In this document: piece by piece, positions 1-64,000 of the stretch | Layout of the letters: the number at the start of each line of letters is the position of its first letter | Numbering within the stretch: the stretch's first letter is position 1 | DNA from: an uncultured Sphingomonas sp. | GTDB lineage: Bacteria > Pseudomonadota > Alphaproteobacteria > Sphingomonadales > Sphingomonadaceae | Direction: 5' to 3' | DNA length: 64,000 bases | Assembly (NCBI GenBank): GCA_966251045.1 | Contig: CBINJP010000020.1 | Location: forward strand, 388-64,387 | Notes under the pieces: model-generated | Told to the model about the DNA's origin: nothing | The model's input: only the letters and a program-made list of their open reading frames with translations | The model's database searches: none | Position numbers and translations under genes: made by a program

Positions 1-82
1 CTTCCGATTTCTGATCGCTGCGGCCATGCGCCACAGACCGCCTCGCAAATGACCTCACGGGTCCAGACGAGGAGATACGCTC

Positions 83-586
83 ATGATCATCCGCACCTGC
101 CTGAAAGTCGCGCCGCTGGCGCTACTCGCGCTCACGCTCGGCACGCCCGCCACTGCCGCCAATCCGGTACATACCGCCGCACAGGACCCGGCGACCGCCA
201 AGGGCGTGATCCGCCTTCGCAGCACCAAGGACTTCGACGCCACGGTCGCCGCGATCAAGGCGGATATCGCCGCGAAGGGCATCCGCTTCTTCACCGAGAT
301 CGACCAGCAGGCGCTGGGCGCCGAGGCGGGGCTCAAGGTCCGCCGCTCGACGCTGATCCTGTTCGGCAATCCGCCGCTGGGCGTACAGTTCCTCCAGTCC
401 AATCCCTATGCGGGGCTCGACTGGCCGGTGCGGATGCTGGTGCTGGAAGACGAGGCCGGGCAGGTCTGGGTCGCTTGGACCGATTTCGACTGGATCGCCG
501 ACCGCTATGGCATCGCCGATCGGGGGCCGCAGTTCCGCATGGCGAGCATGGTCGCGGCGTCGATCGCGTCTTCGGCCAATCGCTGA
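83..586 (+). CDS. DUF302 domain-containing secreted protein
   Basis: 167-aa ORF with a GAGGAG Shine-Dalgarno 7 nt upstream of the ATG. Has a signal peptide (LALLALTLGTPATAA). The core STLILFGNPPLG...GLDWPVRMLVLEDEAGQVWVAW fits my recollection of DUF302. Confidence 0.75.
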   Translation: MIIRTCLKVAPLALLALTLGTPATAANPVHTAAQDPATAKGVIRLRSTKDFDATVAAIKADIAAKGIRFFTEIDQQALGAEAGLKVRRSTLILFGNPPLGVQFLQSNPYAGLDWPVRMLVLEDEAGQVWVAWTDFDWIADRYGIADRGPQFRMASMVAASIASSANR

Positions 587-589
587 GCA

Positions 590-1528
590 ATGCCCGTCAT
601 GATCGAGAGCGCGGGCTTCGCGCTCGCGCTGCTCTGCGCGGTGCTGATGGGCTATGGCGTCCAGCGCGGCGCGACCTGCGCCGTTTCGGCGATGGACGAG
701 ATCGTCAGCAAGCGCAGCGCGCGCAAGCTGATCGCCATTATCGAGGCGGGGCTGTGGGTCGCGGGCGGATTGCTCGTGTTGCGCGCGCTGGGCCTGACCA
801 TGGCGACGCCCACCGGCTATGCGGTGGGCGCGTCGACCGTGGCGGGCGGGATGCTGCTCGGGCTCGGCGCGTTGGTGAACCGGGCCTGCGTGTTCGGCAC
901 GGTCGCGCGGATCGGATCGGGGGAGTGGGTCTATCTGCTCACACCGATCGGATTCCTCGCCGGCTGTTTCGTGGCCGCGCCCTACGCCCTGCCGCTTCGG
1001 GCCGAGGCGATCTCGCCGGTCATCACCGCGTCCCTCTATCTGCTCATCCCCTTCGCATTGCTCGCGCTCTGGCGTTTGTGGCAGGCCGGACGCGCCGCAC
1101 GATCGGGCGCGCTCGCGCGCCATATCTGGTCGCCGCACATGGCGACCGTGGTGATCGGCATCGCCTTCGTCATCATGCTGATCACCGTGGGCAGCTGGGC
1201 CTATACCGAGGCACTTGCCGATTTCGCGATGGGCAAGATCGGCGGGCTTAATCCGCGCATGATCCTGCTTGGCGGGCTGTTCGCCGGATCGGTGCTGGCC
1301 GGATGGATCGGCGGGCAGATCAGGCACCAGCGGCCGACGCTCGGCGTGGCACTCCGCTGCCTTGCGGGCGGCGCGCTGCTCGGCGCTGGCGGGGTGCTGG
1401 TGCCCGGAAGCAATGACGGGCTGTTGCTGCTCGGCATCCCGCTGCTCCAGCCCCATGCCTGGCTGGCCTTCGCGATGATGATGGCAGCGATCTGGATCGG
1501 GCTGGTCGCGATGCGGCGCCTGGCATGA
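590..1528 (+). CDS. YeeE/YedE family inner-membrane protein (putative sulfur-compound transporter)
   Basis: 312-aa polytopic ORF that starts 4 nt after the DUF302 stop. It has two halves, each with a G-x-C motif (GATCAVSA; NRACVFG) typical of YeeE/YedE. DUF302 is a frequent neighbour of this family. Confidence 0.65.
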   Translation: MPVMIESAGFALALLCAVLMGYGVQRGATCAVSAMDEIVSKRSARKLIAIIEAGLWVAGGLLVLRALGLTMATPTGYAVGASTVAGGMLLGLGALVNRACVFGTVARIGSGEWVYLLTPIGFLAGCFVAAPYALPLRAEAISPVITASLYLLIPFALLALWRLWQAGRAARSGALARHIWSPHMATVVIGIAFVIMLITVGSWAYTEALADFAMGKIGGLNPRMILLGGLFAGSVLAGWIGGQIRHQRPTLGVALRCLAGGALLGAGGVLVPGSNDGLLLLGIPLLQPHAWLAFAMMMAAIWIGLVAMRRLA

Positions 1529-2256
1529 TCGGTCCCGCGATCGGGCTGGCCGGGCTCGCCGCGCGCGTGCCCGGCTGGCTGGCCTGTCCCGCGCGTTCGC
1601 CCGCCGCGCGCCGATACGAGCGCGCGGCGCTGGCCGGGATCGCGCGGGGCTTCCGCATTGCGCTGGAGGTCGAAGGCCTGCGGGCCGATGGCCCCACGCT
1701 GTTCGCCGCCAATCATGTGAGCTGGGCGGACATTGCCGTGCTCGGAAGCTTCCTCGACGCCGATTTCGTATCGCGCGCCGATGTCGCGGACTGGCCGCTG
1801 ATCGGCCCGCTCGCGCGCCGCGTCGCGCCGGTCTTTGTCGCGCGCCATTGCCGCGCCACGACTGCCACGCAGGCCGACGCGATCCGCGCGCGATTGAGTG
1901 CCGGGCGATCGGTGCTGCTCTTCGCCGAAGGGACAACCTCGGATGGCGCGGACGTGCTGCCGTTCCGCTCGAGCCTCTTCGACGCCGCCGATGCGGCGCG
2001 GACGGTCCAGCCGGTGATGTTGCGCTATCTGACTCGCGACGGCGATGCGCTCGATGCGGCGCGGATGCGCGAGATCGCGTGGATCGGCGACGACCGCTTC
2101 CTGCCCAACGCCATCGCCCTCGCGCGCTCACCCGTGCTGGCGCGTATCGCCTTTCTCCGGCCGCTCGATCCGGCCACGCCGCGCAAGTCGCTCGCCGCCG
2201 AAGCGCGCGAGCGGATCCGCGCGGCTTATGCCGCCGCCCCGAACCGGTCGAGATAA
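1525..2256 (+). CDS. olsA: Lysophospholipid (1-acyl-sn-glycerol-3-phosphate-type) acyltransferase, probable lyso-ornithine-lipid acyltransferase OlsA
   Basis: Carries the HX4D motif (NHVSWAD) and the EGT motif (LLFAEGTTSDG) of the PlsC/LPLAT family. Its ATGA start/stop overlaps the upstream gene. It lies next to an OlsB-like gene. Confidence 0.7.
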   Translation: MIGPAIGLAGLAARVPGWLACPARSPAARRYERAALAGIARGFRIALEVEGLRADGPTLFAANHVSWADIAVLGSFLDADFVSRADVADWPLIGPLARRVAPVFVARHCRATTATQADAIRARLSAGRSVLLFAEGTTSDGADVLPFRSSLFDAADAARTVQPVMLRYLTRDGDALDAARMREIAWIGDDRFLPNAIALARSPVLARIAFLRPLDPATPRKSLAAEARERIRAAYAAAPNRSR

Positions 2257-2993
2257 CGCGCCGAAATCGCCTCCACCGGCACCGCCAGGAAGACATCCAC
2301 GGTATTGAATTGATGATCGATCACCGCCCCATCGCCCACCATCGCGCCGACGCGCAGATAGCCCTTGATGAGCGGGGGCAGCATCCGCATCGCCTGACGC
2401 GGATCGTAACCGCCCACAGGGAGCGTGTTCATCTCCACGCGCCGTCCGGGCAGCGCCCGGGCGCGCATCGGCGCCGGCGCCAGATGGTTGTGGAAGAGAT
2501 AGGCGAGCGGCGCGGCATGCGCTGCGGGATCGACGCCGGGAAAGCTCGCGCAGCCGAACATCCGGCTGATCCCGTGCCGGGTGAGATAGTGCGCAATTCC
2601 GCGCCACAGCAGCTGGATCGTCCCAGCGTCGCGATACTCGGGCGCGACGCACGAGCGGCCGAGCTCGAGCAGCTCGCCCGTCGCCGAACCGAGCATTGGC
2701 GCGATCTCATATTCGCCCGCGGTGTAGAAGCCCGAATGGCGCTCGGCGACGCTCTGCCGCAGCAGCCGGTAGGTGCCGACGACCCGGCCATGATCCTCGA
2801 CGAGAAGATGATCGCAGACCGCGTCATACGGATCCTGGTCGAGCCCCGCCGGGCTCGCCGGATCGGGCGTCGCGCCCATGTCGCCATAGAAGATGTCCCA
2901 GCGCAGCCGCTGCGCGGCCTCGATATCGGCGGGGCAATCGGCGAGGCGGACGCTGAGCTGGCGCGGCCGCGCGGGATCGGCAAGCGAGATCAT
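2226..2993 (-). CDS. olsB: Ornithine-acyl-ACP N-acyltransferase-like GNAT (OlsB / hemolysin-like family)
   Basis: ATG at 2993 (MISLADPARPRQLSVRLA...). Motifs AQRLRWDIFYGDMG and YDAVCDHLLVED are typical of OlsB-type acyltransferases. Its 3' end overlaps olsA convergently by 31 nt. Confidence 0.7.
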   Translation of the reverse strand: MISLADPARPRQLSVRLADCPADIEAAQRLRWDIFYGDMGATPDPASPAGLDQDPYDAVCDHLLVEDHGRVVGTYRLLRQSVAERHSGFYTAGEYEIAPMLGSATGELLELGRSCVAPEYRDAGTIQLLWRGIAHYLTRHGISRMFGCASFPGVDPAAHAAPLAYLFHNHLAPAPMRARALPGRRVEMNTLPVGGYDPRQAMRMLPPLIKGYLRVGAMVGDGAVIDHQFNTVDVFLAVPVEAISARYLDRFGAAA

Positions 2994-3076
2994 GGCATGA
3001 TTCCTATCTGCATGACTGGTGAAGTTCGTTGTGGGCGGGTAATGACCGGTCGAACCGGGCGGAGGCACTGACGCCG

Positions 3077-4012
3077 ATGGAGATGCAGCAGGTCCGCTAT
3101 TTCGTGGCGCTGGCGCGGACGCTTAATTTCACGCGCGCGGCGGAGCAGTGCAATGTCAGCCAGCCGGCGCTGACTCGCGCGATCCAGCAGCTCGAGCATG
3201 AGCTGGGCGGCCCGCTGTTCAATCGCGAGCGTAACAACACCCACCTTTCCGAACTTGGCCGGATGATGCTGCCCTATCTGGAGACGGTGGAGGCATCGAC
3301 TCGCGCGGCCAAGGACGCGGCCAAATCGGCGAAGAAGCTCGACGGGGTGACGCTGACGATCGGCGCGATGTGCACGATCGGGCCGCAGCTCGTTTCCGAT
3401 CTGATGGTCCGCTTCCAGGCGGCCAATCCGGGGATCGAAGTCCGCGTCATCGATTCCGCGCCCGATGTGATGGTCGAGCGGCTCGAGAAGGGCGAGCTGG
3501 AGATCGCGATCCTTGGCATCCCCGAGGAACTTCCCGAGAGCCTGCACCAGTTGCCCGTCTTCCAGGAACGGTTCGTGGTCGTGCTGCCGCAGAACCACCA
3601 CCTGCTCGCGCGCAATCCGGTGCGGGTCGCCGATCTGCACGACGAGCCCTATGTCGCGCGCACCAATTGCGAAGTGTTCGACGTCGTCCATGCAGACTTC
3701 AAGCGGCGCGGTGTGCTCACGCGGAAAGTGTTCAGCAGCCCGCGCGACGATTGGGTTCAGGGGATGATCCAGGCCGGGCTCGGCCTTGGCTTCTTCCCCG
3801 AATATTGCGTGACCAATCCGGAAGTGGCGGTACGCCCGCTTGTCGATCCGGGCTATTCGCGCACCATCTATCTGGCGACGGTACGCGGGCGTCCGCATTC
3901 GCCGGCGGTGGGCGCGTTCGTGCGGGAGGCGCGGCGGCATCAATGGCCATCGCCCAATCCGGAGCTCTGGGCGGGGCTGCAGCCGCCTCCGGACGTCGAG
4001 AGCATATCGTGA
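3077..4012 (+). CDS. LysR family transcriptional regulator
   Basis: Internal ATG at 3077 gives MEMQQVRYFVALARTLNFTRAAEQCNVSQPALTRAIQQLE, a canonical LysR winged-HTH, followed by a substrate-binding domain. It is divergent from olsB. Confidence 0.85.
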   Translation: MEMQQVRYFVALARTLNFTRAAEQCNVSQPALTRAIQQLEHELGGPLFNRERNNTHLSELGRMMLPYLETVEASTRAAKDAAKSAKKLDGVTLTIGAMCTIGPQLVSDLMVRFQAANPGIEVRVIDSAPDVMVERLEKGELEIAILGIPEELPESLHQLPVFQERFVVVLPQNHHLLARNPVRVADLHDEPYVARTNCEVFDVVHADFKRRGVLTRKVFSSPRDDWVQGMIQAGLGLGFFPEYCVTNPEVAVRPLVDPGYSRTIYLATVRGRPHSPAVGAFVREARRHQWPSPNPELWAGLQPPPDVESIS

Positions 4013-4353
4013 CAGCCGACGAGCGCGTTTAGCGCCGCCGGAAACCCCGCAAAGACGGCGACCTGCATGATCGCCTCGATCAGCTCCTCGCGCGTCCAGC
4101 CAAGGGTGAGCGCGGCGGCGACATGCACGCGCAACTGCGGCAGCGCATTGCCCATCGCGGCCAGCGCGGAAATCGCCGCGATCTCGCGGATCTTGAGGTC
4201 GAGGCCGGGCCGGGAAAACAGCTCGCCATAGGGAAAGGCGATCGCCATCCGCGCGAAGTCGGGCGCCACTTCGGCGGCGCGGTTCGCGGTGGTCTCGCTG
4301 ATGGCGCTCATCCGCGCCAGCACTTCCACGCCCAGGCGGTAGCTGTCGGTCAT
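3940..4353 (-). CDS. Carboxymuconolactone decarboxylase (CMD/AhpD-like) family protein
   Basis: ATG at 4353 (MTDSYRLGVEVL...). LDLKIREIAAISALAAMG...QLRVHVAAALTLGWTREELIEAIMQVAVFAGFPAALNAL is a typical CMD domain. The first 65 codons of the ORF-track entry are Arg/Pro-rich and were discarded. Confidence 0.75.
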   Translation of the reverse strand: MTDSYRLGVEVLARMSAISETTANRAAEVAPDFARMAIAFPYGELFSRPGLDLKIREIAAISALAAMGNALPQLRVHVAAALTLGWTREELIEAIMQVAVFAGFPAALNALVGCHDMLSTSGGGCSPAQSSGLGDGH

Positions 4354-4468
4354 CCGCAGACTCTCGGAAAAGGGGGGCGCGACGCCGCCGCATCCTCTCA
4401 GAAGACGGCGCCGCGCCTTGTGCCGGCGGGTCAGGGAAGGAGTCCCGCCGGCACCTGGGGGCTCGGGA

Positions 4469-4939
4469 TCAGTCGTCGGCCTTGACGTCCGCCGACAGCA
4501 GCACGGCGGGCATGCGGCCATTGTTGCGCCAGTAATGGCTGATGCCATCGGCCTCGCGCGAGACGTCGCCGGCGCGGTGCGTGATCGGGGTGGCGCAGTT
4601 GCTGCGATATTCGGTGATCTCGCCCGAAACGACCGTGATCAGCGCCGGACGGCCCTTGTGGCTGTGCATCGGCACGACGCCGCCGGGCTGAACCACGAGG
4701 CGGCGCAGGCGCAGATCGCGGCCGGCGACGCCGATCTCATTGTCCAGATCGATCGCACCGATGATGTCGTCGGTGACCTTCATCGGCATGGTGGGAGCGC
4801 CGGCGAGCGCATTGGCGGCCTGCTGGCCGGCCGGGCATTCGCCGAGCGTGGTCGCCTGGGCCGGAGCGGCGAGGGCGAAGGGGGCGGCCGCGGCAATCAT
4901 CGCCACGGCCAGACGGGTCTTGGTCAAACGCATTGCCAT
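4469..4939 (-). CDS. Secreted cupin domain protein
   Basis: ATG at 4939 (MAMRLTKTRLAVAMIAAAAPFALAAPAQA is a signal peptide). The cupin core is VVQPGGVVPMHSHKGRPALITVVSGEI...ADGISHYWRN. Confidence 0.75.
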   Translation of the reverse strand: MAMRLTKTRLAVAMIAAAAPFALAAPAQATTLGECPAGQQAANALAGAPTMPMKVTDDIIGAIDLDNEIGVAGRDLRLRRLVVQPGGVVPMHSHKGRPALITVVSGEITEYRSNCATPITHRAGDVSREADGISHYWRNNGRMPAVLLSADVKADD

Positions 4940-5174
4940 GTCCTTTGTCTGTTGAACGGGATCACGGAGCGCCGGCCGTCGGCACAGGGGGCGCGAAGAG
5001 GGGAGTGAGACGCCTGTGTGGCGGCCAGTGCCCCGTGACGGCCTTCCAACTAGACCGGGGTTCGCGGGCATTACATTCGATTGTCGGCATTGATTCGATG
5101 CACGATCCGTATTTCCGTCGCGCACCGCCTTTCCCGCATCCTTGGGCCATCGAGATTCCCCAAGGAGATTTGAA

Positions 5175-5996
5175 ATGCATGTCGAGATTCTGGAGCGCGT
5201 CGATGCGAGCAAACCGCTCAGCGGGCGCATCGCCATCGTCACCGGATCGACCAGCGGCATCGGGCTGGGCATCGCCCGCGCGCTCGCCGCCGCCGGCGCC
5301 GATGTGGTGATCAACGGCCTCGGCGCGCCGCGCGACATCGAGATCACCTGCGATTCGATCCAGTGCGACTGCGGTACCCGGGTCGCCTATAATGGCGCCA
5401 ACCTGATGGATCCCGCGGGTGCCCGCGCGCTGGTCGAAGAGACGATCGACCTGTTCGGGCGGGTCGACATCCTCGTCAACAATGCCGGCATCCAGCATGT
5501 CAGCCCGATCGAGGATTTCCCGCCCGAGAAATGGGATGCGATCATCGCGCTCAATCTCTCGGCCGCCTTCCACACCATCCACGCCGCGTTCGGCGCGATG
5601 AAGGATCGCGGCTGGGGCCGGATCATCAATGTCGCCTCCGCCCATGCATTGGTCGCCTCGCCCTTCAAGTCCGCCTATGTCGCCGCCAAGCATGGCGTGC
5701 TGGGGCTGACCAAGGTGGTCGCGCTGGAAGGCGCGCGCTTCGGCGTCACCTGCAACGCGATCTGCCCCGGCTATGTCTGGACGCCTTTGGTCGAGAACCA
5801 GATCGAGGCGACCGCGATGGCGCGCGGGATCAGCCGCGAGGCGGTGATCCAGGACGTGCTGCTCGCCGCCCAGCCGAGCAAGCGCTTCGCCGAAGTCGAG
5901 GAGCTGGGCGCGCTCGCGCTGTTCCTGTGCGGCGAGGGCGGCAAGTCGGTGACCGGCGCGGCGTTGCCCGTCGATGGCGGGTGGACCGCGCAATGA
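5175..5996 (+). CDS. bdhA: 3-hydroxybutyrate dehydrogenase (short-chain dehydrogenase/reductase)
   Basis: AAGGAG RBS at 5162-5167 and ATG at 5175. Has the TGSTSGIGLGIA Rossmann motif, NNAG, the catalytic S...YxxxK (SAYVAAKHG) and a PGYVWTPLVE segment typical of BdhA-type SDRs. Confidence 0.8.
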   Translation: MHVEILERVDASKPLSGRIAIVTGSTSGIGLGIARALAAAGADVVINGLGAPRDIEITCDSIQCDCGTRVAYNGANLMDPAGARALVEETIDLFGRVDILVNNAGIQHVSPIEDFPPEKWDAIIALNLSAAFHTIHAAFGAMKDRGWGRIINVASAHALVASPFKSAYVAAKHGVLGLTKVVALEGARFGVTCNAICPGYVWTPLVENQIEATAMARGISREAVIQDVLLAAQPSKRFAEVEELGALALFLCGEGGKSVTGAALPVDGGWTAQ

Positions 5997-6132
5997 TGCC
6001 GCACCTCACCCTGCGGCCCGAGCTGGCGGCATGCTTCGCCGTCCGCCACGCGAGCCCCGCCCCCGCCCCCGCCGCGCCGCCGCGTCCGGCGGGCGGCGTG
6101 CTGCGCGAGCTCGAACGCTACCGGAGGCCGCG

Positions 6133-7383
6133 ATGACGCGGCCGCATATCGTCATCGTCGGCGCCGGTTTTGGCGGCCTCGCCGCCGCGCGCGCGTTGCG
6201 CCGGGCGGACGCCGAGGTGACGCTGATCGACCAGCGCAACCATCATTTGTTCCAGCCCTTGCTCTATCAGGTGGCGACTGCCGGACTTTCGCCCGCCGAT
6301 ATCGCCGAGCCGATCCGCGCGATCGTGCGCGGCCATCGCAACACCCGCGTGCTGCTCGGCCGGGTGGCCGGGGTGGATTCCGCGGCGCGCGAAGTGGCGC
6401 TCGAGTGCGGCCGCACGCTCGCCTATGACTGGCTGATCCTCGCGACCGGCGCGCGGCACAGCTATTTCGGCCAGGACGGCTGGGCCGAGCACGCCCCGGG
6501 CATCAAGACGATCGACGATGCGACGGCAGTCCGCCGCAAGGTGCTGCTCGCCTTCGAGCGCGCCGAGTCCGAGCCCGATCCGGCGCGCCGCCGCGCATTG
6601 CTGACCTTCGTGGTGATCGGCGGCGGACCGACTGGCGTCGAGATGGCGGGCGCGATCGCCGAGCTGGCGCGGCTCTCGGTCTCGAGCGATTTCCGCACCA
6701 TCACGCCGCATTGCTCGCGGGTCGTGCTGGTCGAGGGCGGCGAGCGGCTGCTCGGTAGCTTTCCCGAAACGCTGTCGGCCAAGGCGCGCGCGGCGGTCGA
6801 GCAGCTGGGCGTCGAGGTCCGCACCGGGCTGGCGGTCAGCGCAATCGATGCCGAGGGCGTGACCGTCGGCAACGAGCGCATCCCCAGCCACACCGCGGTC
6901 TGGGCGGCGGGCGTCCGCGCCTCCCCCGCCGCGGCCTGGCTGAATGCGCCGAGCGACCGCGCCGGCCGCGTGATCGTCGGGCCCAATCTGCAGGTGCTAG
7001 GCCATGCCGATGTCTTCGCGATCGGCGATACCGCCGCCTGCACCGACGCAAACGGCAGGGTGCTCCCCGGCGTCGCCCCGGTCGCCAAGCAGCAGGGCCG
7101 CTATGTAGCCCAGGTGATCCAGGGCCGGACGCGGCGGGCGTTCCGTTACAGGGACTATGGCAATCTCGCCACGATCGGCCGCCACCGCGCCGTGATCGAT
7201 TTCGGCTGGCTGCGCATGTCGGGCACGCTCGCCTGGCTGGTCTGGTGCACCGCGCACATCTTCTTCCTCGCCGGTTTCCGCAACCGCCTCGCGGTCGGCG
7301 CCACCTGGCTGTGGAACTACCTCACCTTCGAACGCGGCGCCCGGCTCATCACCGGCGACGCCCCCCGTGGAGATTTGCAATGA
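6133..7383 (+). CDS. ndh: Type II NADH:quinone oxidoreductase (NDH-2 family FAD/NAD(P)-dependent oxidoreductase)
   Basis: ATG at 6133 (MTRPHIVIVGAGFGGLAAA). A second dinucleotide fold is present (FVVIGGGPTGVEMAGA), plus GDTA and a C-terminal membrane-anchoring segment. The upstream 53 codons in the ORF track are Arg/Pro junk. Confidence 0.8.
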   Translation: MTRPHIVIVGAGFGGLAAARALRRADAEVTLIDQRNHHLFQPLLYQVATAGLSPADIAEPIRAIVRGHRNTRVLLGRVAGVDSAAREVALECGRTLAYDWLILATGARHSYFGQDGWAEHAPGIKTIDDATAVRRKVLLAFERAESEPDPARRRALLTFVVIGGGPTGVEMAGAIAELARLSVSSDFRTITPHCSRVVLVEGGERLLGSFPETLSAKARAAVEQLGVEVRTGLAVSAIDAEGVTVGNERIPSHTAVWAAGVRASPAAAWLNAPSDRAGRVIVGPNLQVLGHADVFAIGDTAACTDANGRVLPGVAPVAKQQGRYVAQVIQGRTRRAFRYRDYGNLATIGRHRAVIDFGWLRMSGTLAWLVWCTAHIFFLAGFRNRLAVGATWLWNYLTFERGARLITGDAPRGDLQ

Positions 7384-8528
7384 ACGACCAACTCAAGGCC
7401 GAACTGGCCGATCTGGGCCAGCAGGTACTGGTGCTTCAGGGCGGCGGCGCGCTCGGCGCCTATCAGGTCGGCGTCTATCAGGCGCTGCACGAGGCCGGAG
7501 TCGAGCCCGACTGGGTGATCGGCACCTCGATCGGTGCGATCAACGCCGCGATCATCGCGGGCAGCTCCAAGGCGGAGCGGATGGAGCGGCTGCGCGAGTT
7601 CTGGAAGCGCGTCGAGCATGGGCACTTCTTCGACGAATTGCTGCCCACCCAGCTCTCCGCGCCGCTGCGCAACATGAGCGCGGTGATGGGCGGGCTGCCG
7701 GCCTTCTTCCAGCCGAACCTTTCGGCCTTTCTCAGCCCGCACGCGCATCTGGGGGCCGAGGGCGCGGGTTATTATTCGGTCGATCCGCTGCGCGAGACGC
7801 TTGCCGACCTGGTCGATTTCGAGCTGATCAACGGATGCGAGGTGCGGCTGACCGTCGGCGCGTCGAACGTGCGGACCAGCGAGATGAAATATTTCGACTC
7901 GCGCGACATGCCGCTCGATATCCGTCACGTCATGGCCTCGGGGGCGCTGCCGCCCGCCTTCCCGGCGGTCAGGATCGACGACGAGCTCTATTGGGACGGC
8001 GGCATCCTGTCGAACACGCCGGTCGAAGTGGTGTTCGACGATAATCCGCGCCGCAACTCGATGGTCTATGCCGTCCATATCTGGAACCCGCACGGCGCCG
8101 AGCCCCAGACGATCTGGGAAGTGATGAACCGCCAGAAGGACGTCCAATATTCGAGCCGTTCGGCAACGCACATCCAGCGCCAGCGCCAGCTCCACAAGCT
8201 GCGCCACATCATCACCGAACTCGCGGCCCTGCTGCCCGCCGATCGCGCGACCAATGCCGATGTCTCGGCTATGGCCGCCTATGGCTGCCCGACGCGAATG
8301 CACGTGATCCGGCTGCTCGCCCCCGCGCTCGAATGCGAGGACCATTCAAAGGACATCGATTTCAGCCCCTCGGGCATCCGCGCGCGCTGGGACGCCGGCT
8401 ATCGCGATACGGTGCGCACGCTCGAGCAGGCGCCGTGGCGCGATGAGGTCGATCCGCTCGAAGGCTTTGTGCTGCACGAGGCGATGGGCGGGCAGATGGT
8501 CGAGACCCCGGCCGGGAGGCCGGTGTGA
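7380..8528 (+). CDS. Patatin-like phospholipase
   Basis: ATG at 7380 overlaps the ndh stop (ATGA). Has the oxyanion motif GGGALGAYQVG, the nucleophile elbow GTSIGA and the DGG Asp motif (WDGGILSNTP). Confidence 0.85.
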   Translation: MNDQLKAELADLGQQVLVLQGGGALGAYQVGVYQALHEAGVEPDWVIGTSIGAINAAIIAGSSKAERMERLREFWKRVEHGHFFDELLPTQLSAPLRNMSAVMGGLPAFFQPNLSAFLSPHAHLGAEGAGYYSVDPLRETLADLVDFELINGCEVRLTVGASNVRTSEMKYFDSRDMPLDIRHVMASGALPPAFPAVRIDDELYWDGGILSNTPVEVVFDDNPRRNSMVYAVHIWNPHGAEPQTIWEVMNRQKDVQYSSRSATHIQRQRQLHKLRHIITELAALLPADRATNADVSAMAAYGCPTRMHVIRLLAPALECEDHSKDIDFSPSGIRARWDAGYRDTVRTLEQAPWRDEVDPLEGFVLHEAMGGQMVETPAGRPV

Positions 8529-8626
8529 TGCGGCTCGTCATTGTCTTCGCCTTCTTCGCCCTGTGCCTCGGATCGATCGCCGACCGCAAGCCGCACTTCC
8601 CGCCGAGCCAGGCGAGGGTGCTGTGA
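8528..8626 (+). CDS. Possible 32-aa hydrophobic mini-protein (hypothetical)
   Basis: ATG overlaps the patatin stop (TGATG). Sequence is MRLVIVFAFFALCLGSIADRKPHFPPSQARVL. 30 of 32 codons end in G/C (hand count), consistent with coding, but there is no homology evidence. Confidence 0.25.
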   Translation: MRLVIVFAFFALCLGSIADRKPHFPPSQARVL

Positions 8627-8762
8627 AGCGCCGCATCGTCCCGCGGCCCGCGATTCCCGGACCGCTTCCCCATCCAAGCTGGTCGCGGGAAGATCGCGTT
8701 CAGACCGAACCGCGCGAGCGCAAGCGGCTGATGCTACGTTTCTGGAAGGCGGTGGATTCGGA

Positions 8763-9899
8763 CTAGCCGAGATGCGCGCGCACCGCCGCGAAGGCGTCGC
8801 GGTGGACCTCTTCGGTCTGGAGGTTCGATGCGAGCGGATGCGATCCGAAGCGGATCATCGCGAGCTGGTGGGTGGGATCGATCCAGATCCGCTGGCCGAA
8901 CACGCCATTCGCGGCGAGCATCGGCGGATCGCCATGATCGACCCACCAGAAGCTGCGATAGGATCCCTCGCCGCGTCTGGTCCCGGCGCGCGCGAACAGC
9001 TCGCGGTCGCCGCCGGCGATCAGCGCGGCGAGCAGGCCGGGCTGCTCCATCAGCCACAGGCTGACCCGCGCCAGGTCGCGCGCGGTGGCGTTGAGCCCGG
9101 TGCCGCCCATTTCGACCCCGGCGGTGTCGAGCAGCATATAGGCTTCATCCGCGCAGCCCGCTGGCAGCCAGACATGCTCGGCGACGAGGTCGCTCAGCCG
9201 TTTTCCCGTCGCGTGCGGCAATACCTGACCGAGCGCATCGGCGACCGGGGTGCGGTAGCGGAAGCTCGCCCCCGCTTCGGCCGAACGCGCGGTCAGGGCG
9301 CGCAGCGCGCCCAGCGTCCCGCCCTCGCCGTCTCCCCAATAGGCGGCGGAGTAACGATGCACATCGGCATCCCGATTGGCGTAATCCTCATCGAACGCGA
9401 CGCCATCGGTCATGTCGAGCAAATGGCGCAGCGACACGCCCGCGAAGCCGCTTCCGGAAAGCGCGGACACATGGCGCTCGACCGGCGACTCCGGATCGAG
9501 CTTCCCCAGCGCGATCAGCCGTTCGGCGACCAGCCCGATCACCGACTTGGTGATCGAAAAGCCCATATGCGGCGTTTCGGGGCCCATGCCGTTGGCATAA
9601 TGCTCGAAGACGACGCGACCGCGATGGAGCAGGAGCAGCGCGTCGGCATAGGTCGCTTCGAGAAAGCCGGGCCAGTCGAACGCCATGCCGGAGACGTCGA
9701 CAGGTTCGACGGGCAGGGCCCGGGGATGGGGCGAGCGCGGCAGCGCGCGGGAAGGCACCAGCTCGCGCGCATGCTGGAATGCCCAGCGCATATAGGGCCA
9801 GGTCCGCCAATTCTCGCTGGTCACGCGCCGTTCGGGCGGCAGCTCGGGATCGGGCCCGATACCGGCAGTGCGCCAATCGAGAGGGGGAGGGAGAGTCAC
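8763..9899 (-). CDS. Serine hydrolase, beta-lactamase (class C / DD-peptidase-like) family
   Basis: 378-aa ORF with the SxxK motif in GFSITKSVIGLV. Its start overlaps the upstream ATP-grasp gene stop by 4 nt. Confidence 0.75.
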   Translation of the reverse strand: MTLPPPLDWRTAGIGPDPELPPERRVTSENWRTWPYMRWAFQHARELVPSRALPRSPHPRALPVEPVDVSGMAFDWPGFLEATYADALLLLHRGRVVFEHYANGMGPETPHMGFSITKSVIGLVAERLIALGKLDPESPVERHVSALSGSGFAGVSLRHLLDMTDGVAFDEDYANRDADVHRYSAAYWGDGEGGTLGALRALTARSAEAGASFRYRTPVADALGQVLPHATGKRLSDLVAEHVWLPAGCADEAYMLLDTAGVEMGGTGLNATARDLARVSLWLMEQPGLLAALIAGGDRELFARAGTRRGEGSYRSFWWVDHGDPPMLAANGVFGQRIWIDPTHQLAMIRFGSHPLASNLQTEEVHRDAFAAVRAHLG

Positions 9900-10984
9900 G
9901 CCGTCTGCGGATAGCGCGAAACCGCCCGTTTTTCAGCCCGCCATCGCCGGATCAATGCGCGCCAGCCCTCGGGCCGGTGCCCGCGCTCGCGGTTAGTCGC
10001 GCCGATCGCGAAGAGTAGGCCATATTGATGCGTGAGGCTCGCCCAGGCGCCGCGCAGCGTCATCCGGCTGTCCCAGATATGCGTCGCCTCCGCGCCGGCG
10101 CCATTATATTCGACGATCGTCAGATCCTCGCCGCGCCGGAACGCCTCGAAATCGGAGAAGCGCACGTCGAAGCGGCCGAAATGGAAGCCCGGGATGCAAT
10201 CGGCGATCCGGTCCATCCGGTCGATCAGCGCGCGGGTGACGTGCGCGGTCCCGTCGCGGAAGATCGCGCCGCGGCAATGATTGCCCGCGAACACGAGCGG
10301 CACGCGCTCGCCCTTCCCGGGCACCTCGCCCAGCCGGCCGGCGAGGCGCGGAAGATAGAGATGCGGCACCTGGCCCGCGCGCGGATCGGCGCGGACCAGC
10401 GCCTCGATGGTCGAGCGGCCGTCGCCTGTGACCGAGGGGAAATATTTGAGCGTGAGCGAGAGGATCTGCCCGCGATCCGCGTCCGGCGCGCGGACATAGA
10501 AGATGCCCGCCTCGCCTTTGGCGGGCACGAGCCGCTGAAGGATCAGCGTCTCGCCCACCGGGAAATCGGCGAGATAGGTGGTGAGCTCGGCACTGTCGCG
10601 CACCGGCCGCACCCCGGCACCGCGGCAGCCGATATCGGGCTTGGCGACCACCGGATAATCGAGCCCGCCGGTCCACATCGCCATCTCCGCCTCGGCGAGC
10701 TGCGCCGCCGCCGAACCGGATCGCCGCAGCGTGACCCAGGCCGCCAGCGCATCGCGCTCGGGCGGCTGAATCGCGGCGAACACCGCGCTCTTGGATTCGC
10801 CCACCAGTCCGCCCGCCGGCAGCCCGGGATTGGCGAGCAGCGGCAGCCGCAGCCCGCGATGCCGGATCGCCAGCCCCGCGATCACCGCCATCATCGGCAG
10901 ATAGAAGATCGATGCCGGCCAGAATTCGAACCGCGACAGCAGCGGCGCGGGCTCGAGCGGGGGCATGGCCTCGCCATCACGCAC
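9896..10984 (-). CDS. Membrane-anchored ATP-grasp domain protein (carboxylate-amine ligase-like)
   Basis: N-terminal hydrophobic segment (FWPASIFYLPMMAVIAGLAI) followed by ATP-grasp features (YPVVAKPDIGCRGAGVRPV, EYNGAGAEATHIWD). The start could be 10984 or 10966. Confidence 0.65.
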   Translation of the reverse strand: MRDGEAMPPLEPAPLLSRFEFWPASIFYLPMMAVIAGLAIRHRGLRLPLLANPGLPAGGLVGESKSAVFAAIQPPERDALAAWVTLRRSGSAAAQLAEAEMAMWTGGLDYPVVAKPDIGCRGAGVRPVRDSAELTTYLADFPVGETLILQRLVPAKGEAGIFYVRAPDADRGQILSLTLKYFPSVTGDGRSTIEALVRADPRAGQVPHLYLPRLAGRLGEVPGKGERVPLVFAGNHCRGAIFRDGTAHVTRALIDRMDRIADCIPGFHFGRFDVRFSDFEAFRRGEDLTIVEYNGAGAEATHIWDSRMTLRGAWASLTHQYGLLFAIGATNRERGHRPEGWRALIRRWRAEKRAVSRYPQTA

Positions 10985-12182
10985 AGGCGAGCGCTCCGCC
11001 GCCGGTGCGCGCCCGGGTCAGCCCGTCGACGAACATCTCGTCGAACCAGCGCCGCTGCACCTGGCTCCCGCCAAGCAGCGCCAGCCGCGAACGCGCCTGG
11101 CCGAGCGCGATGGCGGCCGAATAATAGTGCCCGCGCGCATGCGCGACCACGCCGCGCGCCAGCTGGTCGAGCGCCGAGCCCTCGGCATGGCCGCGAATCT
11201 CGATCGAGCGCAGCAGCCGTTCGGCGAGCGCATCCTCGCCCGCGCGGGTCAGCGCATAGAGGTAATGGAGGTCCGCGAAATCGCTGATCGCATCGCCGAC
11301 GCGGGGCGCCGCGTGCACGGCGATATCATGCCAGCGCGCGCCGCCATGAACCCCGCGCGCCTCGATTCGGGCGAGCAGCGAGACGGCGTTGATCTGGTCC
11401 TGGCAATGGCCCTTGCGCACGCCCCAGACATGATCGTCGAACAGCGCCAGCGCGCCCTCGGCATCGCCCAGCCACAGCGCGAACAGCGCGGCATGCCACC
11501 AGTTATGCGTGAGCATGAAGGAGGAGCAGCGATCCCAGCTCGCGGCATGCGCGCGCATGAAGGCGCGGCCCTCGATCCAGTCCTCGCGCGCGCAATGGAC
11601 ATGCGCCATCGCATGTTGGGCCCAGGGATCGGTCAGCGGATTGCGGTCGACCGCGCGCGCGGCGATCGCGGCGGCGCGATCGGTCTCGCCCGCCTGGTCG
11701 AGTGCGAAGGCGAGCAACCCGCCGGCATAGCCCTTGGGATCGGCTGCGGCGGCGTGCGACGCGGTGCGCACCATCGAGACCGTCTCGCCCGAGGCGAGCT
11801 GGAGGATCTGGCAAAGCTTGGCGCTGACCACGTCATGCGGCCAGCGCATCACGACATCCGACAGCAGTCGTGCTGCCTTGCCTGGATCGCCCGCGCCCCA
11901 GCTCGCGATCGCCGCGACGATCCAGCGTTCGCGCTCGCTCGCATGAGTGGTCTGGAGCGCGGCGGCGCGCAGATGCGGACGCGCCTGGATTACCCCCTCT
12001 CGCGTGGTGAGCGAGAGGAAGAGGGCCGCGGCATAGGCATGCGCCACCGCGCAATCGGGGTCCGCCGCCAGCGCTTCGAAGATCGCCGAAGTGTGGCAGC
12101 CATGACTGAGCAGCTCGCCGCCGAACCGGTGGATCGCCGCCAGCGCCTCGGGGCTGCGCGTCGTTGCGTCGAGCTCAGGCAC
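10977..12182 (-). CDS. TTC38-like tetratricopeptide repeat protein
   Basis: DPWAQHAMAHVHCAREDW...FMLTHNWWHAALFALWLGDAEGALALFDDHVW matches my recollection of the TTC38 family signature. I propose the GTG start at 12182, which overlaps the DoxX stop by 8 nt. The ORF-track start at 12284 would overlap DoxX by more than 100 nt. Confidence 0.6.
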   Translation of the reverse strand: MPELDATTRSPEALAAIHRFGGELLSHGCHTSAIFEALAADPDCAVAHAYAAALFLSLTTREGVIQARPHLRAAALQTTHASERERWIVAAIASWGAGDPGKAARLLSDVVMRWPHDVVSAKLCQILQLASGETVSMVRTASHAAAADPKGYAGGLLAFALDQAGETDRAAAIAARAVDRNPLTDPWAQHAMAHVHCAREDWIEGRAFMRAHAASWDRCSSFMLTHNWWHAALFALWLGDAEGALALFDDHVWGVRKGHCQDQINAVSLLARIEARGVHGGARWHDIAVHAAPRVGDAISDFADLHYLYALTRAGEDALAERLLRSIEIRGHAEGSALDQLARGVVAHARGHYYSAAIALGQARSRLALLGGSQVQRRWFDEMFVDGLTRARTGGGALACA

Positions 12183-12627
12183 GGGCGCCTCCGAAGCGAT
12201 GGAGCAGCAGCAGCGCCGCCGCCGAGAGCCACACGCCGCACGCCAGCGCGAACAGCAGCCCGCCATCATAGCTGCCATCGGCATTGCGCACCGAGACGCC
12301 GAGCGGGGTGAACAGATGAAAGAAGATCGCGCCTGAAATCACGCTGAGCGCGAGCAGCGCACCCCAGGGCTGCAGCCAGCGCAGCGCCGGAAACAGCGCC
12401 GCCAGCAGCACCACCGACGCGACCAGCTCGGCCGTGCCCACCACATATTGCGAGGCGATGCCGTGCGGCCCGAACGTGCCGCCCAGCCCGAACCCGCCCG
12501 CCCATTTGTCGAGCGTGCCGAAGATATATTGCGTCTCGGGCGAGTTGGTGAATTTGAAGAACAGCGACTGGACGAAAACGAAGCCGATATAGAGCGTCAG
12601 CGCCGCCGGCGCGTAGGTGCGGATCAT
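12175..12627 (-). CDS. DoxX family membrane protein
   Basis: 150-aa ORF with four hydrophobic helices and a DoxX-like pattern (LYIGFVFVQSLFFKF...GTAELVASVVLLAALF...ISGAIFFHLF). Confidence 0.7.
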   Translation of the reverse strand: MIRTYAPAALTLYIGFVFVQSLFFKFTNSPETQYIFGTLDKWAGGFGLGGTFGPHGIASQYVVGTAELVASVVLLAALFPALRWLQPWGALLALSVISGAIFFHLFTPLGVSVRNADGSYDGGLLFALACGVWLSAAALLLLHRFGGARA

Positions 12628-12783
12628 GGGTCTGCTCCCTGAAATGGATGCAGCCCGTGTCGCGGCTCTGCGCCAAACGTGGAAATGCCGGTGCGTTACG
12701 GTTTCGATGCACGATCGGCATTTCAGCCGCGCATCGCGATTCCCTAGGTCGGGCGGATCACCCCCTATCGAAGGATCCGTACC

Positions 12784-13044
12784 ATGATTGCCATGCTTTC
12801 CACGCTCGCCCTGTTCCTCGCGCCCGTCGCGGCCAATGACGGCCCGGACGTCCGCGTCTCCTATGCCGATCTCAACCTCGCCAGCCCTGCCGGCCGCGCC
12901 GAGCTCGATCGCCGCATCGACCGTGCGCTCGACACGGTCTGCCCCGCCGCTCCCACGCGGCTGCTCGCCGAAGTCGAGGCGGTCGAGCGCTGCCGCGCCG
13001 AAGCGCGCACGCAGATCGATGCCCAGCGCATGACCGCTCGCTGA
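12784..13044 (+). CDS. UrcA family secreted protein
   Basis: 86-aa ORF with a signal peptide. VRVSYADLNLASPAGRAELDRRIDRALDTVC...CRAEA is the UrcA family signature. Confidence 0.75.
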   Translation: MIAMLSTLALFLAPVAANDGPDVRVSYADLNLASPAGRAELDRRIDRALDTVCPAAPTRLLAEVEAVERCRAEARTQIDAQRMTAR

Positions 13045-13076
13045 CGCATCCCGACCTTCACCGGAGTCCCAACATC

Positions 13077-13544
13077 ATGCGTTACCTTGTTCATGCTTTC
13101 GCGTTCGTTCTCGCGCTGGCTGTCACCACCGCCGTCACCACCGGCACCGCATCCGCGCAAAAGGCGGAAATCTACACCGGCTGGTTCGGCAAGGTCGCCG
13201 TGGGTGGATACGATACCGTCTCCTATTTCACTCAGGGACGTCCGGTGAAGGGCGATGCGCGGTTCAAGATGCAGTGGAAAGGGGCGGAATTCCGCTTCTC
13301 CACCGCCGCGAACCTCGCCGCCTTCCGCGCCGCGCCCGCGCGCTATGCCCCGCAATATGGGGGCTATTGCGCCTGGGCCGTCGCCCATAACTACACCGCA
13401 TCCGGCGATCCGCTCGCATGGCGGATCGTCGATGGAAAGCTCTACCTCAACTATAATGCCGAGGTGCAGCGCCAGTGGCAGAAGGACATCCCGCGCTATA
13501 TCGCGTCGGGCAATCGCAACTGGCCGGCGGTGCTGAAGAAATGA
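13077..13544 (+). CDS. YHS domain-containing periplasmic protein
   Basis: Signal peptide, then GGYDTVSYFTQGRPVKG...FRFSTAANLAAFRAAPARYAPQYGGYCAWAVA...GKLYLNYN, typical of the YHS-domain family. Confidence 0.75.
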   Translation: MRYLVHAFAFVLALAVTTAVTTGTASAQKAEIYTGWFGKVAVGGYDTVSYFTQGRPVKGDARFKMQWKGAEFRFSTAANLAAFRAAPARYAPQYGGYCAWAVAHNYTASGDPLAWRIVDGKLYLNYNAEVQRQWQKDIPRYIASGNRNWPAVLKK

Positions 13545-14140
13545 TGGCGGAGATGCTGGCCGGGTTCCTCGCGGACCTGGCCCGCCAGCCCGCCCTGCTG
13601 CTCGCCGTGATCTTCGCCGCATCGCTCCTGCTGGAGGATGCGGCGATCGTCGCGGCGGGTCTGCTTGCGGCGCATATGCTCGTCGATCCGCTGGCCGCGA
13701 TCGCGGTGCTGGTGGTGGGCACCACCGCCGGCGACATGGCGCTGCATGTCGCCGGGCGCTGGGCGGAAACGCATCGCTGGGTTCGCCGTCAGCGCAGGCG
13801 ACCCGCAGTCGATCACGCACTGCAATGGCTCGGACGTCATTGGTGGACAGCCCTTGCCGTGGCCCGCTTCACGCCGGGATTGCGCCTCCCGGTATATCTG
13901 GCCAGCGGGATGCTCCGGTTGCGGCCGTTACCCTGCATCGCCGTTATCGGCCTTGCCAGCCTGGTATGGACCCCGGGTCTGTTCCTGCTGAGCAAGGCGG
14001 GCGGAGAGGCGCTGCGGCAGACCCCGCGCCATGCCATCACCGCGCTCGTTCTGACTCTACTCGCCGTGTTCGCCGCGGCCCGGCTCGTCCACGCCGCCCG
14101 GATACGGAGGCGCCTCTATTCAACCGGAGAATCTTCGTAA
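13541..14140 (+). CDS. DedA / VTT (SNARE-associated) family membrane protein
   Basis: ATG at 13541 overlaps the YHS stop (ATGA). GTTAGDMALHVAGRW and ARFTPGLRLPVYLASGMLRL match DedA family motifs. Confidence 0.65.
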   Translation: MMAEMLAGFLADLARQPALLLAVIFAASLLLEDAAIVAAGLLAAHMLVDPLAAIAVLVVGTTAGDMALHVAGRWAETHRWVRRQRRRPAVDHALQWLGRHWWTALAVARFTPGLRLPVYLASGMLRLRPLPCIAVIGLASLVWTPGLFLLSKAGGEALRQTPRHAITALVLTLLAVFAAARLVHAARIRRRLYSTGESS

Positions 14141-14506
14141 TACTCTCCTCGTGAGCGCCGCCGCCGCGCTGCTGGCTCCTTTGGCAATTGGCCGGGTCCA
14201 CGCCACCGCCCGTACAGGCCGAGGCAGCGCAACAGGCGCCATTTCGATTGTGCACATACGAAAGTGCATTGCTATCAGTAAAAACCTGATTAGTAATCCT
14301 ATTCGCTGACCTGCTCGCGGGACGGCGCGACAGGACGCCTCACCGCATCCGGGAATTGCCGGTCGATCGGAGCGCCGTGGCGTTGCTCCGCCTGCCCGCG
14401 TGATGAGCCAGCGGTCGGGGATGCCGGGGCAAGGGCGCGGCTGCGAGGCGAAAAAGACGCGCGGCCGGCGGAGACCCACCGGGATGCGTCGGACGAGCGG
14501 ACGGGA

Positions 14507-15937
14507 GTGGATATGTACCTGAAGGGACCTGGGACGGCCGTTTTCGCGCGGGGCTCGCATGGCCTTGGCGTCGCGGCACGAGCGCTGCTCGCCGGGCGCC
14601 GCGCCGCAGCGTCCCTTGTCCACTGGCTGTGGGTCGTGGCGATCGTTCTTTCGCTTGCCCCCGTCATGTCGAGCGCCCAGATCCTGACGGACGAGCAGCG
14701 CTCGGCCGCCAAGGTTTCCGGCGGCGACCCGGCCCTCGCGCCCGACCTGCTGCTTCCCGAGCGGGATATGGCCTGGTGGCGCGACGCCAAGTTCGGGATC
14801 TTCATCCATTGGGGGCTCTACGCCATTCCGGGCCGTGGCGAGTGGCACATGTTCAACGACAAGGTGCCCGCCGAAGATTATGCGAAGCTCGCCGCCCGCT
14901 TCCGGCCGCGCCACTATGATCCGGACCAATGGGCCGCGCTAGCGGGCGCCGCCGGCGCGCGCTACATGGTCATGACCGCACGGCATCATGACGGCTTTTC
15001 GCTCTTCGACAGCCCATCGAGCTATGGCCGGTTCGATTCGATGCATTCGGGTGCCGCGCGCGACCTGATCGCGCCCTTCGTCAGCGCGGTCCGCCGCAAG
15101 GGCCTCAGGGTCGGGCTCTATTATTCGCCGCTGGATTGGCGCTTCCCCGGCTATTTCCGGCCGAAGGAGCTGCCGGACAATGCGCGCCTGCTCAAGCAGC
15201 AGACCTGGGGCCAGGTCGAGGAATTGATGCGCAACTATGGCCCCATCGACATTCTGTGGTGGGACGGCGGATGGCTGGCGCATCAGGGGACCGATGCCGA
15301 CGCGGCGTGGTTTTGGGAATCCGACCGGCTCAACCGCATGGTCCGCCGCTATCAGCCCAGGATCGTGATCAACCCCCGATCGGGCTGGCAGGGCGATTTC
15401 GACATCGCTGAGGGACCCGCACCGATCACCGGACCCATCCGGACGCGTCCCTGGGAAAAGACATTCTCCCTCAATCGCGCGGCCTGGGGATTCACGCCGG
15501 GCGACACCGCGATGAGCGCCGACGAGGTCATCGTGCTGCTCGTCAACGCCGTGGTCCGGAACGGCAATGTCCTCGCCAACATGTCGCCCGATCCCGATGG
15601 CGTCATCCCGCCGAAACAGGTGGCGACGCTGCGCGCGATCGGGGTTTGGCTTCGGCAGAATGGGCGCGCGGTCTATGGCACGCGCCCCGGTCCGCTGCAG
15701 CCGGTGGACGGCATTTACGGCACCACGCAAAAGGGCCGCAGCGTGTTCGTCCATGTGCTTCGCTGGCCCGAGGGCGGATTGTCGCTGCCGCTCGAAGGAA
15801 GGGTCGCCTCGATCAGGGATTTTTCCGGCACGGCCCTGTCGTGGAAGCCCGAAGCGGGCGGAATCCGGATCCAGGCTCCCGCGCGATCGAACGGCGGGCC
15901 GGTGACAATTCTCGAGGTCAGGAGAGCGGGATCGTGA
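14507..15937 (+). CDS. Alpha-L-fucosidase (glycoside hydrolase family 29)
   Basis: WWRDAKFGIFIHWGLYAIPGRGEW...YMVMTARHHDGFSLFDS is the GH29 signature. There is a long N-terminal signal region. Confidence 0.85.
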   Translation: MDMYLKGPGTAVFARGSHGLGVAARALLAGRRAAASLVHWLWVVAIVLSLAPVMSSAQILTDEQRSAAKVSGGDPALAPDLLLPERDMAWWRDAKFGIFIHWGLYAIPGRGEWHMFNDKVPAEDYAKLAARFRPRHYDPDQWAALAGAAGARYMVMTARHHDGFSLFDSPSSYGRFDSMHSGAARDLIAPFVSAVRRKGLRVGLYYSPLDWRFPGYFRPKELPDNARLLKQQTWGQVEELMRNYGPIDILWWDGGWLAHQGTDADAAWFWESDRLNRMVRRYQPRIVINPRSGWQGDFDIAEGPAPITGPIRTRPWEKTFSLNRAAWGFTPGDTAMSADEVIVLLVNAVVRNGNVLANMSPDPDGVIPPKQVATLRAIGVWLRQNGRAVYGTRPGPLQPVDGIYGTTQKGRSVFVHVLRWPEGGLSLPLEGRVASIRDFSGTALSWKPEAGGIRIQAPARSNGGPVTILEVRRAGS

Positions 15938-18384
15938 AACGGCATGCCGATCGCGGGGGGCGCCGGGTGGCGGGCAGGCTCGCGCTGTGCGCGCTACTCG
16001 CCGCCGCGATCATGGCGCCGGCCGGCGCGCAGCGGACCGGCCTGTCGCAGGACTGGCTTTTCCTCGGCGGCGATGCTCCGGGAGCGGAGCGATCGGGCTT
16101 CGATGACCGTGGCTGGCAAAATACTGTCGTGCCGCACGACTGGTCGATCATGGACTGGCCCGACGGTCGCCCGCCTTTCGATCCGGGGGCCGAATCCGGT
16201 CAGGACTCGGGCTATCTGCCGGGCGGGATCGGCGCGTACCGCCGCGCGCTGAACCTGAGCGCGGCCGACGCCGCGCGCACCGTGCTGTTGAAGTTCGAGG
16301 CGGTCTATATGGACGCCGAAATCTGGCTCAACGGCGAGCCGGTCGCCCGCCATCGCTATGGTTACACCGCCTTCACCGTGGACCTCAGCGGCAAGGTTCG
16401 TCCCGGCAAGAATATCGTCGCGGTCAGGGCCAATCATGCCGATCCCTCCTCGCGCTGGTACGCCGGCTCGGGGATCATCCGTCCGGTGACGCTCGAGATC
16501 CTGAACTGCGTTCATCTCGAGCCGGACAGCGTGTTCGTCACTACCCCGGAGGCGAACACGGAGGCGGGCGCCGTGGCCAGTACGGCGTCCGCCTCGAACT
16601 GCGCGGCCAGGGCGCAGCAGGTCACTGTCACCACCAAGATCGTGTCGCAGGCGGGCGATGTCGTGGCGCGCACCACGCAGACCGAGCGTGTCGGGCCCAA
16701 ATCGCACGCGACCATCGCGTCGCGCCTCGCCGTGACCAGGCCCGCGCTTTGGTCGCCGGACTCGCCCAATCTCTACACGCTGGTGCACGAGGTGCGCGTC
16801 GGCGGCGCGCTGGTCGATACGCGGCGGACGCGGTTCGGCATCCGCACCATCACCGTCGATGCGCGGAACGGGCTGCGCATCAACGGCCAGCCGCTGAAGC
16901 TGCGCGGCGGCAACATCCATCACGACAATTACATGCTCGGCGCCGCCGGCTTTCCCGATGCCGACCGGCGCAAGGTCGCGCTGATGAAGGCAGCGGGGTA
17001 CAATGCCATCCGCAACGCGCATAATCCCGCGAGCCAGGCGACGCTGGACGCCGCCGACGAACTCGGCATGCTGGTGATCGACGAGGCGTTCGACAGCTGG
17101 AACAAGCACAAGCGCCCGCAAGATTATTCGCGCTTCTTCGCCGAGGACTGGCGGCAGGATATCGACAGCCTGGTCATCAGCGGGCGCAACCATCCCAGCG
17201 TGCTGTTCTGGAGCATCGGCAACGAGATACCCGAATCGGGCACGCCCCTGGGTATCGAGACGGCCAGGAGCCTGACCGCGCGCGTGCGCCTGCTCGATCC
17301 GACGCGCCCGGTGACTCAGGCGATCAACAATGATGCGCCGCTCAGCACCAGCCAGGCCGCCGTGCTCGATGTGCCCGCCTATAATTACCACGCCGAGCTG
17401 TTCACCACGGATCACGCCGCGCTGCCCGACAAGCCGATGTATACCGCCGAATCGCTGCCGAAGGACGCATTTCCCTATTGGCGCGAAGTCGAGACCAAGC
17501 CCTGGGTGATCGGCGACTTTGTCTGGACCGCCTTCGACTATCTCGGCGAAGCTGGGATCGGCTGGATGGGGTACAGCCAGGACTGGCAGAAGCTCGGGCC
17601 CTATCCGTGGCACCTCGCCTATTGCGGGGAGATCGACGCCACCGGGCGCAAGCGCCCCGCGGCCTATTACCGCCAGGTGTTGTGGAAGACCGGCATCGAT
17701 CCGATCGCGGCCTTTGTCCGCCAGCCCAAGGGGACCGAGGACCTGCCCGACCGCCATTATTTCCCGATCACGCCGCCGCATCTCGACTGGGCGCTCGACG
17801 ATGTCCATCCGAGCTGGACCTGGCCGGGGCAGGAAGGCAAGCCGCTCGAGGTCGTCGTCTATTCGGAGTTTCGGGAGGTCGAACTGTTCCTCAACGGCCA
17901 GAGTCTCGGCCGCAAGGCGGCGGGCCTCGAGACCGAGTACAAGGCAGTCTATCAGGTCGGCTACGCGCCGGGCGATCTTGTCGCGGTCGGCTATCGCGGC
18001 GGCAAGGAAGCCGGACGCTGGACGCTGCGTACCGCGGGTGCGCCCGCCGGCGCGCGGATCTCGCTCGACCGCCAGCGGATGGCGGCCAACGGGCAGGATC
18101 TGGCCTATGTCACGGTGGAGCTGACCGATGCCGGCGGCGTGCCGGTCTATTCGCGCCGCGACGAACGCCGGGTGAAGGTACGCGTGCTCGGCGCGGGGCG
18201 GCTCGCGGGCATGGGCAATGGCGACCCGCAGGACCCGTCAAGCCTGCAATCGGGCGACCGCAGGACCTTTCACGGCCGCGCCGTGGCTGTGGTGCGGGCA
18301 GGGACCCGGGCCGGCCGGGTGACCGTGGAAGTCGATATCGAGCGGCAGCCCCTGCGCCGGGTCCGGCTCGACGTGACCGCGTGA
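15934..18384 (+). CDS. Glycoside hydrolase family 2 (beta-galactosidase/beta-glucuronidase-like)
   Basis: GTG at 15934 overlaps the GH29 stop (GTGA). Has an RR-containing signal peptide, a sugar-binding domain (WQNTVVPHDWS), a TIM-barrel segment (NAIRNAHNPASQATLDAADELGMLVIDEAF) and the acid/base motif FWSIGNE. Confidence 0.85.
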   Translation: MKRHADRGGRRVAGRLALCALLAAAIMAPAGAQRTGLSQDWLFLGGDAPGAERSGFDDRGWQNTVVPHDWSIMDWPDGRPPFDPGAESGQDSGYLPGGIGAYRRALNLSAADAARTVLLKFEAVYMDAEIWLNGEPVARHRYGYTAFTVDLSGKVRPGKNIVAVRANHADPSSRWYAGSGIIRPVTLEILNCVHLEPDSVFVTTPEANTEAGAVASTASASNCAARAQQVTVTTKIVSQAGDVVARTTQTERVGPKSHATIASRLAVTRPALWSPDSPNLYTLVHEVRVGGALVDTRRTRFGIRTITVDARNGLRINGQPLKLRGGNIHHDNYMLGAAGFPDADRRKVALMKAAGYNAIRNAHNPASQATLDAADELGMLVIDEAFDSWNKHKRPQDYSRFFAEDWRQDIDSLVISGRNHPSVLFWSIGNEIPESGTPLGIETARSLTARVRLLDPTRPVTQAINNDAPLSTSQAAVLDVPAYNYHAELFTTDHAALPDKPMYTAESLPKDAFPYWREVETKPWVIGDFVWTAFDYLGEAGIGWMGYSQDWQKLGPYPWHLAYCGEIDATGRKRPAAYYRQVLWKTGIDPIAAFVRQPKGTEDLPDRHYFPITPPHLDWALDDVHPSWTWPGQEGKPLEVVVYSEFREVELFLNGQSLGRKAAGLETEYKAVYQVGYAPGDLVAVGYRGGKEAGRWTLRTAGAPAGARISLDRQRMAANGQDLAYVTVELTDAGGVPVYSRRDERRVKVRVLGAGRLAGMGNGDPQDPSSLQSGDRRTFHGRAVAVVRAGTRAGRVTVEVDIERQPLRRVRLDVTA

Positions 18385-18429
18385 TCATGGGCCGCATTGC
18401 CGAAACCAGCACCATAGCCAGAGGATGAT

Positions 18430-19971
18430 ATGAAGATCAGCAAACGCAACTTCCTGGGCGCCCCCCTTGTCGCGGCGCTGGGCTATTCCGCCGCCGCGCG
18501 GGCTTCCGATTGCGATGGCTATGGCGCGCCCTTCATTCCGCCCCAGGAAACCGGGCCGTTCCGGTCCGATGTGGAATCGCTGAAGCAATATCAGGCCCCC
18601 GACTGGTTCCGCGACGCCAAGCTTGGCATCTGGTCGCACTGGGGCCCGCAGGCCGTGCCGCGCGCCGGGGACTGGTATGCGCGCTTCATGTATGTGCCGG
18701 GGCACCCGCAATACGACCATCATGTGAAGCATTACGGCCAGCCCTCGAAGTCGGGCTACAAGGACATCATTCCCCTGTGGAAGGCCGAGCGGTTCGATCC
18801 CGAGGGATTGATGGACAAATATGTCGCGGCGGGCGCGAAATATTTCGTCAGCATGGGCGTTCATCACGACAATTTCGATCTGTGGAACTCGCGGCATCAC
18901 CGGTGGAACGCCGTCGCGATGGGGCCGAAGCGCGATATCGTCGGTGCCTGGCGCGCGGCGGCGCGCAAGTGCGGCCTGCGGTTCGGCGTGTCCGAGCATC
19001 TGGGCGCCAGCCATAACTGGTGGCACCCGAGCCATCTCTACAACCAGACCTGGCCGGCGATGGGCGAATATTATGACGGCGCGGACCCTGCCTATGCCGA
19101 TCTCTATCATCCGCCCCACAACGAGCCGTACCGGGGCCTCGGTCAGACCTGGTACACGGCCAATCCGAAATTCCACAAGATCTGGTATGACCGCGTTCGC
19201 GACCTGATCGATAGCTATCAGCCGGATCTGCTCTATTCCGACGGCGGCATCCCGTTCGGCGATGTCGGCCGGTCGCTGGTCGCCCATCTCTACAACAGCA
19301 GCATCGCGCGGACCGGCAAGCTCGAGGCGGTCTATAATCACAAGGAGCTGGGCTCCGGCGAATTCTACAAGGAAGCGGGCGTCCAGGATGTCGAGCGCGG
19401 CGTGCTGAACGGCATCAATCCGCGGCCCTGGCAGACCGATACCTCGAACGGCGACTGGTTCTTCAACGAGCAGGACAAGTACAAGACCCCGGCGCAGGTG
19501 ATTTCGATGCTCGCCGATGTGGTGAGCAAGAACGGCAATCTGCTGCTCAATATCGTGCAATATGCGGACGGCAGCCTGCCGCCCGAGTCCCAGCACCTGC
19601 TCGGTGAGCTCGCGGCGTGGATGAAGGTCAATGCCGAGGCGATCCATGGGACCCGGCCATGGAAGACCTTCGGCGAGGGCCCCACCCAGGGGGCCGGCGG
19701 CGCCTTTCAGGAGAATGTCGCCTATACCGCACAGGACATTCGCTTCACCACGCGCGGCACGACGCTCTACGCCATCACCTTGGGGGAGCCGGTGCAAAGC
19801 GTCGCCATCACGTCGCTGGGGCGGTCCGCCGGTGCGGTCAAGCGGGTGCATCTGCTGGGCGTCGCTGGCCCGTTGGCCTTCCGGCAGACCGAGGCCGGGC
19901 TGGTCGTGAATCTGCCCCCTTCCTTGCCGACGCGCCATGCGAGCGTCTTCCGGATTGCGTTTCGCGACTAG
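18430..19971 (+). CDS. Alpha-L-fucosidase (GH29), second copy
   Basis: Tat-like signal (KRNFLGAPLVAALGYSAAARA). WFRDAKLGIWSHWGPQAVP...YFVSMGVHHDNFDLWNS is the GH29 signature. Confidence 0.85.
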   Translation: MKISKRNFLGAPLVAALGYSAAARASDCDGYGAPFIPPQETGPFRSDVESLKQYQAPDWFRDAKLGIWSHWGPQAVPRAGDWYARFMYVPGHPQYDHHVKHYGQPSKSGYKDIIPLWKAERFDPEGLMDKYVAAGAKYFVSMGVHHDNFDLWNSRHHRWNAVAMGPKRDIVGAWRAAARKCGLRFGVSEHLGASHNWWHPSHLYNQTWPAMGEYYDGADPAYADLYHPPHNEPYRGLGQTWYTANPKFHKIWYDRVRDLIDSYQPDLLYSDGGIPFGDVGRSLVAHLYNSSIARTGKLEAVYNHKELGSGEFYKEAGVQDVERGVLNGINPRPWQTDTSNGDWFFNEQDKYKTPAQVISMLADVVSKNGNLLLNIVQYADGSLPPESQHLLGELAAWMKVNAEAIHGTRPWKTFGEGPTQGAGGAFQENVAYTAQDIRFTTRGTTLYAITLGEPVQSVAITSLGRSAGAVKRVHLLGVAGPLAFRQTEAGLVVNLPPSLPTRHASVFRIAFRD

Positions 19972-20092
19972 GCCGCGAACGCCCCTTGCCGCGGAGCATC
20001 GCATCAGATCACATCGAGTCCGATACCGGACCGGCAATTTGGAAGCGCTCCTCAAGCGGCCGAACTAGAAGGCCGCGCAAGCATCGGCCGAC

Positions 20093-21103
20093 TCAGAAGC
20101 TGGCGATTGCCTTCAGCACATGGTCGGCATCGGCGATGAGCTGCGGGATGCGCTCGGGCAGCTCTTCGGCGGGGAAGCCATGGGTCTGAAGCGCGTCCGA
20201 CGGGATCTGGCCGGACCGCATCGCGCGAATGACGCGCTCGAAATCCTCCGCAAGCGCATTGCGGCTGGCGAGCAGAGTGGTCTCCCGCTTGTGAAACTCG
20301 GGGGAGGCGAGGGCGAAATCGCCGGGCGCCACGCCGACAAAGACCAATGTGCCGCCGTGGCAGACATAGGTCAGGCTTTGCGCCATCGCCTCCAGCACGC
20401 CAGTGGCATCGAACACCACGTCGAACATGTCGCCGCCGGTTCGTTCGGCCAGGGTAGCCGTCAGATTGTCCTCCGCGAGGACCACATCACCAAAACCCAG
20501 ATGCGTGCGCGCATAGTCGAGCCTTGCCTGGCGCCTGTCGGCCAGCGTCACCGTCGCGGCGTTCTGGCGCGCGAAAAGACCGGTGGCGATCCCGATCGGC
20601 CCGGCGCCCACCACGAGCACGCGGTCGCCGGGCCTGAGGCGCGCGCGGCCGACGGCATGCGCGCCGATCGCCAGGAATTCGAGCATCGCCGCCTGTTCGA
20701 GCGTCAGGCCCGTCGCGTCGAGGACCGCGTGTTCGGGAACCGCAAGAAGCTCGCACATGCCGCCATCGATATGGACACCGAGCACGCGGATATTCGTGCA
20801 GGCATTCGGCTTTCCCTTGCGGCAGGCGATGCAATCGCCGCAGGCCAGATAGGGATTGATCGCGACGGTCTGTCCCGGGTGGAAGCGCGAACCCGGCGGC
20901 GCGCTCAGCACCTCGCCCGCCAGCTCGTGTCCCATCACGCGCGGATAGGCCAGAAACGGATGGCGGCCGGCGAAGATATGATAGTCGGTGCCGCATAGCC
21001 CGATCCGGCGAATGCGCACCAGAATCTCGCTCTCGGCCGGCTGCGGCGCCGGATATTCGACAATGCCCAGCTCGAACGGCCTGGCGCAAATCACGGCTTT
21101 CAT
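20093..21103 (-). CDS. Zinc-binding medium-chain dehydrogenase/reductase (sugar/polyol dehydrogenase-like)
   Basis: GLCGTDYH...GHELAGEV zinc-ligand motifs, structural-Zn cysteines (CGDCIACRKGKPNAC) and GAGPIG Rossmann motif. Confidence 0.8.
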   Translation of the reverse strand: MKAVICARPFELGIVEYPAPQPAESEILVRIRRIGLCGTDYHIFAGRHPFLAYPRVMGHELAGEVLSAPPGSRFHPGQTVAINPYLACGDCIACRKGKPNACTNIRVLGVHIDGGMCELLAVPEHAVLDATGLTLEQAAMLEFLAIGAHAVGRARLRPGDRVLVVGAGPIGIATGLFARQNAATVTLADRRQARLDYARTHLGFGDVVLAEDNLTATLAERTGGDMFDVVFDATGVLEAMAQSLTYVCHGGTLVFVGVAPGDFALASPEFHKRETTLLASRNALAEDFERVIRAMRSGQIPSDALQTHGFPAEELPERIPQLIADADHVLKAIASF

Positions 21104-21195
21104 GGGTGCCTTTCACGTCTTGCCGGACGATTAGACCATAATTCTATATGTGCAATCCAGTTTTCACATATGCAATAGCTTGGCTGGCACGCAAA

Positions 21196-21966
21196 TCACT
21201 TGCAAGGCGCCACCAGTGCGTGCGGTGCTTCCTCGAGCGCCTCTCGTGCCGGTTCCGAAGGGCCGGCCAATTGGCGCCGTACCCGGTCCGGCCCCTCATC
21301 GATGACCGCGCGCATCGCCCGCGCCGCCTCCTCGCCATCGCGGCGCTCGATCGCGTCGGCAATCCGCGTGTGGCTGGCGACCGCGGCCTCCATGGCGTCG
21401 ATCTGCAACGGCGTGCTGAGCGCGAAATAGGCCTCGAGCGCCGCCTCGATCACGCTCGCCAGAGACCGGAACAGCGGATTGCCCGACGCGGCCGCGACCG
21501 CGATGTGGAAGTCCAGATCGGCATCGGAAAAGGCGCGCTTGTCGCTACCCGCCGCTCGCGACATCGCCGCGAGCGCCTTCCGCATGTCCGCGATATGGGC
21601 TTCGGTGCGCTGCTCCGCCGCGACCGCCGCCGCCGCCGGCTCGACGGCACGGCGCATTTGCACGAGCTGCTCGAGGAACTGACGATCGAACCCGAGCCGC
21701 ACTTTCCAGGCAAGGATGTCCGGATCGTAATAGCTCCACTGTTCCGGCGGCGAAACGCGTGTGCCCACGCGGGGCTTGGCGATCGCCAGCCCCTTCGCAA
21801 CCAGGGTCTTGGTGATCTCGCGCATCAGGACCCGGGACGCGCCGAACTGGGCGAGCATTTCCTCCTCCGTCGGGAGGCGGCTGCCCGGCGGACGGGCGCC
21901 CGACAGGATCTGGGAACCCAGGATCGCAACGATCTCGTCATGGCGCGCGACGCGGCCGCTACGCAT
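21196..21966 (-). CDS. GntR family transcriptional regulator, FadR (FCD) subfamily
   Basis: N-terminal wHTH (LPTEEEMLAQFGASRVLMREITKTLVAKGL) and a helical FCD-type C-terminal domain (DLDFHIAVAAASGNPLF). Lies upstream of and co-directional with the Zn-dehydrogenase. Confidence 0.85.
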   Translation of the reverse strand: MRSGRVARHDEIVAILGSQILSGARPPGSRLPTEEEMLAQFGASRVLMREITKTLVAKGLAIAKPRVGTRVSPPEQWSYYDPDILAWKVRLGFDRQFLEQLVQMRRAVEPAAAAVAAEQRTEAHIADMRKALAAMSRAAGSDKRAFSDADLDFHIAVAAASGNPLFRSLASVIEAALEAYFALSTPLQIDAMEAAVASHTRIADAIERRDGEEAARAMRAVIDEGPDRVRRQLAGPSEPAREALEEAPHALVAPCK

Positions 21967-22019
21967 GGGCGGCCGGCAAGCGGATATCAGGAGCGGAAAT
22001 GAGCCTGGCCGTGATTGGC

Positions 22020-22100
22020 TGCATTGAAAATCTTATCCCCTCCGGAATCGTAAAGTCCGATATCATATATAAAAATCAGAGTTATTCACCCAAAAAGCGG
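22020..22100 (-). promoter_or_regulatory. AT-rich putative promoter region for the GntR/dehydrogenase operon
   Basis: The locally very AT-rich stretch (gatatcatatataaaaatcagagttattcac) stands out in an otherwise GC-rich intergenic region upstream of the minus-strand regulator. No -35/-10 assignment was attempted. Confidence 0.35.
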
Positions 22101-22204
22101 CGCGGGGCTCCGGCTTCCATGCATGCGCGGCGCGGCAACGGCACCGAGGGTGGGGTGTCGCGCCACCCGCTGGCCGTCCTCCAGTCGACAAGGATGTGCC
22201 GCAC

Positions 22205-22894
22205 CTAAAAGGTGCGGATCCGGATGTCGCGAAACCAGACGCGGTCGCCATGATCCTGCAGCGCGATGCGCCCGCGCGGGACCTTCGCGAAGTGCGGCAT
22301 CGCCTTGAACTTCGATCCCGCAACCAGTGTGTTCCAGTTCGCGTCGCCATAGTTGGTGACGACGATCTGCTCGCCGTTGAGCCAATGCTCGATCCGTCCG
22401 CCGCGCACCATGATCCTGACGCGGTTCCACTCGCCCACCGGCTTGGCGGCCGCCTTTGCGGGTGCGATCAGGTCGTAAAGCGCCCCGGCGCGGTGCGAGG
22501 GCAGCTTCCCGTCCGAATGACGGGCGTCGTCGAGCACCTGCATCTCGAGACCGGTCGACCAGGTGTAGGGCGCGTCCCCCGGCTCCTGCACGAAATAGAA
22601 GATGCCGCTATTGCCGCCCTCGGAGATTTTCCAGTCGAGCTCGAGCTCGAAATCGCCGAATTCCTCGGTGGTGACGAGATCGCCCTCGGTTCCTTCCTTC
22701 CCCAGCGCGATCACGCCGTTCTCGACATGCCAGCGCGTCGGAACCGGCGCGTCCTTGTAGCCGCGCCAGCCGGTGAAATCGGTGCCGTTGAACAAAAGCC
22801 GCCACTCCGAAACCGCGGCATTTTCCGCCGGCGCGCAGGCGAGCACAGTCAGAGCGCACGCGAACATCGCCGCCAGGATCACTGTCCGCATCAT
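22205..22894 (-). CDS. DUF1080 (3-keto-disaccharide hydrolase-like) secreted protein
   Basis: Signal/lipobox-like N-terminus, then WRLLFNGTDFTGWRGY...GDFELELDWKISEGGNSGIFY...ALQDHGDRVWFRDIRI, the typical DUF1080 pattern. Confidence 0.8.
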   Translation of the reverse strand: MMRTVILAAMFACALTVLACAPAENAAVSEWRLLFNGTDFTGWRGYKDAPVPTRWHVENGVIALGKEGTEGDLVTTEEFGDFELELDWKISEGGNSGIFYFVQEPGDAPYTWSTGLEMQVLDDARHSDGKLPSHRAGALYDLIAPAKAAAKPVGEWNRVRIMVRGGRIEHWLNGEQIVVTNYGDANWNTLVAGSKFKAMPHFAKVPRGRIALQDHGDRVWFRDIRIRTF

Positions 22895-22907
22895 TCGATT
22901 TCTCCCG

Positions 22908-23576
22908 TCACGCGCCCATCCTGGCGATCACCTGCTGGATATGCGCCATCGCCTCAGGCGTGGGGCCCGGATACGGCCCCTCGATCGGCGTGTTGCCCAT
23001 ATAGCCGAGCTGCGCCCAGCCTTCCTCGGTCGAATAGTAAGCGCGAAGCGTCAATCTGCGCACATTGGCGAAGAAGGAGGCAGGCTTCTCGAACCCGGGC
23101 TTCACCCGGCCGGCAAAGGCGATGTCGTCGCAGATCGCCGCGCGCTCGCCGTTCGCGGCGTCGGCGAAGGGCTTGCCGAACCGGCGGACGCTTTCGGCAT
23201 CGATCCAGGCAAGGCCCGGCACGATCATCTCGCGATCCTGTTGCTGCCGGGGGTAAGGCGCGCTGATCCATTCGTCGACGAACGCCGGAACCCCGACGGC
23301 GGAGGCGGCACTGTACTGGCCGTCCGCCGGAAGGATCATGTCGCACAGCGCCGCCGCCGCCTTCAGCTCGGTCTTGTTCAGCGTCAGCGGCCAGGGGACC
23401 TTGGGATTGAGCAGGTCGGGATCGACGCCATAGCCCGGCGCGGTGATCGGCGTCAGCTTGATCTCGGGCCATTGCGTTCCCTCCAGCCCGCTGCCTCGCG
23501 CGGACTCCGGGACGGCAAGCGCGGCGGCGAGCCAGGCGAGGGTGGTGCGCCGATCGACGGCGAGCCCCCCGCTCAC
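22908..23576 (-). CDS. Gluconate 2-dehydrogenase subunit 3 family protein (small Tat-exported subunit of a GMC dehydrogenase)
   Basis: Tat-like signal (VDRRTTLAWLAAALAVP). Its start overlaps the GMC oxidoreductase stop by 4 nt. The pairing of this small subunit with a GMC oxidoreductase is well established. Confidence 0.7.
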   Translation of the reverse strand: MSGGLAVDRRTTLAWLAAALAVPESARGSGLEGTQWPEIKLTPITAPGYGVDPDLLNPKVPWPLTLNKTELKAAAALCDMILPADGQYSAASAVGVPAFVDEWISAPYPRQQQDREMIVPGLAWIDAESVRRFGKPFADAANGERAAICDDIAFAGRVKPGFEKPASFFANVRRLTLRAYYSTEEGWAQLGYMGNTPIEGPYPGPTPEAMAHIQQVIARMGA

Positions 23577-25246
23577 AGCTCGCCCTTCCGCAGGCGAGTG
23601 GCGATATGGTCGGCGGACCGCATCGCCAGCGCCATGATCGTCAGCGTCGGGTTCTTGTGCGCCTTGGAGGCGAACACCGCGCCATCGCCGATATAGAGAT
23701 TGTCGACGTCCCAGCAGCGGCCATAGGGATCGGTCACCGAGGTCCTTTTGTCCGCGCCCATACGCGCCGTCCCAACCTCATGGATGATCTCGCCGCCCTT
23801 TCTCAGCGCGCGGTCCGCCGATCGTACCGGCGTGACCAGCTTGCCGCCCATCGCGGTGACGATATCCTGCGTCGTCTTGTGGAAATGATCGACCATGTTC
23901 CGCTCCTGATCGGTCCAGCCGAAGTGGAAGCGCAGCGCGGGGATGCCGAACTTGTCCTTCAGGTCCGGATCGATCTCGCACCAGCTCTTGTCGTTGGGGA
24001 TCATCTCGCCGCGGAGGGTAAACCAGATGCTGGTGCCGTAGCTTTGCCGCGCCGCCGCGCGCAGCCCGGCGCCATAGCCGTCCAGCCCGCCCAGATCGCC
24101 GGGATCGTTGAATCCCCCGCCCACCTCGTAATGATAGCCGCGCGCGAAGTTGAGTTTGCCGGCCTTCTGCTCCTTGTAGAGCCAGAAGGGCATATAGACG
24201 TGCAGCCCCATCGCGCCGTCCTCATTGTAGCGCGGCCGGCCCTCGAGCGCGGGGAACACCGCGCCCAGATCGGCGCCGACGGTATCCATCAGGTTGCGCC
24301 CGAGCTGCCCGCTCGAATTGGCCAGCCCTTCCGACCGCCCCGCCACCTTGGTGTTGAGCAGGATGCGCGCGGTCTCGCCGGTGCTGGCCGCGAGGATCAC
24401 GACCCGGCCGCGCGCCTCGCGCTGGGCCCGAGTCTTGCGATCGATGAAGCGCACGCCCGAGGCCTTGCCGGTCTTGTCGAGCATCACCTCATAGACCATC
24501 GCGTCGGTGCGCACGGTGAGCTTGCCCGTCGCGCGCGCCTGGGGGATCAGCGAGGTCGTGGTCTGAAACGCGGCGCCGATCGCGCAGCCGCGGCCGCATC
24601 CCGACGCCCAGTAACAGGGCTGGCGCGTATCGAGGGCGCGAGTCAGCACCGCCCGCCGCGCCGGGATCACCGGAACCCCGACCTTCCCCGCGCCCGCCTT
24701 CAGGAAAATCTCCCACGCGCGCGGCGCGGGCGGATCGTGCAGCACGCCGTCGCCCGAATTGGGGTGGTTCTCCATGTTCGGGTTGTTGCCGTAGACGCCG
24801 ACGATCGTCTCGGTCCTGTCGTACCAGGGCGCCATCTCGTCATAGCTGACCGGCCAGTCCACCCCCATGCCGTCGCGGGTGAAGGGCTTGAAGTCATATT
24901 CCCCCATCCGGAAGCTGTTGCGCGCCCAATGGTTGGTGCGGCCGCCGAGCATCCGGCTGCGCCACCATTTGAATTCCGTGCCCTCGGCCATCGAATAGGG
25001 TTCGCCGGGAATGTCCCATCCGCCATCCACGGTCGCATCGTAATAGCCGAAATCCTTGTCCGGCGTGCCGACCCCGCGCAGCGGCGCGTCGCGCTCGAAG
25101 TTGAGCATCGCGGCCTCGCCCGGATCATAGTCGCGGCCGGCCTCGAGCATCAGCACCTTCGCCCCGGCCTTGGTGAGCATCCACGCCGCCATCGCGCCGC
25201 CGGCGCCCGATCCCACGACGACTGCATCGTAGCTCTCGATTGCCAT
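23573..25246 (-). CDS. GMC family FAD-dependent oxidoreductase
   Basis: ATG at 25246 (MAIESYDAVVVGSGAGGAMAAWML, an FAD fold). The C-terminal HEVGTARMG...NLYIGDGAVF is typical of the GMC family. Confidence 0.85.
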   Translation of the reverse strand: MAIESYDAVVVGSGAGGAMAAWMLTKAGAKVLMLEAGRDYDPGEAAMLNFERDAPLRGVGTPDKDFGYYDATVDGGWDIPGEPYSMAEGTEFKWWRSRMLGGRTNHWARNSFRMGEYDFKPFTRDGMGVDWPVSYDEMAPWYDRTETIVGVYGNNPNMENHPNSGDGVLHDPPAPRAWEIFLKAGAGKVGVPVIPARRAVLTRALDTRQPCYWASGCGRGCAIGAAFQTTTSLIPQARATGKLTVRTDAMVYEVMLDKTGKASGVRFIDRKTRAQREARGRVVILAASTGETARILLNTKVAGRSEGLANSSGQLGRNLMDTVGADLGAVFPALEGRPRYNEDGAMGLHVYMPFWLYKEQKAGKLNFARGYHYEVGGGFNDPGDLGGLDGYGAGLRAAARQSYGTSIWFTLRGEMIPNDKSWCEIDPDLKDKFGIPALRFHFGWTDQERNMVDHFHKTTQDIVTAMGGKLVTPVRSADRALRKGGEIIHEVGTARMGADKRTSVTDPYGRCWDVDNLYIGDGAVFASKAHKNPTLTIMALAMRSADHIATRLRKGEL

Positions 25247-25440
25247 GTGCGCCCCTCCTTTCGACATCCTGGTTGGCGGCGATCTTGCGCATCGTACGGG
25301 GTCCAAGGCAACCGGCCTCCGAACGATTCTTGCGCCCGCTTCGGCGCGACCCCGGAAAATCGCCCGATGCCAGCCGCCGCTTGCACCGCCACGGGCGTTA
25401 ACTATGCTGCGCGCGAACAGAATCCGCCGGGGGGCGCGAC

Positions 25441-26382
25441 ATGTTGAGGATCATCGCGACGGTGTTGGCGGCTTCGCTCCTCTGGGCGATCCCTGCCAGC
25501 GCGCAACCGAAGATGGAAATCGACTATCGGCGCATCGCCAATTGTCAGGCTTATCGCGATTTCGTCAAAGCCTATGGCTCGCCTGCGGAACTGGCCGCAG
25601 GGCTGGCTCAGAAACAGCGTGAATATTGTATTCCCGCGCGCCCCCGGCCTGATCCGATCGCCCGCGAGTGGCGGCAGATCGGCGATTGCAGGTCTCTGGA
25701 AGCATTCGCCGCGCGCTATGGCAGGCTTCGCTATTACAGAAGCAGGATTCCGGCCAAGCGCAGCCAATATTGCAAGCCGTCGCCGCCCCCCAGTCCCGCG
25801 CCGCGCGCTCCGTCGCCCGGCGCCTATCTCTCCGGGTGGGACATGCTCGACCTCTATCGCGACAATTATTTCTGCTACAAATATGAGTCGGGAAATAGCT
25901 GTTCGGACTATGAGGAGCTTTACAGCTTCAACGACGGCCGGCTCACGCTGCGCAAATATCTGCTCTTCCCCGTGCCGGCCAGCAAGGTGCCGCTATGGGC
26001 GACGCGCAGGGAGCCCAATATGCGGCTCACGCTCTTCCAGACCCTGACGCCGCGTGCCGACGGGCTGTGCTGGGACCAATCCGCGCGTGTGGCCGCGGCA
26101 TCCTTCGCCGAGGGCTCGGTCTATACCGCCAATCATTCCTATATCCGGCCCTTCACCGGCCCCGCGCTTGGTGATCTGCGCGGCATGCTGAGCCAGATCG
26201 CCCGGCAGAACAGCACGAGGCTGATCTGTTCGCGCTATCGCAGGGTCTCGGGATCGGTGATCGCTGAGGATGCATTCGACGGCGACGAACAATATGCCTT
26301 TGGCGACCGGATCGTGCTGATCCCGCGCGGGGAATATCAGCCGGTTCTGCGGCTCACCACCGACGGCTATGGCTGGAAATAG
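25441..26382 (+). CDS. Secreted cysteine-rich hypothetical protein with two N-terminal ~35-aa repeats
   Basis: Signal peptide MLRIIATVLAASLLWAIPASA. Internal repeat YRRIANCQAYRDFVKAYG...YC / WRQIGDCRSLEAFAARYG...YC, then a Pro-rich linker and a ~190-aa C-terminal domain. I recognise no family. It has many A/T-ending and AGG/AGA codons. Confidence 0.6.
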   Translation: MLRIIATVLAASLLWAIPASAQPKMEIDYRRIANCQAYRDFVKAYGSPAELAAGLAQKQREYCIPARPRPDPIAREWRQIGDCRSLEAFAARYGRLRYYRSRIPAKRSQYCKPSPPPSPAPRAPSPGAYLSGWDMLDLYRDNYFCYKYESGNSCSDYEELYSFNDGRLTLRKYLLFPVPASKVPLWATRREPNMRLTLFQTLTPRADGLCWDQSARVAAASFAEGSVYTANHSYIRPFTGPALGDLRGMLSQIARQNSTRLICSRYRRVSGSVIAEDAFDGDEQYAFGDRIVLIPRGEYQPVLRLTTDGYGWK

Positions 26383-26397
26383 GCGAAGGCCGCCGCA

Positions 26398-27831
26398 TCA
26401 GTTGCAATTGCTCCAGGTTTCCGACGGACCGTTTTCGGATCGCATGACGAGGCTCGCGCCATCGCGCGACGGCTCGTAGCGGTAGATCTTGCCACCCTCG
26501 CGTCCCACCACGGTCCCCGTTTCCCGATCGCGATCGATGATTTCCGCCCTGAACGGGGCCATGCCTTCCACGCGCACAACAAGGGTTCCGCCCTCCACCG
26601 CGACATTGCGGGCGACCTCGCACCGCGGATCGGTGGCATGGCGCCAGCGCCCCTCGACGCTTGGCGCATTCGCGACTTTTGGCGTGGGTGTGGGCGCGGG
26701 CGTCGGTTTGGCCTTCCGCTGCGGGACAGGTGTCTCGATCGCCGCATTCTCCAGCACGACCTCGTTATTCGTGAGCTCGAACGTGGGGACGGGTTCGGTG
26801 CCCCACCGCACCCAGACGATCGCCGCCGCCGCCGCTGCCATCACAAGCAGGCCGGCCGCGATGATCGACAGCGTCAGTCTCCGCCACCGCGGCGTATAGG
26901 TCGGCCAAGGCTCGCCACCACGATCGATCGGGCACGGATCTTTCTCGTCGGAGACGTACCCGGGCGGCTCCGATCTGGGCGCAGCGCCCGGGTCGAGCGT
27001 CAGCCTGTCGGCCCACGCCTCGAGGTCGCTGCCGCGCTTCGCGATGTCCGGCTCGAGCCCATCGACGATCGCGGCGATCAGCCGCTCGCCACGTCCGTTG
27101 GGGAGGTCGATCCGTCCACGAAGGATGTCCGCCATCGCCGCCGAGGCCCCGCGCAGGTCCGCGAGGCGGTCGCGGAAGTCGGGCGGCGCCTCGCCAACGA
27201 TGGTCCGGAACAGCGTCGCGGCCAGCCCGTACAGGTCGGTCCACGGTCCGAGCAGGGCGCGGCGCGATGCGTCCCAGAGTTCAGGCGCGGCGAAGCCGAT
27301 GCGGGCAAGTTCGCGATTGTCGGGCCGGAACGATGCGGTGGAGCGGATATCGATACCGCATCCGATCGGCGAAGCGCCGCTTTCCGTCATCTCGATCATC
27401 TCGGGGTGGACGTCGAGATGCAGCACCTGCCGGCGGTGCATCGCCGCCAGCTCCCTCGCCGCGTCGCGTGCGGTCGCGAGGAGCGCGAGCGGCTCCATCG
27501 GCGGCATTTGATCGAGTGTCGCGAGAGGCCTGGGCGAGACGGTCCACAGGATGCCGTCCTCGGAGCGGATCGCGTCCGTCCCGCCCGGGCGCCGCGTGCA
27601 CGCCCCGGCCATGCCTGTGGAAAGCGCGCGATAGGCGTCGGACGCCTTGGCCGGGATGCCCGCGGCGGGTATCGCCATTCCGTCGGGTCGCAACGGCCCG
27701 GGCAGGAAGGCCCAGGCGAGGTTCCGGGGTTCCTGCCCCTCGATTTCGTAGATCTGCCATTGCGGCGTGATCCGCCACAGGGACGAAAGCCGACCCAACT
27801 CGGCGGGCGGAGTGGGCATGTCCGGGGTCAT
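26398..27831 (-). CDS. Membrane-anchored Hanks-type kinase-like protein (degenerate motifs) with a small Cys-bracketed periplasmic domain
   Basis: ATG at 27831. Has an HRDxKPxN-like loop HLDVHPEMI (27394-27420), an APE-like AAPELW, DLYGLAATLF, GEAPPDF and C-lobe LEPDIAKRGSDLEAWADRL. No GxGxxG is seen. One TM helix (LSIIAAGLLVMAAAAAAIVWV), a Pro/Thr linker and an ~85-aa C-terminal domain follow. Confidence 0.6.
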   Translation of the reverse strand: MTPDMPTPPAELGRLSSLWRITPQWQIYEIEGQEPRNLAWAFLPGPLRPDGMAIPAAGIPAKASDAYRALSTGMAGACTRRPGGTDAIRSEDGILWTVSPRPLATLDQMPPMEPLALLATARDAARELAAMHRRQVLHLDVHPEMIEMTESGASPIGCGIDIRSTASFRPDNRELARIGFAAPELWDASRRALLGPWTDLYGLAATLFRTIVGEAPPDFRDRLADLRGASAAMADILRGRIDLPNGRGERLIAAIVDGLEPDIAKRGSDLEAWADRLTLDPGAAPRSEPPGYVSDEKDPCPIDRGGEPWPTYTPRWRRLTLSIIAAGLLVMAAAAAAIVWVRWGTEPVPTFELTNNEVVLENAAIETPVPQRKAKPTPAPTPTPKVANAPSVEGRWRHATDPRCEVARNVAVEGGTLVVRVEGMAPFRAEIIDRDRETGTVVGREGGKIYRYEPSRDGASLVMRSENGPSETWSNCN

Positions 27832-27862
27832 CGCGGGCAGGCCCTGTAGCGGCTGCGGCGCC

Positions 27863-28189
27863 TCATTTGCGCTCCGCCTTGTCCGCGTCCATCTCGTCGC
27901 GTTCGAAATGGATGCCCTCGTCATCGACCCGCAGATAGGGTTCCACGCGCGCATCCAGCCCATAGAGGCGAACCACGTCGCTCACGTTCGAGACGGGGCC
28001 GTCGCCGGTTTGCTGCGGAACCAGATCGTGCGAGCCGGCGCCAGGGCGCCAGAGGGTATCATAGGGGATGAGCGCGAATCCGATCATCGCGATGCTCGCC
28101 GCCACCGCGGCAGTAACGGGCCAGCGCATTCCCGTCTGCTCCTGGCGGGGCCCCGGGGTCTTGCGTTTCTGGATCCTCTGGAGAGCCAT
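27863..28189 (-). CDS. Small single-pass membrane protein (hypothetical)
   Basis: 108-aa ORF with ATG at 28189. Has a basic N-terminus and one TM helix (WPVTAAVAASIAMIGFALI). It is packed 9 nt after the PBP-like gene and 31 nt before the kinase-like gene. Confidence 0.5.
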   Translation of the reverse strand: MALQRIQKRKTPGPRQEQTGMRWPVTAAVAASIAMIGFALIPYDTLWRPGAGSHDLVPQQTGDGPVSNVSDVVRLYGLDARVEPYLRVDDEGIHFERDEMDADKAERK

Positions 28190-28198
28190 GGCGCGTTC

Positions 28199-30574
28199 CT
28201 AGTTTCCGGGCGCCGGCGCCCGGCAGGGCGTCGTCATCCATCGCAGATAGGCCGAATCGGGAGCGGTCAGCAGTTCGGCGGCGAAGGCGAGCGCGTCGGT
28301 GGTCCGGCGCTGCAGGTTGATGACCAGCACTTTCAGCCCGCAGATTTGCGAGGGCATGGCGGGCAGCGCGCCCGTGCTGGTCCGCACCGCCATCAGCACC
28401 AGGATATGCCCCTGTTCCTTCGCGGGCTGATCGACGTCGGCGGTACCGGTCTTGGCGAAGAAAAAGACACTGCCCTCCACGCCCTGGGGCTGCGCGAGCA
28501 GCTTCCATAACTGTTTGGCGGTGCCCTTCTGGACCACGTTCGACATGGCATCGCGAATCTCGCGCCAGGCCTCCGCATGCATTGCGACGGTATCGGGGGC
28601 GACGTCGCCCTTGGCGGGCGTGAGCCTGGGGCTGATCCCGCGGCCGGAAAGGATGCGCGCATAGGCCTGACCCAGATTGGCGGTACTCCACAGGCTCCGG
28701 TTTCCGCCGATCACGCTCAGGTAGAAATCGATAAAGTCATTGTCCCGCAGCCCCATCATCAGATTGAGCCGCGGCAGTTCGAATGCATTCGACCCGAGCG
28801 GCTGATTGTCCGCGTCGCGCCACAGATGAGGCGAGCAATGGCTGGTGGTCCCATCCCATCCAAGGTCGGGCGCGCCCGGCCGGATGCCATAGGGAATCAC
28901 GCAGCCGAACCGCCAGAGATTCGCCGCCCAGCTTCTTTCGGACGAAAAGCTCTGGCCGGTCCGCTCATCATGCTCGACGCCCTTCTTGGCGAGCACCAGC
29001 GCATATTCGTTGTTGGAGAAAGTGAGGAAGGCATTGAAATCGACCTTCCCGTCGCCGCGATGCCCCGGGGCGTTTTCGATGCCCTGCTTGTCACCCAGCA
29101 TCAGTTGATGCCCATCGACATCGTGAAAGACAGGACGGTAGGGAATGACGAGCTTCAGCAGGTCGGGATAGCGATCGGTCACGGCCGCCGCGAACGGCAC
29201 CTTCGCGGCGGAGCCGATCGTCAGCCCCCGGAAATTCATGTTGGTCCGCAGCCAGTTGAGCCGCGTGCTATCCTCGCGATCGTCCATCGCGAGCTGGTTG
29301 ACCTCGGTGGGGAAGGTCGCCGCGGCGGCGATCTCGCCCGTCAGCCCGTCCATCATCAGTGCCGCGCCGCGATACGAGAAGCGAGGGGGCGATCCGGGCG
29401 CGTTGTCGGCGGTCATCCGCACCGCCAGCCGGCGTTGCAGATCGAGATGCATCCGCCCAACGATCGACGATTCGAAATCGCCGCCCTCGATTCCCGATTG
29501 CTCGAACCATTGCGACACGTCGCGCAGGCTGGGCTCGCGGATCCTCCGGCCAGCCGAGAGTTCGGAAATCGACCCCGGCGTCTCGGCGAGCTGCAGCGTA
29601 CGCTTGCGCCCGCCCTGACCTTCGATCGTCAGGAACTGATCGGGGCGGATCAGCCAGTAACGGACATTGTCATAGGCCGGCTTGGCCTTCCCGGCCTCCC
29701 CCTTCGCGACGAGGCGGCCATCGATATAGATCTGTACCGTGCCGAGCCGCGACGGAATCTCCACCAGCAGCGCCCGGCCGAGCGGCACCAGCGCGATCGC
29801 GGTGGGCTGGAAGGGCGAACCCGGCACGCGCGATTCGAGTGCGAGCACGACGCGCGATGCCTCGCCCCCGTCGAACTCGCCCGCGAAGAGCTGATCGACC
29901 GGGAATTCGGCTTTGGCGCGCCCGCGCGCAAACCTGAAGACGGCGCGCTTCCCGCCGACTTCGGAAAGAACCAGCATCGGCTGGGCGGGGTCATAGCCTT
30001 TCGCCTTGCCCGCGGATTCGCCGCGATAGTTGACGACGCCTTCCCATATCTTTCGCGGCCCGCCCGCCGCGATCAGCACATGCGCGGTGGGCTGCAGGCC
30101 AGCCACACCATTGTCCTCAAGCTGCCAGCGGTTGATCTGCCGCATGTCGAGATCGAGATAGCTGCGGCTCGCATAGGTCATCAGCCGCTTCTCGCACGGC
30201 CCCCGGGGATCCGCGACGAACCAGGGCAGGAAGCGCTGGCGCTCCCACAAGGTCCGGCAATCGCCCCCGGCCTTCAGCACGCGCGCGATCGCGTCCTTGT
30301 CCCACTGGACCCGGATCAGCGGCGGCTGGCCGGGACGCTCGACCATCGTCCGCTTGAACAGGCCTTCGTGCGCCATCTTGTCCACTGCCGCGCGATACCC
30401 GATCTCGGCCGAGAGCTGGCGCGAGCCCGAATTGCCCGCCGGCCAGGGCGGCGAGGCGAGGACCAGCAGCGTTAGCAGCGCGATGCTGAGCGCGATCAGC
30501 ACCTTCTCGGCGCTGACTCGCGGCCACTTGCGCTTGACCTGCGCGGGGGCGTCGCGGCGCGCGAGTTTAGCCAT
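28199..30574 (-). CDS. Divergent class B penicillin-binding-protein-like transpeptidase with a large unknown N-terminal ectodomain
   Basis: ATG at 30574 (MAKLARRD...; the track start at 30610 is a TTG). One TM helix. All three PBP active-site motifs are present with normal spacing: SAAK (29201-29212), SNN (29009-29017) and KTG (28445-28453). The pre-SxxK motif RGAALMMDGLTGEIAAAATFP resembles the conserved bPBP block. Confidence 0.7.
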   Translation of the reverse strand: MAKLARRDAPAQVKRKWPRVSAEKVLIALSIALLTLLVLASPPWPAGNSGSRQLSAEIGYRAAVDKMAHEGLFKRTMVERPGQPPLIRVQWDKDAIARVLKAGGDCRTLWERQRFLPWFVADPRGPCEKRLMTYASRSYLDLDMRQINRWQLEDNGVAGLQPTAHVLIAAGGPRKIWEGVVNYRGESAGKAKGYDPAQPMLVLSEVGGKRAVFRFARGRAKAEFPVDQLFAGEFDGGEASRVVLALESRVPGSPFQPTAIALVPLGRALLVEIPSRLGTVQIYIDGRLVAKGEAGKAKPAYDNVRYWLIRPDQFLTIEGQGGRKRTLQLAETPGSISELSAGRRIREPSLRDVSQWFEQSGIEGGDFESSIVGRMHLDLQRRLAVRMTADNAPGSPPRFSYRGAALMMDGLTGEIAAAATFPTEVNQLAMDDREDSTRLNWLRTNMNFRGLTIGSAAKVPFAAAVTDRYPDLLKLVIPYRPVFHDVDGHQLMLGDKQGIENAPGHRGDGKVDFNAFLTFSNNEYALVLAKKGVEHDERTGQSFSSERSWAANLWRFGCVIPYGIRPGAPDLGWDGTTSHCSPHLWRDADNQPLGSNAFELPRLNLMMGLRDNDFIDFYLSVIGGNRSLWSTANLGQAYARILSGRGISPRLTPAKGDVAPDTVAMHAEAWREIRDAMSNVVQKGTAKQLWKLLAQPQGVEGSVFFFAKTGTADVDQPAKEQGHILVLMAVRTSTGALPAMPSQICGLKVLVINLQRRTTDALAFAAELLTAPDSAYLRWMTTPCRAPAPGN
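29201..29212 (-). other. SxxK (SAAK) putative acyl-enzyme serine motif of the PBP-like protein
   Basis: The reverse complement of 29201-29212 reads TCC GCC GCG AAG (S-A-A-K), within LTIGSAAKVPF. Confidence 0.6.
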
Positions 30575-33140
30575 TGCCCGGCGCCTCCCCGGTTGGCCGT
30601 CCGCAGACAAAGGGCAGCGCCGTCAGCAGCAGCACCGCCATCGCCTCGGCCAGATCGCCGCCCGAGGTCACCGCGAGCAGATAGATGTTCCGCCCGGTGA
30701 ACGGGACCCAGTTCAGATTGGCGAGCACCATATAGGCCGCGGCCCAGAAAAAGGTGATTCGCGCCGCGACCCCGGCGATGCGCGGCCAGTCGCAGGCGGT
30801 ATCGTCCCCGGCTTCGGCATCATCGCGCGGCCTCAGCGCGAGCATCCCCGCCAGGATCACCGCCAGCACCGCCAGCGCACCCAGGCGGCCCCAGGGCCAG
30901 ATGATGTGAACCGCGGCGAGATTGTCCGAATATTGATATTTGCGCAGCGATTGCTGGATGTTCGACTGGGCGAGATATCCATGGCCGATCATCTCGCGGG
31001 TGAGGGGGCCGAGGCTGGTGGTCTGGTCGAGCGATTCGAAGGCGTGGGTGGTGCCGATCTGTTCGACGCGCGAAGGCCAGAGATAGGCGAGCATGCGAAT
31101 GTCGTTGCGATCCCACTCGGAAGTGGTGGCCAAATGCTCGTTGAGCTTCTGCTGGGGTGAGGGAATCTCGCCGCTGAGCGCGATCCCCAGCGCGAACAAG
31201 GCGACCAGCGTGGGCGCCATGGCGAGGGGCATGAGCCACGGCCACCGCTTGACGATCCCGCCAAGCCCTTTCGCGTCCCGAAATCCGAACCAGGCGATCG
31301 CGACCGCGAGCGGTATGCCGTAGACGAGCATCGAACCGAAATCATGGGTCAGCCACGGAACCACGCCATAGGCGGCGAGGAAGAGGACGAGCATCAGTCC
31401 GGTCGAAAGCCCGCGTTTGCGCAGACGCTGCGTACCGTCGAGGAGCAGCGCGAACCCCAGGATCATCGCCGGCACGTAGATCAGGCTCAGCGGCACGCCG
31501 AAGGGCCGCTCGCTGAAGCGCGATCCCAGCAGATAGGCGCCGATCAGCAGCAGGAACAACCGGAAGGCGACCATGGCGACGATGATCGCGATGCCGAGCG
31601 TATAGGTCCGCGGCAGGCGGTCGATCCACGCGAGCAAGGGCCGGACGCGCTGCCAGATACCCTTCTCGCGACGCGGGACCTTCCCGCCGGGGGCTTGCAG
31701 CAGGGCGCCCAGCAACGCGCAGGCGAGCGCCAGCGGGCTCTCGCGTCCCGGCCATACCAACCGTGCCGTCACCGCGACGCCCGTCATGTAAAAGAGGGCC
31801 GCGGGGAGCCCGCCCCAGGCGACCCCGCCCAGCGCGATCGCGATCGCGGTAAAGCCGGCGAGCAGGAGCAATAGGAAAGCGCTCAACATCGGCCGCAGAT
31901 CCGCATCGGCCTGCCGGAAGGCGAGCACGATCAGCATGGGCAGGCAAAGGAAGGATGCCAGTGGATCCCAGAGCACCTCGGTCAGCCCCTGGCGCGAATC
32001 ATAATATAATCCAGCCACGCCAATCAGCAGCCGTAGCGCGAGCAGCCATTGCACCAGCGGCACGAGTACGCGCTCGGGCGTCGGCTTGCGCCACGCCGCG
32101 GCGCAGAGTGCATGCATCGCCAGTGCGCAGAATATCACGAAGAAGCCGGAAAAGACCGGCAGGAACACCTTGCTCGCGTGAAGCGACAACCTGGCGTCGG
32201 CCGCCTCGACGCCGCTGGGCCACGCGAAATCGGTGTCGGTCTTGGCGCAGAGCGACGAGGGTTCGGCCACCGGGCCCAGCCATTTGGCTTCGGCCACGGG
32301 ATTGGCGCCGCCCAGCCCGAGTCCGGTGAAGACGAGATTGTCCGGATCGAGGAATTCCGGCTCCTGTCCGTCGCCGCCCGCCGCGGGCGAAAGGCGCAGG
32401 CGCGGGAGCTTGCACGAGCCGGCATCGGCGACCAGTGGCTCATTCAGGTTGAGCTCGATGACCGGCGAATCGCCGCCCCGCAGATAGAGCGTGAAGGAGC
32501 GCCGCGGGGCCCATTTGCCGTCGAGGTCGATTCTCGAAACGGTGAGCTCGATCGGCTCGCCCGGGATCAACTCGCGTGTCTCGGGCGCACCGGGCTGGAG
32601 CTCGGTATCGCCGATCTTCACGCCCATCCCCGGAATTTCCTGGTCGGACTGCGGCGCGAAGCTCTGGAGCACGATCTCGGCCTTCATCACCGCATCGCTG
32701 TCGGCGGGCCGAGACGGGGCCTTCGCGCGCACCGTCACAAAGGCGCGCGGATCGGCTGGCATCGAAATGCGTGAAAGGCTCTGATCGGCATAGGGCGGTA
32801 CCACCAGGTCCGCCGAATCGCGGCTGTCGCCGACGATCAGGAAGGGCTGGAACTCCGGCGCGGCCGTGTCCTGACGCTTTGCCTCAGTCCCGTCCTCTGC
32901 CCTGGTCGCTTCCGTGGCGACGACGACCGACTGGGGTATCCGCAACTGCATGATCCGGACGGTCAACTGGTCGCCCTCGCCGCCGGCGAGCGCGGCGACG
33001 AAAGCGGCAAAGGGAATGGCGATCAGCAGGAAGGTGCGGAGCAGGCGAAAAACGCCCTTTTCGCCCAGTGACACCCGGTCGAACCATAGCAGCAGGCCGA
33101 ACGCGACGTTCAATCCGGAGAAGATGAGGGTCTCGAACAA
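30567..33140 (-). CDS. Giant SEDS (FtsW/RodA/SpoVE)-like polytopic membrane protein with a ~320-aa N-terminal extension
   Basis: TTG start at 33140, preceded by AAGGA 6 nt upstream. The C-terminal ~520 aa has about 10 hydrophobic helices. SEDS-like blocks are HDFGSMLVYGI (cf. PDLGTAL), GHGYLAQSN (cf. GxGxGxG), QYSDNLAAV (cf. HTDFIFA) and VPFTGRNIYLLAVTSGGDLAEA (cf. PxTGxxLPFxSYGGSS). The N-terminus has two TM helices and a ~270-aa soluble insert. Confidence 0.6.
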   Translation of the reverse strand: MFETLIFSGLNVAFGLLLWFDRVSLGEKGVFRLLRTFLLIAIPFAAFVAALAGGEGDQLTVRIMQLRIPQSVVVATEATRAEDGTEAKRQDTAAPEFQPFLIVGDSRDSADLVVPPYADQSLSRISMPADPRAFVTVRAKAPSRPADSDAVMKAEIVLQSFAPQSDQEIPGMGVKIGDTELQPGAPETRELIPGEPIELTVSRIDLDGKWAPRRSFTLYLRGGDSPVIELNLNEPLVADAGSCKLPRLRLSPAAGGDGQEPEFLDPDNLVFTGLGLGGANPVAEAKWLGPVAEPSSLCAKTDTDFAWPSGVEAADARLSLHASKVFLPVFSGFFVIFCALAMHALCAAAWRKPTPERVLVPLVQWLLALRLLIGVAGLYYDSRQGLTEVLWDPLASFLCLPMLIVLAFRQADADLRPMLSAFLLLLLAGFTAIAIALGGVAWGGLPAALFYMTGVAVTARLVWPGRESPLALACALLGALLQAPGGKVPRREKGIWQRVRPLLAWIDRLPRTYTLGIAIIVAMVAFRLFLLLIGAYLLGSRFSERPFGVPLSLIYVPAMILGFALLLDGTQRLRKRGLSTGLMLVLFLAAYGVVPWLTHDFGSMLVYGIPLAVAIAWFGFRDAKGLGGIVKRWPWLMPLAMAPTLVALFALGIALSGEIPSPQQKLNEHLATTSEWDRNDIRMLAYLWPSRVEQIGTTHAFESLDQTTSLGPLTREMIGHGYLAQSNIQQSLRKYQYSDNLAAVHIIWPWGRLGALAVLAVILAGMLALRPRDDAEAGDDTACDWPRIAGVAARITFFWAAAYMVLANLNWVPFTGRNIYLLAVTSGGDLAEAMAVLLLTALPFVCGRPTGEAPGNG

Positions 33141-33150
33141 GCGCCGTCCT

Positions 33151-33753
33151 TCAGGAAACGACGTTGCTTGAGTAGAGCCAGAAATAGGCCCTGCGCGTGA
33201 CGAAGAGCATCGCGATCGAAATGAGAGCGAGCACGAACAGCGCCGGCCACAACAGCGTGAAGAGCCATCCGAACCAGTTCGGCATCACGTCGAGCACGGG
33301 TGACTTCGCCGCGAGCCAGTCCGCAAAGCCGCAATCGCCGAAATCCTTCGTGACGAGCGTCCGGACCACCTCGCGATGCGCGCCCCATCCCTCGAGCCCG
33401 CAGACATGGGTGACCATCCATTCGCTTTCGCGCTCGGGAAGCGGGACCATCCCGGGGCCGCTCGAATCCAGCGCTCCCGAGCGGCGTACATTGTTCGCCT
33501 CTTCGGCAAGCAGCGTCCGCATGCGCAGCCCGAAACCCGCATCCAGCCTGGTCGCGGCCGCAATCGCGGCTGGCGGCTTCGGCCCCCTGAGATCCTGGTT
33601 GAACGCGGTATTCTGGCTGTCGTTGAAGGTCGGGTTCGTGAACACGCCCAGCACCCAGAGCGACACGAAGAACAGCACCCCCAAGGCCCCGGTCAGCGCC
33701 GCCCACCCCCAGCGGAGCTGGTCGCGAAACAGAAAGGCAAGGATCACCTTCAT
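33151..33753 (-). CDS. Two-TM membrane protein (hypothetical)
   Basis: 200-aa ORF with ATG at 33753. TM helices lie near both ends (WAALTGALGVLFFVSLWVLGVF; WLFTLLWPALFVLALISIAMLFV), flanking a ~120-aa loop with two Cys. It sits 15 nt after the GTPase gene and 10 nt before the SEDS-like gene. Confidence 0.5.
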   Translation of the reverse strand: MKVILAFLFRDQLRWGWAALTGALGVLFFVSLWVLGVFTNPTFNDSQNTAFNQDLRGPKPPAAIAAATRLDAGFGLRMRTLLAEEANNVRRSGALDSSGPGMVPLPERESEWMVTHVCGLEGWGAHREVVRTLVTKDFGDCGFADWLAAKSPVLDVMPNWFGWLFTLLWPALFVLALISIAMLFVTRRAYFWLYSSNVVS

Positions 33754-33768
33754 GGATGCCGCTCCACT

Positions 33769-35256
33769 TCAGAATTCCGGGATAACGCCGGCATGGGCAA
33801 TCCCCGCGAGCCGCCTGCGCACATTGGCTGCCCAGGAATAATGCTGCCGGAACACCCAGTTGCGGCTTCCCAGTTTCCGGGCGAGCGAGATCCACTGCAG
33901 TACCTCGACCACGCCGTGCGGCGGATGCTTGCGGTAGTGCTCGCGGCTCAGCAGATCGCTGTCCGGCGCCCCGAAATATTCGGGCTGATGCCCGTAAAAT
34001 GCAGTCGCATAATCGAATTTCGAGAGCGGAAAAACCGAGATCAGCTGAGCATGCAGATCGCGCCGCGCCTGATGGATCGTATCCCACGGATTTTCGAGCG
34101 GCAGGTTGCCGGCGCGGTCCGCCAGCGCCCGCAACACGCCGGTCTCCGGACGCTCGCGAAGCTCCGCGTTGCGCAGGCGCAGCATCGCGTCATTCTCGTC
34201 ATTGTAGAAGAGCGACAGCGCCCGGTCCGCCTTGGTCAAGGCGAAGAAGGTCGGGCAATCGAACCCGTTCGGGCCGCCGATGGGGCCGCGATTGGTGACA
34301 TAGTGGCTCTTCACCACCGCCGGCGTGACGCGCTTGAAAGCCTCGGCATCGGCAGGGTCGATATTCTCGTGGCGCATATAGCCGAGCACGCTCGCGACGC
34401 GGAATACGCCCGCCGCGAACTCCTCGAGCTGGTCGGTGCCCCTGCGGAAGTCCTTGGCCCATGCCAGCAGATGCGGCTTGGCCTGATTCACCTGCCTTGC
34501 GGCTGCGCGAAGCGCGGCGGGACTGGGAGCCTCGCCCTCCGGCATGCTCAGCTTGGCGAGGCCGGCCTTGGCGTCGGCCAGCACCTCCTTGTCGTCCGCC
34601 GGCATCAACTCTCCGAAGATCATCAGATCGGTCGGGAGCGCGACGATCATCGCCTTGGCGTAATCCATCGCGCCGAGCAGCATCCGCAGTCTGCTATAGT
34701 CGGCGCTGATCAGGTCGTGAGTCTGGTCGCCCGGCATGTCGATCAGCACGAACGTCTTCGGCTTGCCATGGACATAATGGAACTGGAGGTCGCTGGTGCT
34801 CGGCAACGTCGCCGATTCGCCGTCCTCCGCCGTGACCCGCTTGAATTCGGGATCGCTCGGCATGCTGAAGGGCGCCTTAAGCAGCTGCTCCTTCATCCGG
34901 TGCAGCAGCCAGGTCTTGCCGGCGCCGCCGAAGCCGACGAACAGAATCGCGAACAGGCCCTTCGCCTTGATCTCCTTCAACTCGTCGAAGAAAATCTCTT
35001 CCTGGGTCTTTGGCCGAATGGGAATGGTGCCGCCTCGCGCCGCGCCGCCGCCCGGCGCCATGGGCGGAGGAGCCGGGGTCGGGCCGGGGCCGGGACCGGG
35101 CACGGGCAGCGCGACGACCCGTTGAGTCGTCGGTTCGGGGGTCTTGTCGTCCTGCTCTTCCACCTTTTCCCCCGCGCCGAATATCTCGCAAAGGCTGCAT
35201 CGACCCGTTTCAGGATCGATGGGTTCCCGGTGGACACCGCAGACCTCGCTGGCCAC
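33769..35256 (-). CDS. P-loop GTPase (TRAFAC-type motifs) with N-terminal Cys/His cluster and Pro-rich linker
   Basis: GTG start at 35256-35254 overlaps the upstream TAG by 1 nt. Motifs: G1 GFGGAGKT (34912-34935), G3 DMPG (34729-34740) and G4 TKAD (34225-34236). The N-terminus has C-x2-H...C-x2-C (CGVHREPIDPETGRCSLC). There are about 165 aa between G3 and G4. Confidence 0.65.
   Translation of the reverse strand: MASEVCGVHREPIDPETGRCSLCEIFGAGEKVEEQDDKTPEPTTQRVVALPVPGPGPGPTPAPPPMAPGGGAARGGTIPIRPKTQEEIFFDELKEIKAKGLFAILFVGFGGAGKTWLLHRMKEQLLKAPFSMPSDPEFKRVTAEDGESATLPSTSDLQFHYVHGKPKTFVLIDMPGDQTHDLISADYSRLRMLLGAMDYAKAMIVALPTDLMIFGELMPADDKEVLADAKAGLAKLSMPEGEAPSPAALRAAARQVNQAKPHLLAWAKDFRRGTDQLEEFAAGVFRVASVLGYMRHENIDPADAEAFKRVTPAVVKSHYVTNRGPIGGPNGFDCPTFFALTKADRALSLFYNDENDAMLRLRNAELRERPETGVLRALADRAGNLPLENPWDTIHQARRDLHAQLISVFPLSKFDYATAFYGHQPEYFGAPDSDLLSREHYRKHPPHGVVEVLQWISLARKLGSRNWVFRQHYSWAANVRRRLAGIAHAGVIPEF
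34912..34935 (-). other. Walker A / G1 motif of the GTPase
   Basis: The reverse complement reads GGC TTC GGC GGC GCC GGC AAG ACC (G-F-G-G-A-G-K-T). Confidence 0.7.
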
Positions 35257-36701
35257 TAACGCGCCTTGAGCAGCATCATCGCGAAGAAGAGCGATTCAAC
35301 CACCGGCCAATGCCGATGCCCGCACCCCTCCGAATAATATTCACGCTGCAGGACAGTGGTCGACAACGCTTCCAGAACCCCCCGAGACTTGGTTGAGATA
35401 ATCTTCAACAAATCCTTGCTTGTCAAAACAAGAAGGTCGCGCCGGAATGCCGGAGGCCATGATTTGATGGTCGCCTTGAGCTTCTCGAACGATTCGTTCC
35501 GGGGTTCGAGCGTGTCGATCGATTTTCGAATCAACGAGATGATGTTTCCGCGCAGATCCGGATCGGTCGCGGTCTTGCCGGACCGCGTCGCTTCGAGCGC
35601 ATATCCCACCAATTCGGACAGGTCGCCGGCATGGACGTTCCCGTCCATCTGCTTGCCGTAGCAGGCCAGCGCGAGCGCGGCGAAATCGGGCGAGCCACTG
35701 CCCATTGCCTTCAGCACGGCGCTCAGCGGCGCGTCCATCCCCTGTTCGTGAAGCGCCGCGACATATTCGGGCTGCACGCTGCGTACCGCGCCCGCCAATG
35801 CAGGCACCCCGGCATCCCGGAAAGTACCGAGCAGCTCGAGCATGGTCAGGGGGGGGAGCGCGCTGCTGGCCATGCGCAGCGCATCCGCCGCCACGCGCTC
35901 GGCCGGCAGCGCGCCATAGCCCTGGCGCCATTTCAGTGCGGACACTGCCGGCGCGAAATTATTCTTCCCGCCGATATGCTGCTTGGCCGCCTCCCAGGCG
36001 AGCCAGGCCGGCGGCGGCGGGGCGGCAGGCTTCTCGCCGTCCGATTTCATGGAATAGGGCAACAGACCCGGCGGCGGTGCCGCGACGGGCTCGGTAGCGA
36101 CCACCAGCTGGCTGTCCCGAAGCAGATCGAGCCCTCCGCGCGGCACCAGCTGCGCCGAGGTCGCCCAGCCGGCTACTCGCGGCCGTTCCTCGACGGGCCA
36201 AACCGACCGAAGCGCTTCGATCAGGATGGCATCGCGGTCCTCGTCACGCTCGACCAGGATCAGGCGATCGGCCCAGGCCAGGCCCAGATCCGGCCAGTCC
36301 AACTGCTCCTGCTCCGGAACGGCCACCTCTACGGGATCGCGCCCGAAATTGCCGGTCCCGTCGGGCTCCTTGATCTCGCCCAGCACCAGTTCGGTGCGAT
36401 GGCCGAGCGCCGCCAGACTCGCGCTGTCGATCATTACGCCATTCAGAAAGGCTTCTTCGCCCAGCGCGCCGCGACCGCGATACCACGCGCGGAACACGAC
36501 CGCGCCCTCGCCCTCGGGCAGCGCCACGCACGCGGCGAAGCTCTTCTCATCCGTTCTGGACCATTCCATCAGCACCATCGCCAGGTCGGTGGCGCGGGTG
36601 AAGGCGATGGGCGAGGATTGGGCAAGCACGCGATAATTGCGCCCCTGCGATTGCGGCCCGATCACGAAGGTCGGCAGCGTGAGCCGCCCGCCTCCAGTCA
36701 T
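35256..36701 (-). CDS. Hypothetical 481-aa soluble protein, candidate GTPase partner
   Basis: ATG at 36701 forms an ATGA overlap with the upstream gene stop (36698-36700). I recognise no motif. The N-terminal ~120 aa alternate beta/alpha-like segments. There is a Pro-rich linker (PVAAPPPGLLP...KPAAPPPPAW). The C-terminal half is helical, with visibly lower GC. Confidence 0.55.
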   Translation of the reverse strand: MTGGGRLTLPTFVIGPQSQGRNYRVLAQSSPIAFTRATDLAMVLMEWSRTDEKSFAACVALPEGEGAVVFRAWYRGRGALGEEAFLNGVMIDSASLAALGHRTELVLGEIKEPDGTGNFGRDPVEVAVPEQEQLDWPDLGLAWADRLILVERDEDRDAILIEALRSVWPVEERPRVAGWATSAQLVPRGGLDLLRDSQLVVATEPVAAPPPGLLPYSMKSDGEKPAAPPPPAWLAWEAAKQHIGGKNNFAPAVSALKWRQGYGALPAERVAADALRMASSALPPLTMLELLGTFRDAGVPALAGAVRSVQPEYVAALHEQGMDAPLSAVLKAMGSGSPDFAALALACYGKQMDGNVHAGDLSELVGYALEATRSGKTATDPDLRGNIISLIRKSIDTLEPRNESFEKLKATIKSWPPAFRRDLLVLTSKDLLKIISTKSRGVLEALSTTVLQREYYSEGCGHRHWPVVESLFFAMMLLKAR

Positions 36702-37465
36702 CCGCCCGAACCTCTCCGCGTTGGCGCTGGCCCGCAATCGGTGCTCGCGTTGGGCCGTACCTTCGCCAAGTTTTGCTCAACCCTGCAAAGTTCGTTCGTA
36801 TCGCGATACTTGTTTGTCGCCGCGCAACCCACTTTGAAGCCCTCAGAAGCGCGAATCCGCGCTATTTCCGCATCGATATTCCACCTCGCCTGGCAGATTT
36901 TCAGGTCGGCGTCGGACACTGCCTTACGTGCTTCATTGCCCAAGGCCAGTTCGCGCTCCTGCCCGGCGCTGTTTTGTGAGAAATAAAGGGCTGCGCCACC
37001 CAATAGTAACGCGAGCGGTAGCGCGATCAAAATAAACAGAAGGAATTGCCTCACTTGGACAGTCCGGGCCCACCGGCTTGTACCATCTTCGCCGGGCGGC
37101 TTGCCCTCGACCGGCGGATCGGAGTCCAGCGGTGCTTCGGCGGTCACGGGCTCGTCCGGCGGTATGGAAGGGAGCGGCGGGTCCGGGACTTCGCTCTTCG
37201 GTGGGTCCTTCGGGCCGAGGGTCTTCGGCAACTTTGCGATCACCGCATCGGCCACCGCCTGCGCGTCGGGCCAGGCGATTCCCTTCAGACTTGCCGTCAT
37301 CGACGATTTAATCTGCGCGTCGATCGATTCCTTGAAGGCCTTGTCCAGCCCTGTCTGACGCCCCGCCGCGACTTCCCTCGCGATGAATTCAAGCACGAAC
37401 TCCGCCATTTGCTGCTGGAGGGTCGCGAAGGCGTCCGGTTCTTCTTGTTCGTCGGTGGCGCTCAT
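36698..37465 (-). CDS. Bitopic membrane protein: acidic cytoplasmic N-terminus, Pro-rich linker, four-Cys C-terminal domain (hypothetical)
   Basis: 255-aa ORF with ATG at 37465, the first gene of the operon. Has a TM helix FLLFILIALPLALLLGGAALYF and a C-terminal segment with 4 Cys (KICQARW...GCAATNKYRDTNELCRVEQ...STDCGP). Confidence 0.55.
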   Translation of the reverse strand: MSATDEQEEPDAFATLQQQMAEFVLEFIAREVAAGRQTGLDKAFKESIDAQIKSSMTASLKGIAWPDAQAVADAVIAKLPKTLGPKDPPKSEVPDPPLPSIPPDEPVTAEAPLDSDPPVEGKPPGEDGTSRWARTVQVRQFLLFILIALPLALLLGGAALYFSQNSAGQERELALGNEARKAVSDADLKICQARWNIDAEIARIRASEGFKVGCAATNKYRDTNELCRVEQNLAKVRPNASTDCGPAPTRRGSGG

Positions 37466-37924
37466 GACTTGCCGGGTCCCCGCAGCAGCTTGGTTCTCCT
37501 AATGGTGCTGCGGATTGCCAGCAATCGCAAGATGCGGGGCCATCGCTTCGACGATGGTTGCCGCGCGCTGGATGGGGGCGCCGGCATATCCTCTCGACGA
37601 TTCGCCCGCCGATCGTGCCGCGCGTTGGCGCATGGCTGTCGAGCTGGCGTTCCAGTTGGTCGTTGCGGGTCGTTAATTGTCCACAACAAGATGTTGTTCG
37701 AATAGATTTTTTCAGATTCGAACGGTGCTCAGAATCGGCGCGATAAAATACTAGAAAACATTGTTGGCCGTGAATATGCTGACTGCGGCAATAAGCGGTA
37801 TGCCGCTCGTTTGTAGCATTCCGACCGTATAGGCCGAGTATATTCTCGCAAACAGAGACTTGCCGTCAGCGCAAGCATTCCATGGTCGCATCGTCCCGCC
37901 TCGTGCACACGAGAGTGATCGACC
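37466..37924. promoter_or_regulatory. Divergent control region between the GTPase/SEDS/PBP operon and the Tc toxin genes
   Basis: 459-bp intergenic region with an AT-rich core (about 37680-37860). Contains inverted repeats ACAACA-aga-TGTTGT (37683-37697), GTTCGAA-N14-TTCGAAC (37696-37723), GCGGCA-N10-TGCCGC (37785-37806) and CTCGTG-ca-CACGAG (37900-37913, 11 nt before the Tc ATG). Confidence 0.45.
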
Positions 37925-40900
37925 ATGCCGGCATCGACCAAGGCAGAGAATGGAAAAGAGGCGCCTCCGGCGGCGTCTCCCCCTGCCATCTCGCTCGCCA
38001 AGGGCGGCGGGGCGATCCGCAGCATGGGGGAGAAGTTCGCCGCCAATCCGGTAACCGGCACTGCCTCGATGACGATTCCCGTCGCGGTGAGCCCGGGACG
38101 GGCGGACTTCGGCCCCCAATTGTCGCTCAGTTACGATTCGGGTTCGGGAAACGGCATATTCGGCCTTGGCTGGAGTCTGTCGCTGCCCGCCATCGCGCGC
38201 AAGACCGCGAAGGGACTCCCCCGCTATCGCGACTCCGAGGAGTCGGACGATTTCATCCTGTCGGGCACCGACGATCTGGTGCCCGTGCTGCTTCCGGACG
38301 GAACCCGGCAGCGCGATGAGACGATTGCGGCGGGCTATATCGTTCACCGCTACCGGCCGCGCATCGAAGGGCTGTTTGCGCGCATCGAGCGCTGGACACG
38401 CAAGAGCGACGGCGATGTCCATTGGCGCACGCTCTCGCGCGAGAATGTCCTGAGCCTCTATGGCGCCAATGCGGACTCGCGAATCTTCGATCCCGCGGAC
38501 AAGACCCGCATCTTCAGCTGGCTGATCAGCGAGACCCGCGACGATCGCGGCAATGTGATCCTTTACGATTACAAACCGGACGACGGCGTCGGCGTCGATC
38601 TGTCGCGGGTCTGCGAACGCAGCCGCGGCGTGGCGAACGCGCCGGGACGAGCCACCAACCGCTATCTGAAGTCGGTTCGCTACGGGAACAGGGCGCCGCT
38701 GCTGACGGCGGCGGGCAAGCGCCCGGCATTCCTGTCCGACCTGCCGGCCGCGAAGCTTGCCGGCGCCGAATGGATGTTCCGGGTCGTGCTCGATTATGGC
38801 GAGCATGACGGCGCCGCGCCCTCTCCGGGCGATGCGGGCGTCTGGGCCTTCCGTGCCGATCCCTTCTCGTCCTGCCGCTCGGGATTCGAGGTTCGCACCA
38901 CGCGCCTGTGCCGCCGCGTCCTCATGTTTCACCATATCCCCGATCTCCCGACCGGCGAGGCGGGGTATGACGGCCTCGTCCGGTCGACCGACTTCACCTA
39001 TCGCGGCGACCTCGATCCGTCCGATGCCCGCAATCCGGTCTATGCCCAGCTGGTCCAGGTGGAGCAGGCGGGATACCGCAAGCTGGGCGACGGCAGCTAT
39101 GTCCGGCGCAGCCTGCCGCCGGTCGAGTTCGATTATTCGGTCCCCGAGATCGACGAGACGGTCCGCGACATCGACCCGGCGAGCATGGAGAATCTTCCGG
39201 GCGGGGTGGACGGCTCGCATTATCGCTGGGTCGATCTTCACGGCGAAGGGGTGCCCGGCATCCTCTCCGAACAGGCCGGCGCCTGGTTTTACAAACGCAA
39301 TATAAGCCCGATCAGCGCCACGCCGGTCGGCTTCGCCCCGGCCGAATGCGTCGCCGCAAAGCCGAACCGGGCGATTGCGGGGGGGCATGCCCAGTTCATG
39401 GATCTGGCCGGAGACGGCCTCCCCGACCTGGTCGATCTGCGCGTGCCCGGCGCGGGCCTGTACGAGCATGACCTTGCCGAGGGCTGGGAGAAGTTCCGGC
39501 CGTTCGTCGCCCCTCTCAACCGCGATACGCGCGATCCCAATGTCCGCCTGATCGATCTGACCGGCGACGGCGCGCCCGACATCCTGGTCACCGAAGACGA
39601 TGCGATGGTCTGGCATCCGTCATTGGCCGAGGACGGGTTCGGCCCGGGCCAGCGGGTCGCCTGGGCCGCCGATGAGGAAAAGGGGCCGCGGCTGCTGTTC
39701 GCCGACGCGACCCAGTCCATCCACTTCGCCGATCTCAGCGGTGACGGGCTAACCGACCTCGTGCGCATCCGGAACGGCGAGATCTGCTATTGGCCGAATC
39801 TCGGTTATGGCCGGTTCGGCGCGAAGATCACGATGAACGGATCGCCGCTGTTCGATCATGCCGATCGCTTCGATCACCGGCGCGTGCTGCTAGGCGATAT
39901 CGATGGCTCCGGCACGACCGATATCGTCTATCTCCACCCCGACGGGATCAGGCTCTACTTCAACCAGTCGGGCAATGGCTGGAGCGCCGCGCGGCTGCTG
40001 CGGGTGCTGCCGCCGGCGGGGCCGATGGTGTCGGTGACCATCGCCGACCTGCAAGCCAACGGCACCGCGAGCCTGGTCTGGTCGTCGCCGCTTGCGAGCG
40101 ATGCGCGCCGGCCGATGCGCTACCTGAACCTGATGGGTGCCACCAAGCCGCATCTGATGGTCAGGATGGCGAACAATCTGGGTGCCGAGACCCTCATCAG
40201 CTACGCGACCTCGACCAAATTCTACCTTCGGGACCGGCGCGACGGCACGCCCTGGATCACGCGGCTGCCCTTCCCGGTGCACGTCGTCGAGCGCGTCGAG
40301 ACGCTGGACCGGGTCGCGCGGAACCGCTTCGTCACGCGCTATGCCTATCACCATGGTTATTTCGACGGGCCCGAGCGCGAATTCCGCGGCTTCGGCATGG
40401 TCGAGCAATGGGATACCGAGGATTATGCCGCGCTCGCCGCCGATGGCGTGCTCGCGCCGGGCGACAACGAGCATCCGTCCTCGCGCGTGGCGCCGGTCCA
40501 TTCCAAGACCTGGTTCCACACCGGCGCCTGGTTCGGCCGCGACCATGTGTCGGACTATTTCGCCGGGCTGCTGAACGGCGTCGATCGCGGGGAATATTAT
40601 CGCGAGCCGGGCCTGAGCGACGCCCAGGCGCGGGCAATGCTGCTTGCGGATTCAATCCTTCCGCCGGGCCTGTCGATCGAGGAGGAGCGCGAGGCGGTCC
40701 GCGCGCTCAAGGGATCGACTCTGCGCACCGAACTCTATGCCGATGACGGCACCGCGCGCGCGGTGCATCCCTATACGGTCACCGAGCAAAATCTCGCGGT
40801 CAGGCTCGAACAGGGACGCGGGATCAATCGTCACGCGGTCTTCTCCACCCATGCCAGCGAGACGCTCACCTACGAATATGACCGCGATCCCGCCGACCCG

Positions 40901-43900
40901 CGGATCCAGCATGGGCTCACGCTCGAGGTCGATGCGTTCGGCAATGTGCTCAAGGACGCGGCAGTCTCCTATGGGCGGCGCGTTCCGGACGCGGGGCTGC
41001 CGCTCCCGGCGGATCGCGCCCGGCAGGCGGTGCCGCTCGTCACTTATACCGAGCGCCGCTTCACCAACGCGATCGACGATCCCGCCCTGTTCCCCGGCGA
41101 TCACCGCACGCCGCTTCTCTGCGAGACCCGCGCCTTCGAACTGACCGGCTATTCTCCGGGCGGTCCGGCGGGGCGCTTCCGCGCCGCGGACCTGGTGCAG
41201 CCGGTCGCGGGCAAGCTCCAGAACGTCTTCGACACCGAGCTTGGCTATGAGATGTCCGCGACGACCGGGCGCCAGCGCCGGCTGATCGATCTGGAACGCG
41301 GCCTGTTCCGGCGTTCCGATCTGACCGCGCTGTCGCCGCTGGGGACGATCGACTCGCTCGCGCTTGCCGGCGAAAGCTACCGGCTGGCATTCACGCCCGA
41401 ACTGATCGCCGCGGTGTTCGAGCGCGACGGCACGGCGCTGATGGCGAGCCCCTCCGCCATTCTCGGGGCGAGCGGTGGCAGCGGCGGCGGCTATCTGCTC
41501 AGCCAGGCCGCCAAGGCCGATGGCCGGTTCCCGGCCTCCGACAAGGATCACTGGTGCTGGGTGCCGTCCGGCCGCAGCTATTTGTCGCCCGGGTCCGCCG
41601 ACACGCCGGCGGCGGAGCGCGCCTATGCGCAGGACCATTTCTTCCTGCCGCTGCGCAAGCGCGACGGATTCCACGCGGCGGGCTTCAGTACCGAAAGCCT
41701 CGTGACCTATGACGGGCACGACCTGCTGCCCGTCGAGTCACGCGACGCCGTCGGCAACCGCGAAACGGCAGGCGAGCGCAAGGCCGACGGTACCCGCGAT
41801 CCGGCCAGCCTCGGCAACGACTACCGGGTCTTGCGGCCGGCTTGCGTCACCGATCCCAACGGCAACCGGGGGCAGGTTGCCTTCGATGTGCTCGGCATGG
41901 TGGCGGGCTCGGCGGTGATGGGGAAGCCGGGCGAGAGCCTAGGCGATCGTCTGACCGGCTTCGCGCCCGACCTGACGCAAGCTGAGATAGCGTCGCACAT
42001 CGCCAATCCACTCGCCGCGCCCGAGCTGATCCTGGGCCATGCGACGACACGCTCGGTCTATGATCTCTTCGCCTATCACCGGACGCGCACGGACCCGCAG
42101 CCTATGCCGGTCACGGTCGCGACCTTGATGCGCGACACGCATGACGCCGAGGTGGCGAGCGGCGCCGCGCTGGGCATCCAGCTGGGCTTTTCCTATTCCG
42201 ACGGCTTCGGCCGCGAGGTCCAGCAGAAGGTGCGGGCGGAGGCCGGCGCGCTCGTCGACGGCGGTGCGCCGCTGGCGGTGCGGTGGGTCGGGACCGGCTG
42301 GACCATCCACAACAACAAGGGCAAGCCGGTCCGGCAATTCGAGCCCTTTTTCTCGGCCACCCACCAGTTCGAATTCGGCATCGCGGTCGGCGTCAGTCCG
42401 ATCCTCTTCTACGATCCGCTGGAACGCGTCGTGGTCACGCTCCACCCCGACGAAACCTATGAGAAGGCGGTGTTCAGCCCGTGGCGCGAGGCCAATTGGG
42501 ATGCCAATGACACGGTCGACGGCGATCCGCGCACCGACCCCGACATCATGGGCTACACCGCCGCCTATTTCGCTGGCCCGGCCCCGCCCGCGTGGCAGGG
42601 ATGGAAGAACCGGCGCGCGGGCGGCGCGATGGGGGCGGAGGAACAGGACGCCGCCACCAAGGCGGCGCGGCACGCGGGCACGCCCAGCATCGTCCATCTC
42701 GACGTATTGGGGCGGGCGTTCCTCACGCTTTCGGACAATGGCCCCGATCCCGCCATGCCGGGCCAGCATCTCCTGTTCGCGAACCGGGTCGAACTCGACA
42801 TCGAGGGCAATTCGCGCAGCGTGCGCGACGCGATCGTGCAGGCGGGGGACGCCGCCGGCCGGATCGTCATGCGCTACGCCTATGACATGCTCGGCAATCG
42901 TGTCCGGCAGGAGAGCATGGAGGCGGGCCGCCGGTGGATGCTCAATGACGCCGCCGTGAAGCCGATCCGCGGCTGGGACGATCGCGGGCATGTCGTCCGT
43001 ACTGAATATGATCCGTTGCGCCGCCCGGTTCGGTCGTTCGTGCTGGGTGCCGATCCGTCCGATCCCGCGCTGGATGTGCTGACCGAACGGCTCGTCTATG
43101 GCGAGCAGCATCCCGATGCGGAGGCGCGCAACCTGCGCGACACGCTCTATCTCCATCTCGACCAGGCGGGGGCGGTCGCGACCGAGCGGAAGGATTTCAA
43201 GGGCAATGCCCTCGCCGCATCGCGCCGGCTGACCAAGGGGACCCTGTACCGGGGGACCATCGACTGGACCGCTGTCGACGCGGACGCCACCGCACTGCCC
43301 CCGGACGCGACCGCGCCGCTGGGCCTCGCCGCGCTGGCGACCGCACTCGGCGCGCAGCTCGAAGCCGATGCCTATGTGAGCGGCAGCAGCTTCGACGCGC
43401 TCGACCGCGCGGTCCTGGTCACCTCGCCGCATACCGCCGCGATGAAGCCCAGCGTGATGCGTCCGGCCTATAATCTGGCCGGGCTGCTCGAGCGGGTCGA
43501 TGCGAACCTCAGGGGCGAGGAGGTGGCCGGCGTTCCCGTCTGGACGGCGTTCATCGCCAATATCGATTACGACGCCAAGGCCCAGCGGCGGCGGATCCTG
43601 TACGGCAACCAGGTCTCCACGCGTTACGATTATGATCCGCTGACCTTCCGGATGCGGCGCATGGTGACCGCGCGCGCCGCTGCCGCCTATCCGGCCGATT
43701 GCCCGAACCCGCCCGTCGCCGGCTGGCCGGGATGTGAGGTGCAGAGCCTCCACTATACATACGATGCCGTCGGCAACATCACCCGCGTCCGCGACGCCGC
43801 GCAGCAGGCGGTGTACTTCACGAACCAGCGAGTCGAGCCGAGCGCGGACTATACCCATGATGCGCTCTACCGCCTGATCGGGGCCACCGGCCGCGAGCAT

Positions 43901-51900: not shown

Positions 51901-54900
51901 TCACGCCCGCCGCGGACGATTTCACCGTCGATGTCTGCCTGTCGGGCGACTCTTCTACTATGCATCGCATCGGGCGGTTCCTGCTGACCGGCTGCAAGGG
52001 CTATCCCGAGGCGGGCGGCGCCTCCGGCTCGGTCCTCGTCCTTCCCCAGTTCGACGAGGCGGTGCTGCGCGGCCAGCGCCAGGTCGAGCTCAACCCGCGC
52101 AGCCGCGAGCGGCTGGCGATCTACAACGGTTTCGGCAGCGACTTCTCGACGCTGTTCGCGAAGACGCCCGGCATCTTTCGCGTCACCTATCCCTATCAGG
52201 CGTCCGAGATCGACCGGCTGCTGTCGAGCTTCTTCAAGTCGGTGATGGGCGCCGCCTCGCACTATAATATCCGTTTCTTCGGAACGCTGATGCCGTTCTT
52301 CTTCGAGGATAATGTCCGCGGCTATGTGCTGACGCCCGGCTTTTACGGGCCGCTCGATCCCGCGACGAACACGCGCAAGACGCAGAAGACCTTTTCCAAC
52401 GTTCGCAAGCTGCTGGTCGATATCATCGCCCTGATCACGCAATATCTGGAGCTGTGGACCGAGGCGCAGTCGCCCCAGGAGCAGCAGGCGGTGATCGACA
52501 AGCTGTTCGCGGATCAGCAGCTCCTCGACATATTGACCGAAATCGAATCCTATCTGGTCACCCAGCCCGGGATCGTCGTCCGCAATTTCTATCATCCGCT
52601 GGCCTGCCGGCTGCGCGAGCATTTCTTCGAGGGCGGCATCCCCAAATTGCTGGCGCGCGAATCCCAGCTCGAGGTCGGCGCCTTCCAGTTCGAAGACCCC
52701 ACGAAAGGCTATGCGCCCGAGCCGATCATCCTGCCGCCCTATCCCAAGGTCGAGCTCGAATTCGGCAGCGACAGCGCCTATTCGGCCTATAATTGGGAGC
52801 TGACCTTCCACGCGCCGCACCTGATCGCCAGCAAGCTGATGGAGGCGGAGCAGTTCGACGATGCCGAGACCTGGCTTCGCTACATCTTCGATCCGCTCGG
52901 CTCCTCCAACGACCCCGCTCCGGCCCGCTACTGGAACACCAAGCCCTTCGTCCTGCGGGGCGCGGCCGATTATGCCGACCAGCTCGTCACCGAGATCATG
53001 GACCGGCTGGCGAAGGACCCGACCGGCGCGGTCGAAACCGAGCTTGCCAACACGGTGCTCGACTGGCGGCGCAATCCGTTCAAGCCCTATCTGGTCGCGC
53101 GCGGGCGTACCGTCGCGTTCCAGCAGGCGATCGTCGACCTGACCGTGCGGATGTTCATCGGCCGCGGCGATCAGTATTTCCGGCGCGACCAGCTCGAGGA
53201 CCTGGTGCGGGCGTCGCTCGATTATTCGCGCGCGGAAAGACTGCTGGGGCCGCGGCCCAAACTCGTCCCGCCCGCGGTCCCGGTGCCGCCCGAAACCTAC
53301 AACCAGCTGGCGGCAAAACTCGATCTGTTCGGGAATGCGCTGCGCAAGATCGAGAACCTCCTTCCCGATCTCTCGGTGCTCCCGCATGGCGGGGCGGAGC
53401 TGCCGCCGACGCCGCTGTCGCTGGAGAGCCTCTATTTCTGCATCCCGCCAAGCGAGAAGCTGTTCGAGCTCTGGGACCTGCTCGAGGAACGCCAGACCAA
53501 TCTGCGCAACAGCCGCACCATCGACGGCGTCGAACGCTCGCTGTCGATCTTCGCGCCGCCCTTGTCGGTCGAGGAACTGATCAAGGCGGCCGCGTCCGGC
53601 CTCTCGGTCTCGGCGATCCTTGCCGGCATGAGCGCCCCCAAGCCGCCCTATCGCTTCCGCGTCATGCTGCGCCATGCCATCGAGCTCGCCGAGATCGCCG
53701 GCAGCTTCGGCAGGCAGATGGAGCAGGCGATCGCCAGCGGGGACGGGGAGGGCCTGTCCGTGCTCAAGGCGACCAACGAAGGCCGTTATCTCGAGCAGCA
53801 GGCCAATGTGCTGCGCGAGGAGGTCAAGGCCGCGGGTGGCGCCATCGCCAGCGCCAAGCGCGTGCGCAGGATGCACGCCGACACCGCGAAATTCTACAGC
53901 GAGCGGCCGTACATGAACGCGTGGGAGATCGCGGGGACGGCGACCGCCGGGGTTTCGCTCGGTCTCCAGGCGGTCCTGGCCATCGGCTATATCGCGGCGG
54001 GCGGGCTTGCGCTGATCCCCAAATTCATGGTCGGCGCGGCCGGCTTTGGCGGCTCGCCTACCGCCAATGTCTCCACCGGGGGCGACCAGATCTCGCAGGC
54101 AGCGCGCGATGCGATGGTCGGCGCGATCGGCGCCAGCGTCGGTGCGCTCGACAAGGCGGTGGGGCTGCTCGACAAGCAGGCGAGCTATCTGACGCGCCAA
54201 CAGGATTGGGGCCAGGCGGCGGCGGTCGCGCAGGCGGAAGCCGAGCGCTCGGACATCGAGATCGCGGTCGCCGGCATTCGCGAAACCATCGCCAAGGAAC
54301 AGTTGCGGCTCCACGGGATCCGGCGCCAGCAATCCGCCGCGGAACTCAGCTATCTCAAGGGCAAGTTCACCAATCGCGAGCTGTTCGACTGGCTGGCGCA
54401 GCAGACCCGCGGCCTTTCGAAACGGATGTTCAACCTGGCGTTCGAAGCCGCCAAGGCCGCCGAGCGGTGCCACAATTTCGAACTGGGCCTGACCGACAGC
54501 TTCGTCCGGGCGGGCCAGTGGAACGACACGCGCCGCGGGCTTCTCGCCGCGGAGAACCTGGTCGCGGACCTGCGGCAGATGGAGAGCGCGCATTTCAAGC
54601 GAAACGTCCGCGAGCGCGAGATCAGCAAGCAATTGTCGCTGGCCCGGCTGGATCCGACCGCCTTGCTGGAGCTTCGCACCACCGGGCGCTGCGTGATCCA
54701 GCTGCCCGAAGCAGTGTTCGACCTCGAGCATCCTGGGCACTATTTCCGGCGGATCAAGGCGCTGAGCGTGACGGTGCCGTGCGTCGCCGGCCCCTATGCG
54801 TCGGTGCCGGTAAAGGTCACCCAAACCTCGAACCGCGTCCGCGTATCGACCGCCAAGACCGTCGGCGCGATGACCGATGCCACCGCCTATGCGGAGGACC

Positions 54901-55580
54901 CGGCGGGCGATCCCCGGTTCAAATATAATGTCGGATCGATCCAGACGATCGAGACCAGCCGGAGCGAGGACGATGCGGGCCTGTTCGCGCTCGATCTCAA
55001 CGATGAACGCTATCTGCCGTTCGAGGGTAGCGGCCTTTGCGGCACCTTCATGATCGAACTACCGCCGACGCTCAGGTCATTCGATTACGGGACGATCTCC
55101 GATCTGGTGCTGCACCTTCGCTACACCGCGCGCGATGGCGGCGGCAGCTTCCGCACGATGGTCGCCAATGGCGTACGCGAGCGGCTGAATGCAATTGTCC
55201 TGGCGACGGGCCGCACGGGCCTGTTCCACGCGATCGACCTCAGGCGCGATCGGCCCGACATGTGGCACCGCCTCGTGACGGCGGGCGCCGCCGACCTGAC
55301 GCTGACGGCAGGCGAATTGCCCTATCTCACCAGCGGGCACGCCACCCCGATCTCGGCCACGCGGATCCTGGCGCGGGTCAAGGGAGCGCCGGCGACCTAT
55401 GACCTCACCATCGGAGGCACCCCCACAACCCTCAGCCCGGCGGCGGAACCCCAACTCGCGGGATATCTGTCCGCCTCGATTCCGGGCCTGGCGCTGGACA
55501 CGCCCTTGCCCATCGCCGCGCCGATCCCGAGCCTGATCGAGGAAATGGTCGTGATCGCGAACTATACGGTCAGTCCGTAA
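45963..55580 (+). CDS. TcA-like Tc toxin subunit (3205 aa) with N-terminal peptidoglycan-binding-like repeats
   Basis: ATG at 45963 is preceded by GGGGAGA (the track start at 45948 is a TTG). Has the SpvA/VRP1-type motif STDACECDQCNSIYGPAAYFADVMRFLRNR (CxCxxC at 48222-48239) and a hydrophobic Gly/Ala-rich channel-tip-like segment (53931-54053). The C-terminal DERYLPFEGSGLCGTFMIELP motif is typical of the TcA TcB-binding region. Confidence 0.85.
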   Translation: MRKIGFPLGRGQRGAGVSNLHRILGALLDRAGLLADDDDERDRSRLALEPERESGEFGEATHALVSAFQQSRGIDATGEVDEVTAAAIHAAFGDDEFEAGYPGWGQARAPLQLGSAGRDVRLAQEILSGLGLTIAFQERDGGEYGATTATAVAAWRKRRGLADDNALDRAALDQLASEGKDLPRIVRGTVTLADGSAVPGVLVVAFDRDFRTEQVLGNCLTDANGAYRIGYSAAAFTRAEKGQADLGVRVLAPDGETQLFATPDRDLVMNASDDTVIPIVVAVPEGATISEYERVDEAVAPLIGQVPVADIARERGADEGGFLAREIGVDAARMAHFVVAHRVSEMAKARADYFYALLREDGLYGILPDRPRAVQVPVGYHTDTRAVLFEAALLDADTTSSAIDRAVRGNIVPPSLRGEWEAIWRGLQHYRDEARQFVDKELPAKILDVVERLIESGRTEQLLHVLATLDPDDAAGLFDGLDAEGAFADRDRDGARTRLDLGSLLGFNTALVEDVAKRAGVSSPDDIPALARLDRKEWAKLLGGGGKKGRSAARAAETDAAAVERHAAAIEARFERKFPAVAIAARLGRQKTSALPEHKKLAAFLDAHPNFDLRRHRLVPFLNKAGVDPAAMDPAVMLGAEKLQRMYQLTGDYAKTQALIEAGYSASADIVDAGRSQFVRDARKSGMREDEADALYRVAENNNIATLAVATTFRTLSSPQALSGEAELNLAKHIEKVVADQPDLALLFGSTDACECDQCNSIYGPAAYFADVMRFLRNRLVKDAAAPNAPSTKTAKEVLFERRPDLGEIDLNCDNARIEVPHIDIVCELAEEAVFPDPGFGYSGAIADGAAPADLIDAVRTAKFEIGDDAVIYGPYAADRFILRDKGITIAVDGPGPNWKLRRLRQTHGTAEERGAAPEYVNADAYKELAKGKAAFGLPFDLFHTETSAYLAAAGIDRAALMAALATGGAPSADAIAGQTLGLAAGEQALIFAAAVGDQPKIWSVTASPASAKMAKLDLFSDRTGLDFKGIEQLLTGAYVRSGADLFVHHLDSGCNLANKQIENLDDTALDRIHRVLRLARKTGLTPRDIDRLAAGPRLGGADLGTAALRALAGLVRLSDDLKIDIPTLITWLDRIPADGERSDHARLFENPTVTGELSKGLAAAAIAKNDADEKVTPGSAPRLSTVAGDLVIAFGVRPADLDILRDRIADAGVMGPNPPLTSSALGALYGRIGLARQLGLTLPNLVILERLAEIDPLASPDALKAFADAARGVGEAGISIPDLAYLLKRDAPDLAARDLADTAIGPVLLDLRAQLLAAIAENKSVFDPGLAPAEQIVALEALLGRQPQLQAGSIAALLDIVRTAAPSAALGTAAKAVIDADVAGGGLKELVDGLAVKAKIDALVTTPGDALRLDILKLLMDGLSASATDRASREIADTVMAQMLGLSSEQAGAILRGATLTVGVTHPRLIALLTTGDIIAPAVAISAGTTPALYRALRLAFTIKTLTSPVSPSADTLAFLFANAAALDWLPLDSTPFETAVPAIPPVPLARYLELADGFALLAEYPGVVVPGQIDATIDAADVFLLAAGGGGKPALLDALATVTGWPRDLVGEADARLAFPVADYRKPATWRAIGRLVAMLKQLGVPLAKAVAFAAPSLTENERRDARTMLRARYADADWLPALKAIMDPIRERKRDALVAWLLAENPTLTKPDLYDHFLTDTEWSAKMPSSRLVHAHSTVQLFIERCIARLEPKAMADLDGDRDWKWWDWMKNYRVWEVNRKVFVDAQYYLRPEWRDDKTEPFAAMESMLLQNEINGENIEAAYEGYLDRLDEIAFLDVLATCYDFDRQDMHVFGATKGGEPRSYFHRVLQGERIWTPWTKIELDISGEHLIAFFRNKRLYLAWATFMEKGNDQQQAVFPQASGSKQSLPPSERWSEIQLAVSEYTGKKWLPRRVSEGAVATPISTVSLDKKRIFLTVTPAADDFTVDVCLSGDSSTMHRIGRFLLTGCKGYPEAGGASGSVLVLPQFDEAVLRGQRQVELNPRSRERLAIYNGFGSDFSTLFAKTPGIFRVTYPYQASEIDRLLSSFFKSVMGAASHYNIRFFGTLMPFFFEDNVRGYVLTPGFYGPLDPATNTRKTQKTFSNVRKLLVDIIALITQYLELWTEAQSPQEQQAVIDKLFADQQLLDILTEIESYLVTQPGIVVRNFYHPLACRLREHFFEGGIPKLLARESQLEVGAFQFEDPTKGYAPEPIILPPYPKVELEFGSDSAYSAYNWELTFHAPHLIASKLMEAEQFDDAETWLRYIFDPLGSSNDPAPARYWNTKPFVLRGAADYADQLVTEIMDRLAKDPTGAVETELANTVLDWRRNPFKPYLVARGRTVAFQQAIVDLTVRMFIGRGDQYFRRDQLEDLVRASLDYSRAERLLGPRPKLVPPAVPVPPETYNQLAAKLDLFGNALRKIENLLPDLSVLPHGGAELPPTPLSLESLYFCIPPSEKLFELWDLLEERQTNLRNSRTIDGVERSLSIFAPPLSVEELIKAAASGLSVSAILAGMSAPKPPYRFRVMLRHAIELAEIAGSFGRQMEQAIASGDGEGLSVLKATNEGRYLEQQANVLREEVKAAGGAIASAKRVRRMHADTAKFYSERPYMNAWEIAGTATAGVSLGLQAVLAIGYIAAGGLALIPKFMVGAAGFGGSPTANVSTGGDQISQAARDAMVGAIGASVGALDKAVGLLDKQASYLTRQQDWGQAAAVAQAEAERSDIEIAVAGIRETIAKEQLRLHGIRRQQSAAELSYLKGKFTNRELFDWLAQQTRGLSKRMFNLAFEAAKAAERCHNFELGLTDSFVRAGQWNDTRRGLLAAENLVADLRQMESAHFKRNVREREISKQLSLARLDPTALLELRTTGRCVIQLPEAVFDLEHPGHYFRRIKALSVTVPCVAGPYASVPVKVTQTSNRVRVSTAKTVGAMTDATAYAEDPAGDPRFKYNVGSIQTIETSRSEDDAGLFALDLNDERYLPFEGSGLCGTFMIELPPTLRSFDYGTISDLVLHLRYTARDGGGSFRTMVANGVRERLNAIVLATGRTGLFHAIDLRRDRPDMWHRLVTAGAADLTLTAGELPYLTSGHATPISATRILARVKGAPATYDLTIGGTPTTLSPAAEPQLAGYLSASIPGLALDTPLPIAAPIPSLIEEMVVIANYTVSP

Positions 55581-55597
55581 GCACGGGGCCATTTCGG

Positions 55598-57211
55598 TCA
55601 GCCGGGAATGTGAACGATTCCGACGCCTCCCTGCACGCGAATCTGTGTGCCGAACGGGCGCGAATAGTCGATCACCTGCTCGAGGATGCGGCGCGCCATG
55701 GCGGGGGAGGGACGGCGCGGGGTGCCGAATTGCGAGCCGGGGCGGTCGATCGGGCCGAGATCGACGGGATAGAGGCGCACCTCGACCAGCCGGCCCTTGT
55801 CGAACCGGGTTTGGGTCAGCAGCGCGACGAGGTTGGCGGGTTGCTGCAACCGGCTCCAATAGACCGCATTGGTCTCGCCCTCGCCGACGATCGGGCCGTC
55901 GAGCGGGGCCGGGGGCTGATCGCCATGATCGCTCCAGGTCCGCACCATCTGCGACTGGAAGACGAAGTTCGAGAGGCCGTAGAAGATCGGCTTGCCCTTG
56001 TAGATCTCGACGCCCTTCAGCGTGTGCATCCCGTGGGCGAAGAACAGGTCGGCGCCCTGATCGATCGCCGCATGCGCGAATTCGATCTGGAAGGCGGGCG
56101 GATAATGGTCGTTCGAATAGCGCTGAAAGGCGAAGCGGTTCTGGTGCCAGTGCGCGGTGACCGCGAGGAAATCGTTGAACTGCTTGCCGGTGCGGATCTC
56201 GCGCAGGATGTTGCGCAGCGATTGCGGCTCCATCTCGTAGTCGTATTCGCCGGGCCCGGGCATGATCTTGAAGCGTGTGCGGAACGCCTCGAGCGTGTCG
56301 CCGGTCCCCGTGTCGCCGGCAATCGCGCGGAGCTGCGCCATCTGTTCGGCGGTGACGCCGTTATAGGTAATCAGGTTGAGGTCGTTGGTCTTCGACGTCA
56401 CCTCGCCGCGTTCCTGCTCGCGCCGGCGCTGGTTGGCGGCGAAGGGATGGTCGGCGGCCTCCGCGCCGCGCAGGCGGAAGCTGGTGCCGAACACAGTGAC
56501 TTCGTCGGCGTTGTTCGCGGGGACTTCGATCGGATTGGGAGTCTCGCCGCGGCGCGCGACGATCGCGTCGCGCATCGCCCTAAGCTGCTCGAGCTGGGGC
56601 GCGGTGACATAGACCGGATCGCCGGTCGCGATGCCCGACATCCGGCTGGTGCTCTCGCTGCGCGCATAGACTCCGATCAGCCCCGCGCTGCCCCTGGGCG
56701 TAGCGAAGCTTCGCGTCAGCCGCGCCTCGGTCGCGCTGTAATCGGCGCCGGCATGGACGATGCCGACGCGGTCGAGCTCGCGGAAATTCGCCCAAAGCCC
56801 CGCCTCGCCCCCGTCCCAGGTGTGATTGTTGGCCTTGGTCACCATGTCGATGCCCATGCTGTGCCAGTCATCGGCGATGGTCGCGGGCGAGCGCTGGTGG
56901 CCGATGGGGCCGCGATAGCTGCCGAAATCGACGATGAAATTCTCGTTGTTGGCGAGCGTGAGGTCGGCGCCGCGCATCAGGCTGACGAGCGCGGCGATAT
57001 CGGGATCGCTGCTTTGCGCGAAGGGGGCGACCTGGATCATGTCGCCCACAGCGACCACCGTGAAGCTGCCCCGGACCTTGAGCGCGAGTTCGACGCGCTG
57101 GTCGCGCTGGAAAACCGGGCCCGCATAGGGGCGCGCATCCTGCGCGGAAGCGGGGATCGCGAGCAGCAGGCAGGCGGCAACGAGCTTGGGGGCGAGCGTG
57201 CGGGCGATCAT
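55598..57211 (-). CDS. CapA family (PGA_cap, metallophosphoesterase-fold) periplasmic protein
   Basis: Signal peptide (LVAACLLLAIPASA). FTVVAVGDMI...ADLTLANNEN...MVTKANNHTWDGG...GIVHAGAG fits the CapA family. Its ATGA overlaps the MFS gene stop. Confidence 0.7.
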   Translation of the reverse strand: MIARTLAPKLVAACLLLAIPASAQDARPYAGPVFQRDQRVELALKVRGSFTVVAVGDMIQVAPFAQSSDPDIAALVSLMRGADLTLANNENFIVDFGSYRGPIGHQRSPATIADDWHSMGIDMVTKANNHTWDGGEAGLWANFRELDRVGIVHAGADYSATEARLTRSFATPRGSAGLIGVYARSESTSRMSGIATGDPVYVTAPQLEQLRAMRDAIVARRGETPNPIEVPANNADEVTVFGTSFRLRGAEAADHPFAANQRRREQERGEVTSKTNDLNLITYNGVTAEQMAQLRAIAGDTGTGDTLEAFRTRFKIMPGPGEYDYEMEPQSLRNILREIRTGKQFNDFLAVTAHWHQNRFAFQRYSNDHYPPAFQIEFAHAAIDQGADLFFAHGMHTLKGVEIYKGKPIFYGLSNFVFQSQMVRTWSDHGDQPPAPLDGPIVGEGETNAVYWSRLQQPANLVALLTQTRFDKGRLVEVRLYPVDLGPIDRPGSQFGTPRRPSPAMARRILEQVIDYSRPFGTQIRVQGGVGIVHIPG

Positions 57212-58482
57212 TGCGGGTCTCCCTTGCGCGTGAGCAGCACCGCGGCGAGGCTGATCGCGGCGGCGAGGCTGAGCCAGGCGCCAGGGATCGCCTTGTCGCC
57301 GGTCTCGGCGATCAGCCAGGTGGCAAGCGCGGGGGTGAAGCCGCCGAAGATCGCGGTGGCGCAGCTATAGGCGATCGAGAAGCCGGCGGTGCGCACGCGC
57401 TTGGGCATGATCTCGGTCAGGTGGACGATCATCGCGCCATTGTAGGTGGCGTAGATCAAAGCCAGCCAGATCTCGACGATCAGCAGCCGGGTGAGCGAGG
57501 GCGCTGCGACCAGCCACGACAGCGCCGGATAACCGGTGAGAATAGCAAGCAGGGCCGCGCCGATCAGCAGCGGCCGCCGTCCGATCCTGTCCGACACCGC
57601 GCCCATTGTTGGCAGCATCACGAAGTTGGTCAGGCCGACGCACAAGGTCACCATCATCGCGCCCGCGGCGCTCAGATGCAGGACGCTGTTGCCATAGGTC
57701 GGGGTGTAGGCGGTGATCATGTAGAAGAAGACGGTGGTCATCACCGCGGTGAACATACCCGCGAGCATGATCGGGGCGTTGGCGGCCATGCTGCGATAGA
57801 GCATGCCGAAGGTCGGCGGCGGCGCGCTCTTGTCGAACTCGGGCGATTCCTCGAGCAGGTGGCGGATGACGAACAGGAAGGGGACCATCAACGAGCCGAT
57901 CAGGAAGGGGATGCGCCAGCCGTCCCCAGCCACTTCGGCGGGCGAGAGCCAGGTGTTGAGCATCATGCCCACGAACGCCGCGAAGATCACCGCGACCTGC
58001 TGGCTGGCTGATTGCCAGGCGACATAGAAGCCGCGGCGGCCGGGGGTGGCGATCTCCGAAAGATAGACCGAGACCCCGCCGACCTCGACACCCGCCGACA
58101 GGCCCTGGATGAGCCTGCTGAGCAGGATCAGCACCGGGGCGAGCAGGCCGATCTGCGCATATTCCGGCATCAGCCCGATCGCGAGCGTGCCGACGCCCAT
58201 CAGCGCGAGGGTGAGTAGCAGCCCGTTCCGCCGCCCGTTGCGGTCGATATAGGCGCCGAGCACCACCGCGCCGACCGGGCGCATCAGGAAGCCCGCGCCG
58301 AAGGTCATCAGCGCCAGCATCAGCGACGCGGCTTCGTTGCCTGTCGGGAAGAAGGTCTGGCCGATCGCCTTGGCGTAATAGCCGAAGACCATGAAATCGT
58401 ACATTTCGAGGAAGTTGCCGCTGGCGACGATGAAGACGTTCTTGACCGGCGAACGCCTGGTCAGGATTGCTGGATCTGTCAT
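57208..58482 (-). CDS. MFS transporter, metabolite:H+ symporter (MHS) type
   Basis: 424 aa with about 12 TM helices. FLEMYDFMVFGYYA and MRPVGAVVLGAYIDRNGRR motifs are typical of MHS family transporters. Confidence 0.8.
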   Translation of the reverse strand: MTDPAILTRRSPVKNVFIVASGNFLEMYDFMVFGYYAKAIGQTFFPTGNEAASLMLALMTFGAGFLMRPVGAVVLGAYIDRNGRRNGLLLTLALMGVGTLAIGLMPEYAQIGLLAPVLILLSRLIQGLSAGVEVGGVSVYLSEIATPGRRGFYVAWQSASQQVAVIFAAFVGMMLNTWLSPAEVAGDGWRIPFLIGSLMVPFLFVIRHLLEESPEFDKSAPPPTFGMLYRSMAANAPIMLAGMFTAVMTTVFFYMITAYTPTYGNSVLHLSAAGAMMVTLCVGLTNFVMLPTMGAVSDRIGRRPLLIGAALLAILTGYPALSWLVAAPSLTRLLIVEIWLALIYATYNGAMIVHLTEIMPKRVRTAGFSIAYSCATAIFGGFTPALATWLIAETGDKAIPGAWLSLAAAISLAAVLLTRKGDPQ

Positions 58483-58556
58483 GGCAATAGGGCTCCTTTC
58501 GCCGGCGCGGGGCCGGCCGCCAAAGTCTTGTTGGAGGAAGGAGGGCTGCTCGCGCG

Positions 58557-60236
58557 TCAGCGCTGGCGCAGCAGCAGCCGTCCGAAGCGTTGGGGCGCCG
58601 CCCTGCCGCGGGAAACCGCCGCGCGCCCGTTGATGAAGAGGAAATCGACGCCTTCGGCATAGGCGTGCGGCTTGTCATAGGTCGCGGTGTCGCGGATCGT
58701 GGCGGGATCGAAGATGAGGATGTCGGCGAAAGCGCCCGCGCGCAGCACGCCGCGGTCGGTGATGCCGAAGACCATCGCGGGCAACCCGGTCGCGGCACGG
58801 ATCGCCTGCGCCATGGTCAGCACCGGACGGTCGAGCACATAGCTGCGGATCTTGCGCGGGAAGGTGCCGTAGGCGCGGGGATGTTCGGAGCCCTCCCCGA
58901 ACTTGACCAGCGCGCCATCGGTGCTGGTCATCGTCCAGGGCTGGCGCATGATCGCGTCGACATCTTCGTCGCTCATGTTGAACGAGATCGTCTTGGCGCC
59001 GCCCGCGATCAGCATGTCGATCGCGGTGTCGAGAGGGTCCTGCCCGCGCGCCGCGGCGATGACGTCGAGGCGTTTGCCTTCAAGGCTGTGATCGGCGGGG
59101 TAGCTGCGGATCTGGATCGTCGCCGCGCCCCCGCGCAGCGCGAGATTGGGCGCCATCGCAGCGCGAATCTTCGCGCGTTGCGCCGGGTCCTGGAGCCGCT
59201 TCGCCAATGCCTGCGCACCGCCCTCCTGCGCCCAATCGGGCACGAGCGCCGAAGCGAGGTTCGATCCAGATGCGGTATAAGGATATTGATCCGCCCAGAT
59301 CGAAAGCCCCTCGGCGCGCGCGGCCTCGATCATCCGGATCGCCTCGGCCGATTGGCCCCAGACACTGGGCCCGAGCATCTTCATATGGGTAACCACGCCG
59401 CGAATGCCGGTCTGGCGCGACACCTCGATCAGCTCGCCGATCGCGCGGAGCACGCCAATATCGTAGGAGGATTCGTCGCGGATGTGGCTGGTGTGGACCG
59501 CGCCCGGATAGCGCGCGGCGATACGGGCGAGCGCGATCAGCTCGGGCGTCTTCGAATATTTGCCGGGGACGTAGAAGGGGCCGCTCGACAGGCCGAACGC
59601 GCCGAGGTCCATCGCCTTGGCGACCAGCCCCTCCATCCGCGCCAGTTCCTCGGGCGAAGGGTCGCGATTGGCGAGCCCCATCACCGCCTCGCGCACCGCG
59701 TTATGGCCGATCAGCGGCACCAGGTTCACGCCCGGTGTCAGCGCGCGGATCCGGGCGAATTGCGGGGCGAGATCGGCGGGGCCCTTGCCGTCGGGATTGA
59801 TCACGACGGTCGAGACGCCCTGGTAGAGGATCGGCAACGCGGCGGCGAGCTCGGGGGTCTCGATTATTCCGGGCGCGGCGTGGCTGTGGACGTCGATGAA
59901 GCCCGGCGCGACGATCTTGCCGGTGGCGTCGATCACCGTGCCGGCGCTGGCATCGGCGGGGATCGCGCCGAGCTTGACGATGCGGTCGCCGGTGATGGCG
60001 AGATCGGCGCGGCGGCCTTCGCTGCCGGTGCCGTCGTACAAAGTCCCGCCGCGGATCAGCACGTCGTAATGCGCGGACTTTCGGAGCGGGTGTGCGGCGG
60101 TGAGGGTGCAGAGCATTGCCCCGGCGACGATTATGCGTCTCGACCATGCGGGCAGTCTCGACACTCTATCCCTCCCGGCCAGACGTTTTCGTTCAGCACA
60201 GACTGGCGCGCGTCGCGCCGAAAGGTCAATCGGCAC
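58557..60236 (-). CDS. N-acyl-D-amino-acid deacylase (D-aminoacylase) family amidohydrolase
   Basis: YDVLIRGGTLYDGTG...DATGKIVAPGFIDVHSHA metal-binding HxH motif and a long D-aminoacylase-like body. The start is uncertain: an RR-containing signal-like segment (SRRIIVAGAMLCTLTAA) suggests export. Confidence 0.75.
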   Translation of the reverse strand: MPIDLSARRAPVCAERKRLAGRDRVSRLPAWSRRIIVAGAMLCTLTAAHPLRKSAHYDVLIRGGTLYDGTGSEGRRADLAITGDRIVKLGAIPADASAGTVIDATGKIVAPGFIDVHSHAAPGIIETPELAAALPILYQGVSTVVINPDGKGPADLAPQFARIRALTPGVNLVPLIGHNAVREAVMGLANRDPSPEELARMEGLVAKAMDLGAFGLSSGPFYVPGKYSKTPELIALARIAARYPGAVHTSHIRDESSYDIGVLRAIGELIEVSRQTGIRGVVTHMKMLGPSVWGQSAEAIRMIEAARAEGLSIWADQYPYTASGSNLASALVPDWAQEGGAQALAKRLQDPAQRAKIRAAMAPNLALRGGAATIQIRSYPADHSLEGKRLDVIAAARGQDPLDTAIDMLIAGGAKTISFNMSDEDVDAIMRQPWTMTSTDGALVKFGEGSEHPRAYGTFPRKIRSYVLDRPVLTMAQAIRAATGLPAMVFGITDRGVLRAGAFADILIFDPATIRDTATYDKPHAYAEGVDFLFINGRAAVSRGRAAPQRFGRLLLRQR

Positions 60237-60339
60237 GGCCTTTCAGAGGGTTTGGACACCCATAACCTCAGGGCATGGCTGCCTTGCCGAGGCCCGCGCG
60301 GGCCGATACGCTGCCGCGATCATATGCAGGTCGTACGCC

Positions 60340-64000: not shown

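Follow-up and report, generated by a model that had tools for sequence, protein, structure and literature searches.

A predicted zinc-ribbon GTPase and a divergent class B PBP-like transpeptidase share a rare nine-gene cell-envelope cassette

The known SEDS-bPBP peptidoglycan synthases are directed by cytoskeletal polymers (FtsZ, FtsA, and MreB), and our literature searches found no dedicated signaling-type GTPase that shares an operon with a peptidoglycan synthase. The DO-GTPases (Pfam DO-GTPase1, PF19975, and DO-GTPase2, PF19993) belong to GTPase-centric conflict systems (Kaur, Burroughs, Iyer & Aravind 2020, PMC7159879) and are defined by a conserved Glu in Walker B (DxxGE), with one or more N-terminal zinc ribbons in 60% of members (PMC7159879). 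The published GAP1-N2 systems are membrane proximal and touch the cell wall, and one theme among them includes a kinase and PP2C. The locus described here lies in a 64,000-nucleotide stretch of DNA from an uncultured Sphingomonas sp., the whole of which we call the window, and represents a cassette of nine genes (A to I) that probably forms an undescribed cell-envelope machine. Coordinates are window positions, and all features are on the minus strand unless marked otherwise.

The GTPase gene, gene C (33769-35256), encodes 495 residues from a GTG start, as a preliminary description of this DNA had proposed, and its GC3 of 0.81 matches that of the real genes of the window (67% GC). The GTG start shares a single base with the TAG stop of gene B (TAGTG), which bears out the overlap reported earlier, and genes B and C are translationally coupled. 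Residues 6 to 23 form a predicted zinc knuckle or ribbon (35188-35241; C-x2-H/C ... C-x2-C) composed of the pairs CGVH (residues 6 to 9) and CSLC (residues 20 to 23); the second pair is CxxC in every full-length homologue, and the first is CxxH or CxxC in most. A linker rich in Pro, Gly, and acidic residues follows (35020-35178, residues 27 to 79; PVPGPGPGPTPAPPP), which varies in length and sequence among homologues and is predicted to be disordered (pLDDT of <50). Both the Cys/His cluster and the Gly/Pro-rich linker had been recognized in the preliminary description.

The G1, G3, and G4 motifs listed in that description were all located in the translation and are conserved across a homologue set of 13 clusters (alignment A1), for which residues were counted over 14 homologues. 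Around G1, or Walker A (GFGGAGKT; 34912-34935, residues 108 to 115), G108 and the run from A112 to R120 (AGKTWLLHR) are invariant in 14/14. The candidate G2 is the switch I residue Thr154 (34795-34797), which lies just before strand 2 and is Thr in 11 of the 14 homologues and Ser in 3. In G3, or Walker B (DMPGD; 34726-34740, residues 173 to 177), D173 and G176 are invariant, and residue 177, which is Asp in the window protein, is Glu in 9/14 and Asp in 5/14 close homologues; among 87 remote relatives, 90% or more have Glu after DxxG. G4 (TKAD; 34225-34236, residues 341 to 344) comes directly after a predicted strand (residues 336 to 341), with T341, K342, and D344 invariant, and TK[AS]D is found in all of the relatives numbered P0001 to P0030 and in most remoter ones down to about P0061. 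Strand 6 coincides with a G5-like signature (FDYATAFYGH; 33988-34017, residues 414 to 423), in which F414, D415, F420, G422, and H423 are invariant in the alignment. Because the residues of G1, G3, and G4 are invariant in 14 homologues that are only 30 to 53% identical, these motifs are not chance occurrences.

D173 and T341 are 168 residues apart, close to the gap of about 165 from which a large insertion had been deduced. That insertion is real, since the AlphaFold (AF2) model of gene C (pLDDT 77) places an all-helical block of ~115 residues (34294-34632, residues 209 to 321) between strand 4 and strand 5, the latter leading into TKAD. Elements of the model run in the order strand 1, P-loop, helix 1, a hairpin of strands 2 and 3, DxxG, strand 4, strand 5, TKAD, and strand 6; the putative hairpin (158 to 162 and 169 to 173), as assigned from the secondary structure of the model, follows the conserved Thr. 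As modeled, helices 3 and 4 of the GTPase domain are expanded into helical bundles.

Every named protein among the top 50 Foldseek matches of gene C in the PDB is a GTPase (EF-Tu, Der, Arf, G-alpha, Toc34, LeoA, atlastin, and SR-beta), the top ones all of TRAFAC type, with weak E values of 0.03 to 0.3. The best matches in a PDB profile search are mainly the P-loops of Sar1, Arf, and SR-beta (E of ~0.04), the NCBIfam small_GTP model is matched at an E value of 0.037, and Pfam and NCBIfam GTPase matches overall are subthreshold (E of 0.04 to 0.2); remote relatives match MMR_HSR1 with E values down to 4.6e-5. It is scarcely credible that gene C is instead some other P-loop NTPase (an ATPase, a kinase, or an AAA-like protein) whose G3 and G4 are coincidental. 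Its top raw Pfam matches are AAA_22, PIF1, and Mg_chelatase (E of 0.02 to 0.15, to the P-loop only), and with AAA_33 the range extends to 0.02 to 0.18 (PezT, E of 0.88), but the Pfam matches span only ~40 residues around Walker A; TKxD and DxxG are invariant, the strand 2/strand 3 hairpin comes after a conserved Thr, the top fold matches are all GTPases, and relatives match MMR_HSR1 as well as DO-GTPase models. The preliminary description had considered assignment to a non-GTPase P-loop family; in our profile and fold searches, no such family scored above the GTPases. Its reading of a TRAFAC-like GTPase with the guanine-specificity motif (N/T)KxD is favored by the conserved motifs and, with weak scores, by the fold matches. 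By sequence and structural model, gene C is predicted to be a genuine TRAFAC-type GTP-binding switch protein consisting of a zinc ribbon, a flexible linker, and a GTPase domain, and presumably it hydrolyzes GTP.

To place gene C among GTPases, we searched exhaustively with profiles for remote relatives and obtained 148 representatives. DO-GTPase2 and DO-GTPase1 are the sole family-specific Pfam matches, in 8 of 87 relatives scanned as a batch (best E of 2.2e-6, reported without a bit score), and the 20 relatives scanned individually score 16 to 24 bits against these models, whose gathering score is 27; the other Pfam matches of the relatives are to MMR_HSR1 and zinc-ribbon models. The window protein itself has no Pfam match to DO-GTPase1 or DO-GTPase2, and its link to these families is transitive, through the remote relatives. 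Gene C and the DO-GTPases have in common a TRAFAC-type domain, an acidic residue straight after DxxG (DxPGE there, DMPGD here), and a zinc ribbon at the N terminus; gene C differs in its two large helical insertions and in a C-terminal FDYxxAFYGH...HYxxHP module. The resemblance to GTPase-centric conflict systems, raised in the preliminary description, has thus become the best lead through the DO-GTPase1/2 matches, the zinc ribbon, and DxPG[E/D]. Taken jointly with the functional proposal set out below, we consider it somewhat probable that gene C, hitherto unclassified, is distantly related to the DO-GTPases.

The gene order A-B-C-D-E-F-G-H-I is found in L001, L002, L003, L008, L009, L010, and L011. 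It is kept in L004 as far as the contig reaches, ending in a truncated H; in L006 and L007, both limited by their contigs, part of it is retained, with identity as low as 28%. L014 retains genes A to G, adjoined by a bona fide kinase and PP2C, and at L015, a remote sister locus, a related GTPase (GGGQSGKS, DPSGE, and SKGD) is still linked to genes resembling E and F. Junctions within the cassette are tight: ATGA at A/B, the TAGTG at B/C, and ATGGCTAA at E/F. The gene C family, which always occurs within this cassette, is very rare, with 13 clusters in 5.8 billion proteins and occurrences in 3 of 185,579 species genomes, and the hosts of the cassette are Caulobacterales and Novosphingobium. No two loci have the same flanks, among which are transposases, RES domains, DUF736, and a ParB-like HTH. 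Because the flanks differ, the cassette is probably horizontally mobile; the plasmid and phage collections that we searched yielded no homologue. The neighbors of the cassette include mreB at L004 and, in the window, a Tc toxin locus. No known defense or toxin domain was detected in the cassette, for which PADLOC returned generic kinase matches only. No homologues could be detected for several conserved parts of the cassette, namely the proteins A, B, D, and G, the N-terminal module of I, and the domains at the N termini of E and F.

Gene A (36698-37465) opens the cassette in all loci and encodes a bitopic membrane protein of 255 residues with one transmembrane (TM) segment at 135 to 164. Gene B (35256-36701), whose ATG at 36701 overlaps the stop of gene A, is located upstream of the GTPase in every locus and encodes a soluble partner that, from this start, has the 481 residues stated for it earlier. 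The C-terminal half of gene B is helical-repeat-like. Nine B orthologues gave no Pfam match at E values of up to 10, GAP1 modules (GAP1-N1/N2, -M, and -C) included, and hhalign shows no similarity between B and C (E of 0.36), so that B is not a paralogue of the GTPase. GAP1 was likewise absent from the other cassette proteins scanned against Pfam, a search in which HMMER filters may hide very weak matches, and no GASH or FNIII component was matched in the scanned proteins. Gene D (33151-33753), conserved in position, starts with an ATG 13 nt past the stop of gene C and encodes a 200-residue protein with two TM segments (16 to 42 and 160 to 191). Gene G (27863-28189) encodes a small bitopic protein of 108 residues, defined by its reading frame and a TM segment; its counterparts have 104 to 110 residues in eight close loci and 145 in the more distant L014. 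The analogy with MglA/MglB drawn in the preliminary description found no support: at 495 residues, gene C is not Ras-sized, and no Roadblock/MglB match appeared in the partners scanned (B, E, and F at E values of up to 1 to 10; H, A, D, and G at up to 0.01 to 0.1, with the short partners A, D, and G covered in part and D and G partly via orthologues).

Gene F (28199-30574) encodes, from an ATG at 30574 that overlaps the end of gene E by 8 nt, a bitopic protein of 791 residues (range, 791 to 803) with a single TM segment at 31 to 58 and ~330 residues without a detectable match ahead of the transpeptidase domain. Over nine orthologues, the three active-site motifs are invariant: SxxK (SAAK; 29201-29212), whose S467 and K470 align to S330 and K333 of PBP2; SxN (SNN; 29009-29017, S532 to N534), in a colinear alignment; and KTG(T) (28442-28453, K720 to T723), which aligns to the K-S/T-G-T of PBP2 and FtsI. 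The Pfam Transpeptidase model is matched at an E value of 0.004 (16.8 bits; cutoff, 22.1) and NCBIfam pbp2_mrdA at 5.9e-5 (21.8 bits; cutoff, 455), the top four hits in a PDB profile search are bPBPs, and the hhalign score against PBP2 and FtsI (34.1) exceeds all 40 shuffles and both reversed controls (null of 17.2 +/- 3.0). Gene F is predicted to be a divergent class B-type transpeptidase that, judged by its motifs, is catalytically intact.

Gene E (30567-33140; alignments A3 and A5 and a TM scan) encodes a polytopic membrane protein of 857 residues with two N-terminal TM segments, a beta-rich extracytoplasmic domain of ~260 residues with conserved Cys, and about 10 further TM segments. Asp739 (30924-30926) is invariant in 12 sequences, two of them remote, and hhalign pairs it, in an alignment that is not significant, with D262 of RodA, the catalytic Asp of RodA/FtsW. 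D739 (YSDN) is followed by PFTGRN...TSGGD in an order and topology like those of SEDS proteins (FtsW has HTD297 and SYGG loops [PMC8765783]), a resemblance that lacks statistical support. Twelve homologues gave no Pfam match at E values of up to 10, including FTSW_RODA_SPOVE (PF01098), no SEDS protein was returned by PDB profile searches with the full-length protein or its C-terminal domain, and the hhalign E values against RodA and FtsW (0.17 to 0.21) equal those of reversed controls, with 12 of 100 shuffles scoring as high or higher. A SEDS identity for gene E was not borne out by these searches, the homology being undetectable and the resemblance confined to motifs and topology. Since E cannot be shown to be a glycosyltransferase, any "synthase" label is owed solely to F. 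Of the peptidoglycan-synthase (SEDS/bPBP) operon proposed in the preliminary description, the bPBP half is supported, with F as a probable divergent class B PBP-type protein; the SEDS half is not, and the operon is no ordinary one, forming part of a fixed cassette of nine genes that includes a pseudokinase and a secreted variable protein.

These genes could also be read as a housekeeping-style morphogenetic module, in which a polarity GTPase, much as in MglA/MglB systems or FtsZ-guided synthases, would place an extra SEDS-bPBP pair where some Alphaproteobacteria form a specialized structure (a stalk, a bud, or a growing pole, for example). The order and 8-nt overlap of E and F resemble rodA-pbp2 and ftsW-ftsI, F is bPBP-like, in E, as in SEDS proteins, a TM segment is preceded by a long loop that bears an invariant Asp and the last TM segment by a PxxG...SGG loop, mreB is the neighbor at L004, and the hosts are Caulobacterales and Novosphingobium. 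We nevertheless regard such a module as improbable: presence in 3 of 185,579 species genomes is not typical of a lineage, the SEDS homology of E does not rise above the null, its 12 homologues lacking FTSW_RODA_SPOVE, no Roadblock/MglB-like partner was seen in the scanned neighbors, and the flanks at most loci are unrelated to division or elongation genes. Still less probable is a role in making a nonpeptidoglycan envelope polymer, with E as a Wzy/WaaL-like polymerase or ligase, the GTPase as a regulator of assembly or secretion, gene I as a beta-helix glycanase or epimerase, and F as a serine acyl-transferase or esterase of beta-lactamase fold. Among membrane enzymes, Foldseek places the O-antigen ligase WaaL closest to E (rank 6; E of 0.63), E has a large extracytoplasmic beta-rich domain, and right-handed beta-helix domains occur in gene I; however, the AF2 model of E is poor, and its matches are not meaningful because of that low confidence, no Wzy_C match was found by Pfam in its 12 homologues, the best matches of F are specifically class B PBPs, and the cassette contains no sugar-nucleotide or glycosyltransferase genes.

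Gene H (26398-27831) encodes a kinase-like domain, a TM segment (362 to 388), and an extracytoplasmic Cys-containing domain; the frame is open to 27963, and M45 is the likely start. Its orthologues match Pkinase at 5.6e-9 and 5.8e-6, and PADLOC kinase models match the window protein at 9.6e-8. In alignment A9, the catalytic loop reads HL[D/E/G] and lacks its Asn. Because this Asn and the catalytic-loop Lys are missing and the Asp of HRD is not invariant, H is probably a pseudokinase. Convergent with the operon on the plus strand is gene X (25441-26382), which encodes a 313-residue protein, predicted to be secreted from its signal-peptide-like N terminus, in which the N-terminal Cys module of cassette gene I occurs twice; gene I of L003 matches the two copies in tblastn at 25645-25773 and 25450-25578 (E of 0.007 and 0.19, respectively). 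The C termini of gene I orthologues are variable, carrying Beta_helix (right-handed beta-helix) or Sel1 domains.

A true biological-conflict (anti-phage or anti-invader) system of DO-GTPase type also deserves consideration, in which the GTPase and B would act as a thresholding sensor and E, F, H, and the variable secreted protein as effectors by which an infected cell is sealed off or killed. Consistent with it are the DO-GTPase1/2 matches of remote relatives, with zinc ribbon and DxxGE in common, the kinase and PP2C of L014, which parallel the GAP1-N2 theme, the sporadic distribution with transposase and RES flanks, a last cassette gene that varies (beta-helix, Sel1, or another domain), and the Tc toxin locus beside the window copy. 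We nonetheless judge it unlikely, if a serious contender, as the scanned partners include no GAP1, GASH, FNIII, SLATT, nuclease, TIR, or peptidase effector, the cassette has a single GTPase, of which B is no paralogue, the motifs of F are intact whereas decoy effectors are degenerate, known defense genes are not consistently adjacent, and the composition is fixed apart from gene I, unlike typical effector shuffling.

The explanation that we favor, and hold to be on balance probable, is that the cassette encodes a GTP-gated accessory envelope-remodeling complex with gene C as its cytoplasmic nucleotide switch. The motifs, fold class, insertion, and zinc ribbon of C, the fixed gene order, the active-site motifs of F, the kinase-like fold of H, and the membrane topology, read from hydropathy, are what we observe; GTP hydrolysis, the direction of regulation, the substrate on which E and F act, and the biological role we infer, as follows. 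Soluble partner B would help to set the GTP/GDP state of C, perhaps as a GAP, a GEF, or an adaptor; through its extracytoplasmic domain, the pseudokinase H may relay a further signal from beyond the cytoplasm. That state would control the assembly or activity of a membrane core made up of E, F, and the small membrane proteins A, D, and G, which would build or cross-link cell-wall material locally, and the secreted variable protein I/X would be the outer, diversifying component. Extreme rarity, a patchy distribution, and flanks that change from genome to genome mark the cassette as an accessory system, and its role may be conditional envelope remodeling, possibly in response to invaders or stress, rather than housekeeping growth or division. 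A bolder version, which we think rather unlikely, is a mobile wall-building machine switched by GTP, in which a sensor resembling the DO-GTPases would permit a highly divergent polymerase/transpeptidase pair to deposit or cross-link wall material on demand; were this so, for example in walling off an infected or damaged cell, it would be a defense or conflict system that acts through peptidoglycan synthesis instead of a toxin.

Compared with known GTPases, gene C shares with Arf, Sar1, and SR-beta the P-loop and helix 1 (GLxxAGKTTLLH in those proteins, GFxxAGKTWLLHR here), and SR-beta is also a fold match, but the profile match is limited to ~25 residues (E of about 0.04), and gene C is 2.5 times larger, with a zinc ribbon and insertions and without an interswitch or an N-terminal amphipathic helix. 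Dynamin has DLPG as G3 and TKLD as G4, which the DxPG and TKxD of gene C resemble, and the elaboration of a GTPase domain by long helical bundles is common to gene C and large GTPases (LeoA, BDLP, atlastin, mitofusin, and IRG); the alignment to LeoA is the longest among the closest Foldseek matches (425 columns; probability, 0.82; E of 0.07; TM-score, 0.2). Gene C has no Pfam Dynamin_N match, and its helices lie inside the G domain, replacing helices 3 and 4, with no separate stalk or paddle of dynamin type.

The E-F pair and the SEDS-bPBP pairs (RodA-PBP2 and FtsW-FtsI) are alike in being adjacent, overlapping genes for a polytopic and then a bitopic protein with SxxK, SxN, and KTG. Unlike RodA and FtsW, E has 857 residues, two extra N-terminal TM segments, and a 260-residue extracytoplasmic domain, and unlike those pairs, E-F shares its operon with a GTPase, a pseudokinase, and four further proteins. 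Gene H has the cytoplasmic kinase fold, single TM segment, and extracytoplasmic domain of the eukaryote-like Ser/Thr kinases that sense the cell wall (PknB/StkP type) and is, like them, encoded with cell-wall enzymes, but it lacks PASTA domains, and both Asn and Lys are absent from its catalytic loop. By coupling a nucleotide switch to a pseudokinase sensor and a motif-intact PBP-type enzyme, such a fixed operon would offer a compact, testable model of signal-gated wall synthesis. With DO-GTPase systems, the cassette has in common a membrane-proximal multigene neighborhood, cell-wall-facing domains, and, in some versions, a kinase/PP2C theme; those systems often carry a second, paralogous GTPase, whereas the cassette has one, and its fixed PBP-like and 12-TM partners are not described for them. 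If the relationship is as we propose, the cassette would give these "GTPase-centric" systems, which are computationally predicted and experimentally untouched, a concrete enzymatic output.

The gene encoding the zinc-ribbon GTPase, here designated C, is a genuine open reading frame of 495 codons (33769-35256, minus strand) with a GTG start and a GC3 of 0.81, matching the genuine genes of the window (67% GC). The first G of this start codon doubles as the last base of the TAG that ends gene B just upstream (TAGTG), an overlap that the preliminary description had proposed and that we confirm. The elements listed there all occur in the translation: CGVH (residues 6-9) and CSLC (20-23) of the zinc cluster, a Pro/Gly-rich linker, and the nucleotide-binding motifs G1 (GFGGAGKT, 108-115), G3 (DMPG, 173-176), and G4 (TKAD, 341-344), with a spacing of 168 residues between D173 and T341. 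Across 14 homologues, residues G108, AGKTWLLHR (112-120), D173, G176, P208, D210, T341, K342, and D344 are invariant, as is a C-terminal signature, FDYxxAFYGH ... HYxxHP; position 154 is Thr or Ser in 14 of 14, and the second Cys pair is kept by all full-length homologues. Because these homologues share just 30 to 53% identity, such invariance indicates that the motifs are under constraint.

Searches of Pfam, NCBIfam, and PADLOC with C returned no match above threshold, solely P-loop-limited matches at E values of 0.02 to 0.2; B, E, and F likewise stayed below threshold in these libraries. When a profile built from 14 sequences was compared with all PDB sequences, the best matches were mainly Sar1, Arf, Arl, and SR-beta, although these are weak (E of about 0.04) and span the P-loop and helix 1. 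An alignment-based AlphaFold2 model (mean pLDDT of 77, pTM of 0.76) places a strand (102-108), the P-loop, and a helix (114-126) ahead of a strand hairpin (158-162 and 169-173) that ends in DxxG, followed by helices and a strand (202-208), an all-helical block (209-321), a strand (336-341) leading into TKAD, a second helical block (344-408), a strand (413-416) and then TAFYGH, and finally the C-terminal helices. As modeled, this is the element order of a TRAFAC GTPase with bundles in place of helices 3 and 4, so the large insertion that had been deduced from the distance between G3 and G4 is borne out by the helical block at 209-321. Foldseek found no strong match to this model in the PDB (best E of 0.03), but the named matches among its top 50 are all GTPases, comprising EF-Tu, Der, Arf, G-alpha, Toc34, LeoA, atlastin, mitofusin, IRG, YcjX, and SR-beta; among viral structures, nothing significant was found. 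Assignment to a P-loop family other than the GTPases would have spoken against the original reading of C, and the matches of that kind (AAA_22, PIF1, Mg_chelatase, and AAA_33 in Pfam and PezT in the PDB profile search) are weak and confined to the P-loop, which leaves the GTPase reading of C in place.

C was never found alone in the loci examined. Seven independent loci have an identical gene order, A-B-C-D-E-F-G-H-I, encoding a bitopic membrane protein (A, 206-315 aa), a soluble partner (B, 472-512 aa), the GTPase (C, 476-549 aa), a 2-TM protein (D, 199-243 aa), a polytopic membrane protein (E, 825-848 aa), a PBP-like protein (F, 770-800 aa), a small bitopic protein (G, 104-110 aa), a kinase-like membrane protein (H, 514-585 aa), and a secreted variable protein (I, 375-496 aa). 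In an eighth locus (L004), the order is the same up to the contig limit, through a truncated H, and it holds in two more divergent, contig-limited loci (L006 and L007). Directly upstream of the cassette in L004 and divergent from it lies an mreB homologue (6513-7556, minus strand), which was not seen in the other loci. By hydropathy, B and C are predicted to be the only soluble proteins of the cassette; A, F, G, and H each have one TM segment, D has two, and E has about twelve, together with a 260-residue, beta-rich extracytoplasmic domain containing conserved cysteines. Since the genes of the window copy are tightly packed and overlapping, with overlaps of ATGA (A/B), TAGTG (B/C), and ATGGCTAA (E/F), and gaps of about 9 to 13 nt that widen to roughly 31 nt only ahead of the probable H start, their arrangement indicates a single operon with translational coupling. 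A promoter and terminator scan of this operon yielded sites no more numerous than in shuffled sequences.

The operon had been described as one of the SEDS/bPBP type, i.e., pairing a RodA/FtsW-type polymerase with a class B penicillin-binding protein, and only half of that description stands. F retains as invariant the motifs SxxK (S467, K470), SxN (SNN, 532-534), and KTG(T) (720-723). It matches Pfam Transpeptidase (E of 0.004) and NCBIfam pbp2_mrdA (E of 5.9e-5), both under the cut-off, and the best four of its weak matches in a profile search of all PDB sequences are class B PBPs. In an hhalign comparison with Escherichia coli PBP2 and FtsI, which scores 34.1, all three motifs line up colinearly, whereas shuffling the columns 40 times gives 17.2 ± 3.0 and reversing the profiles gives about 17.5. 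Given these motifs, the PBP matches, and an alignment score above the controls, F is probably a divergent but active PBP-type transpeptidase. The SEDS-like identity of E, on the other hand, is unproven. Aligning E with E. coli RodA and FtsW puts its invariant D739 on their catalytic Asp, GxGYL on GKGWL, and PFTGRN..TSGGD on PxxGxPLP..SYGGS, but the score equals those of the reversed and shuffled controls, and we reject this alignment as evidence of a SEDS relationship. Pfam gave no SEDS match for E, nor did the PDB with full-length and C-terminal domain profiles, where matches were weak, and its AlphaFold2 model (pLDDT of 58.6) is too poor for the resulting fold matches to be meaningful. The topology of E (a long loop, the Asp, two TM segments, a short loop, and the last TM segment) fits that of SEDS proteins, and a SEDS ancestry is possible.

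H has a protein kinase fold, as detected by Pkinase (5.6e-9) in one orthologue and by PADLOC kinase models (9.6e-8) in the window protein. With the Asn and Lys of the catalytic loop missing and the HRD Asp varying among sequences, H is probably a pseudokinase, and one TM segment tethers it to a Cys-containing domain outside the cytoplasm. In I, a signal peptide and a conserved Cys module at the N terminus are combined with a C terminus that varies, being a beta-helix in most loci and Sel1 repeats in L003. Downstream of H in the window, no remnant of a same-strand gene I was found; in its place is an inverted gene, X (25441-26382, plus strand), convergent with the operon and with a lower GC3 (0.75), whose secreted product of 313 aa carries two copies of the gene I N-terminal Cys module. 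This suggests that the last, variable gene of the cassette has been rearranged or replaced. B (35256-36701, minus strand) has no detectable relatives in a Pfam scan or in a PDB profile search, which gave weak matches only. Its residues 24-35 contain a conserved FVIGPxxQGRxY that superficially resembles a degenerate P-loop (GxxxxGR). That B is a degenerate second GTPase, as its P-loop-like GPESQGRGY might imply, was rejected after an hhalign profile comparison with C detected no similarity.

More distant loci preserve parts of this arrangement. L014 retains genes A to G, and next to them, at the pseudokinase position, it has a convergent gene for a bona fide kinase (Pkinase, 638 aa), followed by one for a PP2C phosphatase (17341-20102, minus strand). 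In the far sister locus L015, a related GTPase (GGGQSGKS, DPSGE, and SKGD; 28 bits against the wide-family HMM) is still joined to E-like and F-like genes. This GTPase is partial, lies at the contig start (1-936, plus strand), and has the peptide TNPGEVWFHVIDNRLTFLDPSGEFFRILSAGES twice, probably an assembly artifact of the contig end, or else a short tandem duplication. A remote E-like protein of 1,045 aa (P0165, JGI 3300067032) belongs to another, wholly unannotated operon with protein sizes of 402-551-412-571-1045-882-182 aa, which may point to a broader superfamily of cassettes of this kind.

In this cassette, a conserved GTPase with intact nucleotide-binding motifs is inseparable at the gene level from one soluble partner and from a membrane assembly of seven proteins, among them a sensor-like pseudokinase and a PBP-type enzyme that is catalytically intact, as judged from its motifs. 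The function of the cassette is inferred throughout. C would cycle between GTP and GDP, controlled by B and perhaps also by H, and would dock onto the cytoplasmic faces of the cassette membrane proteins, where its zinc ribbon and the helices at its C terminus, which are basic and aromatic, are candidates for the docking elements. Once docked, it could license E and F to make or cross-link an envelope polymer, with I as a putative diversifying outer component.

The close family of C comprises 13 clusters in 5.8 billion non-redundant proteins. A scan of 185,579 species-representative genomes with family-specific peptide patterns, which counts close relatives only, detected the family in three (a Caulobacterales, a Pseudomonadota, and a Novosphingobium MAG), and tblastn against plasmid and phage collections gave no match. 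The cassette is very rare and patchy, and its flanks differ by locus, featuring transposases, RES domains, DUF736, and a ParB-like HTH. In the window, a complete Tc (ABC) toxin locus (37925-55580, plus strand) is divergent from the operon, encoding a 2,669-aa TcB-TcC fusion (SpvB, TcdB middle domains, and FG-GAP) with a terminal Ntox5 toxin domain and a 3,218-aa TcA (VRP1, ABC_toxin_N, neuraminidase-like, and TcB-binding domain) with an N-terminal PG_binding_1. The downstream flank (14297-25450) is devoted to carbohydrate catabolism (GH2 glycosidase, alpha-L-fucosidase, Zn-ADH, GntR/FCD regulator, 3-keto-disaccharide hydrolase, and GMC oxidoreductase) and is unrelated to the cassette. Rarity, patchiness, unrelated flanks, and the Tc locus beside the window copy favor an accessory function that was acquired horizontally. 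That function could be defense or conflict, as proposed for the DO-GTPase systems, but we consider this unlikely because recognized effector or defense domains are absent (PADLOC returned generic kinase matches only); alternatively, the cassette may serve niche-specific envelope remodeling.

When 1.84 billion cluster representatives were searched exhaustively with an HMM, 148 relatives of C were recovered at an E value of ≤1e-3, 56 of them at ≤1e-30, and TK[AS]D is retained in all of the closest ones (P0001-P0030) and in most others down to about P0061. Among 87 remote relatives compared with Pfam, eight matched DO-GTPase2 (best E of 2.2e-6), and DO-GTPase2 and DO-GTPase1 were the only family-specific matches besides MMR_HSR1 and zinc-ribbon models; scored individually against the DO-GTPase models, remote relatives reached 16 to 24 bits (gathering score, 27). 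The cassette, which combines rarity with strict conservation, is largely unannotated and open to direct testing, and our searches of the literature on DO-GTPase follow-ups, on SEDS/bPBP with GTPases or pseudokinases, and on PBPs with anti-phage systems found no description of it.

As first defined (PMC7159879), DO-GTPases belong to the TRAFAC class and conserve a glutamate in Walker B; N-terminal zinc ribbons occur in 60% of members, membrane proximity is frequent, and GAP1 is an obligatory partner, plus GASH or FNIII components. The family of C has in common with them the zinc ribbon and an acidic residue directly following DxxG, which among the 14 close homologues is Glu in nine and Asp in five and among the remote relatives is Glu in at least 90%. 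The Pkinase and PP2C genes of L014 recall the kinase/PP2C theme of some published GAP1-N2 GTPase systems. Nevertheless, because it falls below the Pfam threshold and, in Pfam scans of its partners, lacks GAP1, GASH, and FNIII, we call the family a DO-GTPase-like sister family rather than a member; within a family that was defined computationally, C represents a branch that is both new and distant. Its surrounding system would then combine the GTPase-centric theme with a previously unreported enzymatic cell wall output.
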